NCBI GenBank assembly: GCA_023898725.1
Contig: CP060236.1
Coordinates: 196,920-260,919, forward strand
Source of the DNA: Alphaproteobacteria bacterium
GTDB taxonomy: Bacteria > Pseudomonadota > Alphaproteobacteria > JAUHZC01
Direction: 5' to 3'
DNA length: 64,000 nt
In this document: positions 1-64,000 of the stretch, piece after piece
Numbering within the stretch: position 1 is the first letter of the stretch
How the letters are laid out: every line of letters starts with the position of its first letter
The notes under the pieces: generated by a model
The model's input: only the letters and a program-made list of their open reading frames with translations
What the model was told of the DNA's origin: nothing
Databases searched by the model: none
Translations under genes and position numbers: made by a program

Positions 1-1031
1 GCAGCATAACGCCCACCAGGGCCAAAACTGATTCGCTTTATATTTTTGCCGTTACTGTCCATAACATACAGCTGTTGGGTTCCAGGACGATCTGAGTTAA
101 ATACGATCTTCTTTCCATCGGGACTATAGCTAGGAGATGTGTCAATATACTTACCCTCAGTAAGCTTGCGAATGGATTTTGTTCCCAGGTCCATCTCGTA
201 TATGTGAGAGTATGCGCCCTTATCTGTTGCGCTCATCAAGACTTTCTTACCATCCGGAGAATAGCGCGGCGCATAGGTCATTCCGGGAAATCGCCCCACC
301 AGGGTCCGCATGCCTGTTTTAAGGTTTAAGATATAAACCTTAGGAACCGTGTTTGTGATGCCATAGTCCAGATACACAATTTCATTGCGCGTCGGTGAAA
401 AGCGAGGTGTCAAAACAATATTTTTCCCCATAGTCAGATACCGATGATTTTCACCATCTTGGTCCATGATAGCTAACTGCTTTATTGCTTGTGTACCCTG
501 CTTGCGCTCAGCAATATAGGCAACTTGAGAGTCAAAGAACCCATCTTCCCCCATTAGGCGTTTGTAGATATCATCACTGGCCATATGTACCAAACGGCGC
601 CATGATCGTTTATCGGTGGTAAGCGTGTGAGAGACAACTTCCTTCTGTGTCAGAACATTATAAAGAATATAACTAAACTGCACCCGACCATCCATGGTTG
701 GCGAGAGCTTCCCCACCACCAAGGATCGCGCACCGATCACACGCCAATCTCTAAATTTTGGCTCTTTAAGGGCATCGTCAGCATTTTGAATAAATGCCTT
801 CTGACTAATAACATTAAACACACCAGCATTGGTAAAGTTCGTGCGCATCGCCCTTGCCATCTCCCGACCAAACTGGGCATGCTCCGGTGTTGCTCCCTGA
901 AAGTCTGTTACAGCTATGGGATGGTCAGTTGCCGATCCCTGGGTCAATTTTACGTGAATTTTAGCCTGAGCTGGCAAAATGCACAGCATAGCCAAAACAA
1001 CCATGCGATAAAAAATTGAAGAAGTATTCAT
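1..1031 (-). CDS. tolB: Tol-Pal system beta-propeller protein TolB. The C-terminus runs off the window edge; the start codon is the complement of 1029-1031.
   Basis: The minus-strand translation starts [23 protein letters not shown], a signal peptide. It is followed by TolB-like N-domain and WD/beta-propeller repeats ([24 protein letters not shown]). The gene lies downstream of tolQ-tolR-tolA in the canonical order. It is absent from the ORF table only because it is truncated by the window edge. Confidence 0.85.
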   Translation of the reverse strand, partial: [343 protein letters not shown]

Positions 1032-1253
1032 GAGATCCACACGAAAAATATATTGATTACGAATTATAAGAGTATTATTAGCAAAAAAAAGAGCGCATGC
1101 CTATGGTGTATTATGGTTCATAAGCTCTCTCTCAATCGCCCTGTCTAGGAAACCATTTATCCAGGAGGCTTTTGTCATAAGCACCACGTGACCCCTGTGC
1201 GTGTACTCTTCATCACACAACTTTCATCGAACCCATCACCTGTTCGTTATACA

Positions 1254-2060
1254 CTAGTTCATAGCCTTAGGATCAAAGACAATCTCAAGCTCTTTCCAGC
1301 GTGAGTACTTTTGTACAGGAAGAGCAATTGGCTGACAACGTGGGTCAAGCACAGCATTTCGTGCCTCATCTACCGCTACTTGGTACAACGCATTTTGCGT
1401 ATTTTTGGGTGAAATTATTTCTGCTTTATTTACCGTACCATTTTGATTCATTAGCAAGCTTACGACCACGACAAACGTGCGAGAATTTGGTGCGTGCATA
1501 AAGGTACCCTTGTTCCAACACGCATTAAATTGGCGCATAAGAATTGTACGAATTTCATCATCACTTTCCGAACCATCCGCAGAGCCATGCCGAACATTGG
1601 CTTTATCTGTGGGTTTTTCTGTAACATCTTGCAAGTTTTTTAGTGCCCCCTGAGGTTGTGGCTTAGTCTTTGGTCGTGGAGAAGGAGGCCGTTTTTCCTT
1701 AGGGATTTCTTGCGGTTTTTTAGGGGCTGGCTTCGAACGATACGCGTCTGGGTCACTGACATCTGAAGGCTTTGTTGGTGCTGGTTTAAATTTTTCTATC
1801 ACCTTGGGGGGTAAGGGAATTTTTGATTGATGACGACCAAGAGCCTCTTTTTGTGAAGGCAATGTATCGTTCATAATAATTTCAACAGCCCCACCCAAAA
1901 CAATGGGTTGCGAGCGTGCCCAAAAAATATAGTCCAGCGCCAAGGCGAGTATCGCACACACATGAAAAATTACCGACCATCGGAGTCCTACAACCAGCGA
2001 GAATTGGGTATATGTTTTGCGTGCATGCAGAGCCTTAAGAGTGGCAGATGAGCGCTCCAT
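1254..2060 (-). CDS. tolA: TolA-like protein: N-terminal membrane anchor, a Pro/Lys-rich spacer and a C-terminal TolA domain.
   Basis: A single N-terminal hydrophobic helix is followed by a long P/K/E-rich linker (KPAPKKPQEIPKEKRPPSPRPKTKPQPQ). The gene sits between tolR and tolB. Confidence 0.6.
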   Translation of the reverse strand: MERSSATLKALHARKTYTQFSLVVGLRWSVIFHVCAILALALDYIFWARSQPIVLGGAVEIIMNDTLPSQKEALGRHQSKIPLPPKVIEKFKPAPTKPSDVSDPDAYRSKPAPKKPQEIPKEKRPPSPRPKTKPQPQGALKNLQDVTEKPTDKANVRHGSADGSESDDEIRTILMRQFNACWNKGTFMHAPNSRTFVVVVSLLMNQNGTVNKAEIISPKNTQNALYQVAVDEARNAVLDPRCQPIALPVQKYSRWKELEIVFDPKAMN

Positions 2061-2075
2061 GTTCCCTAAGCTTTC

Positions 2076-2516
2076 TTAAGATTTACCCGGAGGCGTTGCC
2101 ACAAGACCAACGTGACGGAATCCTCCATATTGCAAGTGTGCCATCAAATTCATGATCGCACCATAGCTGACACGCTTATCTCCGCGCACATAAATACGTG
2201 CCTGCGGATCTGATTGGGTAATAGCTTTTAATTGAGGCACCAGATTTTTAAAGATTACCTTACGGTCTTGGATAAAAACGTCACCTTGACGGTTCATACT
2301 GACTGTTAGGGGTTCTTTTTGCTCTGTGGATGATTTCGCTGCGACTTTTGGCAAGTTAACGGGCACACACACCGTTAACATGGGCGCCGTTACCATAAAG
2401 ACAATAAGCAATACAAGCATGACGTCCACGAAAGGAGTTACATTGATTTCTGCCATGGGCTGACGACGGCTGCGCCGCCGGCGTGATGATGCTAGCTGTG
2501 TTGCGTTCATGCCCAT
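2076..2516 (-). CDS. tolR: TolR (ExbD/TolR family biopolymer transport protein).
   Basis: The 146-aa product has an INVTPFVDVMLVLLIVFMVTAP transmembrane segment typical of ExbD/TolR. The gene lies immediately downstream of tolQ. Confidence 0.8.
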   Translation of the reverse strand: MGMNATQLASSRRRRSRRQPMAEINVTPFVDVMLVLLIVFMVTAPMLTVCVPVNLPKVAAKSSTEQKEPLTVSMNRQGDVFIQDRKVIFKNLVPQLKAITQSDPQARIYVRGDKRVSYGAIMNLMAHLQYGGFRHVGLVATPPGKS

Positions 2517-2519
2517 AAA

Positions 2520-3257
2520 TTATGCCTTGCTATCAAGTTGACGAGAAAAAACGGTTGTAAACTCCTCAATAAATCCGCCAATCCGTGTAGCAAAACGGTT
2601 CACATCACTGGAAATTTTGTTATAGGCTAAAACCGCCGGAATAGCGGCAACCAACCCCATTGCTGTGGCAAATAAGGCCTCCGCAATGCCTGGGGCGACA
2701 ACCGCAAGATTGGTCGCTTGATTGGCCGCAATGCTTTGAAAGCTGTTCATAATGCCCCACACGGTCCCAAAAAGGCCAACAAAAGGCGCCGTAGATCCTA
2801 CCGATGCAAGATAACTTGAAACACCCTCAAGGAGCTCAAGCTCACGATCCATTGCTACATTCATCACCCGAGTCATGCGCACAAGCACATTGGCACGCTG
2901 TTCGCTTGTCAGCCGATTGGATGATTTTGATTGCTCCCACTCTCGCATTCCACTTATAAAAACAGCACTTAAGGGATCCGGATCATCATAATCTACTTGT
3001 CCATGGACCTTATCCAAGTTTGATCCTGACCAAAAAATATCTTCAAACGCATTTGCTTTTTTTTGCATACGCTTGATTAACAAGTACCGTGAGATAAAGA
3101 TCGCCCACGTCGCCAGAGACGCAGCAACCAAAAGAAGCATAACAAATTGAATCGTAACGTCAGCCTCAACAAATAAACGCCACAAAGAAAGATCCGCAGA
3201 CTGCACAGCACTCGGCGTCAGGGATTGTACGGCGGGCAAAGAGGGAGATACAGACAT
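2520..3257 (-). CDS. tolQ: TolQ (MotA/TolQ/ExbB proton channel).
   Basis: The product shows the MotA/TolQ/ExbB transmembrane pattern. It also has the conserved C-terminal GLVAAIPAVLAYN motif. The start is probably the internal Met (MSVSPSLP, complement of 3255-3257) rather than the longest ORF at 3323. Confidence 0.8.
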   Translation of the reverse strand: MSVSPSLPAVQSLTPSAVQSADLSLWRLFVEADVTIQFVMLLLVAASLATWAIFISRYLLIKRMQKKANAFEDIFWSGSNLDKVHGQVDYDDPDPLSAVFISGMREWEQSKSSNRLTSEQRANVLVRMTRVMNVAMDRELELLEGVSSYLASVGSTAPFVGLFGTVWGIMNSFQSIAANQATNLAVVAPGIAEALFATAMGLVAAIPAVLAYNKISSDVNRFATRIGGFIEEFTTVFSRQLDSKA

Positions 3258-3440
3258 ATGTGCGACAAAGTAATTGTGTAATGGAAGCAGTATACGTGAA
3301 ATTACACGGTCGGACAAGAACAAGAGAGGGGTTCATAGCCGTTGTGGTTAATGATCGCAGCGAGAAAAATCTGCAGACCACATTTTTTATGCACAGCCTT
3401 TACGTTGGGGGAATCTTTCTTTACATTACAAATGGTTTGC

Positions 3441-3517
3441 GCGTCCTTAGCTCAGCTGGATAGAGCAACAGCCTTCTAAGCTGTGGGTCGCAGGTTCGAA
3501 TCCTGCAGGACGCACCA
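3441..3517 (+). tRNA. tRNA-Arg with anticodon UCU; the 3' CCA is encoded.
   Basis: The 77-nt sequence folds as a cloverleaf. It has a 7-bp acceptor stem (GCGTCCT/AGGACGC), a D arm GCTC/GAGC and an anticodon stem ACAGC/GCTGT. The anticodon loop is CTTCTAA, giving anticodon TCT. The T arm is GCAGG TTCGAAT CCTGC. Confidence 0.85.
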
Positions 3518-3687
3518 CCCTTTCCAGGGCACAGGATTATAGTAGATCCAAACTTTCTACTGGCAAAGAAACGCTGAGGTGGGACACCACACATTCGCCG
3601 GAAGGTAAACAGTTGCGTCGCTCAACGATCCAGGCAGATAGCTGGTTGCAATCTACAGATCCGATAAACACATCCGCCATAAATCCA

Positions 3688-6330
3688 TTAGTGGGGGAGC
3701 CGCTTCAACGCTTGAAGGATTTTCTCTTGTGCAGCCTGAGCAGCATCGTGTCTGGCGCGTATTTTTGCGACAGCATCAGGACTGGCGCGGCTGACAAAGT
3801 TCTTATTTGCAAGTTTTTGAGCATTGACATCACACTCAGCTACAAACGCAGCAAGCTCTTTTTCCAGACGTTTGCGTTCTTCTCCAGAGTCAAGCGCATG
3901 CATGACTGGCACGTGAATGGTCGTGCCATCAAAAACAAATTGAAGCGCTTGATCGGGGAAATCCGTCGCCGGGGTAATGGTATTAATCTTTGCTACTATC
4001 GTGCATAGATCCGGAAATTGGGCAAAAATAAAGGGCAGCTGACTGTTGGTCTCAACCAACAGGTCAAGGCCTTTCCCTGGTGCAATACCTGCATCAGCCC
4101 TCAACCCTCGCAGATCTTTGATCAAGCGAATCAATGTATCAATCCCTGCAATGGCGTGTTTGTCCGCCTCTAACGCCTCTGAAAAAGAGGGCCACTCTGT
4201 AGCTATGAGCATACCTTCTTCCGCATAGAAATGCGCATGAATTTCCTCCGTCACAAAGGGCATCAACGGGTTTACAAAAATCAATACTTGGCGCAACACC
4301 CACATAAGCGTTTCTTGCGTTTCACGATGAGCCTTATGCGTGTTGTTTTGTAAGGCAGGCTTTGCGAGCTCCACATACCAATCACAGACCGCCCCCCAAA
4401 CGAACTGATAAACACTGTGCGTCACACGATCAAAGCGGTAGTTTTCTAAATGTGCTTCCAGCACGCGACTCTGGGCATAGACTTGATCCACAATCCACTG
4501 ATTGACAGGATACGTCACGCTACATGGGTCAAATGCCCTACGGTACTGGCATTGATAGTGCTCGCATAATCGCGCCACATTCCATAATTTTGTGCCAAAA
4601 TTCCTGTATCCCTCAATTTGAGATTCTTTAAATTTAATATCCACCCCTGGGGCCGCATATGAAGCCATACCAAAGCGCAACGCATCAGAGCCATATTTGT
4701 CTATCAGCACCAAAGGATCGATCACATTGCCTTTTGACTTAGACATTTTTTGACCATGCTCGTCACGCACCAGCGCATTCATATAAACGGTATGAAAGGG
4801 TACCTCACCCATACAATGTATTCCCATCATCATCATGCGCGCCACCCAAAAAAAGATAATATCAAAACCCGTCACAAGAACGTCACCAGGATAATAACGT
4901 GCAAGCTCAGTTGTTTGATGCGGCCACCCCAGAGTACTAAAAGGCCACAAAGCAGAAGAAAACCATGTGTCTAAAACATCAGCATCGCGCCTCAGGGAAA
5001 CCGCTTCTCCGTAATGCGCTATCGCCAGTTTTTGGGCTTCTTCTTCATCATGAGCCACGAAGTGAGCCTCATCCGGACCATACCACACGGGAATTTGATG
5101 ACCCCACCAAATCTGGCGCGAAATGCACCACGGCTGAATATTCCGCATCCACTCAAAGTACGTTGCCGTCCATTTTTCGGGAACAAACTTTGTTTTCCCT
5201 TCTTCTACGGCTTGTATTGCTTTAGCAGCCAGCGGTTCAACATTCATAAACCATTGCAGTGTCATATATGGCTCAACCTCAACACCACTGCGTTGACTAT
5301 GCGGAACAGGGCGCGTCGTTTCTTCGACTGTGATGAGCTGATCTGTTGCATCAAGCGCTGCAACTACTGCTTTGCGCGCCGCATACCGATCGAGGCCAAC
5401 AAAACGTTCTGGGACAACTCCCGGGAGCAATCTGAGGCCTTTATCCATCACCGTAATGTGTGGCAACCCATGGCGACGACCTACCTCAAAATCGTTAAAG
5501 TCATGAGCAGGGGTAATCTTAACTGCTCCTGTTCCTTTCTCCGGATCTGAATAATCATCTGCAATAACAGGAATGGTTCGATCAGTAAGCGGCACCCGAA
5601 CCTTTTTTCCCACAAGGTGGGCATAACGCTCATCTTTAGGATTCACCGCGATAGCCGTGTCTCCAAAGAGTGTTTCGGGACGAGTGGTCGCAATGACAAG
5701 GGAGTCCTTACTATCGCAGAGAGGATAAGCAATGTGATAGTAATGACCCTTGATGTCTTTAGTTTCCACCTCAAGATCAGAGACAGCTGTTTGCAAAACA
5801 ACATCCCAATTGACCAAACGCTCCGCACGATAAATTAATCCCTCATTATAAAGCCGCACAAACACCTCCCGCACAGCCTCATTCAGCCCTTCATCCATTG
5901 TAAAACGGGCCCGTTTCCAATCCGGTGTTATGCCTAAGCGACGCTGCTGATCAAAAATTCGGTTTCCGGACTCCGCACGCCATTCCCACACGCGCGCTAT
6001 AAAGGCATCGCGACCAAGATCATGACGCGTGCGCTTTTCCTCTGCCAATTGGCGCTCGACAATCATTTGTGTTGCAATCCCCGCATGATCCATACCGGGT
6101 TGCCAAAAGGCATCCATGCCCTTCAAACGCTTGTAACGAATCATAATATCTTGAAGTGTGTAGTTCAGCGCATGCCCCATATGCAAGGATCCCGTCACGT
6201 TAGGGGGGGGCATCATGATGACATATGGTTTTTTACCAGAAGCTGTATTACCAGCGGTTAGGCCAGACTCGTCCCACGCAGCAATCCATTTATTCTCAAG
6301 ATTTCGCGGGTTATATGTTTTATCAAGCAT
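3688..6330 (-). CDS. valS: Valine--tRNA ligase.
   Basis: The 880-aa product carries the class I HIGH motif (PPPNVTGSLHMGHA) and the KMSKS motif (KMSKSKGN). It also has a ValRS-type editing domain and an anticodon-binding domain. Confidence 0.95.
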   Translation of the reverse strand: MLDKTYNPRNLENKWIAAWDESGLTAGNTASGKKPYVIMMPPPNVTGSLHMGHALNYTLQDIMIRYKRLKGMDAFWQPGMDHAGIATQMIVERQLAEEKRTRHDLGRDAFIARVWEWRAESGNRIFDQQRRLGITPDWKRARFTMDEGLNEAVREVFVRLYNEGLIYRAERLVNWDVVLQTAVSDLEVETKDIKGHYYHIAYPLCDSKDSLVIATTRPETLFGDTAIAVNPKDERYAHLVGKKVRVPLTDRTIPVIADDYSDPEKGTGAVKITPAHDFNDFEVGRRHGLPHITVMDKGLRLLPGVVPERFVGLDRYAARKAVVAALDATDQLITVEETTRPVPHSQRSGVEVEPYMTLQWFMNVEPLAAKAIQAVEEGKTKFVPEKWTATYFEWMRNIQPWCISRQIWWGHQIPVWYGPDEAHFVAHDEEEAQKLAIAHYGEAVSLRRDADVLDTWFSSALWPFSTLGWPHQTTELARYYPGDVLVTGFDIIFFWVARMMMMGIHCMGEVPFHTVYMNALVRDEHGQKMSKSKGNVIDPLVLIDKYGSDALRFGMASYAAPGVDIKFKESQIEGYRNFGTKLWNVARLCEHYQCQYRRAFDPCSVTYPVNQWIVDQVYAQSRVLEAHLENYRFDRVTHSVYQFVWGAVCDWYVELAKPALQNNTHKAHRETQETLMWVLRQVLIFVNPLMPFVTEEIHAHFYAEEGMLIATEWPSFSEALEADKHAIAGIDTLIRLIKDLRGLRADAGIAPGKGLDLLVETNSQLPFIFAQFPDLCTIVAKINTITPATDFPDQALQFVFDGTTIHVPVMHALDSGEERKRLEKELAAFVAECDVNAQKLANKNFVSRASPDAVAKIRARHDAAQAAQEKILQALKRLPH

Positions 6331-6489
6331 GTGATGAACCTCTCAGGAACATGTATCAGGTAATACCCGTATTATCAGGAATTTCTTCCTGACTCAACAT
6401 GACTGTCCGTGGGTGAACAGCAAAAATAATACGCATAGGAGCGAGCAATCTTCTAAGGGTAGAATATGGGTAGAATATGATCCGCTTCG

Positions 6490-7866
6490 TTAAGCGCGTT
6501 TGCTGGGGTCTGCTTCTGCATGAAGAATGGTGGTTACCGTTGTTACGTCTTCGTCAAGAAGCGCTGCAATCTCAGCAGGAGTTTGTCCAGCACGCGCAAG
6601 TCGTGCCATCACTTCCCGGAGTTTCTCCTGCGCTCCTTCTTCTTTTCCTTCTACTCTTCCTTGCGCTAATCCTTCTTCCTTTCCACGGGCATGTTCTTCA
6701 GCCGTGTAGATTGAGAAACGATCATACTCAAGACCTTCAGCAACATATGCGTCGTGCACATCTTCGGGAAGGTTGGTGATCCGAATCATCTCAAAAGCCC
6801 TCTTGACAGCGGGGGTAGCGATGGTTGCCTCAACTTCAGTGGCACTCATAAGATGGGCACGCGTGAAGAACGTCAGCCAATCTTGTTGCTCACGGGAATC
6901 CACAACTGCAGGCGCATTAGCAAGCGAATACTGTACCAGTTCAATCCCATCAATAAAGCGCCGCGGCGTATGGAGTTGTTCTTGCATGCGATATCGTCGC
7001 ACGTATTGTTCGGGGGTGTCGCGCCAATGATCCCCGCGTACACCCGCCAAAATGTTAATCCCAATGACTTTCTTGAGATCACGCCAATGGTCCCCACGGC
7101 GCAGTTGATTGCCATAAAAGGCGGCCACATAGGCAAGCGCACGTTCATCCCAATAGTCCTGAGGGATGACTTGCGTTTCGATCAAGGCATATTCACCCGT
7201 TTCTAACTGGCAGACAAAGTCCATGGTGCCGTTATACCGGACCTTTGGAAAAGCATGAACAAGATCATCAAACGATGCCACCATGCGGCGCAACAACTGG
7301 GTGGCTTGGGGATGTAGGGCTAACTCATCTTCGAGGGTATCTTGTAAGTGAACCTGAACCTGACGGGCACCGTCAAGTTCAGCAACAGTTTGACGGGTGT
7401 CCGCCCGATGAAGGAGGGTGCGCAAGGTTTGCATTTCTTGCAAGGGGTTCATGTGGTCATCCAGGCGTTTGGATTCCACAATCCCGATGTCGGGCACAAA
7501 GGCATGCAAAAAAGAGGGACGCACCTCATCGTCGGCAAGCACCAACTTAAAGGGGGCATCAAAGGTTGGGACTGTATAATCCTGTTGGCGTCCGCGGGGA
7601 AAGGCACTGATACTGTCGCGGGTGTTATCTGGGCCTCTTTTGGGTTTGGTGGCAAACCCACGACCAGGAACAATGCCCACCCAAGGAGCTAAAACGCTTC
7701 TTGCACTTTTTGGTGGGGTCTTAGCCCAGAAAACAGCTCGGGTTGATCCTCCCGCTGCGCGTGATCCCACCAGACAGAGTTCTTCAGCAGCGACCTTCCA
7801 GATGGCATGTATGGGTGCGTGCAGAGAGCTTAAAGAGATAAAGGCAACAAGTAAAAACGGCATCAT
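6490..7866 (-). CDS. Rpn/YhgA-like PD-(D/E)XK recombination-promoting nuclease (PDDEXK_1 / TIGR01784-type putative transposase), paralog copy 1, with an N-terminal extension.
   Basis: The N-terminal block DAPFKLVLADDEVRPSFLHAFVPD resembles the E. coli YhgA DAVFKTFM...FLEIHLPE block. The catalytic-core pattern MDFVCQLETGEYALIETQ matches D...E.Q. The C-terminal helix has G-x3-G heptads (EGLAQGRVEGKEEGAQE). The tail is ARLARAGQTPAEIAALLDEDVTTVTTIL. The start is set at ATGATG (MMPFLL) with an upstream GGAGG; the longer TTG-initiated ORF reaches 7893. Confidence 0.75.
   Translation of the reverse strand: MMPFLLVAFISLSSLHAPIHAIWKVAAEELCLVGSRAAGGSTRAVFWAKTPPKSARSVLAPWVGIVPGRGFATKPKRGPDNTRDSISAFPRGRQQDYTVPTFDAPFKLVLADDEVRPSFLHAFVPDIGIVESKRLDDHMNPLQEMQTLRTLLHRADTRQTVAELDGARQVQVHLQDTLEDELALHPQATQLLRRMVASFDDLVHAFPKVRYNGTMDFVCQLETGEYALIETQVIPQDYWDERALAYVAAFYGNQLRRGDHWRDLKKVIGINILAGVRGDHWRDTPEQYVRRYRMQEQLHTPRRFIDGIELVQYSLANAPAVVDSREQQDWLTFFTRAHLMSATEVEATIATPAVKRAFEMIRITNLPEDVHDAYVAEGLEYDRFSIYTAEEHARGKEEGLAQGRVEGKEEGAQEKLREVMARLARAGQTPAEIAALLDEDVTTVTTILHAEADPSKRA
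6628..6687 (-). repeat. In-frame 24-bp coding repeat array (KEEGLAQG unit) in Rpn-like copy 1. It holds 1 full unit plus the RVEG half-unit.
   Basis: A direct tandem repeat of GGAAAAGAAGAAGGATTAGCGCAA is present on the coding strand. Its copy number differs among the five paralogs. Confidence 0.8.
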
Positions 7867-8209
7867 GGATAAAACCTCCAACAATTCACACAAAACCTAT
7901 CAAAAGATTCCCAAATAGTCAAGATTTCATACACGGGTGGCACCCTGAAGGATAGGTAGATAGCTTCATAGGATATGAGACAGATCGCATATCTGCAGCA
8001 TCTACACAAACGACACGCATCCATAAAGCAGATAGCAGCAACGTATCATTTTGAAGGATAGCTTTTTAGGCAGAGACAGGTGTTAGTGGCTTTGTCGCTC
8101 AAGAGTTTCTCCTGACCTTCTGTGCCATCATCCTTATATAAGCGTTCCTATCGTGTGGGAGAGAACAATCTTCTAAAGGTAGAATAAGGGTAGAATATGA
8201 CCCGCTTCG

Positions 8210-9598
8210 TTAAGCGCGTTTGCTGGAGTCTGCTTCTGCATGCAGAATGGTGGTTACCGTTGTTACGTCTTCGTCAAGAAGCGCTGCAATCTCAGCAGGA
8301 GTTTGTCCAGCACGCGTAAGTCGTGCCATCACTTCCCGGAGTTTCTCTTGCGCTCCTTCTTCCTTTCCTTGGGCTAATCCTTCTTCTTTTCCTTGCGCTA
8401 ATCCTTCTTCTTTTCCACGGGCATGTTCTTCAGCCGTGTAGATTGAGAAACGATCATACTCAAGACCTTCAGCAACATATGCGTCGTGCACATCTTCGGG
8501 AAGGTTAGTGATCCGAATCATCTCAAAAGCCCTCTTGACAGCGGGGGTAGCGATGGTTGCCTCAACTTCAGTGGCACTCATAAGATGGGCACGCGTGAAG
8601 AACGTCAGCCAATCTTGTTGCTCACGGGAATCCACAACTGCAGGCGCATTAGCAAGCGAATACTGTACCAGTTCAATCCCATCAATAAAGCGCCGCGGCG
8701 TATGGAGTTGTTCTTGCATGCGATATCGTCGCACGTATTGTTCGGGGGTGTCGCGCCAATGATCCCCGCGTACACCCGCCAAAATGTTAATCCCAATGAC
8801 TTTCTTGAGATCACGCCAATGGTCCCCACGGCGCAGTTGATTGCCATAAAAGGCGGCCACATAGGCAAGCGCACGTTCATCCCAATAGTCCTGAGGGATG
8901 ACTTGCGTTTCGATCAAGGCATATTCACCCGTTTCTAACTGGCAGACAAAGTCCATGGTGCCGTTATACCGGACCTTTGGAAAAGCATGAACAAGATCAT
9001 CAAACGATGCCACCATGCGGCGCAACAACTGGGTGGCTTGGGGATGTAGGGCTAACTCATCTTCGAGGGTATCTTGTAAGTGAACCTGAACCTGACGGGC
9101 ACCGTCAAGTTCAGCAACAGTTTGACGGGTGTCCGCCCGATGAAGGAGGGTGCGCAAGGTTTGCATTTCTTGCAAGGGGTTCATGTGGTCATCCAGGCGT
9201 TTGGATTCCACAATCCCGATGTCGGGCACAAAGGCATGCAAAAAAGAGGGACGCACCTCATCGTCGGCAAGCACCAACTTAAAGGGGGCATCAAAGGTTG
9301 GGACTGTATAATCCTGTTGGCGTCCGCGGGGAAAGGCACTGATACTGTCGCGGGTGTTATCTGGGCCTCTTTTGGGTTTGGTGGCAAACCCACGACCAGG
9401 AACAATGCCCACCCAAGGAGCTAAAACGCTTCTTGCACTTTTTGGTGGGGTCTTAGCCCAGAAAACAGCTCGGGTTGATCCTCCCGCTGCGCGTGATCCC
9501 ACCAGATAGAGTTCTTCAGCAGCGACCTTCCAGCTGGCATGTAGGGGTGCGTGCAGAGAGCTTAAAGAGATAAAGGCAACAAGTAAAAACGGCATCAT
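8210..9598 (-). CDS. Rpn/YhgA-like PD-(D/E)XK nuclease, paralog copy 2.
   Basis: It is about 99% identical to copy 1 in protein sequence. The C-terminal repeat region reads KEEGLAQGKEEGLAQGKEEGAQE (2 units, no RVEG). Confidence 0.75.
   Translation of the reverse strand: MMPFLLVAFISLSSLHAPLHASWKVAAEELYLVGSRAAGGSTRAVFWAKTPPKSARSVLAPWVGIVPGRGFATKPKRGPDNTRDSISAFPRGRQQDYTVPTFDAPFKLVLADDEVRPSFLHAFVPDIGIVESKRLDDHMNPLQEMQTLRTLLHRADTRQTVAELDGARQVQVHLQDTLEDELALHPQATQLLRRMVASFDDLVHAFPKVRYNGTMDFVCQLETGEYALIETQVIPQDYWDERALAYVAAFYGNQLRRGDHWRDLKKVIGINILAGVRGDHWRDTPEQYVRRYRMQEQLHTPRRFIDGIELVQYSLANAPAVVDSREQQDWLTFFTRAHLMSATEVEATIATPAVKRAFEMIRITNLPEDVHDAYVAEGLEYDRFSIYTAEEHARGKEEGLAQGKEEGLAQGKEEGAQEKLREVMARLTRAGQTPAEIAALLDEDVTTVTTILHAEADSSKRA
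8347..8419 (-). repeat. 24-bp coding repeat array, copy 2 (2 full units).
   Basis: Tandem copies of the 24-bp unit are visible. They are reverse-complemented on the + strand. Confidence 0.8.
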
Positions 9599-9716
9599 GG
9601 ATAAAACCTCCAACAATTCACACAAAACCTATCAAAAGATTCCCAAATAGTCAAGATTTCATGCGCTTTATGGGGAGAGGGCTTAGCTGTGTAGAGTCCT
9701 TTACAAGAACCCTCTT

Positions 9717-17109: not shown

Positions 17110-18522
17110 ATGATGCCGTTTTTACTTGTTGCCTTTATCTCTTTAAGCTCTCTGCACGCACCCCTACATGCCAGCTGGCATGCCAGCTGGAAGGTCGCTG
17201 CTGAAGAACTCTGTCTGGTGGGATCACGCGCAGCGGGAGGATCAACCCGAGCTGTTTTCTGGGCTAAGACCCCACCAAAAAGTGCAAGAAGCGTTTTAGC
17301 TCCTTGGGTGGGCATTGTTCCTGGTCGTGGGTTTGCCACCAAACCCAAAAGAGGCCCAGATAACACCCGCGACAGTATCAGTGCCTTTCCCCGCGGACGC
17401 CAACAGGATTATACAGTCCCAACCTTTGATGCCCCCTTTAAGTTGGTGCTTGCCGACGATGAGGTGCGTCCCTCTTTTTTGCATGCCTTTGTGCCCGACA
17501 TCGGGATTGTGGAATCCAAACGCCTGGATGACCACATGAACCCCTTGCAAGAAATGCAAACCTTGCGCACCCTCCTTCATCGGGCGGACACCCGTCAAAC
17601 TGTTGCTGAACTTGACGGTGCCCGTCAGGTTCAGGTTCACTTACAAGATACCCTCGAAGATGAGTTAGCCCTACATCCCCAAGCCACCCAGTTGTTGCGC
17701 CGCATGGTGGCATCGTTTGATGATCTTGTTCATGCTTTTCCAAAGGTCCGGTATAACGGCACCATGGACTTTGTCTGCCAGTTAGAAACGGGTGAATATG
17801 CCTTGATCGAAACGCAAGTCATCCCTCAGGACTATTGGGATGAACGTGCGCTTGCCTATGTGGCCGCCTTTTATGGCAATCAACTGCGCCGTGGGGACCA
17901 TTGGCGTGATCTCAAGAAAGTCATTGGGATTAACATTTTGGCGGGTGTACGCGGGGATCATTGGCGCGACACCCCCGAACAATACGTGCGACGATATCGC
18001 ATGCAAGAACAACTCCATACGCCGCGGCGCTTTATTGATGGGATTGAACTGGTACAGTATTCGCTTGCTAATGCGCCTGCAGTTGTGGATTCCCGTGAGC
18101 AACAAGATTGGCTGACGTTCTTCACGCGTGCCCATCTTATGAGTGCCACTGAAGTTGAGGCAACCATCGCTACCCCCGCTGTCAAGAGGGCTTTTGAGAT
18201 GATTCGGATCACCAACCTTCCCGAAGATGTGCACGACGCATATGTTGCTGAAGGTCTTGAGTATGATCGTTTCTCAATCTACACGGCTGAAGAACATGCC
18301 CGTGGAAAGGAAGAAGGATTAGCGCAAGGAAAGGAAGAAGGATTAGCGCAAGGAAGAGTAGAAGGAAAAGAAGAAGGAGCGCAGGAGAAACTCCGGGAAG
18401 TGATGGCACGACTTGCGCGTGCTGGACAAACCCCTGCTGAGATTGCAGCGCTTCTTGACGAAGACGTAACAACGGTAACCACCATTCTGCATGCAGAAGC
18501 AGACTCCAGCAAACGCGCTTAA
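17110..18522 (+). CDS. Rpn/YhgA-like PD-(D/E)XK nuclease, paralog copy 5.
   Basis: It carries a 12-bp in-frame duplication near the N-terminus (LHASWHASWKV; CATGCCAGCTGG twice). The C-terminal repeat reads KEEGLAQGKEEGLAQGRVEGKEEGAQE (2 units plus RVEG). Confidence 0.75.
   Translation: MMPFLLVAFISLSSLHAPLHASWHASWKVAAEELCLVGSRAAGGSTRAVFWAKTPPKSARSVLAPWVGIVPGRGFATKPKRGPDNTRDSISAFPRGRQQDYTVPTFDAPFKLVLADDEVRPSFLHAFVPDIGIVESKRLDDHMNPLQEMQTLRTLLHRADTRQTVAELDGARQVQVHLQDTLEDELALHPQATQLLRRMVASFDDLVHAFPKVRYNGTMDFVCQLETGEYALIETQVIPQDYWDERALAYVAAFYGNQLRRGDHWRDLKKVIGINILAGVRGDHWRDTPEQYVRRYRMQEQLHTPRRFIDGIELVQYSLANAPAVVDSREQQDWLTFFTRAHLMSATEVEATIATPAVKRAFEMIRITNLPEDVHDAYVAEGLEYDRFSIYTAEEHARGKEEGLAQGKEEGLAQGRVEGKEEGAQEKLREVMARLARAGQTPAEIAALLDEDVTTVTTILHAEADSSKRA
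18304..18387 (+). repeat. 24-bp coding repeat array, copy 5 (2 units plus RVEG).
   Basis: Seen directly. The units are GGAAAGGAAGAAGGATTAGCGCAA variants. Confidence 0.8.
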
Positions 18523-18568
18523 CGAAGCGGATCATATTCTACCCTTATTCTACCCTTAGAAGATTGTT

Positions 18569-18777
18569 CTCTCCCACACGATAGGAACGCTTATATAAGG
18601 ATGATGGCACAGAAGGTCAGGAGAAACTCTTGAGCGACAAAGCCACTAACGCCTGTCTCTGCCTAAAAAGCTATCCTTCAAAATGATACGTTGCTGCTAT
18701 CTGCTTTATGGATGCGTGTCGTTTGTGTAGATGCCGCAGATATGCGATCTGTCTCATATCCTATGAACCTCTACAAA
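18569..18777 (+). repeat. Orphan partial leader copy (repeat unit F) with no gene. It ends 80 bp upstream of acpS.
   Basis: It is identical to the first ~210 bp of the unit leader and diverges after CTATGAA. Confidence 0.8.
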
Positions 18778-18856
18778 CATGAGATCAGGATTTACTCTTT
18801 CTCAATTACAGCGTAGGTTGAGAGTACACGAGCACCACACGATGAACCCCTAACCT

Positions 18857-19276
18857 ATGATTATTGGCACAGGAATTGATATTATCGAACTTTCACGCAT
18901 TGCTGATATGGTCGGAAAGTTTGGTGATCAATTTACCAAACGTATCTGTACTTTAGTGGAAATTGAACGCATACCCGCTAACGATCAAATTCCTTTTATT
19001 GCCAAACGATGGGCAACGAAAGAAGCAGCCGTAAAAGCACTAGGAACAGGATTTCGTGAAGATGTCACTTTTCAAGATATGTGGACAACGCATGATACCC
19101 TAGGGCGCCCTATTTTGCACCTCTCCCCTGCGCTTCATGCACGACTAACGCAGACAATCCCTTCCAACTATATCTTGCGCACACACGTTAGCACCTCTGA
19201 TACGTGTAACGATGCAATTGCCATGGTTACACTTGAGATTATTCGTGAATCCATTAATATTCCGCCATTACTCTAA
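18857..19276 (+). CDS. acpS: Holo-[acyl-carrier-protein] synthase.
   Basis: The 139-aa product starts MIIGTGIDIIELSRI. It has the conserved GTGxDxxE motif and a KEAxxKAxG segment typical of AcpS. Confidence 0.85.
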   Translation: MIIGTGIDIIELSRIADMVGKFGDQFTKRICTLVEIERIPANDQIPFIAKRWATKEAAVKALGTGFREDVTFQDMWTTHDTLGRPILHLSPALHARLTQTIPSNYILRTHVSTSDTCNDAIAMVTLEIIRESINIPPLL

Positions 19277-19285
19277 CGAGAGGAT

Positions 19286-20062
19286 ATGAAAATGCGCATT
19301 GCTTCTTGGAACATTAACGCCATTGGTGCGCGATTGGATCACCTTTGTCGCTACCTCACAGAAACAAAAACCGATGTTATGCTTTTACAGGAGTTAAAAA
19401 CACGGGATGAAACATTTCCGAGAGAGCCGTTGGAGGACATAGGCTATAACTTAGCCATATATGGTCAAAAATCCTATAATGGGGTTGCCATTGTGAGCAA
19501 GCATCCCTTGGATGATGTGATAAGAGGCATTCCTGACTATAGCGACGAAAATGCCCGGTATATTTCTGCATTCACGGGAGGAGTCCGTGTATCAAGTGTC
19601 TATGTACCCAATGGCCAAAGTATCGACTCCGATAAATACGCGTACAAGATGCAGTTTTATGCAGCGCTAGACGCGCATATGAAAACTCTGCACGCCAATG
19701 ATGAAGATGTTTTTATTGGTGGAGATTTCAATGTTGCCCCAACCATCAACGATATTCACGACCACACACCCAGACCAGACCACATTTTGTGCTCTCCCCA
19801 AGAACAAGAAGCCTGGCGTATGCTGATAAACTCTGGATATATTGATGTGTTTCGTGCCCTTCATCCTTATGATACACAAGCTTTCAGTTGGTGGGATTAT
19901 CGCGCGGGTTCCTGGCAATACAATCGGGGATACCGTATCGACCAGTTTTTACTCAATGCGCGCGCCTGTGATCGCATCACACACGCAGGCATTGATACCC
20001 ATACCCGCGGATGGGAGCGTCCCTCTGATCATGCGCCTATTTGGGTAGCGTTACGCACGTAA
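19286..20062 (+). CDS. xthA: Exodeoxyribonuclease III (AP endonuclease).
   Basis: The product starts MRIASWNINAIGARL and matches the ExoIII/APE1 (EEP) fold. Conserved motifs include QELK, DFNVAP and the C-terminal SDHAPIWVAL. An SD GAGAGGA lies upstream. Confidence 0.9.
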   Translation: MKMRIASWNINAIGARLDHLCRYLTETKTDVMLLQELKTRDETFPREPLEDIGYNLAIYGQKSYNGVAIVSKHPLDDVIRGIPDYSDENARYISAFTGGVRVSSVYVPNGQSIDSDKYAYKMQFYAALDAHMKTLHANDEDVFIGGDFNVAPTINDIHDHTPRPDHILCSPQEQEAWRMLINSGYIDVFRALHPYDTQAFSWWDYRAGSWQYNRGYRIDQFLLNARACDRITHAGIDTHTRGWERPSDHAPIWVALRT

Positions 20063-20109
20063 CTGTCTTGCCCAGGCACAAAAATCTCGAGTGGTACAAG
20101 CAACGGTTG

Positions 20110-21237
20110 TCAGTTCACACCCTCACACAGAAACGTCATAGGATCCACATACGGCATCTGAAGATCCTGCGCCACCAAAGGGTGCGTAATGTGCCCACAG
20201 CACACGTTCAGACCATTTCTGAAATGCTCGTCATCACACAACGCCTTCGCATACCCCTTGTTTGCTAGAGCCAGAACAAAGGGCAGTGTTGCATTGTTCA
20301 ATGCCTGCGCTGAGGTTTTGGCTACAGCCCCGGGCATATTCGTCACACAATAATGAATGATCCCGTCAACCTCATAGGTTGGATTTTCATGGGTTGTTGG
20401 ACGGCTTGTTTCAAAGCACCCTCCTTGATCGATGGCCACATCCACAAGAACGGTTCCTCTTTTCAGCCATGACAGCATGTGTCTGCGAATCACTTTGGGC
20501 GCAGCCCCCCCAGGAACAAGCACAGCACCCACCACGACATCCGCTTGTGACAGCATCATTTCTAGATTATGCGCATTAGAGTAGAGTGTTTGCACGCGAC
20601 CATTGAACGCACTATCAATTTCTCGCAACCGCGGAAGGGATAGGTCAAGCACGGTAACATGTGCCCCCATTCCCACGGCAATGCGCGCAGCGTTCACTCC
20701 CACAACACCCCCACCAATAATGAGGACTTTTCCTGGAGAAACACCCGGAACACCCCCCAAAAGAACGCCTGCGCCCCCTTGGTGGCACTCAAGGCTGCGG
20801 GCGGCGGCTTGAATAGAAACACGCCCAGCAATTTCACTCATAGGAGCCAGCAAAGGAAGTTGGCCCTGATGGTTTGTAATTGTTTCGTAAGCAATCGCAA
20901 TATTACCAGAACGAACCAGTGCTTCGGCTTGTTGAGGATCAGGAGCAAGATGCAGATACGTAAACAGCACCTGCTCTTGACGCATGAGGCTATATTCGTG
21001 CGAAAGAGGTTCTTTCACCTTCACAATAAGATCTGCAATTTTCCAGATATCAGGTGCCGTGGATAAAACCTTTGCCCCTACAGCTTTGTAATCCTCATCC
21101 GCGAATCCTGCACCCAAGCCAGCGCTGGCCTCAACATGAACCATGTGACCACGGCTTGTAAGCTCTTTTACGCTTGATGGAACAAGTCCTACGCGGTATT
21201 CGTGAATCTTGGACTCTTTGGGGACACCAATAATCAT
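20110..21237 (-). CDS. ald: Alanine dehydrogenase.
   Basis: The product begins [20 protein letters not shown], the AlaDH N-terminal domain. It has an NAD-binding Rossmann motif ([28 protein letters not shown]). The start is set at the internal Met; the longest ORF begins at 21285. Confidence 0.9.
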
Positions 21238-21306
21238 TCTAATTTGCTTTTTTCTGTGCGTATCATCCGCCGAAATTACGCACAAATGGAAGAAAAAGCA
21301 AGCGTG

Positions 21307-22416
21307 TTAGTGCGCAAGAAAAGGAACGGCACGCACACAAAAATCCCCCACGTACATTAAAAGAGATGCTGTGAAGACTTGTACAGCTCCATACAAAGAA
21401 CTTCCCACACCCGCTTCATGAGCAAAGGGTTCCATAGCCTTAGCAAGACAATTGGCAAAAAGTGTACCAATACTCGTCATCAGAATAAGCATAATTCCCG
21501 TAAACATGTAAGTGCTTTCCAAGCCAAATAGGCTGACCAAAACAATCATCAGGGCACTCAAAAAAAGACCCGCATAAATCATCACAAGAACTGATGTATA
21601 ACGTAAAATTATTGCATTAATAAGGCTTCCCCAGATCAGTCCACTCAAAATAACACTGTGGAATGGGGTCCAATCTGCTATCAAAAGCCCAAAGTGATTC
21701 TCCCAAACTCTTCCCCCATTGGAAAGATAAAACATCAAAACAAAGTAGGAAAAACCGGCCAAAAGAGTAAAAAAAAGGAACTTTGGCTCTCTCATGATTG
21801 CTCCTAAAGAAGTTATAAATGGCCAAAACGCAAAATTCTTCTTCGTCTTTAGCGTTTCTGGCAAATACACATAGGTCGCAACAGCCGTCATAAAAACAAG
21901 AATACTTACCACAACAAATTGGGCCTCTGCGCCATGGCGGCAGACTAAAAACCCCACAATCACAGGAGAAAGCGTCATAAAACATTCGGAAAACATTGTC
22001 ACCCGAGACGAAAAAATCGCCATTTCCTTTCCTTGCGCCAGATCACGAAAAATAGCGCGCGGCAAACAAAGACCTGCAGAGGCAAACACCCCAGACCCAA
22101 ACCGCAACACAGCGCGGCCCTCATGTAATGGGACCCACAAAAAAAGCGTATTAAGGATGAAAATTCCCCCTAAAGCCATGAGTAAAACCCGACGCCTACC
22201 CAAAAAATCCGAGACAATCCCCCACACTAACTGCCCCACCGAATAGCCCATCAGGTACAACTGAACATATAAGCTCACCCCCTCACTTGTAAAACCAGGC
22301 CTTACAGAAAGGGCCGGGATAATAAGTGAAAACAAATCAAGGGGAAGGGCGGCACATACGAATACAAGCGTAAGGGCCAAGGCAATTCCTGAGCGTGATG
22401 AACGGATAGGCATCAA
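21307..22416 (-). CDS. MFS transporter (Bcr/CflA-like).
   Basis: It has 12 predicted TM helices. The MFS signature GxxSDxxGRR is present (GIVSDFLGRRRVLL). Confidence 0.7.
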   Translation of the reverse strand: MMPIRSSRSGIALALTLVFVCAALPLDLFSLIIPALSVRPGFTSEGVSLYVQLYLMGYSVGQLVWGIVSDFLGRRRVLLMALGGIFILNTLFLWVPLHEGRAVLRFGSGVFASAGLCLPRAIFRDLAQGKEMAIFSSRVTMFSECFMTLSPVIVGFLVCRHGAEAQFVVVSILVFMTAVATYVYLPETLKTKKNFAFWPFITSLGAIMREPKFLFFTLLAGFSYFVLMFYLSNGGRVWENHFGLLIADWTPFHSVILSGLIWGSLINAIILRYTSVLVMIYAGLFLSALMIVLVSLFGLESTYMFTGIMLILMTSIGTLFANCLAKAMEPFAHEAGVGSSLYGAVQVFTASLLMYVGDFCVRAVPFLAH

Positions 22417-22526
22417 TATCTTTATGATCTGGCATGGGTTATAAAATATGCCACATCATAACGAAGGTTTCCATAAATTCTAGTCAAAACTATTTTTTGC
22501 GACGGTCTCAAGAGAATACCTGTAAT

Positions 22527-23825
22527 CTAACTTCCCCGCTTGGACGAAAGGGGAGGTGTTTCTACAGGGGGATTCCCATCACCAAATTGGCGCAGGGCAT
22601 CATACTGTCTCTGATACTGTGCATGGGAACTCTTTGGTTGAATAGGATAAAACTCTCCTTGTGGAAAAGCTCTCTCTTCACCCGAGGGTGTAACCCCGGG
22701 GTTTGGCGTGTGGGAAACTTGTGGCGCTAGCGTTTTTCCCTGTTTTGCCCCAAACTGCTCAAATGTGTTTTGGTAGAATTGGGGATATTGCATGATTTCT
22801 TTCATGATCTCCCCCAGATCAAGATCCGACCAACTCATAACCTTACGCAACAAATAGTGTCCGGGATTATGCGGCTCATAAGCAGAAAAATACGCCACCA
22901 CATTTGCTAGCTGTTTGTATGCATCCTTACGGCTCATAAGGGGGCCCGAATGGTGTGCAAGAGGGGTAGCTTCTGAACCAGAATCACTGTGTGTGTCTGA
23001 CTGTGGTGTTTGTTTATCTGAAAGGGAAGAGTCGCATAAAATTGTGGTGCTTTTATCGGTTTTTTCATGGGGGATCGCTTTGTGAGGAATCGGACATATG
23101 TCACGAATAACCTCATCAATGAAGGAACCAAAATCGCTCAACACGCGCTTCAGCTTATATAAACTACCCTGGGTTTGTTGATGCTTTTCCCCCATGAGTG
23201 CATCAAGCTGCGCAAGGGTTTTTTGAGCAGATTCAAGATCTTTCTGAAACGCCTGATATACCACAGGGTTTGTGCGAGAAATTGCCGTGCGCAACCGCTT
23301 AAGGCGAACGCGATTACCCTCAACCTTTTGATTTGCGCTGACAATGGTCCACTCACCAAACGTGAAGGTATCGGATTCTTCCAGTTTTTCAGCAATGGAA
23401 AGTTCATACATGCGCTCGGGTATTTTTTCATTAACCCAATCAAGAACGGCAAGCCGAGCATCAATATCACCATCCTTCATATTCGGGAAAAAACTGTCCC
23501 AAAACATATCAAATATCATTCCAAATACCTTGAGTCCTGCAGAAAGTCCCCGGAGGCCATCTTTCTTGATGGCTGCCTCCATGAGCCAAGAAGCAACCTG
23601 CAAATCTTTCGATTTTTCTGCAAGAATTTGGCTACACAGATGAATTATTTTTGTCCAGTCTGCCCGTTTTAGTTCTATTTTCCAGACACCTTGGGGTAAG
23701 GTTGGGTCATCCTCTCTGCGTGCTTCTTGGATCACATCGTACTCATCACCATGACGAATATCTTCACCAGATGGTTTTTTTTCAGAAAGAGGTTTCAACA
23801 GAAGGGCGTAGTTTAGATCAGTCAT
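22527..23825 (-). CDS. tssA: Type VI secretion protein TssA (ImpA N-terminal domain family).
   Basis: The ImpA_N signature is present: LLKPLSEKKPSGEDIRHGDEYDVIQEARREDDPTLPQGVWKIELKRADWTKIIHLCSQILAEKSKDLQVASWLMEA. The 4-bp overlap with tssM (ATGA) indicates translational coupling. Confidence 0.8.
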   Translation of the reverse strand: MTDLNYALLLKPLSEKKPSGEDIRHGDEYDVIQEARREDDPTLPQGVWKIELKRADWTKIIHLCSQILAEKSKDLQVASWLMEAAIKKDGLRGLSAGLKVFGMIFDMFWDSFFPNMKDGDIDARLAVLDWVNEKIPERMYELSIAEKLEESDTFTFGEWTIVSANQKVEGNRVRLKRLRTAISRTNPVVYQAFQKDLESAQKTLAQLDALMGEKHQQTQGSLYKLKRVLSDFGSFIDEVIRDICPIPHKAIPHEKTDKSTTILCDSSLSDKQTPQSDTHSDSGSEATPLAHHSGPLMSRKDAYKQLANVVAYFSAYEPHNPGHYLLRKVMSWSDLDLGEIMKEIMQYPQFYQNTFEQFGAKQGKTLAPQVSHTPNPGVTPSGEERAFPQGEFYPIQPKSSHAQYQRQYDALRQFGDGNPPVETPPLSSKRGS

Positions 23826-26800
23826 TCACTGCCTCCTCCCTCCTGATCCAGGCCATCATCCGAGGGAATTACCGGTGATTGCGTGGGGAAGTTTAGCGAT
23901 GACAACGCCCGATCCAAGAGTCTTTTTTGGGCTTCTTTAGCAGAGTCTTCTGGGGATCCTTCACCCTTTTTTTCTAATAACTTAATGTCATAAATTATTG
24001 TGCTCACACCTTTTTGGGTGCTGGGAGGGGCACCGTTTGCCCCAGGTGTTTCAGGAAACATAATTGGAATATCAATTTTCACGGTCCAATGACGCTCGAC
24101 ACCTGCATTAGGAGTTACAATTTCCGCTTTGTTTTCTTTTAGAAGATGTAACATAGCCCACTGACCCTCATAAAAGAAAAGAGCTTTTGTTTCCTCCTCA
24201 ACTTCATAGGCGGCATTATCGTGATTGGCCGTTGGAGCGGGATATTTCTTGTTTGCCGTGCTTTTGACAAACTGTAATTCAAGATGGGTATTATCTCCTG
24301 AGTAATAATCAAATGTCTTGAGTTTGTCACCATTGCGAATGGCAGTCATGCTATCGTGCCCACCGGACGGATCCCCCACTCGAAAAATGCGGCGCATGAC
24401 AAAATTATTTTGTGTTTCCAGTTTTTTCTTTGCATCAACATCGACCTCAAATGTAAGACCGTCAATGTCTTCACCTTGGGCATTATTACCCCCTGCATGT
24501 AATAACCGGCGAGAAGCCCGCATAAACTTCAAGAAATGAAGAATCCTGGATTTTAATGGCGAACGTCGCGCTTCTTTTTCCAGAAGCTCATAATCATACG
24601 GTGTCAAGAGATCCATCAACTTATAGAATGTGTGCATGTCACGCAAAGAGGCCTCACGTTCGCCGGGCATATAGGCACGCTTGGTGAAGGGGAAGCGATC
24701 AGAAAGCGTACTATTAAAAAACGTTGCAAGGCGATTGTAGCGCTCTTTAAAGCGTCCTTGGGACAGACCGATGCAACGCTTACTCAAAAGTGTTTGGATT
24801 TTTCCACGACGCTCAAGAAAATAGTCTCCCGTTCCCTCAGAAACCTGCATGCCACAATTATTCATACTGACAAGATTCATATTTTTAATCACATACTCTT
24901 CCAAAGAGGCCACGGAATTCCCCGGTTTTTTTTGCGTATAGTAATCCAGTTGACCAAGGACACGCTCCCAGCGATGGATGGTTGGAAGATCACTGGGTGT
25001 ATCCTCCAGATTTGTTAAGCGCAAAAAATCAAGGAGCGGATGGGCCAGTTCTTTTGCAAAATAAGAGACACGCTGAATTTGAGCTGTAAGATATGTCTCA
25101 AGTCCCTCTTGATCATCAACAGAAAAGGCCCTATATCCAACATTTGTTTCCCCCTCCCACCAATCAAAATTTCCATTGCGTACGCTAAATAAATCTTGTG
25201 TGTCGAGCATTTTATCAACACGCCGCAGCATGTCATATGTTTGCGTAATGAGAAGCTCTGGAAGGCCCGTTTCTTTAAACTTAATGTCTCTGACGTTAAA
25301 AACTGAGAGAATTTTACGGAACTGTGGGGTAACAACCCGGATATTTTGCACCTGTGAATTAAGACGCTCTTGCGCGCCATAGCTCATAAACTGGACAGGC
25401 GCATCAAAAAAAGTCTGTGACTTTCCAAGAATACTAAGAATTTTCTTACGCAGGCTATTGGTTGCAACAAACTTGAGAATCGCTCGGAATTGGCCCTGAA
25501 TTTCCATCATGGTATTTTCAACAAAGTGGGTGTAGGTATCTATCAGTTTTTCAGCATTACCAAGGGTTACTGAATCCCAAACAAGAAGTTTTCCAGGAGG
25601 TACAGGACGTAATTTCTGTACAACCGCATCTTCAATCATAAACGTTTGCTTGAGAAAATCCTCCAAAACCTTATGAAGGTTTTTAAGACCATCGGAGACC
25701 CCCGCTCGCAGAACATTATTCGCACGCACAAAAAAATGTGACGAAAGAGGTGTTCGCATGGCAAGCAATTCTTCTTTAAACTTCTCAAATCTTGTGCGAA
25801 TCTTTTCTGAGACCTGACTGGCTATCGCAATGCCCAAAATTTCTGAGCTTGCAATAGTGGTCATAAGTTCGGAAAAATCCTCACCAGGGTTAAAAACAGA
25901 ACTCTCAATCCATTTGATGGTAGGCGATGAAAGATCTTGCATAACTACTTGCGTAAGCGCATACAAGTTTCGCAAATCTTTATCATCTGTTTCAAGCCCC
26001 CCTGGGCGGCTGAGCACATCAAGCTGATCGCGCAATTTGATGACCTGGGGTAGGTTTTTTTCTGTGTTAAATGAGGCTGCCATAAAGGCAGAAAGGCGCT
26101 GGTTCAGCTTTTCTTCTGCTTTTCGCCTAATCCCTTGTACGTGAACATTGATATCGGTCGTATCTGAAAGAGCTACACGGTAATAACTTTTATTCTGAAA
26201 TTTTTGCCCCGAAAAATCGCGGTCATACACATACCGAATAAGCTTAAGAACATTATCAATGCTCTGGCTCACTTCAATGTCGTTGTAGAGAGCAATATGC
26301 TTTTCGTATTCGCTTATTTCTGCCACATAATTGCGTAAGTTCCGAAATTCTGGTAATTTTATAGGATCAATGCTTGCGGACACTTCATGTTCAAAGTCTA
26401 CCTCTAAGTGACTCAACGATGTAATAACATCCCCTTTTTTGCGCAATTCATTGTGAATCGCCGCCAGAATAATATCATCATAGGCCACAGTCAAAGAATC
26501 ATTAATCCGATCCTGCAACGAAACAAACCAGGAAGAAGGGATAAAAAGACTCCACGTTTTTGTTGTTGAAACGCCCCCCATCAGATTAATAATTGAGCGC
26601 GTTTGTTCATTAAGAAAGATATTCCGTTGGGCTTCTTTACGAGGTCCTTGCAATTTATGAACGCCATCAACTGCGCGGTGAATCTGATGCAACAATGGAT
26701 ATGTCAGCTTGTGTGTGTTTGTCAGATTTTCGTTCACCCATAAAAGCCCTATGAACCACCCAAGACACACAACAGCCATCATACCTTTAGCAAAATTCAA

Positions 26801-28126
26801 GGCCCGGTTAGTAGAGACAAGAATATGTAAAATCGGTTGCGCAAGATTTGCCTCACGGAAAATTTTGTACTCAAAAAGATGCGTTACAAAAGCAATTTTT
26901 CTTGGGCCAGCATTCATGATAGGTGGGGATGATACCGAAACACTCTGGGGGGGTTCTGGTGAGGGTTGCTGGTTGTTCGTCACTGTATCAGCATGTGAAT
27001 CAGCGGCAATATTCTTACGAGGAGGTATTACAGTATTTGTAGCGCTTGCGTGTTCATCGCCTGTAAAATAGACACCCCGCAAAAAGAAAGATTCATGATA
27101 GGCGCTATCGCGAAAAATATTATCCATGTACAGGCGCAAGTTTTTTTCGACGGACTCAACACTTTCACGAAACAGGAAAGTCCCTTCCCGCGTTTGTGCA
27201 TCACCATCTTGCGTAAAAACTAACCCTCGCAGCTTTTGGACCATATAACGCATATGGTGGAAAAAGTCATAGCCCCACTGGGGCGAGTAGCTAACATCAA
27301 GAGCATAAGGACATGACCAACCAAATATTTCCTTGCGGCGCTCGGGGGGTATTTCGTGTGCGAACTCTTTAAAGCCCTCCAAGTAGTCAGACTTTGTCAC
27401 AACAACATACACAGGAACTTTCATTTGCAGTTGTGCTTGCAGCTGCCATAACCGCTGATGAATCTGTTTTGCTCGGTCTGTTAACTCATCGTGTGTCAAA
27501 ACATTGGCGCCGACAAGTTCATCAGCAGGGATTGTTAGAATAATACCGTCTAGAGGTCGGCGAGGGCGATGGCGGGCAATGAGATTGAGAAGGTATTTCC
27601 AACCCTTATCGTCACCGTGTGGTGTCTTTTTTCCGACAAGAAGATCGCCTGCAGTATCCAGGATAATCCCGCGATCGAAAAACCACCACTGGCAATAACT
27701 ATTAGACATGCTTTCTGCAAAGTCGGGGCGTCCGATTGGAAGTTCAAGATTTACATGGTTCAAAAACTCTGTTTTTCCAGATCCTTGAGCGCCAATCATC
27801 AAATACCAAGGGATTTCATACTTAAAATTATTCCCTGGGATATAGGTTTTGAGAACCTCAATAGCCTTGTCAAAAGATAATGCTAAGTCATCACTGGCAC
27901 TCCCCTTAAAGAACCCAATAAATCTTTCCCAGAGAGATTTTTGTGGTTCAGGGGGTGTTTCATCTTCTTTGGGAATGGGTGGAGCCAGAGCCCGACGTTT
28001 AGCCGCACGTTTGAGCGCCAACGATGCGCTCACAATAACACCTATGGCGATAATCAATGCCAAAAGCATTGACCCCCAAATCGCATACACAAGATATGGT
28101 GAAAGTTGCTCCAGGAGGGCTATCAT
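23822..28126 (-). CDS. tssM: Type VI secretion membrane-complex protein TssM (IcmF).
   Basis: The 1434-aa product has N-terminal TM helices and a Walker A P-loop (MIGAQGSGKTEFL). The IcmF-related central and C-terminal domains are present. The start overlaps the tssL stop. Confidence 0.9.
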   Translation of the reverse strand: MIALLEQLSPYLVYAIWGSMLLALIIAIGVIVSASLALKRAAKRRALAPPIPKEDETPPEPQKSLWERFIGFFKGSASDDLALSFDKAIEVLKTYIPGNNFKYEIPWYLMIGAQGSGKTEFLNHVNLELPIGRPDFAESMSNSYCQWWFFDRGIILDTAGDLLVGKKTPHGDDKGWKYLLNLIARHRPRRPLDGIILTIPADELVGANVLTHDELTDRAKQIHQRLWQLQAQLQMKVPVYVVVTKSDYLEGFKEFAHEIPPERRKEIFGWSCPYALDVSYSPQWGYDFFHHMRYMVQKLRGLVFTQDGDAQTREGTFLFRESVESVEKNLRLYMDNIFRDSAYHESFFLRGVYFTGDEHASATNTVIPPRKNIAADSHADTVTNNQQPSPEPPQSVSVSSPPIMNAGPRKIAFVTHLFEYKIFREANLAQPILHILVSTNRALNFAKGMMAVVCLGWFIGLLWVNENLTNTHKLTYPLLHQIHRAVDGVHKLQGPRKEAQRNIFLNEQTRSIINLMGGVSTTKTWSLFIPSSWFVSLQDRINDSLTVAYDDIILAAIHNELRKKGDVITSLSHLEVDFEHEVSASIDPIKLPEFRNLRNYVAEISEYEKHIALYNDIEVSQSIDNVLKLIRYVYDRDFSGQKFQNKSYYRVALSDTTDINVHVQGIRRKAEEKLNQRLSAFMAASFNTEKNLPQVIKLRDQLDVLSRPGGLETDDKDLRNLYALTQVVMQDLSSPTIKWIESSVFNPGEDFSELMTTIASSEILGIAIASQVSEKIRTRFEKFKEELLAMRTPLSSHFFVRANNVLRAGVSDGLKNLHKVLEDFLKQTFMIEDAVVQKLRPVPPGKLLVWDSVTLGNAEKLIDTYTHFVENTMMEIQGQFRAILKFVATNSLRKKILSILGKSQTFFDAPVQFMSYGAQERLNSQVQNIRVVTPQFRKILSVFNVRDIKFKETGLPELLITQTYDMLRRVDKMLDTQDLFSVRNGNFDWWEGETNVGYRAFSVDDQEGLETYLTAQIQRVSYFAKELAHPLLDFLRLTNLEDTPSDLPTIHRWERVLGQLDYYTQKKPGNSVASLEEYVIKNMNLVSMNNCGMQVSEGTGDYFLERRGKIQTLLSKRCIGLSQGRFKERYNRLATFFNSTLSDRFPFTKRAYMPGEREASLRDMHTFYKLMDLLTPYDYELLEKEARRSPLKSRILHFLKFMRASRRLLHAGGNNAQGEDIDGLTFEVDVDAKKKLETQNNFVMRRIFRVGDPSGGHDSMTAIRNGDKLKTFDYYSGDNTHLELQFVKSTANKKYPAPTANHDNAAYEVEEETKALFFYEGQWAMLHLLKENKAEIVTPNAGVERHWTVKIDIPIMFPETPGANGAPPSTQKGVSTIIYDIKLLEKKGEGSPEDSAKEAQKRLLDRALSSLNFPTQSPVIPSDDGLDQEGGGSE

Positions 28127-28911
28127 GGGGAACGCCCCTTTAATGCTTCGTGTAAGCGCACAATATCATCCGATTTTACAAGCAAGGGGCGTGTGTTGTG
28201 ATGCCAAATTTGATACGAGGCCAGAAGAAGCGTCAAGACCATGACAAAGAAAACAACAATCCACGGACGAAAGTTGTGTAACGACTTTGATTCTCCACCC
28301 TCAAGGGTGTTTACATAAGCACTGACAAAAAGAGGTTTTTTCACATTCTCAATTTCAGGTTCTTCATGGTGAATGAATACGTACAATTGGCGACGATAGT
28401 GATGCAAGTCCATCAGGTTGTCATGACCACGAAATCGCCCCAAAAACCCAAGACCTAAGGCCATTAAATATAAGTATCCAATATCCGCACGCATCGCATC
28501 ACGCTTCTGGAGAAAATCATCAAGATTCGTGAAAAATTTTTCACCGGCCGTGTGGCTGCCAAAAACTTGATTTTCCAACAAGTTTTTTTCCCATGTTTTC
28601 TGGCCTGCCCAAACATGATGGATAAAAACTTCATCTGCATACGCGGCCATGATGAACTGGGCCTCACGATAGAATTGCGAAGCAAACTCTCCACCAAAAC
28701 GCGGGGCCTCCAAAGCCTGTCGGTCAAGCGTTTCCTTCAGGTTACGTGCCGTCACAACAGCCATGCTGGCGGCACACGGCCCTGGATAATCCTCGGAAGG
28801 AATCCACGCCTGTTGATCGATTAGCTTTTTGTAATAAGCAACCTTTGCCACAAACTCCTCAAAGAAGCGAATAACAAAAGATGTTTCTGCATTTTTTAGC
28901 TGCTTATTCAC
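28123..28911 (-). CDS. tssL: Type VI secretion membrane-complex protein TssL (DotU family), with no peptidoglycan-binding extension.
   Basis: The 262-aa product has a DotU-like cytoplasmic domain and a single C-terminal TM helix (IVVFFVMVLTLLLASY). It lies in the TssL position upstream of tssM. Confidence 0.7.
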   Translation of the reverse strand: MNKQLKNAETSFVIRFFEEFVAKVAYYKKLIDQQAWIPSEDYPGPCAASMAVVTARNLKETLDRQALEAPRFGGEFASQFYREAQFIMAAYADEVFIHHVWAGQKTWEKNLLENQVFGSHTAGEKFFTNLDDFLQKRDAMRADIGYLYLMALGLGFLGRFRGHDNLMDLHHYRRQLYVFIHHEEPEIENVKKPLFVSAYVNTLEGGESKSLHNFRPWIVVFFVMVLTLLLASYQIWHHNTRPLLVKSDDIVRLHEALKGRSP

Positions 28912-29067
28912 TTTATTTAAGCCTATTTCCGTTTATTAGATAGCATTCACCATCTTCAGTTAAGCGGATTTGTGTAAAATTTTAGTTAAATTTCTCGAAC
29001 ATTCCTAAGGATTTTTTATACGCTTAAGGCTTGAAGTCTTTCTATACGTTTTTTCTCAAAAAAGATT

Positions 29068-30402
29068 TTATGCGCTTGAGTCCTTTTGTTTTTTTGGTAC
29101 GTACATAACAATCTCAACAGGGCGCAGATCATCACTATCTGACGCATTGAATATTTGAAGAACATCATCACCATCGATCATTTTTTCACTCACATTAACA
29201 GCAAATAAAACCATTCCCTTTGCAGGCATTAATTGCAAGCTTTCTACCTGTTCGAGCAATTTACGTTCTGCCCCACGCACGCGCATATCTCTTGCGGCTT
29301 CAGCATAATTTTGAGAGGCAATGACAGCGTCACTGACCCACTCCGCTAACTGTTTTTCACTCATCATTACATTGCCCCGGGCACCTAAAATGAGCGTATC
29401 ATTCACAGCGAGACCCTTGAGATTAAGCTCAAAGAGAGATTCCTTAAGAAGAAAGGGAACAACAGAATATCCTTCTTGAATGCGATCAATCATTGAATTC
29501 ATAAAAGCAAGAACCTCTGTGAAGCTTCGCTGCAAATCAAGGTGATCATATCCGTGAAATGTAGGGGGAATTTGCCCAGGATCAATTCCCGCAATGGTGC
29601 CCGCACACTGACACAAAAGCTGATACACAGCGTAAGGGTGATTCGCTTGATTCAAAACTGCCTCAAGCGGAAGAAGTGTTCCGGACAAAATGCGCACCGC
29701 ATCTTCGCTTTCTCTGGATAATAATCCTCGTGAATTTGCGCGCATTCGCTCAACCAAAAATGCTATTTTTTTACGCAAGCGCTTGGCCAATCCAGCAAAA
29801 TTTTTATGCACAGGGTTTTCAGAACCAAGAAGCAAAAAAGGAGGCAAATAGGATGTTGCAACGTATGCATTGGAACGAAACTCGATCCGCATCAGCGGAA
29901 GAGAAACAAACCCCGCCGGCGGTTCTTTTCCTAAAACAAGCCGTAAATTAGGACGCAAGCGCGGCACGTGAATCGCATTTTCACCCGTATTTTCATCCAG
30001 TACATTTTTTACTTCGTAAGAAACATAACGCGGCAACTCTGCATCTACGCTTGCATTCCCATACCCCCTTCGATAAGGGGGTATGCACAGGTATACCGTT
30101 TGGGGTGAGGCGATAAGTGCATCTTGGTGCGGGACTAAGTCTATTTCTAAACCTTCTTTTGCCCGCGCAACTGAAACGGGACAACCATCTGGCATGATTG
30201 CCTCCAAAGCCTGAACGCGCAAAGCCCCACTCATCAAAAGAATGTTATCTACCTCAATGTGTGCAACACCCCAGTGAAAGGGATCATTGTTGCGCAGATG
30301 AAACCAAATTTCCTCCTGCTTCTGATGATCCGATGCCTGAAAATGCTGTGGTGACAAAAGCATACCTTCGTGCCACTGTATCAAGTCAAGATCATACTTC
30401 AT
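29068..30402 (-). CDS. tssK: Type VI secretion baseplate protein TssK.
   Basis: The N-terminal signature is WHEGMLLSPQHFQASD. The length (444 aa) and the position adjacent to tssL are typical. Confidence 0.8.
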   Translation of the reverse strand: MKYDLDLIQWHEGMLLSPQHFQASDHQKQEEIWFHLRNNDPFHWGVAHIEVDNILLMSGALRVQALEAIMPDGCPVSVARAKEGLEIDLVPHQDALIASPQTVYLCIPPYRRGYGNASVDAELPRYVSYEVKNVLDENTGENAIHVPRLRPNLRLVLGKEPPAGFVSLPLMRIEFRSNAYVATSYLPPFLLLGSENPVHKNFAGLAKRLRKKIAFLVERMRANSRGLLSRESEDAVRILSGTLLPLEAVLNQANHPYAVYQLLCQCAGTIAGIDPGQIPPTFHGYDHLDLQRSFTEVLAFMNSMIDRIQEGYSVVPFLLKESLFELNLKGLAVNDTLILGARGNVMMSEKQLAEWVSDAVIASQNYAEAARDMRVRGAERKLLEQVESLQLMPAKGMVLFAVNVSEKMIDGDDVLQIFNASDSDDLRPVEIVMYVPKKQKDSSA

Positions 30403-30412
30403 ATGTTTCTCC

Positions 30413-30988
30413 TTATTTATTCATTAAGCTGAGATATTCGCCATCTTTCATCAGGAGTAATTTCAAGTGTTCCCCTGATCCTAACTGCAATCGATGCGTT
30501 CCAGTTTTGTCGTAGTTCACAAAAATAAAACCAGCAATCGGCTTTGCGCCTGTGCGCGGAATTGGCTTATCCACAGGACCTCCGCCAACGACAACCACCT
30601 CATGAAACACTTCAATTCGTTGAGGAAAGTCACGCAAAAGCTGTTCATAGCGATCAAAGAATGTTTTCGCATCCATGCTCCGCACCTGACTCACAGGGCC
30701 ATCCTTATAAATGATAGCGATACCAACCCACAAAGGGCTTCCGTCATTAGCGTCTGGTTGCGGAACGATTGTCAGTTTGTCAAGCTCTACAGCAGGCCCT
30801 GCTGGGGTTCCGTCATCTCCCTTGCCGGTGGGTGCTCCCGGGGTTCCCATAAACTGAGCAAATGGGTTAAGTCCCCCACTCAGCAATTGTAGTGCGGGAC
30901 AACCTCCTAAAGAGAGAAATGCGGACAACAACATTCCTGTACGAAAACAATACCAAATCTTATCGCGCAATGTTTGTGTGCTAATCAT
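30413..30988 (-). CDS. tssJ: Type VI secretion outer-membrane lipoprotein TssJ.
   Basis: The lipobox is LSLGGC, followed by a ~170-aa transthyretin-like region. The gene lies immediately upstream of tssK. Confidence 0.6.
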   Translation of the reverse strand: MISTQTLRDKIWYCFRTGMLLSAFLSLGGCPALQLLSGGLNPFAQFMGTPGAPTGKGDDGTPAGPAVELDKLTIVPQPDANDGSPLWVGIAIIYKDGPVSQVRSMDAKTFFDRYEQLLRDFPQRIEVFHEVVVVGGGPVDKPIPRTGAKPIAGFIFVNYDKTGTHRLQLGSGEHLKLLLMKDGEYLSLMNK

Positions 30989-31610
30989 TAAGATTTACCA
31001 CTATTTTTAAGTTGTTAGGAATGACCGTGACTGTTGCCATGCGATGGCCAATCAAACGAAGCTTATAAGCAAACTGATTAGCAGCCACATAGTCTTCAAA
31101 AACCCCCACACGCAAATCATAGATTATTCGGGTGATGGAGCTACTACTTTGCATCTGACTGCGTACAGCATAAACACCATACCCTAAACGACGCAGTGTA
31201 GCCATCATTTGTACAGCTGATACCCTATCTCCTACCGTTTTTAGTTTTACAGAGAACTTCCCGGCATCACCCTCGGTGGGTATTCGTGCAGAAGCTGTTT
31301 TTTCACTTTGCTCTTCGATCTGGACAGCCATAGTGGCCTCTGGCGATAACGCCGCACTAGCTGCTGAATCCGGGGCTGATGCGCCCGATGCATCAGCAGC
31401 CGAATCTTGCGGAGCACCAGAAGGTGCACCAGGCTCCCCACCCGATGGCATCACGGAGGCAGGAGGATTGCTTGCTACTGAAACTGTCGCCCCATAAGAA
31501 CTTCCCCCCTGAGAAACCATCACATATGACGTTATGAATCCTGCAGTGAACGATAAAAAGCTCAACAAGATTAGACCAAAAATAATACCAATTAGTGATA
31601 TTTGGTTCAT
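30981..31610 (-). CDS. Membrane-anchored SPOR-domain (peptidoglycan-binding) protein. It is the first gene of the T6SS operon.
   Basis: An N-terminal TM helix (IGIIFGLILLSFLSFTAGFI) is followed by an S/A/P-rich linker. The C-terminal ~80 aa have a SPOR-like pattern (VYAVRSQMQSS..., VGVFEDYVAANQFAYKL). The stop overlaps the tssJ start by 8 nt. Confidence 0.5.
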   Translation of the reverse strand: MNQISLIGIIFGLILLSFLSFTAGFITSYVMVSQGGSSYGATVSVASNPPASVMPSGGEPGAPSGAPQDSAADASGASAPDSAASAALSPEATMAVQIEEQSEKTASARIPTEGDAGKFSVKLKTVGDRVSAVQMMATLRRLGYGVYAVRSQMQSSSSITRIIYDLRVGVFEDYVAANQFAYKLRLIGHRMATVTVIPNNLKIVVNLND

Positions 31611-31780
31611 CGCAAAAAAAACTACCTCCCTAGGTATCAGTCTGATACTATCACGGAAGATTGCTTTATATCAACATAGGTTACTCATGGTATAGGTTTT
31701 GCAGCGGGGCAGAACGTCACCACATAAGCCCACCCCTAAACCCATGCGCGCTCTACTGATCAAACCCAAGGAGAAAAAAC

Positions 31781-32374
31781 ATGTCCTTTTCACTACCCGA
31801 CCTTCCCTACGCTTACGATGCGTTAGCACCTCATATATCCAAAGAAACGCTGACATTTCACCATACCAAGCACCATCAAACATACGTCACGAACCTCAAC
31901 AACCTTATACACGATACACCCCAGGCCTCTTTGTCGCTGGAAGAAGTCATCACCCAAAGTCACCATAAGAAAGAGGGAGGGATTTTCAACAATGCCGCCC
32001 AGGTATGGAACCATACGTTTTATTGGAAAAGCATGACACCTCGCGGGGGAGGATCCCCAACCGGGGCTATTGCTGCACGTATCGACGCTGAACTTGGAGG
32101 CTACAGCGCTTTTCAAGAAGCCTTTACAAAGGCAGCCAGCACCCAGTTTGGTAGTGGGTGGGTATGGCTTATTGAAGACCAGGGGCGCTTGGCTATTACA
32201 AAAACAGGAAATGCAGATCTTCCCCTGGTACATGGGCAAAAGGCCTTACTGACATGCGATGTTTGGGAACATGCGTATTATCTGGACTTTCAGAATCGCA
32301 GACCCGACTATGTATCAGTTTTTCTTGATTACCTTGTAAATTGGGATTTTGCGAACAAAAACCTCAATCAATAG
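31781..32374 (+). CDS. sodB: Fe/Mn superoxide dismutase.
   Basis: The product starts MSFSLPDLPYAYDALAPHISKETLTFHHTKHHQTY. The metal ligands are in the DVWEHAYY motif. Confidence 0.9.
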   Translation: MSFSLPDLPYAYDALAPHISKETLTFHHTKHHQTYVTNLNNLIHDTPQASLSLEEVITQSHHKKEGGIFNNAAQVWNHTFYWKSMTPRGGGSPTGAIAARIDAELGGYSAFQEAFTKAASTQFGSGWVWLIEDQGRLAITKTGNADLPLVHGQKALLTCDVWEHAYYLDFQNRRPDYVSVFLDYLVNWDFANKNLNQ

Positions 32375-35300
32375 GTGTAGTCATTGCCGCCGTGAGAGCG
32401 TTCACATACGCACGCGCATACACAACACGCTCCGCGCACGTGAGATCAGCACTGTTTTCGGGTATCTCTTGATGATCAGGGGGCTGTAACCCATATCCTT
32501 TTGAAAAACAAGCGCCACACGCATTCATGACAAGACAAAGTTCGTGCGAAAAAAGCGTATGCTCGGCAAGGGACGCCGACGGCTCCGGTATCAGCATGGA
32601 CACCACCGACCGTAGAGTTTCTGATGCCAAGGCATCTGCAAATTTTTCCGTATCAACAATCTTCCTGCGACAATGCACACCCATATATATCGTAAGACCC
32701 AGAAAAATCATTGCAGCAGGAATATCAGCAATGGCACTTGAAAGACGTAAGTTTTGCATACAAATAGCAAGATCATCATCATCAAGACACACGCTCCCTC
32801 TTGTGCTTGTGTTAAGCAAATAAACACACGCAATTTGCATCACTGTAGCGTAATGAACGTCCTCCAAAAACTCTGTGTGCAGAAAATTCTGGTGAAGCAC
32901 AAACCAGGCACGCACACACCGCAATAAACTTTGTTCAGACTCCCTCATAACAATAGGCAAAAAACCAAGACCCATTGTATTGATCAGTGTGTTAATAAGT
33001 TCCGTTAAGATAATATTCGGGGCCAGGGGATGATTGTCTATTTCAGCAGAATATTTGGTCACCAAAATAGCTGGGAAATACTGGTATAAAACTGTTTTAA
33101 ACGCTTTGTGATCAAAGTCATTTTCAAGTCCATGCATAATCCATAAATTTTTTGCATGCGCCACAACGAGTGAAAGCTCTGGGCGTGTCATCGAAATCAA
33201 GGAATAGTCACGAGATAGTTCCCTACCCGCTTGAATGATCTTTTTTGATTCTAAATACGTAATCAATAACTGAATTCGAGTTGGGTTCATCTTCACCTCA
33301 CGCTGCATACGAGACAGGAGAAGATTTTGATTATGATTGTTTTTCAGGACACATGCCACCACATCCTGTGTCATTTTCCGAAGCAATGCATTGCGTTGAG
33401 AAACGCTGATTTTACCGGCTGCTTGCGCATGTCCCAGAAGTATCTTCAGATTGACCTCATAGTCCGAACAATTCACACCTGCTGAGTTATCAATTGAATC
33501 CGTGTTTAAAAGCCCTCCCAGTCGTGAAAACTCAATGCGACCTTGTTGAGTAATGCCAAGATTTGCTCCCTCACCAATAATACGGCACCGCAATGTATTA
33601 GCAAAGACACGTACGGCGTTATTCGTGGTATCATTGACTGTGTCAGATGTTTCAAAACTCGCACACACAAACGTTCCAACCCCACCCAACCACAGAAGAT
33701 CTACGCGTGCAGATAGAATTGCTCGTATCAAATCATCTGGTTTAATTTCCGTCATAGTCGTTGGAAGATCTAGCAACAATCGCATTTCCACCGTCACAGG
33801 AATGTGCTTTGAATCACGAGAAAAGATACCCCCTCCTTTTGAGAGAGTGTTTGCATTATAATCCTCCCATGAGGATTGTTTTAAGGAAAACAATCGCGCA
33901 CGTTCCGCATAGGAACGCTTAAGGTCAGGCTTGGGATCAAGAAAAATATGACGATGATCAAAGGCTGCCACTAAGGCAATCCGCGGTGAAATCAACATTC
34001 CATTGCCAAAAACATCCCCTGACATATCCCCAACACCAACAACGGAAAGAGCATCCGTTTGCTCATCGATCCCCAGTGTTTTGAGATGGTGTGACACAGA
34101 AACCCATGCACCCTTTGCAGTAATACCAAGCTTTTTATGCTCATAGCCATTTTTCCCACCCGAAGCAAAAGCATCGCCAAGCCAAAAACCCTGCTTGCGG
34201 GAAATGTCGTTCGCATAATCTGAAAATGCAGCCGTTCCTTTATCAGCAGCAATAACAAGGTAAGGATCTGGATCATCAAAGCACACAATACCATGGGGAT
34301 GGACTATTTTTTTATCCACACTGTTATCTGTAATATCAATAAGTGCCCGCACAAAAGATTTATAGCAACAAACACCATGGGTCTTATACATATCCGGTCG
34401 TGCAAAATCAGACCTTCCTGCACGTACGTAAAATACACCCTTTGCCCCAACGGGCACAATAACAGCATTCTTTACCATCTGCGCTTTAAAGAGACCATAG
34501 ACTTCTGTGCGATAGTCCTCACCGCGGTCAGACCAACGAATCCCTCCGCGTGACACTTTGCCTCCTCGCACGTGGACTCCTTCAAAACTGTTGGAATAAA
34601 CAAAAATCTCACAAAAAGGAGGCGGTGTTTGAAGAAATGGCAGTTTCTCACTGCTGATCTTAAGGGCAATATGCTCCCCCGCAGATTTCTGATAGAAATC
34701 TCTGTAGAAATTCGTTCGTACGGTAGCCCAAACAACCAAGACTAATCCACGTAACCATTGCTCAGCCTCAGAGTCTCTCATGCCATCAAGATCTACGAGA
34801 ATTTCTTCAAAAATCAGACGACCGATCGTACGACGATCTGCCAAGGTGTGTGCCAACGTACTATCATGGTGTGCCTTAAAAAGATCGAGAATACGCCCCA
34901 TTATTGATCCGTGGCAGGTGATAATGCGCGCTAAACTTTCGGGTGCATAGGCAAAACCAAGCTGTTTCATGTACTGCAAAAAACATGTGACTAAAAAGCA
35001 TTCGCGCCACGTCACGTTCAAACGTAACAAAGCAAGGTTTGCAACACTATCGCCCAACTGTCCAGACCATCGTCGTTCCAAAGCATCCGTTAAGTTACGA
35101 GCAGTAACTTCTCCAACGGCACATGTGTCAGACGCGCAGCTTGCATAAAGGTCGTGTATCCATAAATCAACACCTGCGATTGTTTCAATTCTATAAACAC
35201 TCTCACGCGACACTTCCAAACCAAAATTCACAAGATTTGATACAATTTTTGTCAACAAGAGTCCTTCGTGAAGGGTATACACCTTGATGCCCCACACACG

Positions 35301-36776
35301 CTTATCACGCCTCCATATTCTTACACGGCACCTTTTTTCTCCCGCATTCATCCCCAACACGTAATCCAAATCCAAAACCCCTTCGGCTGGGCTATTGTTC
35401 ACTTGATATGTCGTAGGATACCCCCGAGGCAAAATCCGTTGATAGTCAGCTTTGTTATGAGGATTAGCTTGCAACAAAAGTAATATCTTGTCCTGCCATC
35501 GTGTGAGAAAATCCATAATCTCTGGCTGAATATCCCTACGTGCAAGATCGTTGGTGTATACACGATAATGAGCAAAGGCAAGCGCATAGCTATATACTGC
35601 CGCATTTACCAGTTCTGTGCGCCGTGATAACTTCTGCGCAAGATACGCTGATAGCGCCTCAAACAAAGTGGTATCAAAATTGGGACCAGGGATAAGTATC
35701 ACAATATTTGTATAACGTTTGAAAGGATCCTGGGTGACAATCACGCCAAAGTTATGGTTCGTTTTCGCTTCAAGAATACCCTGACCTATATGCATGAGGG
35801 TTGTGATATCACTTTGAAAAATTTCGTCACGAGGAAAACTGTCATACATATGATGGAGCCATTTTCCATCATGCCAACCCTCTCCAAGACCAAGTCGTGT
35901 TATGACACGCGAAATATTATCAGAAATATAGGGAATATAACGCGTCCCGACGGTATAGGCTTCCGAGGTATATAAACCAACAATCACTAAATATTCGCAA
36001 GGCTGGTCTTGGTTTTTCACCAGCGGGACAAAAATAAGATCCATAGGCAAAAACCGATGGACGGGAGACTTACATGACGACTTAGCAAAAACTATTTCTT
36101 TTTGGCTGATCAAAACATCAGACCGTTTTTTTTGACTAACCCCCTTTAATAAAGACTGCAGGGTGTATCCACCAGACGCCAAGAGACCACACGCATCTTT
36201 CCCCTGTGTGGCACGTTTATCGGTAAAAGCACACCCGAAAAAACTAAAGTGTCCATTAAGGAGCCATCCAAGATATCTCTTGCCATGCGAATGGATCGGT
36301 ACGCTATCATTAATGAGGGTGGTTACGTGTGCCAAACTGCTGTTAATTTCATGCAAAAGAATAAGGCGCTCTTTCAAAATCGATACAAATGCATCAAACG
36401 CAAATTCCTGAGGAAAAACAAAAACAGCCAAAACCTCCGTTGTAAAAGTCTTTCTATCCGCTGTTGCGTTGTAAGAAATGGCGTAAACGTCACTTTCTTT
36501 CCCTGTGCGCGGCACACAAAAACGCGCATAAGAAAACACGCACGGCGTTATTTTTCGTTCCTCCAGAACTACATGCATTGTGCTAATAAGAAGCGCAGAC
36601 TCCTGTGCCATAAGTATAATACGGGTGTCATGAGGCGTGTTTTGTACGCAAACACGAAAACCCCAGCGATTGCATAACTGAGTTGCTAATCTATTAATTT
36701 CATCCAGAATGTCTTCATCAATATACGGACCCAAAGAAGGCATATCCGCTAATAATTCTTTGTTAAAAACATTCAT
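32364..36776 (-). CDS. Large NAD-specific glutamate dehydrogenase (GdhB-type, 1470 aa).
   Basis: The length and central catalytic domain fit NAD-GDH. The catalytic region (GGKNGYEHKKLGITAKGAW, DVFGNGML) is characteristic of the ~180-kDa NAD-GDH family. Confidence 0.8.
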   Translation of the reverse strand: MNVFNKELLADMPSLGPYIDEDILDEINRLATQLCNRWGFRVCVQNTPHDTRIILMAQESALLISTMHVVLEERKITPCVFSYARFCVPRTGKESDVYAISYNATADRKTFTTEVLAVFVFPQEFAFDAFVSILKERLILLHEINSSLAHVTTLINDSVPIHSHGKRYLGWLLNGHFSFFGCAFTDKRATQGKDACGLLASGGYTLQSLLKGVSQKKRSDVLISQKEIVFAKSSCKSPVHRFLPMDLIFVPLVKNQDQPCEYLVIVGLYTSEAYTVGTRYIPYISDNISRVITRLGLGEGWHDGKWLHHMYDSFPRDEIFQSDITTLMHIGQGILEAKTNHNFGVIVTQDPFKRYTNIVILIPGPNFDTTLFEALSAYLAQKLSRRTELVNAAVYSYALAFAHYRVYTNDLARRDIQPEIMDFLTRWQDKILLLLQANPHNKADYQRILPRGYPTTYQVNNSPAEGVLDLDYVLGMNAGEKRCRVRIWRRDKRVWGIKVYTLHEGLLLTKIVSNLVNFGLEVSRESVYRIETIAGVDLWIHDLYASCASDTCAVGEVTARNLTDALERRWSGQLGDSVANLALLRLNVTWRECFLVTCFLQYMKQLGFAYAPESLARIITCHGSIMGRILDLFKAHHDSTLAHTLADRRTIGRLIFEEILVDLDGMRDSEAEQWLRGLVLVVWATVRTNFYRDFYQKSAGEHIALKISSEKLPFLQTPPPFCEIFVYSNSFEGVHVRGGKVSRGGIRWSDRGEDYRTEVYGLFKAQMVKNAVIVPVGAKGVFYVRAGRSDFARPDMYKTHGVCCYKSFVRALIDITDNSVDKKIVHPHGIVCFDDPDPYLVIAADKGTAAFSDYANDISRKQGFWLGDAFASGGKNGYEHKKLGITAKGAWVSVSHHLKTLGIDEQTDALSVVGVGDMSGDVFGNGMLISPRIALVAAFDHRHIFLDPKPDLKRSYAERARLFSLKQSSWEDYNANTLSKGGGIFSRDSKHIPVTVEMRLLLDLPTTMTEIKPDDLIRAILSARVDLLWLGGVGTFVCASFETSDTVNDTTNNAVRVFANTLRCRIIGEGANLGITQQGRIEFSRLGGLLNTDSIDNSAGVNCSDYEVNLKILLGHAQAAGKISVSQRNALLRKMTQDVVACVLKNNHNQNLLLSRMQREVKMNPTRIQLLITYLESKKIIQAGRELSRDYSLISMTRPELSLVVAHAKNLWIMHGLENDFDHKAFKTVLYQYFPAILVTKYSAEIDNHPLAPNIILTELINTLINTMGLGFLPIVMRESEQSLLRCVRAWFVLHQNFLHTEFLEDVHYATVMQIACVYLLNTSTRGSVCLDDDDLAICMQNLRLSSAIADIPAAMIFLGLTIYMGVHCRRKIVDTEKFADALASETLRSVVSMLIPEPSASLAEHTLFSHELCLVMNACGACFSKGYGLQPPDHQEIPENSADLTCAERVVYARAYVNALTAAMTTPID

Positions 36777-36789
36777 TCCGTAAACTGAG

Positions 36790-36948
36790 AAAAAACACCC
36801 TATTTTCTTATGCTAGCACATGAATGTTTAAATATTGTTTATATATTTTCACAAATTCATAAACATAATTAAAAATAAAAGTAATAATAAATTTAATATT
36901 AATAAGTAATGAGTATATTTTTTATATTTATTAAACTGTGAAACAATC
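36790..36948 (+). promoter_or_regulatory. Extremely AT-rich leader or promoter region upstream of the secreted protein gene.
   Basis: About 160 bp are nearly devoid of G/C (for example AAATAAAAGTAATAATAAATTTAATATTAATAAGTAATGAG). This is consistent with a curved DNA or H-NS/IHF-type regulatory region. Confidence 0.3.
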
Positions 36949-37650
36949 ATGAAAAAAACAAACAAAAACTCAGTGCTTTTTCCATCAGCAATGAGCATCC
37001 TTTTTATTACCTCAATCGCGGCAAGTAACGACAACGTAACAGCCATAACCGATATCGTTCTTGAGCCCTCTTCTCCTGCTGTGCCTGCACACATAGAACC
37101 TGTTTCTGTTGGGTGTTGGGGCTCATTCATGCGTTGCCTCGGGCGCACAGCAGATGTCATCGAAGATGGCGCCATTCAGATAGAACGCCTTTCTGCGCAA
37201 GTATCCCGCATATCTCAAATCACAGGGAGTGCAGCAGATGTTATCGGCATTCAAATAGATACATTCTTAGCCTTGGCTCCTGAGGGATCTCTGAGTGCCG
37301 AAGCACGAACAAATATTTTAAAAACCCGTCAAGCAATGCAGAATATACACGATTACAGCGCCATTGTATCAGGGCATGCAGCTACTACTGAAGAAGCATT
37401 AGCAGGGATTCGCACAGGAGGAATAACTTTTGAGACTGCCCTTCGAACGGCACGATTGGTACGCACTGCATTACCATCAACCGAAGATACCCGCGAAGCA
37501 CGCGCTGCCCTTGATATGATTTTTGCCACAGCAAAGGCTGCTAAGGACGCACACGCGAAAAATGTGGGTAAAATCCCCAATAGTGTCACAGAACTCTCTC
37601 TTCCTGTGGACAAGAACGCAGATGAAAACCCAAATCCTTATATCGTGTAA
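36949..37650 (+). CDS. Hypothetical secreted Ala-rich protein.
   Basis: A signal peptide (MKKTNKNSVLFPSAMSILFITSIAASND) is present. The product is low-complexity, A/T/S-rich and helical. No known domain was recognised. Confidence 0.4.
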   Translation: MKKTNKNSVLFPSAMSILFITSIAASNDNVTAITDIVLEPSSPAVPAHIEPVSVGCWGSFMRCLGRTADVIEDGAIQIERLSAQVSRISQITGSAADVIGIQIDTFLALAPEGSLSAEARTNILKTRQAMQNIHDYSAIVSGHAATTEEALAGIRTGGITFETALRTARLVRTALPSTEDTREARAALDMIFATAKAAKDAHAKNVGKIPNSVTELSLPVDKNADENPNPYIV

Positions 37651-37807
37651 ACACAAAACTATTCATCTATAATCTTCTTTTGTGAGGCTCGGGATGCATT
37701 TCCCGAGCTTCATACAGGAGAACATAAATATATTTGCAAAATCCTCTTTCACTGCCTAGAGTAATAGCGTTATATTGCAGATCCATAATCAAGAAAAAGG
37801 ATACACC

Positions 37808-38143
37808 ATGTCAGGAAAGCACACGATTGCAGCCACAGATGCAACACTTGATCAGGAAATTGCACTATCATCAGTTCCTGTTCTGATTGATTTTTGGGCC
37901 CCCTGGTGCGGCCCTTGCAAAATGTTGAGTCCGATTCTGGAGGAACTGGCTAGCGAAATGCTTGATGCCGTAAAAATCGTCACAGTCGACGTTGAAAAAA
38001 ATCCCGAAGCCGCCACAAAATACACCATTGCCAGCATCCCAACACTTTTGTTACTCAAAAACGGAAAAGTATTAAGCACAAAAACGGGGTTCTCACCCAA
38101 ACCAACCCTCATGGCATGGATCACCGAACACACCCAAAAATAG
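37808..38143 (+). CDS. trxA: Thioredoxin.
   Basis: The WAPWCGPCK active site is present. The 111-aa length fits when starting at MSGKH. Confidence 0.9.
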   Translation: MSGKHTIAATDATLDQEIALSSVPVLIDFWAPWCGPCKMLSPILEELASEMLDAVKIVTVDVEKNPEAATKYTIASIPTLLLLKNGKVLSTKTGFSPKPTLMAWITEHTQK

Positions 38144-38157
38144 AGAAGAATACGCAA

Positions 38158-39879
38158 ATGCTTCCCCTTGTCCGCGCTGCAGAGAAGGTAAAAAAATCCC
38201 ACCTGGGAGCCTTTGTGACATTTCGCACGGACCACCACCTTAACGAGTACTTACCTCCCGCCGCAGAACACCTAGCATGGCTCACAGGATTTACAGGAAG
38301 CGCAGGCCTTCTTATCATAACCCCTGAAAAAACAGGGTTATTTGTAGATGGCCGATACGCAACACAAGCGCCCCAACAAGTCCATCCGGGTGTTTGCGTT
38401 CACTCATGGAATTGGAAAGAAATTAAAACATTCCTTCATGAGCACGTTCCACACGCGATCCCCATCGGTATCGACGCTGACCATCTTTGTGCAGAAAGTG
38501 CCTGCATGTGGCGTGAAACGCTGAGCAGTAGAAACCCTCTATCCTTTATATCCGGTTTTATTGATGAAATATGGGATGCACGCCCCCCTTGGCCTTGCAC
38601 ACCCTTTGTTGATTTAGATGAATCATTTTCTGGCGCCGCAACAGCAACAAAACTAGCCAAGCTGCAACAAATTATCCATAAGAAAAATGCAGACGCACTG
38701 GTAGTTTCAAACCTGTGTGCCTTAGCATGGCTTTTGAATATCCGCGGGTCTGACCTTGAGCACACACCGGTTAGTTACGCCTATGCTTTTGTGCCAGCCA
38801 CCGGTAATCCTGTTTTATTTACACGAAGCCCCTACACAGGAAAGGCACCCGTTGATAAAAAAGACTACGACAGCTTTGTTCCCTATATGGGAACCCTGCA
38901 GGGCCTTCGACTCTTACTTGATCCGTGCGAAACAACCGAGGCACTGTGGCAATACCTTCATAAGGCCCACGACGTAATCCCCACCCCCAATCCGGTAGTC
39001 CCTTGGAAGGCACAAAAAAACACAACGGAAATCCAAGGATTTCGAGACTGTCACATCCAGGACTCCCTTGCCTTGTGCGAAACGTTTGCATGGATACATG
39101 ACACCCATACCCACAAACGTCCTTTGTCAGAAATAAGCATTGAGGCGTTCATGAATGAACACCGCCGCCAAAAGCTATACAATCGTGGGCTCAGCTTTGA
39201 CCCAATTGTGGGCTGGAATGCTAACGGTGCCATTATTCATTATCGCGCAACACCCCATACAAACGCTGGCATTTCCGGAAATGGGCTTCTGCTGATTGAT
39301 TCGGGCGGACAGTACAAGAATGGTACAACAGATGTAACACGCACCTTAGCCTTAGGCTGTCCCACTCCTGATCAGATTTCCGATTATACACACGTGCTCA
39401 AGGGGATGATCCACCTCAGCCAAGCCCATGTTGATGAGGGAACATCCGGTATGGCACTTGATACACTTGCACGTACACCTATCATCCACTACGGACAAAA
39501 CTATGCTCACGGAACGGGTCACGGTGTTGGTCATAGCCTCAGTGTGCACGAGGGGCCTTTTCATATTTCCCCACGCGCCACAGACGTTGGACTCAAGCCT
39601 GGCATGGTCCTATCCAATGAGCCTGGTATTTATCACCCCGGAAAGTATGGCATTCGTATTGAAAACCTTATGGTCGCTCTTCGAGGAACAGACGACTATA
39701 TAGTATTTGAAACCCTCACACAGGTTCCTCTTGATCGCACATTAATTGACAAGAACATACTGACCCCTGAAGAAATCGCCTGGGTTAACGCTTATCACGC
39801 CGGAATCATCTCTCGCATCCAGGAGCATCTTACACCGAGGGGACGTTCCTGGTTAACACAAGCATGTGCGATACTCTAA
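38158..39879 (+). CDS. pepP: Xaa-Pro aminopeptidase (M24B family, creatinase N-terminal domain).
   Basis: The M24 metal-ligand motifs are present (HGTGHGVGHSLSVHEGP, NEPGIYHPG). The start is set at MLPLV after the trxA stop. Confidence 0.8.
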   Translation: MLPLVRAAEKVKKSHLGAFVTFRTDHHLNEYLPPAAEHLAWLTGFTGSAGLLIITPEKTGLFVDGRYATQAPQQVHPGVCVHSWNWKEIKTFLHEHVPHAIPIGIDADHLCAESACMWRETLSSRNPLSFISGFIDEIWDARPPWPCTPFVDLDESFSGAATATKLAKLQQIIHKKNADALVVSNLCALAWLLNIRGSDLEHTPVSYAYAFVPATGNPVLFTRSPYTGKAPVDKKDYDSFVPYMGTLQGLRLLLDPCETTEALWQYLHKAHDVIPTPNPVVPWKAQKNTTEIQGFRDCHIQDSLALCETFAWIHDTHTHKRPLSEISIEAFMNEHRRQKLYNRGLSFDPIVGWNANGAIIHYRATPHTNAGISGNGLLLIDSGGQYKNGTTDVTRTLALGCPTPDQISDYTHVLKGMIHLSQAHVDEGTSGMALDTLARTPIIHYGQNYAHGTGHGVGHSLSVHEGPFHISPRATDVGLKPGMVLSNEPGIYHPGKYGIRIENLMVALRGTDDYIVFETLTQVPLDRTLIDKNILTPEEIAWVNAYHAGIISRIQEHLTPRGRSWLTQACAIL

Positions 39880-39912
39880 AACCAGGGTTCACTTGCGCCC
39901 CCATCATCCTCG

Positions 39913-42900
39913 TTACGCTTTTTTCTTTTGCCACGCAGCAAGATTAGGCCGGGATTTCATATCCAATTGTAGTGGAGGCTTCTTTTTAAGTTCCTTAAGA
40001 GCCTCAGAAATTCCACGATCAAGCTGTGGATCTTTGCCTAATGCAAAATCCTGTGGTGTGATCTCTACTTCAATATCCGGATCAACCCCATAATTTTCAA
40101 CACTCCAGCCCAAGTCTTTAAACCAAAAAGAATACTCTGGTTGTGTCGTCATTCCACGATCTGCAAGACCGTGACTAGGGCTAATGCCAATCACCCCTCC
40201 CCACGTACGCTTGCCGATCAAGGGACCTAGATCTAACATTTTGAAGCAATGGGAAAAAATATCACCATCAGAGCCTGCGTATTCATTAGTTAGCGCTACC
40301 ATGGCTCCTGACGGGGAATCAGCAGGATAGGTCATAACTCCACTCCAGCGACTCATGTCGTAACCCAGACGCTGGCGCATCAATTTTTCGAGCAACAAGG
40401 GAGAAACAGACCCCCCGCCATTAAAACGAACATCGATAATTAAAGCATCACGCGCGCACTCCTTCAGATATCCTCTGTGAAACTCCCCGAATCCCTCTTT
40501 CCCCATGTCAGGAATATGTACGTATCCCACCTTACCTTTGGTTGCTTTATGCACATAGGAACGGTTCGCATCCACCCAGGCACGGTAGCGGAGTGACGTT
40601 TCACTTGGCAGTGGCTTAACGGAAACATACCGAGTCTTCTTCTGACCTTTTGGTAGGACAGTTATGCGCACCTCATGGCCTGCCTGGTATAGCAAAACTT
40701 GACGAGGAGATACTTTTTCAGATAAGGAAATGCCATTAATCTCCGTTATTACATCTCCCTCGTTCATACGCACACCCGGGTGAATAAGCGGTGAGCTCGA
40801 TGCCAACTTTCCCACATTTCCTGTATAAATTTTGGTGATACGGTAGCCCTTAGCCTTGGGGTCATAAACAAAGTCTGCGCCAATTTTCCCCACACGCAGT
40901 TTGGGGGTCGGCTGCTCATCCCCACCCATCACATAGGCGTGAGAAGTTCCCAGCTCACCCTGGACCTCCCAAAGCAAATCTGTTAAGTCAGCGCGGGACC
41001 CTAGCCTTGCTACAAGAGGCTGATAGCGGGTATACACATCCATCCAATCGATTTTCGACATGTCTTCAACCCAGAAATTATCACGCTGTAGTCGCCATGT
41101 TTCATCAAAGATTTGCTGCCACTCCACCCGAGGATCAATACGTATCTTCAGGCGTTCCATATCAATCCATCCGGATTTTTTTGACGGACTATCATCAGAA
41201 TCATCTGGTTTTTCGCCTGCCTTACACACCCGAAGACTACCCTCATGATCTGCATACATAAACCACTGATGGTTCAGCGATAGCTTTTCATCAACAACCT
41301 GCGAAATAAGTGTTTCCGTTTTTTTGGATTCGTAATCAAAAACCTTCAAAATCTGTCCCTTGGAACGCGATGCGTTCCCGGGCATGTGGCCCAAGATTAC
41401 CTTGCCAGGTACACCCATCACCAAGGAATAGACACCAGCAGGGACAGGAAACTCAAGAACGCGGGTCTCAATTCCCTCAAAGTCGATTCCCAAGGATTTC
41501 TGGGGTTTTTCTTCATCCTCGTGCGTAGCATCAGGGGCTTCTTTTTTCTTTTTCTTCCCTTCACCTGCCTGAGGTTCGCTAGCAAGCTCTTCTGGTCTAT
41601 CAACGAAAGGATTCTCTCCGTCTGCCTGCAAGACAATGGCATAAGGCTTTGATCCACGAGGAAAATGCATATCAAAGTGCAAAGTATCCCACACGGGTTG
41701 GAACTCCCCATAGCGAATAAAGTAAAGATACTTACCGTCCGGATCAAAGGACGGATATCCATCACGCAGCACAGGCGTTGTAACCTGATGGGCTTTCTTT
41801 TTCTTGATATCCCAAACCATTATCGCCGTCGTGTTTTCACTCAAGCACTTGCCGTACGATATCCATGCACCATCAGCGGACCAACACACGCCCGCAACTC
41901 CCCCAAATGCACTGCGATCAATGAGTGTAATCTTCCAACCCTTGATCTCCACAAGCAAAAGTTCGTGGCGATGGTTGACAACCAACACCTGATCCTTTTT
42001 CCCAGAAGGTAAAAGATCCACCACACGACCCAGTTTACCACTCGATGGATGAGGAGCATTGACACCTCTTTCTTTTTCAGAGGCTCTTTCTGCGGGGGAC
42101 ATGGCTATCCTTACAAGAGTTGTGGCGTCGTATATACCTAAGCGCTCTTCGCCATCGGCATCATTGACAGCAATCAAGCGCTTGCCATCATGCAACCACC
42201 GTGCCAAACGAAAACGTCCTGTGCTGGCCGGATCAATCACATATGTAGCTCCTTCGTGGGTTCCCATATGCAAAGCTTTACCCCGCGAGGTCACTGCCAC
42301 ATGACGACCTGACGGGTGTAGATCAAAATCTTGTAGGTAGTCCTCAGGATCAACATAACGCGATGCCGCTAACGGACGATCTGACTGGAAGGGAACATCA
42401 ATCTTCCCCCCCGCACCTGTCTTAGCATCAATGCGATAAAGGCTACCACCTGATGAGTACACAAGGCTCTCGCCATCTGTGGATAAATGACGAACGTAAT
42501 AGTCTTTATGATCTGTTAGACGCTGCAAATCTTTCCCGGCACTATTGATGGAGTACACATTCCCCATTCCCTCGTGATCACTAATAAAATATACCCGAGA
42601 ATCCACCCACACTGGACGCGAACAATCGGCAGGAGGAAGATCGACCAACACAAAGTTTCCCTTACCCGAAGAGTCAATCCAAATTTGACCTGCCGTGCCC
42701 CCGCGATAGCGCTTCCAATACGCATACTCCCGATAGCCGTGGCGCTGCATAGCGCACATCCCTGTCTTACTATAACTTAAAAATTGGGCGCTACGAGAAA
42801 AAGGAAGATCACCAATCTGGCTTGTTTCGATGTCCACCGTATGAATAGCATAATAGCGCGTAATAGCCTGAAAAGCTGATGTGCGGAAAAGAACTGTTTT

Positions 42901-43191
42901 GTCATCACGCCACCCCACAACCGTTGCGTTTTCATCCACGTAAGTGAGGCGCGTTGACAACCCTGTTGCCATACACATGATATAAACTTCTTCTGAACCC
43001 TCATGCATTCCTGAAAACGCTAAAAATTTTCCATTGGGTGAGAATACAGCATTGCGATCAACACCCGCTTGGGTTGTTAGTCGTCGCGGGATTGTTTGTG
43101 TGGAGAAGTCATAGGCCCACAAATCATCCTCAGCGGTGAAGATAAGGATATTTTTGTGCATTGTGGGATAGCGATAGTAACCTGATGTCAT
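39913..43191 (-). CDS. Tricorn protease homolog (S41 family, with beta-propeller and PDZ domains).
   Basis: The 1092-aa product has a tricorn-like N-terminus (IFTAEDDLWAYD), repeated propeller blades and a PDZ domain. The C-terminal S41 catalytic region is NGGGSVSPLLLEK. Confidence 0.8.
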   Translation of the reverse strand: MTSGYYRYPTMHKNILIFTAEDDLWAYDFSTQTIPRRLTTQAGVDRNAVFSPNGKFLAFSGMHEGSEEVYIMCMATGLSTRLTYVDENATVVGWRDDKTVLFRTSAFQAITRYYAIHTVDIETSQIGDLPFSRSAQFLSYSKTGMCAMQRHGYREYAYWKRYRGGTAGQIWIDSSGKGNFVLVDLPPADCSRPVWVDSRVYFISDHEGMGNVYSINSAGKDLQRLTDHKDYYVRHLSTDGESLVYSSGGSLYRIDAKTGAGGKIDVPFQSDRPLAASRYVDPEDYLQDFDLHPSGRHVAVTSRGKALHMGTHEGATYVIDPASTGRFRLARWLHDGKRLIAVNDADGEERLGIYDATTLVRIAMSPAERASEKERGVNAPHPSSGKLGRVVDLLPSGKKDQVLVVNHRHELLLVEIKGWKITLIDRSAFGGVAGVCWSADGAWISYGKCLSENTTAIMVWDIKKKKAHQVTTPVLRDGYPSFDPDGKYLYFIRYGEFQPVWDTLHFDMHFPRGSKPYAIVLQADGENPFVDRPEELASEPQAGEGKKKKKEAPDATHEDEEKPQKSLGIDFEGIETRVLEFPVPAGVYSLVMGVPGKVILGHMPGNASRSKGQILKVFDYESKKTETLISQVVDEKLSLNHQWFMYADHEGSLRVCKAGEKPDDSDDSPSKKSGWIDMERLKIRIDPRVEWQQIFDETWRLQRDNFWVEDMSKIDWMDVYTRYQPLVARLGSRADLTDLLWEVQGELGTSHAYVMGGDEQPTPKLRVGKIGADFVYDPKAKGYRITKIYTGNVGKLASSSPLIHPGVRMNEGDVITEINGISLSEKVSPRQVLLYQAGHEVRITVLPKGQKKTRYVSVKPLPSETSLRYRAWVDANRSYVHKATKGKVGYVHIPDMGKEGFGEFHRGYLKECARDALIIDVRFNGGGSVSPLLLEKLMRQRLGYDMSRWSGVMTYPADSPSGAMVALTNEYAGSDGDIFSHCFKMLDLGPLIGKRTWGGVIGISPSHGLADRGMTTQPEYSFWFKDLGWSVENYGVDPDIEVEITPQDFALGKDPQLDRGISEALKELKKKPPLQLDMKSRPNLAAWQKKKA

Positions 43192-43300
43192 GAATTTTTA
43201 GAGAGAATTTTACCTACTAATAGCAGATTTGGCCTAGGCCGCTAAGGGTTTTTCGTATAATTTTATCACTAGGGAGACTATGAAAGAGTTCTGAGCCACT

Positions 43301-46048
43301 GTGCTGAGCCATAATCGTGCCTATATAGAGGCACTATACCACCACTACATTACCAATCCAGAGAGCCTCGATCCGTCCTGGAGGGCTTGGTTTCAGGCAG
43401 AAAACCAAGAACCTTTATTTACGGGATCCGATGGACAAAAGACGAACGATGACGTTGATCGTACAATCAAAGCCCTTATGTTCATACGCTCTTATCGTGT
43501 GAGAGGTCACCTGCACGCAGCTCTTGATCCCTTAAATCTTGAGAAGCGACCCGCACAGACTGAGCTTGACCCCATCACTTACGGCTTTGAGGCAAAAGAT
43601 AGGGAAATACCCATTGTATTAAATGGTGTACTTGGTTTTGAAAAAGCATCCATTTGCACAATTGAAGAACGGCTCAAACGTGTCTATAGTCACCATATTG
43701 GTGTGGAGTTCATGCACATCCAAGATCCTGAACAAAAAAAATGGATACAACTTTATGTGGAGAATCATCCCATTGATGCACACATTACTTCAGAAGATCG
43801 CCTTGCAATTCTTACCTCTCTGGCACGCGCCGATATTTTTGAGAGCTTCCTAAAAGCCAAATTCCCAGGAGCCAAGCGATTCGGTCTTGAGGGGGGTGAG
43901 GCACTTATTCCAGGACTAAATGCGCTGCTTGAAGTTGCAGCCAATGAATCGGTTCGTGATATTTCTGTAGGGATGGCACACAGAGGACGCCTAAATGTTC
44001 TCGCCAATGTCCTAGACAAAAAATTAGCACACATTCTCTTTGATTTTCTGGACAGAGCACCCACACCAAACAGCACCCACCTTGGGGATGTGAAATACCA
44101 CAAAGGATTTTCGACAGATCGTACAATCAATACATCACAGATTCACCTTAATCTTGCCGACAACCCCTCCCATCTTGAGGCTGTGAATCCGATTGTTGCG
44201 GGGCGCGTCCGCGCCAAACAAGCCTACTTTCGCATCCAAAATCCGGGGGAAAACCCAAAAGATGCTATTATGGGCCTCCTCATTCACGGTGATGCTGCCT
44301 TTGCAGGGCAGGGTCTTGTCGCAGAAACACTCATGCTCTCAGAGTTACCAGGATATGAGTGTGGGGGGATCATTCACGTCATCATCAATAATCAAATCGG
44401 ATTTACAACCAAGCCCAAGCATGGGCGATCATCCCCTTACCCCTCTGATGTGATGAAAATGATTCAAGCGCCCGTTCTTCATGTTAATGGTGATGATCCC
44501 GAGGCTGTTGTTTTTTGTTGCCGCATGGCCATGGAATTTCGTCAAAGGTTTCACAAAGATATCCTGATCGACTTGCACTGCTATCGTCGTATGGGGCACA
44601 ATGAAATGGATGAACCTAGCTACACACAACCTCTTATGTATGCGTGTATTGGGAACCACAAAAATGTTTACACACAGTATAAAAACCAGGGAACCCAGCA
44701 CAATTTTTTTAGTCCTGATGAGATACAAAAAATCGAAGAGACGATCCATAATGATCTTGAATCGGCGTTTGTTGAGTCTCAAAAAATGGCAACACCACCA
44801 GAACCCGAATGGAAGTGTGGGGCATGGAAAAATCTGGCAAAAAAAGCAGTCACCAAAACAGCAATCACCCGGAAAATCTATGATAGCTTAGCACGCACCT
44901 TGACAACCATCCCTCATGGCTTTCACATACATCCCAAGCTAAAGCGTCAACTAGAGACAAAAAAAGCCGCGTTGGCAGCCGGGAGAAACCTCGATTGGGC
45001 TATTGGTGAGGCACTGGCTTTTGGATCCCTCGTACATGATGGTTTTCATGTGCGACTTTCTGGTCAGGATTCTGGACGAGGAACATTCGCTCATCGTCAT
45101 GGACGGTGGATTGACACAACCAATGAGTGTACGCACACACCTCTGGAACACATTGGACGGGGTGTTTTTGAACTTATAGACAGCCCCCTCTGCGAAGCTT
45201 CCGTGATGGGGTTTGAGTATGGGTTCAGCCTAACGGATCCTCGAAACTTTGTCATGTGGGAGGCACAATTCGGCGATTTCTCCAATGGTGCCCAAGTGAT
45301 CATTGATCAGTTTCTTGCCTGTGCTGAATCAAAGTGGCATCGTTTGAACGGCCTTGTTTTATTACTCCCTCATGGCTATGAAGGACAAGGATCTGAACAT
45401 TCTTCGGCACGCCTGGAGCGTTTTTTACAAATGTCTTCTCAAGAAAACTGGACGGTTGCAAACTGTACAACCCCCGCCAATTTCTTTCATCTTTTGCGCA
45501 AGAATGTGGCACATCCCACACGAAAACCGCTTATTATCATGACACCTAAATCTCTGTTGCGTCACAAATTAGCCGTATCAAGCCGTGAAGACTTTATCAG
45601 TAAAAGTGTGTTTCTTCCCTTGCTTCCCGATCCAGATAATCCCTCTTCTACCCTCATAAAAACGGTGGTTTTATGTTCAGGAAAAATCTTTTATGATCTT
45701 CTTGTACACCGCCGTGAGACCCAGCGTCAATCCGATGTGGCCCTGATCCGTGTGGAACAACTCTATCCTTTCCCCCACGATCAAATCATCGCTGAACTCA
45801 TCAAATATCCCCACGCAAAGGTTTTGTGGGCCCAAGAAGAACCTGAAAACATGGGGGCGTGGACATATATGGATCGTAAAATCGAAACCGTTCTCTTGCA
45901 CCTTAAACGCACACAGATATGGCCACAAAAAATCACGCGTCTTTCTAGTGCTTCACCAGCAACAGGATCTCCTAGTCAGCACGCACGTGAGCAAGAGGCT
46001 ATAATTGCAGAGATTTTTTCACAGGATAAAAAAGCAAACAGGAAGTAG
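43301..46048 (+). CDS. sucA: 2-oxoglutarate dehydrogenase E1 component. A GTG start is assumed; see the finding on the upstream in-frame ATG and TGA.
   Basis: The 915-aa product carries the N-terminal NRAYIEALY motif and a ThDP-binding domain (GDAAFAGQG). Confidence 0.9.
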   Translation: MLSHNRAYIEALYHHYITNPESLDPSWRAWFQAENQEPLFTGSDGQKTNDDVDRTIKALMFIRSYRVRGHLHAALDPLNLEKRPAQTELDPITYGFEAKDREIPIVLNGVLGFEKASICTIEERLKRVYSHHIGVEFMHIQDPEQKKWIQLYVENHPIDAHITSEDRLAILTSLARADIFESFLKAKFPGAKRFGLEGGEALIPGLNALLEVAANESVRDISVGMAHRGRLNVLANVLDKKLAHILFDFLDRAPTPNSTHLGDVKYHKGFSTDRTINTSQIHLNLADNPSHLEAVNPIVAGRVRAKQAYFRIQNPGENPKDAIMGLLIHGDAAFAGQGLVAETLMLSELPGYECGGIIHVIINNQIGFTTKPKHGRSSPYPSDVMKMIQAPVLHVNGDDPEAVVFCCRMAMEFRQRFHKDILIDLHCYRRMGHNEMDEPSYTQPLMYACIGNHKNVYTQYKNQGTQHNFFSPDEIQKIEETIHNDLESAFVESQKMATPPEPEWKCGAWKNLAKKAVTKTAITRKIYDSLARTLTTIPHGFHIHPKLKRQLETKKAALAAGRNLDWAIGEALAFGSLVHDGFHVRLSGQDSGRGTFAHRHGRWIDTTNECTHTPLEHIGRGVFELIDSPLCEASVMGFEYGFSLTDPRNFVMWEAQFGDFSNGAQVIIDQFLACAESKWHRLNGLVLLLPHGYEGQGSEHSSARLERFLQMSSQENWTVANCTTPANFFHLLRKNVAHPTRKPLIIMTPKSLLRHKLAVSSREDFISKSVFLPLLPDPDNPSSTLIKTVVLCSGKIFYDLLVHRRETQRQSDVALIRVEQLYPFPHDQIIAELIKYPHAKVLWAQEEPENMGAWTYMDRKIETVLLHLKRTQIWPQKITRLSSASPATGSPSQHAREQEAIIAEIFSQDKKANRK

Positions 46049-46168
46049 TGGCCCAATCGTTACACAGACACCAACATATCGAATCACACCAACACATCCC
46101 CTTGCTCTTCACTGTCTAAAGCATTAATGTGTTATTTATAGAGGCTTTTACAGAACTACACTCATCGC

Positions 46169-47425
46169 ATGATCGACATTCGTGTGCCCCAGCTGGGCGA
46201 ATCCATTAATGAGGCTACTATCGCCCGTTGGCTGAAAAGCCAGGGGAATTTTGTTAATCAAGATGAGCCCTTGGTTGAACTTGAAACAGATAAGGTTACG
46301 CTTGAGGTTACCGCTCCTACCTCCGGAACGCTTACGATCATTTTAGCACCGGCAACTACTGAAGTACGTGTTGGAGATGTCATCGCCAAGATTAATGAAT
46401 CTGTTTCAACAAACGCCAGTCCACCAGACGCTACGCAAAAGCCCCAGGACACAGAAAATCCCCACAAAACACCACCACCGCCTGTCTATCAAACGGCTTC
46501 ACAAGATGACAAGCCCCCTCAAAAAAAAAATGGTAACCCAAACCTCCCATACCATAACATTCACTTAACACCGGCCGCCCGCCGTCTAGTAGCCGAAGAA
46601 AAAATTGATACCACACAGTTCGAAACACGTATCTCTTCACGCCGTATCACCAAAGGAGATGTACTGTCTTACCTGGAACGAAACCACAATCCCAACACCG
46701 CGCAAGAGCCATCTTCACACACTCAGAACGTCAAACGCGTTCCCATGTCACGGATACGCTTGCGCATTGCTCAGCGATTAAAGGAAGCCCAACATACGGC
46801 CGCGACTCTCACAACATTTAACGAGGTCGACATGACTGCTATTCTGGCACTGCGCACAGACCAGCAATCATCTTTCACGCAGATGCACGGTGTCAAACTT
46901 GGGCTCATGTCCTTTTTTGTAAGAGCAAGTGTCGCCGCTTTACGTAAATATCCCCTTGTAAATGCCTCCATTGATGGGACAGATATTCTGTACCATACAA
47001 AAATAAATATTGGGGTTGCCGTCGCTACCAAAGATGCTCTTATTGTTCCTGTTATTCACAGCGCCGATACAAAAACATTTGGTGACATTGAGCGTGCACT
47101 TATTGACGCGCGCGCACAAGCAACGAAGGGACAGCTCTCACCATCTGACCTTGCGGATGGAACATTTACTATTACCAATGGGGGCGTGTTCGGGTCACTC
47201 CTCTCAACGCCCTTGCTTAACCCCCCCCAGTCCGCAATTCTGGGCATGCATACCATACAGAAGCGCCCCGTTGTGAATGCAGATGGTGCGATTGTTGTGC
47301 GCGATATGATGTATGTAGCACTAAGCTATGATCATCGCCTTATCGATGGAAAAGAAGCCATCAGTTTTCTTCTGACAATCAAAGAAAATCTCGAAGACCC
47401 TTCCCGTCTTTTTCTCGCTTTCTAA
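46169..47425 (+). CDS. sucB: Dihydrolipoamide succinyltransferase (E2).
   Basis: It has an N-terminal lipoyl domain (ETDKVTLEV), a P/A-rich linker, a peripheral subunit-binding domain and a catalytic domain (DHRLIDG). Confidence 0.9.
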
Positions 47426-47459
47426 AGGACGCCAACACAAAAACTACAAAGGATTATCT

Positions 47460-48851
47460 ATGTCTTATGATTACGATATCGCCATTATCGGAGGAGGTCC
47501 TGGTGGATATTGCGCAGCCATACGGGCAGCGCAGTTGGGGTTTCGGGTTGTATTGATTGATAAACAGCAAGCTCTGGGTGGGACATGCTTGCATACGGGG
47601 TGTATCCCCTCAAAAATTCTTCTCCATGGATCAGCAGAGTTTCATGGCCTGAAACACATCCATGCCTTTGGTATCCATGTGAAAAATCCCACGATTAATA
47701 TCTCTGAGCTGATGGCATACAAGCGTGCCACTATTGATGGCTTAGCCAAGGGAATCGATAGCCTATTTGCCCTTCATTCAATCACACATATAACAGGAGA
47801 GGCCTCCTTTCTGGATGAGCACACGCTCAGCATTGGGAAATCATCGCTCACCGCCACAACGATTATTATCGCCACAGGATCTTCTGTGACCCCTCTCGAT
47901 GGCATCACCCCAGACGGCAAAACCATTCTCGATTCAACTGATGCCCTTTCACTCACAAAAATCCCGCACACACTCGCGATTATTGGTGGGGGATATATTG
48001 GACTAGAGTTAGGATCTGTGTGGGCGCGTCTTGGCTCCACGGTCACGATTGTCGAGTATTCTGATGCTATTGGCACAACTCTTGATGCGGATGTCGCCCA
48101 GGTTCTGCGGCATAATCTTGAGGATATTGGCATCACCTTCCTCACACATACAGAGGTCACCCACGCAGAAAAATTCCCAAAAAGCATTAAGCTCACGCTG
48201 AAAAATCGCTCAGATCAATCCATCACTACAGCCACATTCACACAGGTCCTTCTCAGCATCGGGCGAACGCCCTACACGGCTAATTTAAATTTACAGGCGG
48301 TAGGTATTGCCTGCGACGACAGAGGGTTTATTCCTGTTGATCAAGAAAACCGCACATCAATACCCCATATTTACGCCATTGGTGATGTTGTAAAAGGCTT
48401 GATGCTTGCTCACCGTGCCTCCGATGAGGGGGTCACTTTGGTTGAGCGCCTGAAAGGGCATAAGGTATGGACCAATCCTCAAGTCATTCCCTCTGTTATG
48501 TACACCAATCCCGAAGTGGCCCAGGTCGGTAAAACGGAAACACAGTGCTTGCGGGAAAGTATTTCCTACACAATAGGGAAATTTCCTCTCACTGCTAATA
48601 GCCGGGCACGCGCCGTCAACATGACGGGGGGATTTGTAAAAATTCTTACCAACCCCTGCACAGATAGGGTAATCGGGGGGACAATTATAGGGGCACACGC
48701 AGGAGAACTCATTGGAGAAATTGCCCTCGGTATGGAAATGGGGGCTTCCAGCGAGGACATCGCCCGAACCTGTCATGCGCATCCGACTCTGTCTGAAGCA
48801 GTACGTGAGGCTTCGTTGCAGGCATTTGATAAAGCCATCCATATCCCCTAG
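47460..48851 (+). CDS. lpdA: Dihydrolipoyl dehydrogenase (E3).
   Basis: The FAD-binding motif GGGPGGY and the redox-active disulfide GTCLHTGCIPSK are present. The dimerisation domain carries HAHPTLSE. Confidence 0.9.
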   Translation: MSYDYDIAIIGGGPGGYCAAIRAAQLGFRVVLIDKQQALGGTCLHTGCIPSKILLHGSAEFHGLKHIHAFGIHVKNPTINISELMAYKRATIDGLAKGIDSLFALHSITHITGEASFLDEHTLSIGKSSLTATTIIIATGSSVTPLDGITPDGKTILDSTDALSLTKIPHTLAIIGGGYIGLELGSVWARLGSTVTIVEYSDAIGTTLDADVAQVLRHNLEDIGITFLTHTEVTHAEKFPKSIKLTLKNRSDQSITTATFTQVLLSIGRTPYTANLNLQAVGIACDDRGFIPVDQENRTSIPHIYAIGDVVKGLMLAHRASDEGVTLVERLKGHKVWTNPQVIPSVMYTNPEVAQVGKTETQCLRESISYTIGKFPLTANSRARAVNMTGGFVKILTNPCTDRVIGGTIIGAHAGELIGEIALGMEMGASSEDIARTCHAHPTLSEAVREASLQAFDKAIHIP

Positions 48852-48921
48852 GGGACGCTTTATACCGCAGGATACGCTTTCACTTTTCCTTTAGAGAAGT
48901 TCATGCTAAGTTTCCCTCACT

Positions 48922-49248
48922 TTGTATATCGTTTTTTTTCACATGAGTATTCTTGGAACACCTTTATTAAAACTACTTCTCACAGTGCTAAGTCTTTATA
49001 AATGGGCGATTATTGCTGGGGCAATCCTCAGCATCTTACAAGCCTTCACCATTGTTAATGGCTACAATCGCTTTGTGCTTATGATGAATGATTTTATTTT
49101 CCGCATTACGGAGCCCCTCCTTGCCCCGATTCGGCGCTTTTTGCCACATACGGGCTCTATTGATCTCTCGCCGCTTGTGTTAATTCTTCTCATCACATTT
49201 TTGGAGAACGTTTTCATTAATGTTGCTGTGAGAATGATTGGGTCCTAA
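48922..49248 (+). CDS. yggT: YggT-family small membrane protein.
   Basis: The 108-aa product has two TM helices. Its position immediately upstream of folD is consistent, and a YggT-like GYNRFV..PIRRFLP pattern is present. Confidence 0.5.
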   Translation: MYIVFFHMSILGTPLLKLLLTVLSLYKWAIIAGAILSILQAFTIVNGYNRFVLMMNDFIFRITEPLLAPIRRFLPHTGSIDLSPLVLILLITFLENVFINVAVRMIGS

Positions 49249-50096
49249 TGATGCATACTCTGCTTGATGGTATCACCACTGCTAAGCAGCGACGCCAAGA
49301 TCTTACGCAAAACATTCGGGCTCTTCGCACAAAAAATATTTTTCCACACCTTGCTGTGGTGCGCGTAGGCGATGACCCCGCAAGTCAGGCCTATGTCACA
49401 ATCAAACAAAAAATATGCGCAACAGTGGGAATCGACACAACACTACACGAACTTCCTAAAGAGGCTTCAGAAGATGAAATCCATACCCTCATTGAAGCCC
49501 TTAACAACAATCCTGAAGTCGATGGAATTTTATTACAGCTTCCCTTACCTGGCCATCTAAATGCCCGTCAATGTCTTAATTGTATTGCCCCAGAAAAGGA
49601 TGTCGATGGCCTTACCGATATTCACGCACAAAATCTTGCCAAGGGAACACCTGGTGTTATTCCCTGTACACCCCTTGGGTGTATGAATCTTTTGCGCGCA
49701 TATAATCTCTCTGTAAGGGGTCAAACGGTTGCGATTATTGGCAGATCTCCCCTCGTAGGCACACCACTACGCTATTTGATGGAGCAGGCTGGCGCAACGG
49801 TCAATGTCATCCACACGCGCACGTGCAACCCTCATCTCATCGCACGTCATGCAGATATCCTTATTAGTGCGGCAGGCGTTCCACATTTGGTCACAGACTT
49901 TTGGGTCAAAAACGGCGCTATTGTTCTTGATGTCGGGATCACACGCCACAATAATAGACTCGTTGGCGATGTAGACTTTGAAAAAGTTGCACCAAAAACA
50001 TCATACATAACACCCGTTCCCGGGGGTATTGGTCCAATGACAGTACAAAGCCTCTTGGAAAACACATTAAAATTAAGTAAAATGAGAAATAATTAA
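49248..50096 (+). CDS. folD: Bifunctional methylenetetrahydrofolate dehydrogenase/cyclohydrolase.
   Basis: The substrate motif KDVDG is present. The NAD(P)-binding motif GRSPLVGTPL and the C-terminal PGGIGPMTV are also present. Confidence 0.9.
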   Translation: MMHTLLDGITTAKQRRQDLTQNIRALRTKNIFPHLAVVRVGDDPASQAYVTIKQKICATVGIDTTLHELPKEASEDEIHTLIEALNNNPEVDGILLQLPLPGHLNARQCLNCIAPEKDVDGLTDIHAQNLAKGTPGVIPCTPLGCMNLLRAYNLSVRGQTVAIIGRSPLVGTPLRYLMEQAGATVNVIHTRTCNPHLIARHADILISAAGVPHLVTDFWVKNGAIVLDVGITRHNNRLVGDVDFEKVAPKTSYITPVPGGIGPMTVQSLLENTLKLSKMRNN

Positions 50097-50108
50097 TAAT
50101 AAAAATAT

Positions 50109-50903
50109 ATGCGATTTGCTTATTATAAAGAAATTTTTACCGCTTTTTTAATAGTTACAACATGGGTAAAGAAATGTAATGCTTCCTCCGCATATGAAGA
50201 AGAAAGTAGCTGCTATCTAACACCCCGATCACTAAATTTAATCCCTGCAGAAAAAACACCAGCAGCCCTCCCCGTAGACCTCAAAGCAAAAACCAGAAAC
50301 CACCACACAGAAACGCTTGCAACACCCCCAACATTGGCCCGAAGAGACCGATTAGTTCTTGAAGACCTCTCCTTGGCCCATGCCGTCGAAGAAGACCCAA
50401 AACCCTATGCTGCCCGAACTATTGAGTATTATGAGGCTTATCTCAATAAGAAAATAACGCACAAGACGCTTCCTGATATTTTAAAGAATATATGCGATGT
50501 ATCTGATCAGGGACATAGCAAAAGTGAGGCTGATCTTTTCATGTTAGGGGCTATCGTATATGGCTGTGATGCATTTTCTTCCGGTCAGCGCTCACATCTT
50601 TCTGATCAGATCGAAGCCTTGCGGCAACACTATTGGATAATTTTACCGTCCAGAGGAAAAAAAGAGGAATACCTCTCCCCTGACGAAGCAATCAACCTAG
50701 GACCAATCCAAAAAACCATCTGCTCGATCAAAAGAAATCTCTGGGTGGGACATTGTGGTATGCTTTTTTCACGATCCAAGGCAGCAGACGCAGAGCCCAT
50801 ACCGATGTGGACAATGATGGGGTTGGTCTTTTTTATTCCCCGCTCACACGATCCTGAAAATTCCCTCAGAAGCGTAGCTATTAATGGCTTTATAAGGCCC
50901 TAG
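50109..50903 (+). CDS. Hypothetical protein (possibly secreted).
   Basis: It has a hydrophobic N-terminus and no recognisable domain. An AT-rich leader precedes it. Confidence 0.35.
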   Translation: MRFAYYKEIFTAFLIVTTWVKKCNASSAYEEESSCYLTPRSLNLIPAEKTPAALPVDLKAKTRNHHTETLATPPTLARRDRLVLEDLSLAHAVEEDPKPYAARTIEYYEAYLNKKITHKTLPDILKNICDVSDQGHSKSEADLFMLGAIVYGCDAFSSGQRSHLSDQIEALRQHYWIILPSRGKKEEYLSPDEAINLGPIQKTICSIKRNLWVGHCGMLFSRSKAADAEPIPMWTMMGLVFFIPRSHDPENSLRSVAINGFIRP

Positions 50904-50923
50904 AAGTACCTCCTAACACGATT

Positions 50924-51580
50924 TTACACACCATTTACGGGCAAACATGACTGGAAGTTTTTCCCTGCAATAACAAGGTGGTCAGCGAGAACAAGATTCA
51001 CAGCTGTGCACGCCTGTTGTAATTTATGCGTAAATACATAATCGGCGTGAGAGGGTGTGGGGTCTCCACTTGGATGGTTATGAGCCACCAGCAATGCGTG
51101 CGCTTTATAAAGAAGTCCCACACGCACAATTGTGGGAATTTCCCCACTCACACGATCACTCCAAACACTGTCAATCACATGCTCATAAATAATTCTTCCT
51201 TGAGAGCCCATATAGAGAACTCTCAATTGCTCGTAAGACAGCTTAGACATTAACGGCAGCACATAATTGACCATATCGTGCACAGAGGTAATCATCTGTG
51301 TATGTGCAGAACCCTCCCACATTCCATCCAAAAGACACATCTGCACAAGCACCTGAAAGCGCTCAGAAACAACATCTGGAGTACTTTGTGCTGCCAAAAG
51401 AACATTGCGCAAGCCTTGGTGGCGCTCAATCAGTTTCTTGGCAAGAGCTTTTGTATCCTGGCGAGGAAGTACATAGGTGAGCAACAGCTCTAATCGTTCA
51501 TAATCATGGAGAGATCCACACCCATGCGCCAGAAAACGCATGCGCAAACGAGCGCGATGACCAATCACCTGAACTGTCAT
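50924..51580 (-). CDS. radC: RadC-like JAB/MPN domain protein.
   Basis: The JAMM motif HNHPSGDPTPSHAD is present in the C-terminal half. Confidence 0.8.
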   Translation of the reverse strand: MTVQVIGHRARLRMRFLAHGCGSLHDYERLELLLTYVLPRQDTKALAKKLIERHQGLRNVLLAAQSTPDVVSERFQVLVQMCLLDGMWEGSAHTQMITSVHDMVNYVLPLMSKLSYEQLRVLYMGSQGRIIYEHVIDSVWSDRVSGEIPTIVRVGLLYKAHALLVAHNHPSGDPTPSHADYVFTHKLQQACTAVNLVLADHLVIAGKNFQSCLPVNGV

Positions 51581-51802
51581 TATTAATTATTATCTATTTT
51601 CAGCCATTCGATAGAGCAAGATCGCATGTATTACAAGACACATTTGCCATCGTGGCATTTAATAGAGGTATTGCCAAGACCCATAGGATTTATTCCTTAT
51701 CGCCCTCTGGGTGAGTGTTTCTTTAGGTAAAATTTGACTGGCCTCACAAAAAAAACCTTTCGCAAATAACCGTATTCGGTTAAATATGATCTAGTTTTAC
51801 AA

Positions 51803-52381
51803 GTGATCTCGATGAAAGTTAATGGTAACAGCCTTCGCCCTGGCTATGTAATTGAGCACAAAAGCCGCCTCTGGGTTGTTGTGAAAACAGCACATACACA
51901 ACCAGGTAAGGGAGGGGCCTACCTTCAAGCAGAGCTCAAAGATATCCGTGATGGTACGAAACTGAACGAACGCTTCCGTGCCAGCGAGGATGTTGAGCGT
52001 GTCCGTCTTGAGACGCGTGATTGTCAGTTTCTTTTCACCAGCGATGACGTCCATACCTTTATGGATCAAGACACATTTGATCAATTTGAAATTAAAGACT
52101 CCGTATTAGGAGAGGATAGTATTTTTTTATGCGATCACATGGTTGTGCAAATCAACTTCTACGAGGAGGAAGTGATTTCAGTGACTCTTCCTGATAGTAT
52201 TGTACTCATGGTTACAGAAGCTGATCCTGTGGTTAAAGGACAAACAGCAACATCCTCCTTCAAGCCAGCTGTTCTTGAAAATGGTGTGCGTATTATGGTT
52301 CCACCACATATTGAATCTGGTACACGTGTCGTCGTAAACCCTCATGAGCGTACCTATGTTGAACGCGCTAAAAATTCATAG
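51803..52381 (+). CDS. efp: Elongation factor P.
   Basis: The KPGKGGA loop (conserved Lys modification site) is present. The product is 192 aa, within the typical EF-P size range. Confidence 0.9.
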   Translation: MISMKVNGNSLRPGYVIEHKSRLWVVVKTAHTQPGKGGAYLQAELKDIRDGTKLNERFRASEDVERVRLETRDCQFLFTSDDVHTFMDQDTFDQFEIKDSVLGEDSIFLCDHMVVQINFYEEEVISVTLPDSIVLMVTEADPVVKGQTATSSFKPAVLENGVRIMVPPHIESGTRVVVNPHERTYVERAKNS

Positions 52382-52395
52382 GGTATTAACACACA

Positions 52396-53175
52396 ATGGT
52401 ATCTGATCGCCGCCTTCTTATTCGCACGCCTCTCATTAACGTTATTACACGCAGTATTTATAATGCCGTTCGCCACATTGCCCGAGATTTCAATGAAGTT
52501 GACCTCTTGCTTAATACAACGAACGGACCGGGGGAGTTTGCAAGTCGCTGTTACGATAGGGTGCAAGACCTTCTGGTAACCGAACTCCAGTCATCACGTC
52601 CACGATTTGGTCTAAAAATCATTAACGAGGCAGACACAATTGGCACAGACGATGAACAATTTTGGGTTATTGCGCCCATATCAGGCATGAAAAACTTTAT
52701 GAACGCGCACCCACACTTTGCCCTTTCTGTAGCAGTAGAGCTAAAAGGACAGATTTTAGCAAGCGCTGTTTATGATCCTATCAATGATGAAATGTTTTAT
52801 GCGGAGCGCCGCCAGGGTGTATACGTTAATGAACGTCGCATTCAACCGCGACGCAACGTAACCACCGCTGAAACTCTCGCGCTTTTTGCGGGCAATCCTC
52901 AGCACGCGCACAGTGTTTTTGGAAAACTTTCTGAGACTTCAGATCTGCGTGTTTCAGGAGCACCTGCTCTTGATTTATGTTATGCAGCAGCTGGTCGTGC
53001 TGGGGTTGTCTGGGTGGAAAACGAACATCCCTATGAAACAGCAGCGGGACATTTCATTCTTCAAGAAGCAGCTGCACATTTTCAAGGATGTGACAGTGAA
53101 GAAAGCTATCTTAGCACACATTACCTTGCGGGTGACCCGACACACGTTGCAAAAGTATGGAAAAAACTTTCTTAA
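52396..53175 (+). CDS. Inositol monophosphatase (SuhB)-family protein with degenerate metal-binding motifs.
   Basis: The product aligns with SuhB. The DPLDGTTNF motif reads APISGMKNF, and the WDxAAG motif reads YETAAG. Confidence 0.7.
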   Translation: MVSDRRLLIRTPLINVITRSIYNAVRHIARDFNEVDLLLNTTNGPGEFASRCYDRVQDLLVTELQSSRPRFGLKIINEADTIGTDDEQFWVIAPISGMKNFMNAHPHFALSVAVELKGQILASAVYDPINDEMFYAERRQGVYVNERRIQPRRNVTTAETLALFAGNPQHAHSVFGKLSETSDLRVSGAPALDLCYAAAGRAGVVWVENEHPYETAAGHFILQEAAAHFQGCDSEESYLSTHYLAGDPTHVAKVWKKLS

Positions 53176-53302
53176 AAAAGGCCCTGGTTATTACAAGAAA
53201 AGTGCCTGATTATTTCGGCCTCACCATCAACACCATGTGATTGTGTGTTGATATAGGGATTTTATTGCGCTAACAATGATCATCACGCGATTTGATTGTC
53301 AG

Positions 53303-64000: not shown

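Follow-up and report, generated by a model that had tools for sequence, protein, structure and literature searches.

An array of near-identical Rpn/YhgA-superfamily genes with copy-specific repeat numbers between valS and acpS of an alphaproteobacterium

Introduction

How does one gene come to occupy the interval between valS and acpS of a small bacterial genome five times over, and what could five nearly identical products be used for? The question is raised by the DNA stretch of 64,000 nucleotides analyzed here (the window), which lies on a 1.1-Mb contig of an alphaproteobacterial metagenome-assembled genome (MAG) of small size. The MAG host is probably an intracellular symbiont. A preliminary description had assigned the repeated gene to the Rpn/YhgA-like nucleases and had proposed a defence island, a programmed DNA-rearrangement locus or a selfish element.

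Rpn proteins are not transposases, and tandem rpn arrays formed by tandem direct duplication have already been described (Zhong 2023, PMC10400941). In E. coli, the repeat number of Rpn proteins tunes RpnL-RpnS pairing, and a long Rpn is neutralised only by the small C-terminal protein of the same repeat number (PMC10400941). In Wolbachia, monomorphic PDDEXK2 genes flank amplified, palindromic islands (PMC13439711). With these two precedents, the earlier remark that no described case of such a clustered array was known no longer stands.

Results

As assembled, the valS-acpS interval (6438-18770) is filled by a unit of about 1.75 kb, present as five intact copies (U1-U5), a 218-nt gene fragment and an orphan leader (Table 1), in agreement with the five full-length and two partial copies first described. 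As also described, three copies (U1, U2 and U3) point leftward and two (U4 and U5) rightward. The ORF coordinates of U1-U5 start at the ATG downstream of GGAGG and include the stop codon; counted from this ATG the products are 454-474 aa long, whereas the 459-483 aa given earlier had been counted from an upstream TTG.

Table 1. Features of the array, its cargo genes and its flanks (positions in the window)
Feature	Position	Strand	Description
valS, left flank	3688..6330	-	profile match
U1 tail	ends at 6438
U1 Rpn-like gene	6490..7866	-	458 aa, 4 four-aa repeat units; ORF, PF12784, repeat count
U2-U1 intergenic leader/tail	7867..8209	-	complete, 343 nt; collinear with 16767-17109
U2 Rpn-like gene	8210..9598	-	462 aa, 5 repeat units; ORF, PF12784
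U2 leader	truncated at 9664		promoter-like TTGACT and SD retained
Cargo, 281-aa protein	9717..10562	-	signal-like hydrophobic N-terminus MKRVMLLILVFLSSLDC; leucine-rich-repeat-like look
Cargo, phage-type lysozyme	10641..11450	-	PF00959, E 2.5e-15; signal-like N-terminus
Internal gene fragment	11538..11755	-	218 nt, 100% identical to gene interior; equals 15625-15842
U3 Rpn-like gene	11926..13290	-	454 aa, 3 repeat units; ORF, PF12784
U3 leader	13291-13587		complete
Cargo, 380-aa protein between inner inverted arms	13643..14785	+	much of length hydrophobic
U4 leader	15175..15341	+	opens with 46-nt element GCAGATATGCG...CTATC; extra 8/21-nt tandem repeats
U4 Rpn-like gene (reference copy)	15342..16766	+	474 aa, 8 repeat units
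Tandem repeat of U4	16524..16622	+	12/24-nt repeat coding GKEE/GLAQ/GRVE four-aa units of long helix
U4-U5 intergenic tail and leader	16767..17109	+	unit boundary CTCTCC at 16813-16818
U5 Rpn-like gene	17110..18522	+	470 aa, 6 repeat units
Orphan leader	18569/18575-18770	+	cut within 46-nt element; beginning of third rightward unit
acpS, right flank	18857..19276	+	profile match

Compared without gaps, the inverted repeats are 99-100% identical over 1330-1342 nt, and the pair 12070-13399 and 15233-16562 is 100% identical. Homology between units extends to about 1.7 kb when gaps are admitted, at 96% identity; the preliminary description had given inverted repeats of 1.7 kb and about 99% identity. 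In the inverted-repeat comparison, 7798-8406 matches 16570-17178 at 97% identity. The inner arms are separated by 1587 nt of unique DNA (13588-15174), close to the 1.6 kb first estimated. The junction motif occurs four times, against zero expected by chance, and is degraded in U1. The 6-bp sequence CTCTCC stands at both the start and the end of the unit, and the outer unit ends vary among the copies (9664, 13587, 15175 and 6438).

Both partial copies bear out the suggestion that they are products of rearrangement. The gene fragment is joined directly to 11756, the counterpart of 16936 in the intergenic region, and is the remnant of one more tandem copy; in the NCBI annotation it appears as a 62-aa protein, USO01615.1. 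The orphan leader (18569-18770) is complementary at 99% identity to 13386-13587.

Two of the three cargo proteins lacked an assignment: the 281-aa protein had no Pfam match, and profile searches with the 380-aa protein, which is probably membrane-embedded to judge from its hydrophobicity, gave no family match.

All five copies matched PF12784 (PDDEXK_2) with 63 bits against a gathering threshold of 27.4 (E about 4e-17), the match covering profile positions 56-213 only. Of the two profiles proposed earlier for a HMMER search, TIGR01784 was just passed (52.4 bits, curated cutoff 52.1), while PF04754, the YhgA-like family of the E. coli RpnA-E branch, gave no match even at E <= 0.1; the correct Pfam family is therefore PF12784. 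The residues D103 (in TFDAPFK), D216, E230-x-Q232 and R242 are invariant across 54 homologs, with order and Q-to-R spacing as in RpnA, whose catalytic residues are D11, D63, E82-x-Q84 and R94 (PMC5350276). With hhalign, the C-terminal 30 columns aligned to the RpnA tail (E 2.6e-5) and the nuclease core was not aligned to the single RpnA sequence, and because of this the mapping of catalytic residues to RpnA rests on the motifs. In the structure model, residues 1-90 are disordered, a single long helix (368-441) bears the repeats and an HTH follows it; model and sequence thus give a C-terminal tail as in the Rpn family, a long repeat-bearing helix and then a small HTH. By profile and motif, the array protein is a divergent PD-(D/E)XK protein of the Rpn/YhgA superfamily, PDDEXK_2 branch, and a predicted nuclease; at the superfamily level the first assignment holds.

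The window protein begins MMPF, and its N-terminus (MMPFLLVAFISLSSLHAPLHA/SW, the slash marking the cleavage position), judged by eye and hydropathy, has a hydrophobic core and A at -1, without a basic n-region. In U5 a 12-nt duplication (HASW HASW) falls within the predicted signal-peptide cleavage region. Signal-peptide-like N-termini were present in 52 of 112 homologs, among them clearer examples than that of the window protein. In comparison with a relative of 75% identity, the linker has a dN/dS of 0.47 and the core one of 0.088, and paralogs at 45% identity preserve both the reading frame and a hydrophobic segment ending A/SW; dN/dS and frame conservation show the N-terminal extension to be coding sequence. 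In this clade the nuclease core appears to be preceded by a predicted signal peptide of Sec type and then a disordered linker, seemingly a new feature.

U1-U5 are essentially identical over 1.25 kb and differ mainly in the number of four-aa repeats, no two copies being alike (Table 1; the counterparts of the U4 repeat lie at 6634-6684, 8354-8416, 12065-12108 and 18304-18378). Variable columns among the copies number 4/1255 at the 5' end and 16/292 at the 3' end, which shows concerted evolution of the copies ahead of a variable 3' part. SNP sharing is mirror-symmetric, with 4 differing sites between U2 and U4 and 7 between U1 and U5. Most nucleotide changes in the variable 3' coding part are silent (about 8 synonymous against 4 non-synonymous), and point changes therefore show no mark of positive selection. 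No conserved internal start from which an RpnS-like small protein could be translated was found; the candidate, an ATG at 16419 preceded by AAGAGG at a distance of 9 nt, has its Met conserved in the 75% relative only.

An independent parallel of this repeat-number pattern is found in the Rickettsiaceae MAG L012 (CBDBTV010000005.1), where at least six head-to-tail copies of a different Rpn-like gene with a signal-peptide-like N-terminus are 92-99% identical. The number of GKIE repeats, unique in each copy, is essentially all that distinguishes their products of 414, 418, 422, 430, 438 and 446 aa. The L012 genes belong to another subfamily (26-30% identical to the array protein); unlike the present array, their copies are all direct, without inverted arms, and a resolvase-like gene adjoins. 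Near-identical copies each with its own repeat number appear to be a new feature. The distinct numbers could merely reflect fast slippage, and a chance origin of all-distinct counts is not very improbable (about 0.09 for the window and 0.11 for L012, by our own arithmetic under a uniform-range null). Neither the signal peptide nor the repeat number as the main difference among copies had been noted in the preliminary description.

Discussion

We consider it probable, taking the whole explanation together, that the locus results from lineage-specific amplification of one rpn-family cassette; it would encode a panel of putatively exported nucleases in which helix length may set specificity. The cassette would consist of leader, gene and short tail. 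From the anatomy of the array, it may have been duplicated head to tail across the 6-bp microhomology CTCTCC, after which a two-unit block would have been copied or inverted to give the mirror-image arms, and both partial copies, fragment and leader, would be left from later deletions. Over roughly the first 1.25 kb of the gene, the copies would be kept essentially identical by gene conversion, while slippage of the 12/24-nt repeat would give the long C-terminal helix its copy-specific length. The protein combines an RpnA-type catalytic pattern with an RpnA-type C-terminal helix and a small HTH and, in contrast to canonical Rpn, opens with a predicted signal peptide of Sec type, after which comes a disordered basic linker. 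Helix length may set oligomerisation or partner specificity, by analogy with E. coli Rpn.

The array could also have been produced artificially, by copies inflated or misordered in assembly: the source is a MAG, 1.7-kb repeats sharing 99% identity are difficult for an assembler, and a short-read assembly did collapse them into a single unit. We regard this as highly unlikely, since the copies are set apart by in-frame repeat number and by SNPs of their own, and each joins different single-copy DNA through unique junctions. The tandem junction was also recovered independently: Logan contig L023 (SRR14234111; 1798 bp) is 99.6% identical to 15278-17075, and its length and 30-nt terminal overlap are consistent with a collapsed 1768-bp tandem unit, so this short-read assembly supports the head-to-tail junction. 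The same contig is a mosaic of copy-specific variants, which would suit a locus programmed for inversion or phase variation, with 1.3-kb inverted arms flipping the central segment or shuffling 3' ends. The arms are 100% identical around 1.8 kb with the gene of the probable membrane protein, and as 3' ends differ by copy, crossing-over would yield new combinations. A graph assembly at k=31 would, however, yield such a mosaic from collapsed repeats; the arms consist of entire genes, not short sites; every copy has its own promoter-like region, so that inversion would not switch expression; and no recombinase family was detected in the scanned array, cargo and flanking ORFs (roughly 3.7-39.9 kb). 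Programmed rearrangement is accordingly very improbable. Scarcely more credit can be given to a selfish element whose transposase would be the Rpn-like protein and which inserted repeatedly at one hotspot. 'Putative transposase' is a common annotation of the family, relatives occur in plasmid- and IS-rich contexts and are patchily distributed among intracellular bacteria (PMC6490308), and many MAG matches lie at contig ends, like multi-copy repeats. Against this, neither unit nor island ends carry terminal inverted repeats (scores 7-10, unit ends 7, against a shuffle mean of 8.6), and unit ends vary by copy. No dispersed copies were found: of the seven members of the 90% cluster, six belong to the present array on the 1.1-Mb contig, and the remaining one derives from a collapsed Logan contig. 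Outside the gene, homology with the 75% relative extends for about 60 nt on the upstream side and about 18 nt on the downstream side. For rpn genes, Zhong et al. saw no evidence of transposition (PMC10400941), and a signal peptide is difficult to square with a transposase. The locus is in this light a local amplification and not a transposon.

A cytoplasmic toxin-antitoxin or antiphage locus deserves somewhat more weight, though we still think it unlikely. The hydrophobic segment would then not be a functional export signal, and five orthogonal RpnL/RpnS pairs would broaden defence. Rpn proteins are endonucleases whose toxicity is neutralised by intragenic RpnS, and one of them defends against phage (PMC10400941); the C-terminal domain here is homologous to the RpnA tail, the repeat-number variation is of the same kind as in that study, and a relative (L027) has a downstream free-standing C-terminal fragment, comparable with the small homologs reported there (PMC10400941). 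Resemblance to E. coli RpnA-E includes the shared D...D...E-x-Q...R order, the long helix of variable four-aa repeat number before a small HTH-like bundle, and multiple copies with tandem arrays possible. The array protein nevertheless departs from E. coli Rpn in its Pfam branch, in an insertion of about 70 aa between the N-terminal motif and the catalytic Asp, in an extra N-terminal extension of about 95 aa (predicted signal peptide and disordered linker), in the conserved internal start that was not found, and in repeat numbers that vary among paralogs within one array instead of between strains. Signal-peptide-like N-termini are conserved clade-wide, a probably intracellular host with a reduced 1.1-Mb genome would be expected to face low phage pressure, and PADLOC matched neither the Rpn-like protein nor any of the three cargo proteins. 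The defence island of the preliminary description therefore gained no independent support.

The favoured reading of exported nucleases can be carried further, into a doubtful but explicit proposal: across a clade in obligate intracellular bacteria (Holosporales-like, Paracaedibacteraceae, Rickettsiaceae and Chlamydiota), cytoplasmic Rpn toxins might have been converted to exported effectors, the arrays being panels orthogonal by helix length. Targets might be host or competitor nucleic acids, or the function nucleotide scavenging, and an intragenic C-terminal product could stay cytoplasmic as cognate immunity protein. Two unrelated symbiont lineages hold arrays of otherwise identical genes, each copy with its own repeat number; these look like a natural set of orthogonal variants, with which helix length could be tested as a specificity code. 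With such a signal peptide, some Rpn proteins might also act outside the cytoplasm. If so, a nuclease family would be added to the candidate effectors of symbionts of protists and arthropods, and blanket 'transposase' or 'defence' labels for such genes would call for caution.

The Wolbachia PDDEXK2 'transposase' genes, which flank amplified or palindromic cid islands and Octomom (PMC13439711, PMC12445526), resemble the array in that near-identical PDDEXK_2 genes of an alphaproteobacterial endosymbiont bracket cargo, units face each other as palindromes, and high identity has been put forward as the driver of recombination and amplification. The Wolbachia proteins are, however, canonical Rpn of about 300 aa, 24-27% identical to the array protein in its C-terminal half only, and their islands, which include group II intron, MutL and rnhA genes, lie within prophage WO. 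In the present array it is the Rpn gene that is amplified, and the cargo genes encode a lysozyme, an LRR-like protein and a protein that is probably membrane-embedded.

Organization of the array

The locus (proteins USO01611-USO01619) belongs to a MAG labelled 'Alphaproteobacteria bacterium', in which it lies on a contig of 1,107,460 bp. Open reading frames, repeats and family matches bore out the array of five intact Rpn-like copies between valS and acpS that the preliminary description had proposed, here designated U1 to U5.

Coordinates of the Rpn-like copies and the flanking genes. Copies are given from the ATG that follows GGAGG, with the stop codon included.
Feature	Position	Strand	Length (aa)	Four-aa units
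valS, left flank	3688-6330	-
U1	7866..6490	-	458	4
U2	9598..8210	-	462	5
U3	13290..11926	-	454	3
U4	15342..16766	+	474	8
U5	17110..18522	+	470	6
acpS, right flank	18857-19276	+

The near-identical inverted repeats claimed before were recovered as gapless arms of up to 1330-1342 nt at 99-100% identity. Homology between the copies extended over about 1.7 kb once indels were allowed, and the inner inverted arms were separated by the single-copy DNA at 13588-15174. Three smaller features of the preliminary description also held: the gene fragment at 11538-11755 matched internal sequence of the Rpn-like gene at 100%, the orphan leader at 18569-18770 was complementary to 13386-13587 at 99%, and the junction motif occurred four times against zero expected. 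The same 35-46-nt element was located at the start and the end of the rightward block. Extra short tandem repeats (CTATCTAC, and others with periods of 16 and 21 nt) were found at 15199-15259 in the U4 leader only, where they adjoined the 46-nt element bounding this block.

A promoter-like TTGACT-17-TAGGTT was read by eye upstream of each Rpn-like gene; in a scan for promoters and terminators, no prediction exceeded shuffle expectation. Structured RNA in the leader was considered, because the first 300 nt of the ORF look unusual, and rejected, with no known-RNA match there in the Rfam and tRNA scans. The sole match of these scans in the window was tRNA-Arg(TCT) at 3441-3517 (plus strand), just past valS, with some 3 kb between it and the edge of the island. 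G+C was 0.51-0.53 in the Rpn-like genes (6500-9500, 12000-13000 and 15500-18500) and 0.42-0.47 in the cargo genes (LRR-like protein, phage-type lysozyme, probable membrane protein) and the flanks; the raised value is compatible with a foreign origin of the Rpn-like genes. Type VI secretion genes (ImpA/TssA, IcmF/TssM, DotU/TssL and VasE/TssK) were located at 22527-30402 on the minus strand, about 4 kb from the array.

Family membership and predicted structure

All five copies matched PF12784 (PDDEXK_2, 63 bits), in agreement with the earlier assignment to the Rpn/PD-(D/E)XK superfamily. U4, the copy tested against TIGR01784, barely passed (52.4 versus a cutoff of 52.1 bits), and the profile search gave zero matches to PF04754, the family originally named. 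The counterparts of the RpnA catalytic residues D11, D63, E82, Q84 and R94 (PMC5350276) were D103 (in TFDAPFK), D216, E230-x-Q232 and R242, which kept the order and the Q-to-R spacing of RpnA and were invariant in 54 homologs. In the clade profile, the C-terminal 30 columns aligned with the RpnA tail (E 2.6e-5). Canonical Rpn proteins were alignable with the array protein over residues ~213-464 only, at 24-27% identity.

In the AlphaFold model (mean pLDDT 77), residues 1-90 were disordered and were followed by a folded core and one long helix at 368-441; the predicted architecture agrees with that reported for RpnA_S (PMC10400941). The PDB sequence search returned a designed HTH repeat as its sole match and no Rpn protein, and the structures that Foldseek matched in the PDB were PD-(D/E)XK folds (EcoO109I, ACE1 and McrC), all of them weakly and below significance. 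A known defence system was rejected after a PADLOC search without match.

Differences in repeat number among the copies

The five copies differed in 4 of 1255 columns over the 5' portion of the unit and in 16 of its last 292 columns. The main differences were indels of a 12/24-nt repeat coding the four-aa units GKEE, GLAQ and GRVE within the long helix, and the number of units (3, 4, 5, 6 or 8) was unique to each copy. In U5, 12 nt were additionally duplicated where the signal peptide is predicted to be cleaved. Most point changes in the 3' coding part were synonymous and therefore give no sign that positive selection has acted on them. Homologs varied in four-aa repeats likewise. In E. coli, RpnL is blocked only by RpnS of equal repeat number (PMC10400941). 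Gene conversion would hold the copies homogeneous, and repeat slippage would diversify the long helix, which sets partner specificity in E. coli.

A candidate internal start, ATG at 16419 with AAGAGG 9 nt upstream, was located just before the long helix and was conserved in the closest relative only.

N-terminal extension and predicted export

The array-protein ORF opens with the hydrophobic segment MMPFLLVAFISLSSLHAPLHA followed by SW, after which comes a linker of about 70 aa that is disordered in the AlphaFold model. Two observations mark this N-terminal stretch as coding: paralogs at 45% identity retain both its frame and the hydrophobic-then-ASW pattern, and in the comparison with the 75% relative dN/dS was 0.47 for the linker and 0.088 for the core. 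The start of the core was recognisable in 112 homologs, of which 52 had an N-terminus resembling a signal peptide, in many cases of textbook type (e.g. MKKLLLMTLLSLCLGSTLISYGEAA), 27 had a short canonical N-terminus and 33 had other extensions. K/R clusters just before the core were found by a simple pattern in 18 of the 52 linkers. The lysozyme and the LRR-like cargo proteins likewise begin with signal-like segments. We infer export of the array proteins from their own putative signal peptide.

Relatives lacking the signal peptide (P0022, P0059, P0078, P0103, P0104, P0108, P0111, P0118 and others) showed mitochondrial-presequence-like or basic eukaryote-like N-termini, for example MLRAALPRAGPLVFKRSFSTK and MPPRKRAPSS. 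At the loci L027 and L060, the metagenome match covered more DNA than the protein requires. It is possible that some family members are encoded in eukaryotic genomes.

Origin of the array

The best-supported explanation of the locus is local amplification of an rpn-family gene, homogenised by conversion and diversified by slippage of the helix repeat. The protein cluster at 90% identity had seven members; six mapped to the array locus, and the seventh was the Logan contig described below. The closest relative outside the source genome (L001, 75% aa identity) was a single copy adjoining an AOX gene, with homology confined to the gene, ~60 nt upstream and ~18 nt downstream. The hexamer CTCTCC was present at both ends of the repeating unit (16813-16818 and 18569-18574) as well as at the end of U1 and the beginning of the U3 leader, which points to microhomology-mediated tandem duplication; the cassette would have been doubled at this hexamer. 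The fragment at 11538-11755 was fused straight onto an intergenic position and is therefore taken as the deletion remnant of another copy. SNP differences were mirror-symmetric (4 sites for U2-U4, 7 for U1-U5 and 7-14 for other pairs), which suggests copying or conversion of two units together as an inverted block.

The rivals to local amplification were a transposon, a programmed inversion, a cytoplasmic defence TA and an assembly artefact. Transposition is opposed by the outer unit ends, which vary among the copies (9664, 13587, 15175 and 6438), and by the lack of terminal inverted repeats at the unit. The scanned ORFs of the array, the cargo and the flanks contained no recombinase family, which bears on a programmed inversion of the arms. 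Zhong et al. describe rpn arrays formed via tandem direct duplication and make a case against Rpn proteins being transposases (PMC10400941). Given the predicted signal peptide, the genes would more probably encode exported nucleases than cytoplasmic abortive-infection toxins, and this is the weakest step of the interpretation.

With regard to an assembly artefact, the Logan contig L023 (SRR14234111, 1798 bp) matched 15278-17075 at 99.6% and had a 30-nt terminal overlap, as a tandem unit of 1768 bp does when it is collapsed. The head-to-tail junction thus has support from a separate, short-read assembly. The variants of L023 were a mosaic of the five copies plus one new SNP, the mix expected from a graph assembly. 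The short-read contig bears on the junction only, and the number and order of the five copies are as given by the MAG assembly.

Related arrays and paralogs

The array as such is already known in kind. In Wolbachia, monomorphic PDDEXK2 genes bracket the amplified, palindromic cid islands and Octomom (PMC13439711, PMC12445526), and together with the arrays of Zhong et al. these islands are precedents for the architecture. The signal-peptide-bearing clade and the pattern of one repeat number per copy, in two lineages, appear to be new; neither was found described in the body text of the Rpn papers, to which this comparison is confined.

The second, independent case of one repeat number per copy was a Rickettsiaceae MAG (L012; CBDBTV010000005.1, 1-8924) with at least six complete head-to-tail Rpn-like genes, a lower bound as the array may extend upstream. 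Their Rpn-like gene is distinct from that of the present array, with 26-30% identity between the proteins. Among themselves the L012 copies were 92-99% identical and differed essentially in GKIE repeat number alone, their lengths were all distinct (414, 418, 422, 430, 438 and 446 aa), and each starts with a signal-peptide-like segment. Downstream of the array were a resolvase-like ORF (9144-9734) and then a gene (9893-11197) more closely related to the window protein. The search gave no further relatives of the L012 array protein above 31% identity.

The 52 metagenome loci, mostly short, contained only one tandem pair (L026, 3-302 and 817-1809, cut by the contig end) and one free-standing C-terminal domain copy downstream of a full gene (L027, 8550-8714), which resembles the small RpnS homologs that Zhong et al. 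describe (PMC10400941). Three long-contig relatives were single-copy, and the only gene in synteny with relatives was one xth gene, which in L004 lies at a distance of 7 kb from the homolog. Outside the window, the source genome had a second paralog pair, USO01686 and USO01688 (P0006 and P0127), which shared 45% identity with the array protein and more than 90% with one another and are predicted to bear signal peptides; their accession numbers imply that one gene separates them.

What the first reader, a model, noticed from the sequence alone, without database searches (positions are those of the whole stretch)
22527..31610. Stand-alone T6SS membrane-complex/baseplate subcluster (SPOR-tssJ-tssK-tssL-tssM-tssA) with no sheath, tube, spike or ClpV genes nearby
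**Observation.** Six translationally coupled genes on the minus strand encode only TssJ, TssL, TssM, TssK, TssA and an accessory protein. Stop and start codons overlap at three junctions.
- The flanks are sodB on one side and an MFS transporter plus ald on the other. Therefore tssB/C, hcp, vgrG, tssE/F/G and clpV are not within 9 kb on either side.

**Interpretation.** Either the T6SS is split across distant loci, or this is a remnant or a repurposed membrane complex. Both possibilities are worth knowing for a Rhizobiales symbiont- or pathogen-like genome.
Basis: partly seen in the sequence, partly recalled or inferred. Interest (0 to 1): 0.55.

Follow-up and report, generated by a model that had tools for sequence, protein, structure and literature searches.

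The report
One piece of a scattered T6SS
This six-gene operon is the membrane-anchor and baseplate part of a type VI secretion system whose genes are typically scattered around the chromosome in Holosporales-like intracellular bacteria, so its isolation is a published lineage trait and not an anomaly.

Summary
Window 22527-31610 (minus strand) carries six intact, tightly packed genes: SPOR-like protein, TssJ-like lipoprotein, TssK, TssL, TssM and TssA. Three junctions have overlapping stop and start codons. No sheath, tube, spike, TssE/F/G or ClpV gene lies anywhere in the 64-kb window.

The organism is not a Rhizobiales. It is a 1.1-Mb, 45% GC 'Alphaproteobacteria bacterium' MAG whose nearest relatives are Holosporales-like endosymbionts such as Caedimonas, Caedibacter, Odyssella, Finniella and Paracaedibacter.

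In that clade the same operon stands alone in every locus I examined, while tssB-tssC-hcp sits elsewhere among housekeeping genes. Midha et al. [quoted passage not shown] There, lip3-tssK-tssL-tssM-tssA already forms its own 'left' operon, and free-living relatives keep the tail genes adjacent.

Sequence divergence fits purifying selection: dN matches housekeeping genes and dS is saturated.

I could not reach the rest of this chromosome, so the presence of the other loci in this genome is inferred, not shown.

Verdict: an ordinary new member of a known kind. The conserved SPOR accessory gene and the TssJ identity of the lipoprotein are small additions.

The parts
30981..31610 (-). First gene of the operon: a 209-aa bitopic protein. 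It has an N-terminal TM anchor (residues ~1-32), a low-complexity Ala/Ser/Pro linker and a C-terminal SPOR-like (peptidoglycan-binding) domain.
   Evidence: The window copy alone has no Pfam SPOR hit. However, 28 of 30 positional orthologues in relatives match PF05036 SPOR, best E 1.2e-12. The family profile also hits the solved SPOR domains of CwlC, DamX, DedD and FtsN.
30413..30988 (-). TssJ-type outer-membrane lipoprotein (191 aa), orthologue of P. aeruginosa Lip3/TssJ3.
   Evidence: The lipobox L-G-G-C has an invariant Cys30 across 38 orthologues, including P. aeruginosa Lip3 at 28% identity. The gene sits directly upstream of tssK in nearly all loci of this T6SS type. Profile-profile comparison with canonical TssJ from E. 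coli, Vibrio and Ralstonia gives probability 83.7% and E 8e-6. Pfam T6SS-SciN is hit only weakly, by 2 of 38 orthologues.
29068..30402 (-). TssK, the baseplate subunit that links the baseplate to the membrane complex (444 aa).
   Evidence: PF05936 and TIGR03353 score 211 bits, above the cutoff. It is 100% identical to GenBank USO01627.1, annotated as TssK.
28912..29067 (-). 156-nt tssK-tssL spacer, the only sizeable gap inside the operon.
   Evidence: Sequence read. No function was tested. It could hold an internal promoter, or the true tssL start could lie upstream.
28123..28911 (-). TssL (DotU family), short form (262 aa). It has a single C-terminal TM segment and no peptidoglycan-binding extension.
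   Evidence: PF09850 scores 86 bits. TIGR03349 scores 77 bits, below its cutoff. The TM segment is at 211-237.
23822..28126 (-). TssM (IcmF family) of the H3/i4b type (1434 aa). It has an N-terminal hydrophobic segment, a cytoplasmic NTPase domain with Walker A GAQGSGKT, a TM segment at 445-464 and a periplasmic region of about 970 aa.
   Evidence: PF14331 scores 186 bits. TIGR03348 matches residues 24-473 only. The protein aligns with Azospirillum TssM over residues 4-1240. In a full-length alignment that includes the P. aeruginosa H3 TssM (21% identity), conserved columns run to residue 1418. The periplasmic part matches neither canonical TssM profiles nor PDB sequences. GenBank calls it a hypothetical protein.
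22527..23825 (-). TssA, the cap/assembly-priming protein (432 aa), with a Pro/Gln-rich C-terminal extension of about 85 aa.
   Evidence: PF06812 and TIGR03363 score 241 bits, above the cutoff. PDB matches are the 6HS5 N-terminal domains (E 7e-32) and the 6H8E/6H8F C-terminal ring domain at residues 291-347.
31645..31674 (-). Sigma-70-like hexamer pair in the sodB/operon divergent intergenic region. It is a candidate operon promoter.
   Evidence: Consensus scan (TTGATA-16/18-GATAGT/TAGTAT). The number of such sites in the region is not above the shuffled expectation, so this is only a candidate.

Best explanation
**What it is.** This is the membrane-complex and baseplate-docking operon of a complete but genomically scattered type VI secretion system of the P. 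aeruginosa H3 (i4b-like) type.
- TssJ (outer-membrane lipoprotein), TssL and TssM build the envelope-spanning channel.
- TssK docks the baseplate onto that channel.
- TssA primes and caps sheath and tube polymerisation.
- The SPOR-domain protein most likely tethers the complex to peptidoglycan, because this TssL lacks a peptidoglycan-binding domain of its own.

**Where the rest is expected.** The sheath, tube, wedge and spike genes are expected at three or more other places on the same 1.1-Mb chromosome. That is the arrangement in Holosporales-like endosymbionts: tssB-tssC-hcp(-tssE), tssF-tssG and vgrG.

**How it arose.** In free-living relatives the K-L-M-A unit is already a separate transcription unit lying beside the tail genes. 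In this clade, genome rearrangement has moved the units apart.

**Shown versus inferred.**
- Shown: gene identities, operon anatomy, isolation within the window, conservation of the isolated operon across the clade, and separate tail loci in relatives.
- Inferred: that this particular genome still holds the tail loci, that the machine fires, and the role of the SPOR protein.
For: **Gene identities.**

**Same isolated operon in relatives.** The six-gene operon recurs in relatives with 36-59% TssK identity, often beside sodB/GDH or ald as here. These include Odyssella acanthamoebae, Ca. Caedibacter acanthamoebae, Caedimonas, Finniella, Paracaedibacteraceae and a MAG labelled Nucleicultricaceae.

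**Split versus unsplit clusters.**
- Of 80 species-representative loci, 60 carry K, L, M and A.
- 36 of those have no tail gene in the locus. They are Holosporales-like apart from a few truncated contigs.
- 24 have tssB-tssC-(hcp)-tssE-tssF directly adjacent. These are Desulfobacterales, Gemmatimonadota, Azospirillum and other non-Holosporales.
- The closest complete clusters place K-L-M-A next to B-C-Hcp-E-F-G-ClpV-VgrG: Azospirillum and P. aeruginosa H3-T6SS.
- The H3 'left operon' starts with lip3 (PMC3804575).

**Separate tail loci in clade members.**
- tssB-tssC plus an Hcp-like gene lies between housekeeping genes in a Holosporales MAG.
- The same is seen in metagenome and Logan contigs.
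- Three TssB-C proteins sit on contigs of exactly the same length as the contigs carrying three TssK homologues: 113812, 50110 and 225852 bp. This suggests that both loci share a contig more than 10 kb apart.

**Literature.**
- PMC8163844 states the four-locus convention and reports transcription in Bodocaedibacter.
- PMC11909080 says the T6SS is conserved in almost all Holosporineae genomes, including the smallest.

**Selection.** Against the 59%-identity relative, dN for the T6SS genes is 0.36-0.66. Housekeeping genes give 0.30-0.68. Synonymous sites are saturated.
Against: - I never saw tssB, tssC or any other tail gene from this genome.
- Two searches with clade TssC queries returned saturated top-120 lists, and none came from the 1,107,460-bp contig. 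That result is uninformative, not negative.
- The TssM periplasmic region has no detectable match to canonical TssM C-terminal domains.
- The window's own SPOR-like domain is below Pfam threshold.
- No experiment on any Holosporales T6SS is known to me or cited in the review.
Confidence: 0.85

Rival explanations
1. Remnant. This lineage has lost the sheath, tube and spike genes, and the six-gene operon is a not-yet-degraded leftover of a dead T6SS.
For: - The genome is small (1.1 Mb).
- The review notes that Holospora species lost the system altogether.
- Further fragmentation occurs in relatives. In L009, SPOR-tssJ-tssK is followed directly by polA.
- No tail gene from this genome was retrieved.
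Against: - All six ORFs are full length with no frameshift or internal stop.
- Walker A, the lipobox and the TM segments are intact.
- Overlapping stop/start junctions are kept.
- dN is no higher than in valS, sodB or GDH across a divergence where synonymous sites are saturated.
- A reduced genome would not be expected to keep 9 kb of useless coding sequence.
- The sister lineage keeps the identical operon.
Confidence: 0.07
2. Repurposed envelope complex. TssJ-L-M, with TssK, TssA and a SPOR protein, works without a contractile tail, for example as an envelope-spanning or septal peptidoglycan-associated machine.
For: - A SPOR-domain gene is a conserved first gene of the operon in the clade.
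- The TssM periplasmic domain differs from the canonical one.
- IcmF and DotU homologues do work outside T6SS, in the Legionella type IVB system. This point rests on established knowledge.
Against: - TssK and TssA have no known role other than docking the baseplate and priming the tail.
- Clade members with the same operon do carry the tail genes (PMC8163844).
- Non-Holosporales relatives of the same type have the tail genes adjacent.
Confidence: 0.04
3. The IcmF/DotU pair belongs to a type IVB (Dot/Icm-like) secretion system and not to a T6SS.
For: Weak NCBIfam hits to IcmF_IVB (25.9 bits) and IcmH_DotU_IVB (29.4 bits).
Against: - Those scores are far below the cutoffs of 1000 and 50 bits.
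- The T6SS models score much higher.
- TssK, TssA and a TssJ-type lipoprotein are co-encoded.
- No Dot/Icm gene is in the window.
Confidence: 0.01

Closest known systems
Split T6SS of Holosporales-like endosymbionts (Bodocaedibacteraceae, Paracaedibacteraceae, Caedimonadaceae), as described by Midha et al. 2021 (PMC8163844)
   Same: - There is a stand-alone [tssK-tssL-tssM-tssA] unit among housekeeping genes.
- Orthologues in Ca. Caedibacter acanthamoebae, Caedimonas, Odyssella, Finniella and Paracaedibacteraceae show 33-44% TssK identity.
- They share the same gene order, the same upstream lipoprotein and, usually, the SPOR gene.
   Different: - This MAG belongs to a separate, deep lineage. 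Its nearest TssK relatives are at 76% and 59% identity and come only from unnamed assemblies.
- Its SPOR protein is shorter (209 aa against about 290-410 aa) and more diverged.
- The paper does not list the SPOR gene or the upstream lipoprotein as part of the unit, and it places a tssJ-like gene elsewhere.
- The other loci were not seen for this genome.
Pseudomonas aeruginosa H3-T6SS 'left operon' lip3-hsiJ3(tssK)-dotU3-icmF3-hsiA3(tssA)-sfa3 (PMC3804575)
   Same: - The gene order is the same: lipoprotein-tssK-tssL-tssM-tssA as one transcription unit.
- TssM is long, and only its N-terminal part matches standard models.
- TssL is the short form.
- The lipoprotein is homologous (28% identity).
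   Different: - In P. aeruginosa the tail operon is divergently adjacent, and a sigma-54 activator gene (sfa3) follows tssA.
- Here there is no adjacent tail operon and no sfa gene.
- A SPOR gene has been added in front.
Azospirillum brasilense chromid T6SS (NZ_CP059450.1), the closest free-living complete cluster in the collections searched
   Same: TssK is 36% identical, TssL 32%, TssA 30%, and TssM aligns over about 1240 residues. The K-L-M-A order is the same.
   Different: - VgrG-ClpV-TssG-TssF-TssE-Hcp-TssC-TssB lie within 10 kb.
- No SPOR-length gene was seen upstream of its lipoprotein gene; only a 261-aa high-GC ORF that was not scanned against Pfam.
Legionella Dot/Icm IcmF-DotU (type IVB accessory pair)
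   Same: Distant homology of TssM to IcmF and of TssL to DotU.
   Different: The scores are far below the family cutoffs. TssK, TssA and TssJ are co-encoded here, and no Dot/Icm genes are present.

Membership tests
T6SS membrane complex (TssJ-TssL-TssM) | TssM: IcmF-family inner-membrane protein with TM segments, a cytoplasmic NTPase domain and a large periplasmic domain | tested here: met
   PF14331 scores 186 bits, above its cutoff. Walker A is GAQGSGKT. Hydrophobic segments lie at 8-42 and 445-464, followed by about 970 periplasmic residues. The N-terminal 370 columns match canonical TssM at 100% hhalign probability. The equivalog model TIGR03348 scores 244 bits, below its 388-bit cutoff.
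T6SS membrane complex (TssJ-TssL-TssM) | TssM C-terminal periplasmic domain of the canonical kind (IcmF_C, the part that binds TssJ) | tested here: inconclusive
   There is no Pfam, PDB-sequence or profile-profile match to canonical C-terminal domains. The region is nevertheless conserved to residue ~1418 across the H3/i4b type, including P. aeruginosa TssM3. No structure could be predicted, because the protein exceeds the size limit and no admissible deep alignment was available.
T6SS membrane complex (TssJ-TssL-TssM) | TssL: DotU-family cytoplasmic domain with a C-terminal TM anchor | tested here: met
   PF09850 scores 86 bits against a cutoff of 27. The TM segment is at 211-237. TIGR03349 scores 77 bits, below its 90-bit cutoff.
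T6SS membrane complex (TssJ-TssL-TssM) | TssJ: small outer-membrane lipoprotein encoded with tssK/L/M | tested here: met
   The lipobox has an invariant Cys. The gene sits immediately upstream of tssK. It is homologous to P. aeruginosa Lip3. hhalign against canonical TssJ gives 83.7% probability and E 8e-6. No Pfam T6SS-SciN hit is found for the window protein itself. The fold was not confirmed, because the single-sequence AlphaFold model was unusable at pLDDT 34.
T6SS baseplate and assembly factors | TssK and TssA equivalogs | tested here: met
   TIGR03353 scores 211 bits against a cutoff of 100. TIGR03363 scores 241 bits against a cutoff of 161. TssA matches the PDB entries 6HS5 and 6H8E/6H8F.
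Complete T6SS (13 core components) | TssB, TssC, Hcp, TssE, TssF, TssG, VgrG (and ClpV) encoded in the same genome | not testable with these tools
   These genes are absent from the 64-kb window and from the ~0.7 kb and ~3.5 kb that Logan contigs add beyond its right and left ends. The rest of the 1.1-Mb contig could not be read. Two TssC searches gave saturated lists without this contig. In clade relatives the genes are present at separate loci (PMC8163844).
Holosporales-type split T6SS (Midha et al. 2021) | [tssK-tssL-tssM-tssA] as an isolated unit among housekeeping genes, orthologous to that of named Holosporales | tested here: met
   
H3-T6SS / i4b-like subtype | lip-tssK-tssL-tssM-tssA unit with a long divergent TssM. 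Closest complete clusters are of the P. aeruginosa H3 and Azospirillum kind. | tested here: met
   The subtype label 'i4b' comes from my own knowledge of published T6SS phylogenies. No tree was built here.
SPOR-domain proteins (PF05036) | C-terminal SPOR fold that binds denuded peptidoglycan | tested here: inconclusive
   The window protein is below Pfam threshold. Even so, 28 of 30 positional orthologues match SPOR (best E 1.2e-12), and the family profile hits solved SPOR domains. Binding was not tested.
Type IVB secretion IcmF/DotU | Equivalog-level match to IcmF_IVB / IcmH_DotU_IVB, with Dot/Icm neighbours | tested here: not met
   The scores are 25.9 bits against a cutoff of 1000 and 29.4 bits against a cutoff of 50. 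There are no Dot/Icm genes in the window.

The most novel reading that the evidence does not exclude
This 1.1-Mb genome may have lost the contractile tail genes while keeping, under purifying selection, a SPOR-anchored TssJ-L-M/TssK/TssA envelope complex that now does something other than firing a sheath. A milder version, which I think is likely true, is that a SPOR-domain peptidoglycan anchor is a conserved and so far undescribed accessory of the membrane complex in this whole clade.
Probability: 0.06. Interest if true: 0.65.

Novelty: new member of a known kind. Interest (0 to 1): 0.15.

Why it matters
- For annotation: a lone tssJKLMA block in a Holosporales-like genome should not be read as a degenerate system. 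The T6SS is the main candidate host-interaction machine of these endosymbionts (PMC11909080).
- PGAP labels this TssM, the lipoprotein and the SPOR protein as hypothetical or gives them no T6SS name.
- Two small points may help specialists:
  - The gene directly upstream of tssK is a Lip3/TssJ-type lipoprotein. This bears on the review's remark that some core components seem to be missing.
  - A SPOR-domain gene is a conserved first gene of the operon in the clade.
- Neither point changes the overall picture.

Tried and rejected
**Finding tssC in the same genome.**
- The plan was to use the 'longest_contig = 1107460' flag in homologue searches.
- That needed a clade TssC as query. I obtained one by scanning metagenome contigs with an AT-biased TssC motif.
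- From the hits I picked an isolated tssB-tssC-hcp trio, L206.
- Searches with L206 TssC and with L129 TssC both returned saturated top-120 lists (at least 71% and at least 65% identity). Neither list held a protein from this contig, so the result is uninformative.

**Other routes that failed.**
- The species-representative genome collection does not contain this MAG. The best hit has 76% TssK identity on a 2.3-kb contig.
- Extending the window through Logan contigs added only tolB-pal-mgtE on one side and a hydrolase gene after dnaJ on the other.
- A pilot scan of viral contigs with a TssC motif gave three chance hits.
- A single-sequence AlphaFold model of the lipoprotein had pLDDT 34 and was unusable, so no fold search was run.
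- A profile of the lipoprotein family against PDB sequences gave no TssJ hit.
- TssM against PDB sequences gave no hit.
- dN/dS could not be computed as a ratio, because dS is saturated even against the 76%-identity TssK. Only dN is reported.
- The SRA run numbers were not found in the paper library.

**Rejected reading.** A type IVB IcmF/DotU assignment was rejected.

Full report
**Observation**

The region 22527-31610 carries six minus-strand ORFs of 209, 191, 444, 262, 1434 and 432 aa.

Pfam and NCBIfam identify four of them.
- TssK: TIGR03353 scores 211 bits against a cutoff of 100.
- TssL/DotU: PF09850 scores 86 bits.
- TssM: PF14331 scores 186 bits. TIGR03348 covers residues 24-473 only and falls below its cutoff.
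- TssA: TIGR03363 scores 241 bits against a cutoff of 161.

TssA also matches solved TssA structures. These are the 6HS5 N-terminal domains and the 6H8E/6H8F C-terminal ring domain.

The lipoprotein-TssK gap is 10 nt and contains GGAG. The TssK-TssL gap is 156 nt.

The flanks are sodB and NAD-glutamate dehydrogenase on one side, and an MFS transporter and alanine dehydrogenase on the other.

The remaining ORFs of the window over 150 aa encode housekeeping genes, a five-copy mobile-element-like gene, a phage-type lysozyme and several ORFs without a family match; 62417-63571 was not scanned but carries DnaJ domains.

tblastn found no tail or wedge gene anywhere in the 64 kb. I used the eight tail and wedge proteins of the closest complete cluster and clade-specific TssB, TssC, Hcp-like and TssE.

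**Organism**

The window has about 45% GC. Its proteins are GenBank USO01624-USO01627 from a 1,107,460-bp contig of a 'MAG: Alphaproteobacteria bacterium'.

The nearest TssK homologues are at 76% and 55-60% identity, all from unnamed assemblies. After those come proteins from Caedimonas, Ca. Caedibacter acanthamoebae, a MAG labelled Nucleicultricaceae, Finniella, Paracaedibacteraceae and Odyssella.

This is a Holosporales-like reduced genome, not a Rhizobiales.

**The two unnamed genes**

*The 191-aa protein is a TssJ-type lipoprotein.*
- It has a lipobox (LGGC). Its Cys is invariant in 38 positional orthologues.
- Those orthologues include P. aeruginosa Lip3 (PA2364), the first gene of the H3-T6SS left operon.
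- A profile of this family matches canonical TssJ from E. coli, Vibrio and Ralstonia with 83.7% probability and E 8e-6.
- Pfam's TssJ model is hit only weakly, by 2 of 38 members.
- A single-sequence structure model was useless.

*The 209-aa protein is SPOR-like.*
- It has an N-terminal membrane anchor.
- Its C-terminal domain is below Pfam threshold on its own.
- However, 28 of 30 positional orthologues match the SPOR domain, best E 1.2e-12.
- The family profile also hits the solved SPOR domains of CwlC, DamX, DedD and FtsN.

**What type of T6SS**

The closest free-living complete cluster in the collections is on an Azospirillum brasilense chromid. There, VgrG-ClpV-TssG-TssF-TssE-Hcp-TssC-TssB lies within 10 kb of TssK-TssL-TssM(1378 aa)-TssA.

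A P. aeruginosa record holds the H3-T6SS with the same layout. In it, lip3-tssK-dotU-tssM-tssA-sfa3 is divergent from tssB-tssC-hcp-tssE-F-G-clpV...vgrG-ywqK. TssC from the two organisms is 67% identical, against 46% to other subtypes.

Sana et al. 2013 describe the H3 locus as two divergent operons, the 'left' one starting at lip3 (PMC3804575).

The six-gene block here is therefore the homologue of a unit that is already transcribed separately in the ancestral arrangement.

The long TssM, with only an N-terminal match to standard models, is a trait of the whole type. The Azospirillum TssM behaves the same way, and conserved columns run to residue ~1418 of the alignment with the P. aeruginosa protein. 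Its periplasmic part did not match canonical TssM in a shallow profile-profile comparison.

**Is isolation unusual?**

No. It is a published clade trait, supported by three lines of evidence.

*Contig look-ups.* They show the same operon with no tail gene within 10 kb in several relatives.
- A 59%-identity relative, also next to sodB and GDH.
- Odyssella acanthamoebae.
- Three further MAGs or contigs.

*Scan of one genome per species.* It returned 80 loci.
- 60 loci have K, L, M and A.
- In 36 of these, no tail gene lies in the locus. They are Holosporales-like apart from a few truncated contigs.
- In 24, tssB-tssC-(hcp)-tssE-tssF follow directly. All 24 are from other lineages, such as Desulfobacterales, Gemmatimonadota, Azospirillum and Rhodospirillales.

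*Literature.* Midha et al. [quoted passage not shown] They also report that the genes are transcribed in Bodocaedibacter (PMC8163844). A 2025 review calls the T6SS conserved in almost all Holosporineae genomes, including the smallest (PMC11909080).

**Tail loci in relatives, checked here**

I scanned metagenome contigs with an AT-biased TssC motif.
- It yielded an isolated tssB-tssC-Hcp-like trio, L206.
- It also yielded L129, a TssB-C fusion followed by an Hcp-like gene, TssE and then uvrB.

The L206 TssC retrieves proteins named Holosporales bacterium, Finniella inopinata and Paracaedibacter sp.. One of these sits in a MAG between aspS/aroA and an ABC transporter, as tssB-tssC-181 aa.

Searching with the L129 TssC found TssB-C fusion proteins. 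Their contigs have exactly the lengths of the contigs that carry three of my TssK homologues: 113812, 50110 and 225852 bp. For the 50,110-bp contig, the tssBC-hcp-tssE locus occupies 26,779-48,662 without any K-L-M-A gene. Equal contig lengths are an inference of identity, not proof.

**This genome**

I could not read beyond the window, and neither TssC search listed a protein from the 1,107,460-bp contig. Both lists were saturated with closer relatives of the queries, so this says nothing either way.

The indirect evidence for a working system is as follows.
- All six ORFs are intact.
- Walker A, the lipobox and the TM segments are present.
- Gene coupling is retained.
- Against the 59% relative, dN is 0.36-0.40 for tssJ/K/L/M and 0.66 for the SPOR gene and tssA. 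The comparators are valS at 0.35, sodB at 0.30 and GDH at 0.68. Synonymous sites are saturated.

**Mechanism**

Steps 1-4 are inferred from established knowledge of T6SS assembly. Step 5 is inferred from domain content only.
1. TssJ, TssL and TssM form the envelope-spanning complex.
2. TssK connects it to the TssE/F/G-VgrG baseplate.
3. TssA primes and caps Hcp tube and TssB/C sheath growth.
4. Contraction drives VgrG and effectors out, here presumably into the eukaryotic host.
5. The short TssL has no peptidoglycan-binding domain, so the SPOR protein is a plausible peptidoglycan anchor.

**Verdict**

This is an ordinary new member of a known and published arrangement.

The remnant reading (confidence about 0.07) and the repurposed reading (about 0.04) remain open only because the rest of the chromosome was out of reach.

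Noticed in passing
window 6439-18770 (genes at 6490-7893 -, 8210-9625 -, 11926-13317 -, 15315-16766 +, 17083-18522 +): There are five 97-100% identical copies of a ~1.5-1.7-kb element. Each encodes a ~465-480-aa PD-(D/E)XK 'PDDEXK_2' transposase-like protein. Three copies are in one orientation and two in the other, around an unannotated 380-aa gene and a phage-type lysozyme. This recent expansion could promote exactly the kind of rearrangement that scatters gene clusters.
   Followed up: partly
L129:3356-5251(-); L221-L223:10001-11884(+); proteins P0241-P0266, P0144, P0151: In one branch of the Holosporales-like clade, TssB and TssC are fused into a single 627-650-aa sheath protein carrying VipA plus VipB domains. 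It is followed by an Hcp-like gene and tssE. I do not know whether this fusion has been described.
   Followed up: partly
L206:805-1392(-), L217:11491-12036(+), L129:2720-3304(-): The 181-195-aa gene after tssC in clade members has no Pfam hit, or only a weak T6SS_HCP hit (E 0.005). It is probably the divergent tube protein. This may explain why the 2025 review says a core component seems to be missing.
   Followed up: partly
L009:8569-15168: In one groundwater MAG (TssK 44% identical), SPOR-tssJ-tssK is followed directly by polA and an AFG1 ATPase. There the K-L-M-A unit is itself broken up. Five further loci also showed TssK without L, M or A nearby.
   Followed up: partly
window 56069-59188 (+): A 1039-aa ORF (1024 aa as called) with no Pfam match lies in a stretch of strong AT skew (0.22-0.25), between mutS and an Rsm22-like methyltransferase gene. 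It could be a secreted or effector protein. It was not examined.
   Followed up: no
window 22527-22790 (TssA residues ~347-432): TssA carries a Pro/Gln-rich C-terminal extension of about 85 residues beyond the ring-forming domain. The 357-395-aa TssA proteins called in more distant relatives are too short to hold it, while the 429-aa one of the 59% relative is as long.
   Followed up: no
window 1254-3323 and L216: The unannotated 268-aa ORF at 1254-2060 sits in a tolQ-tolR-(this gene)-tolB-pal arrangement, so it is probably TolA.
   Followed up: no
window 23822-28126: GenBank annotates this TssM as 'hypothetical protein H6849_01055', while its neighbours are named TssK and TssA. The standard TssM equivalog model misses the H3-type TssM. 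The P. aeruginosa copy likewise gets no tssM gene symbol from PGAP.
   Followed up: yes
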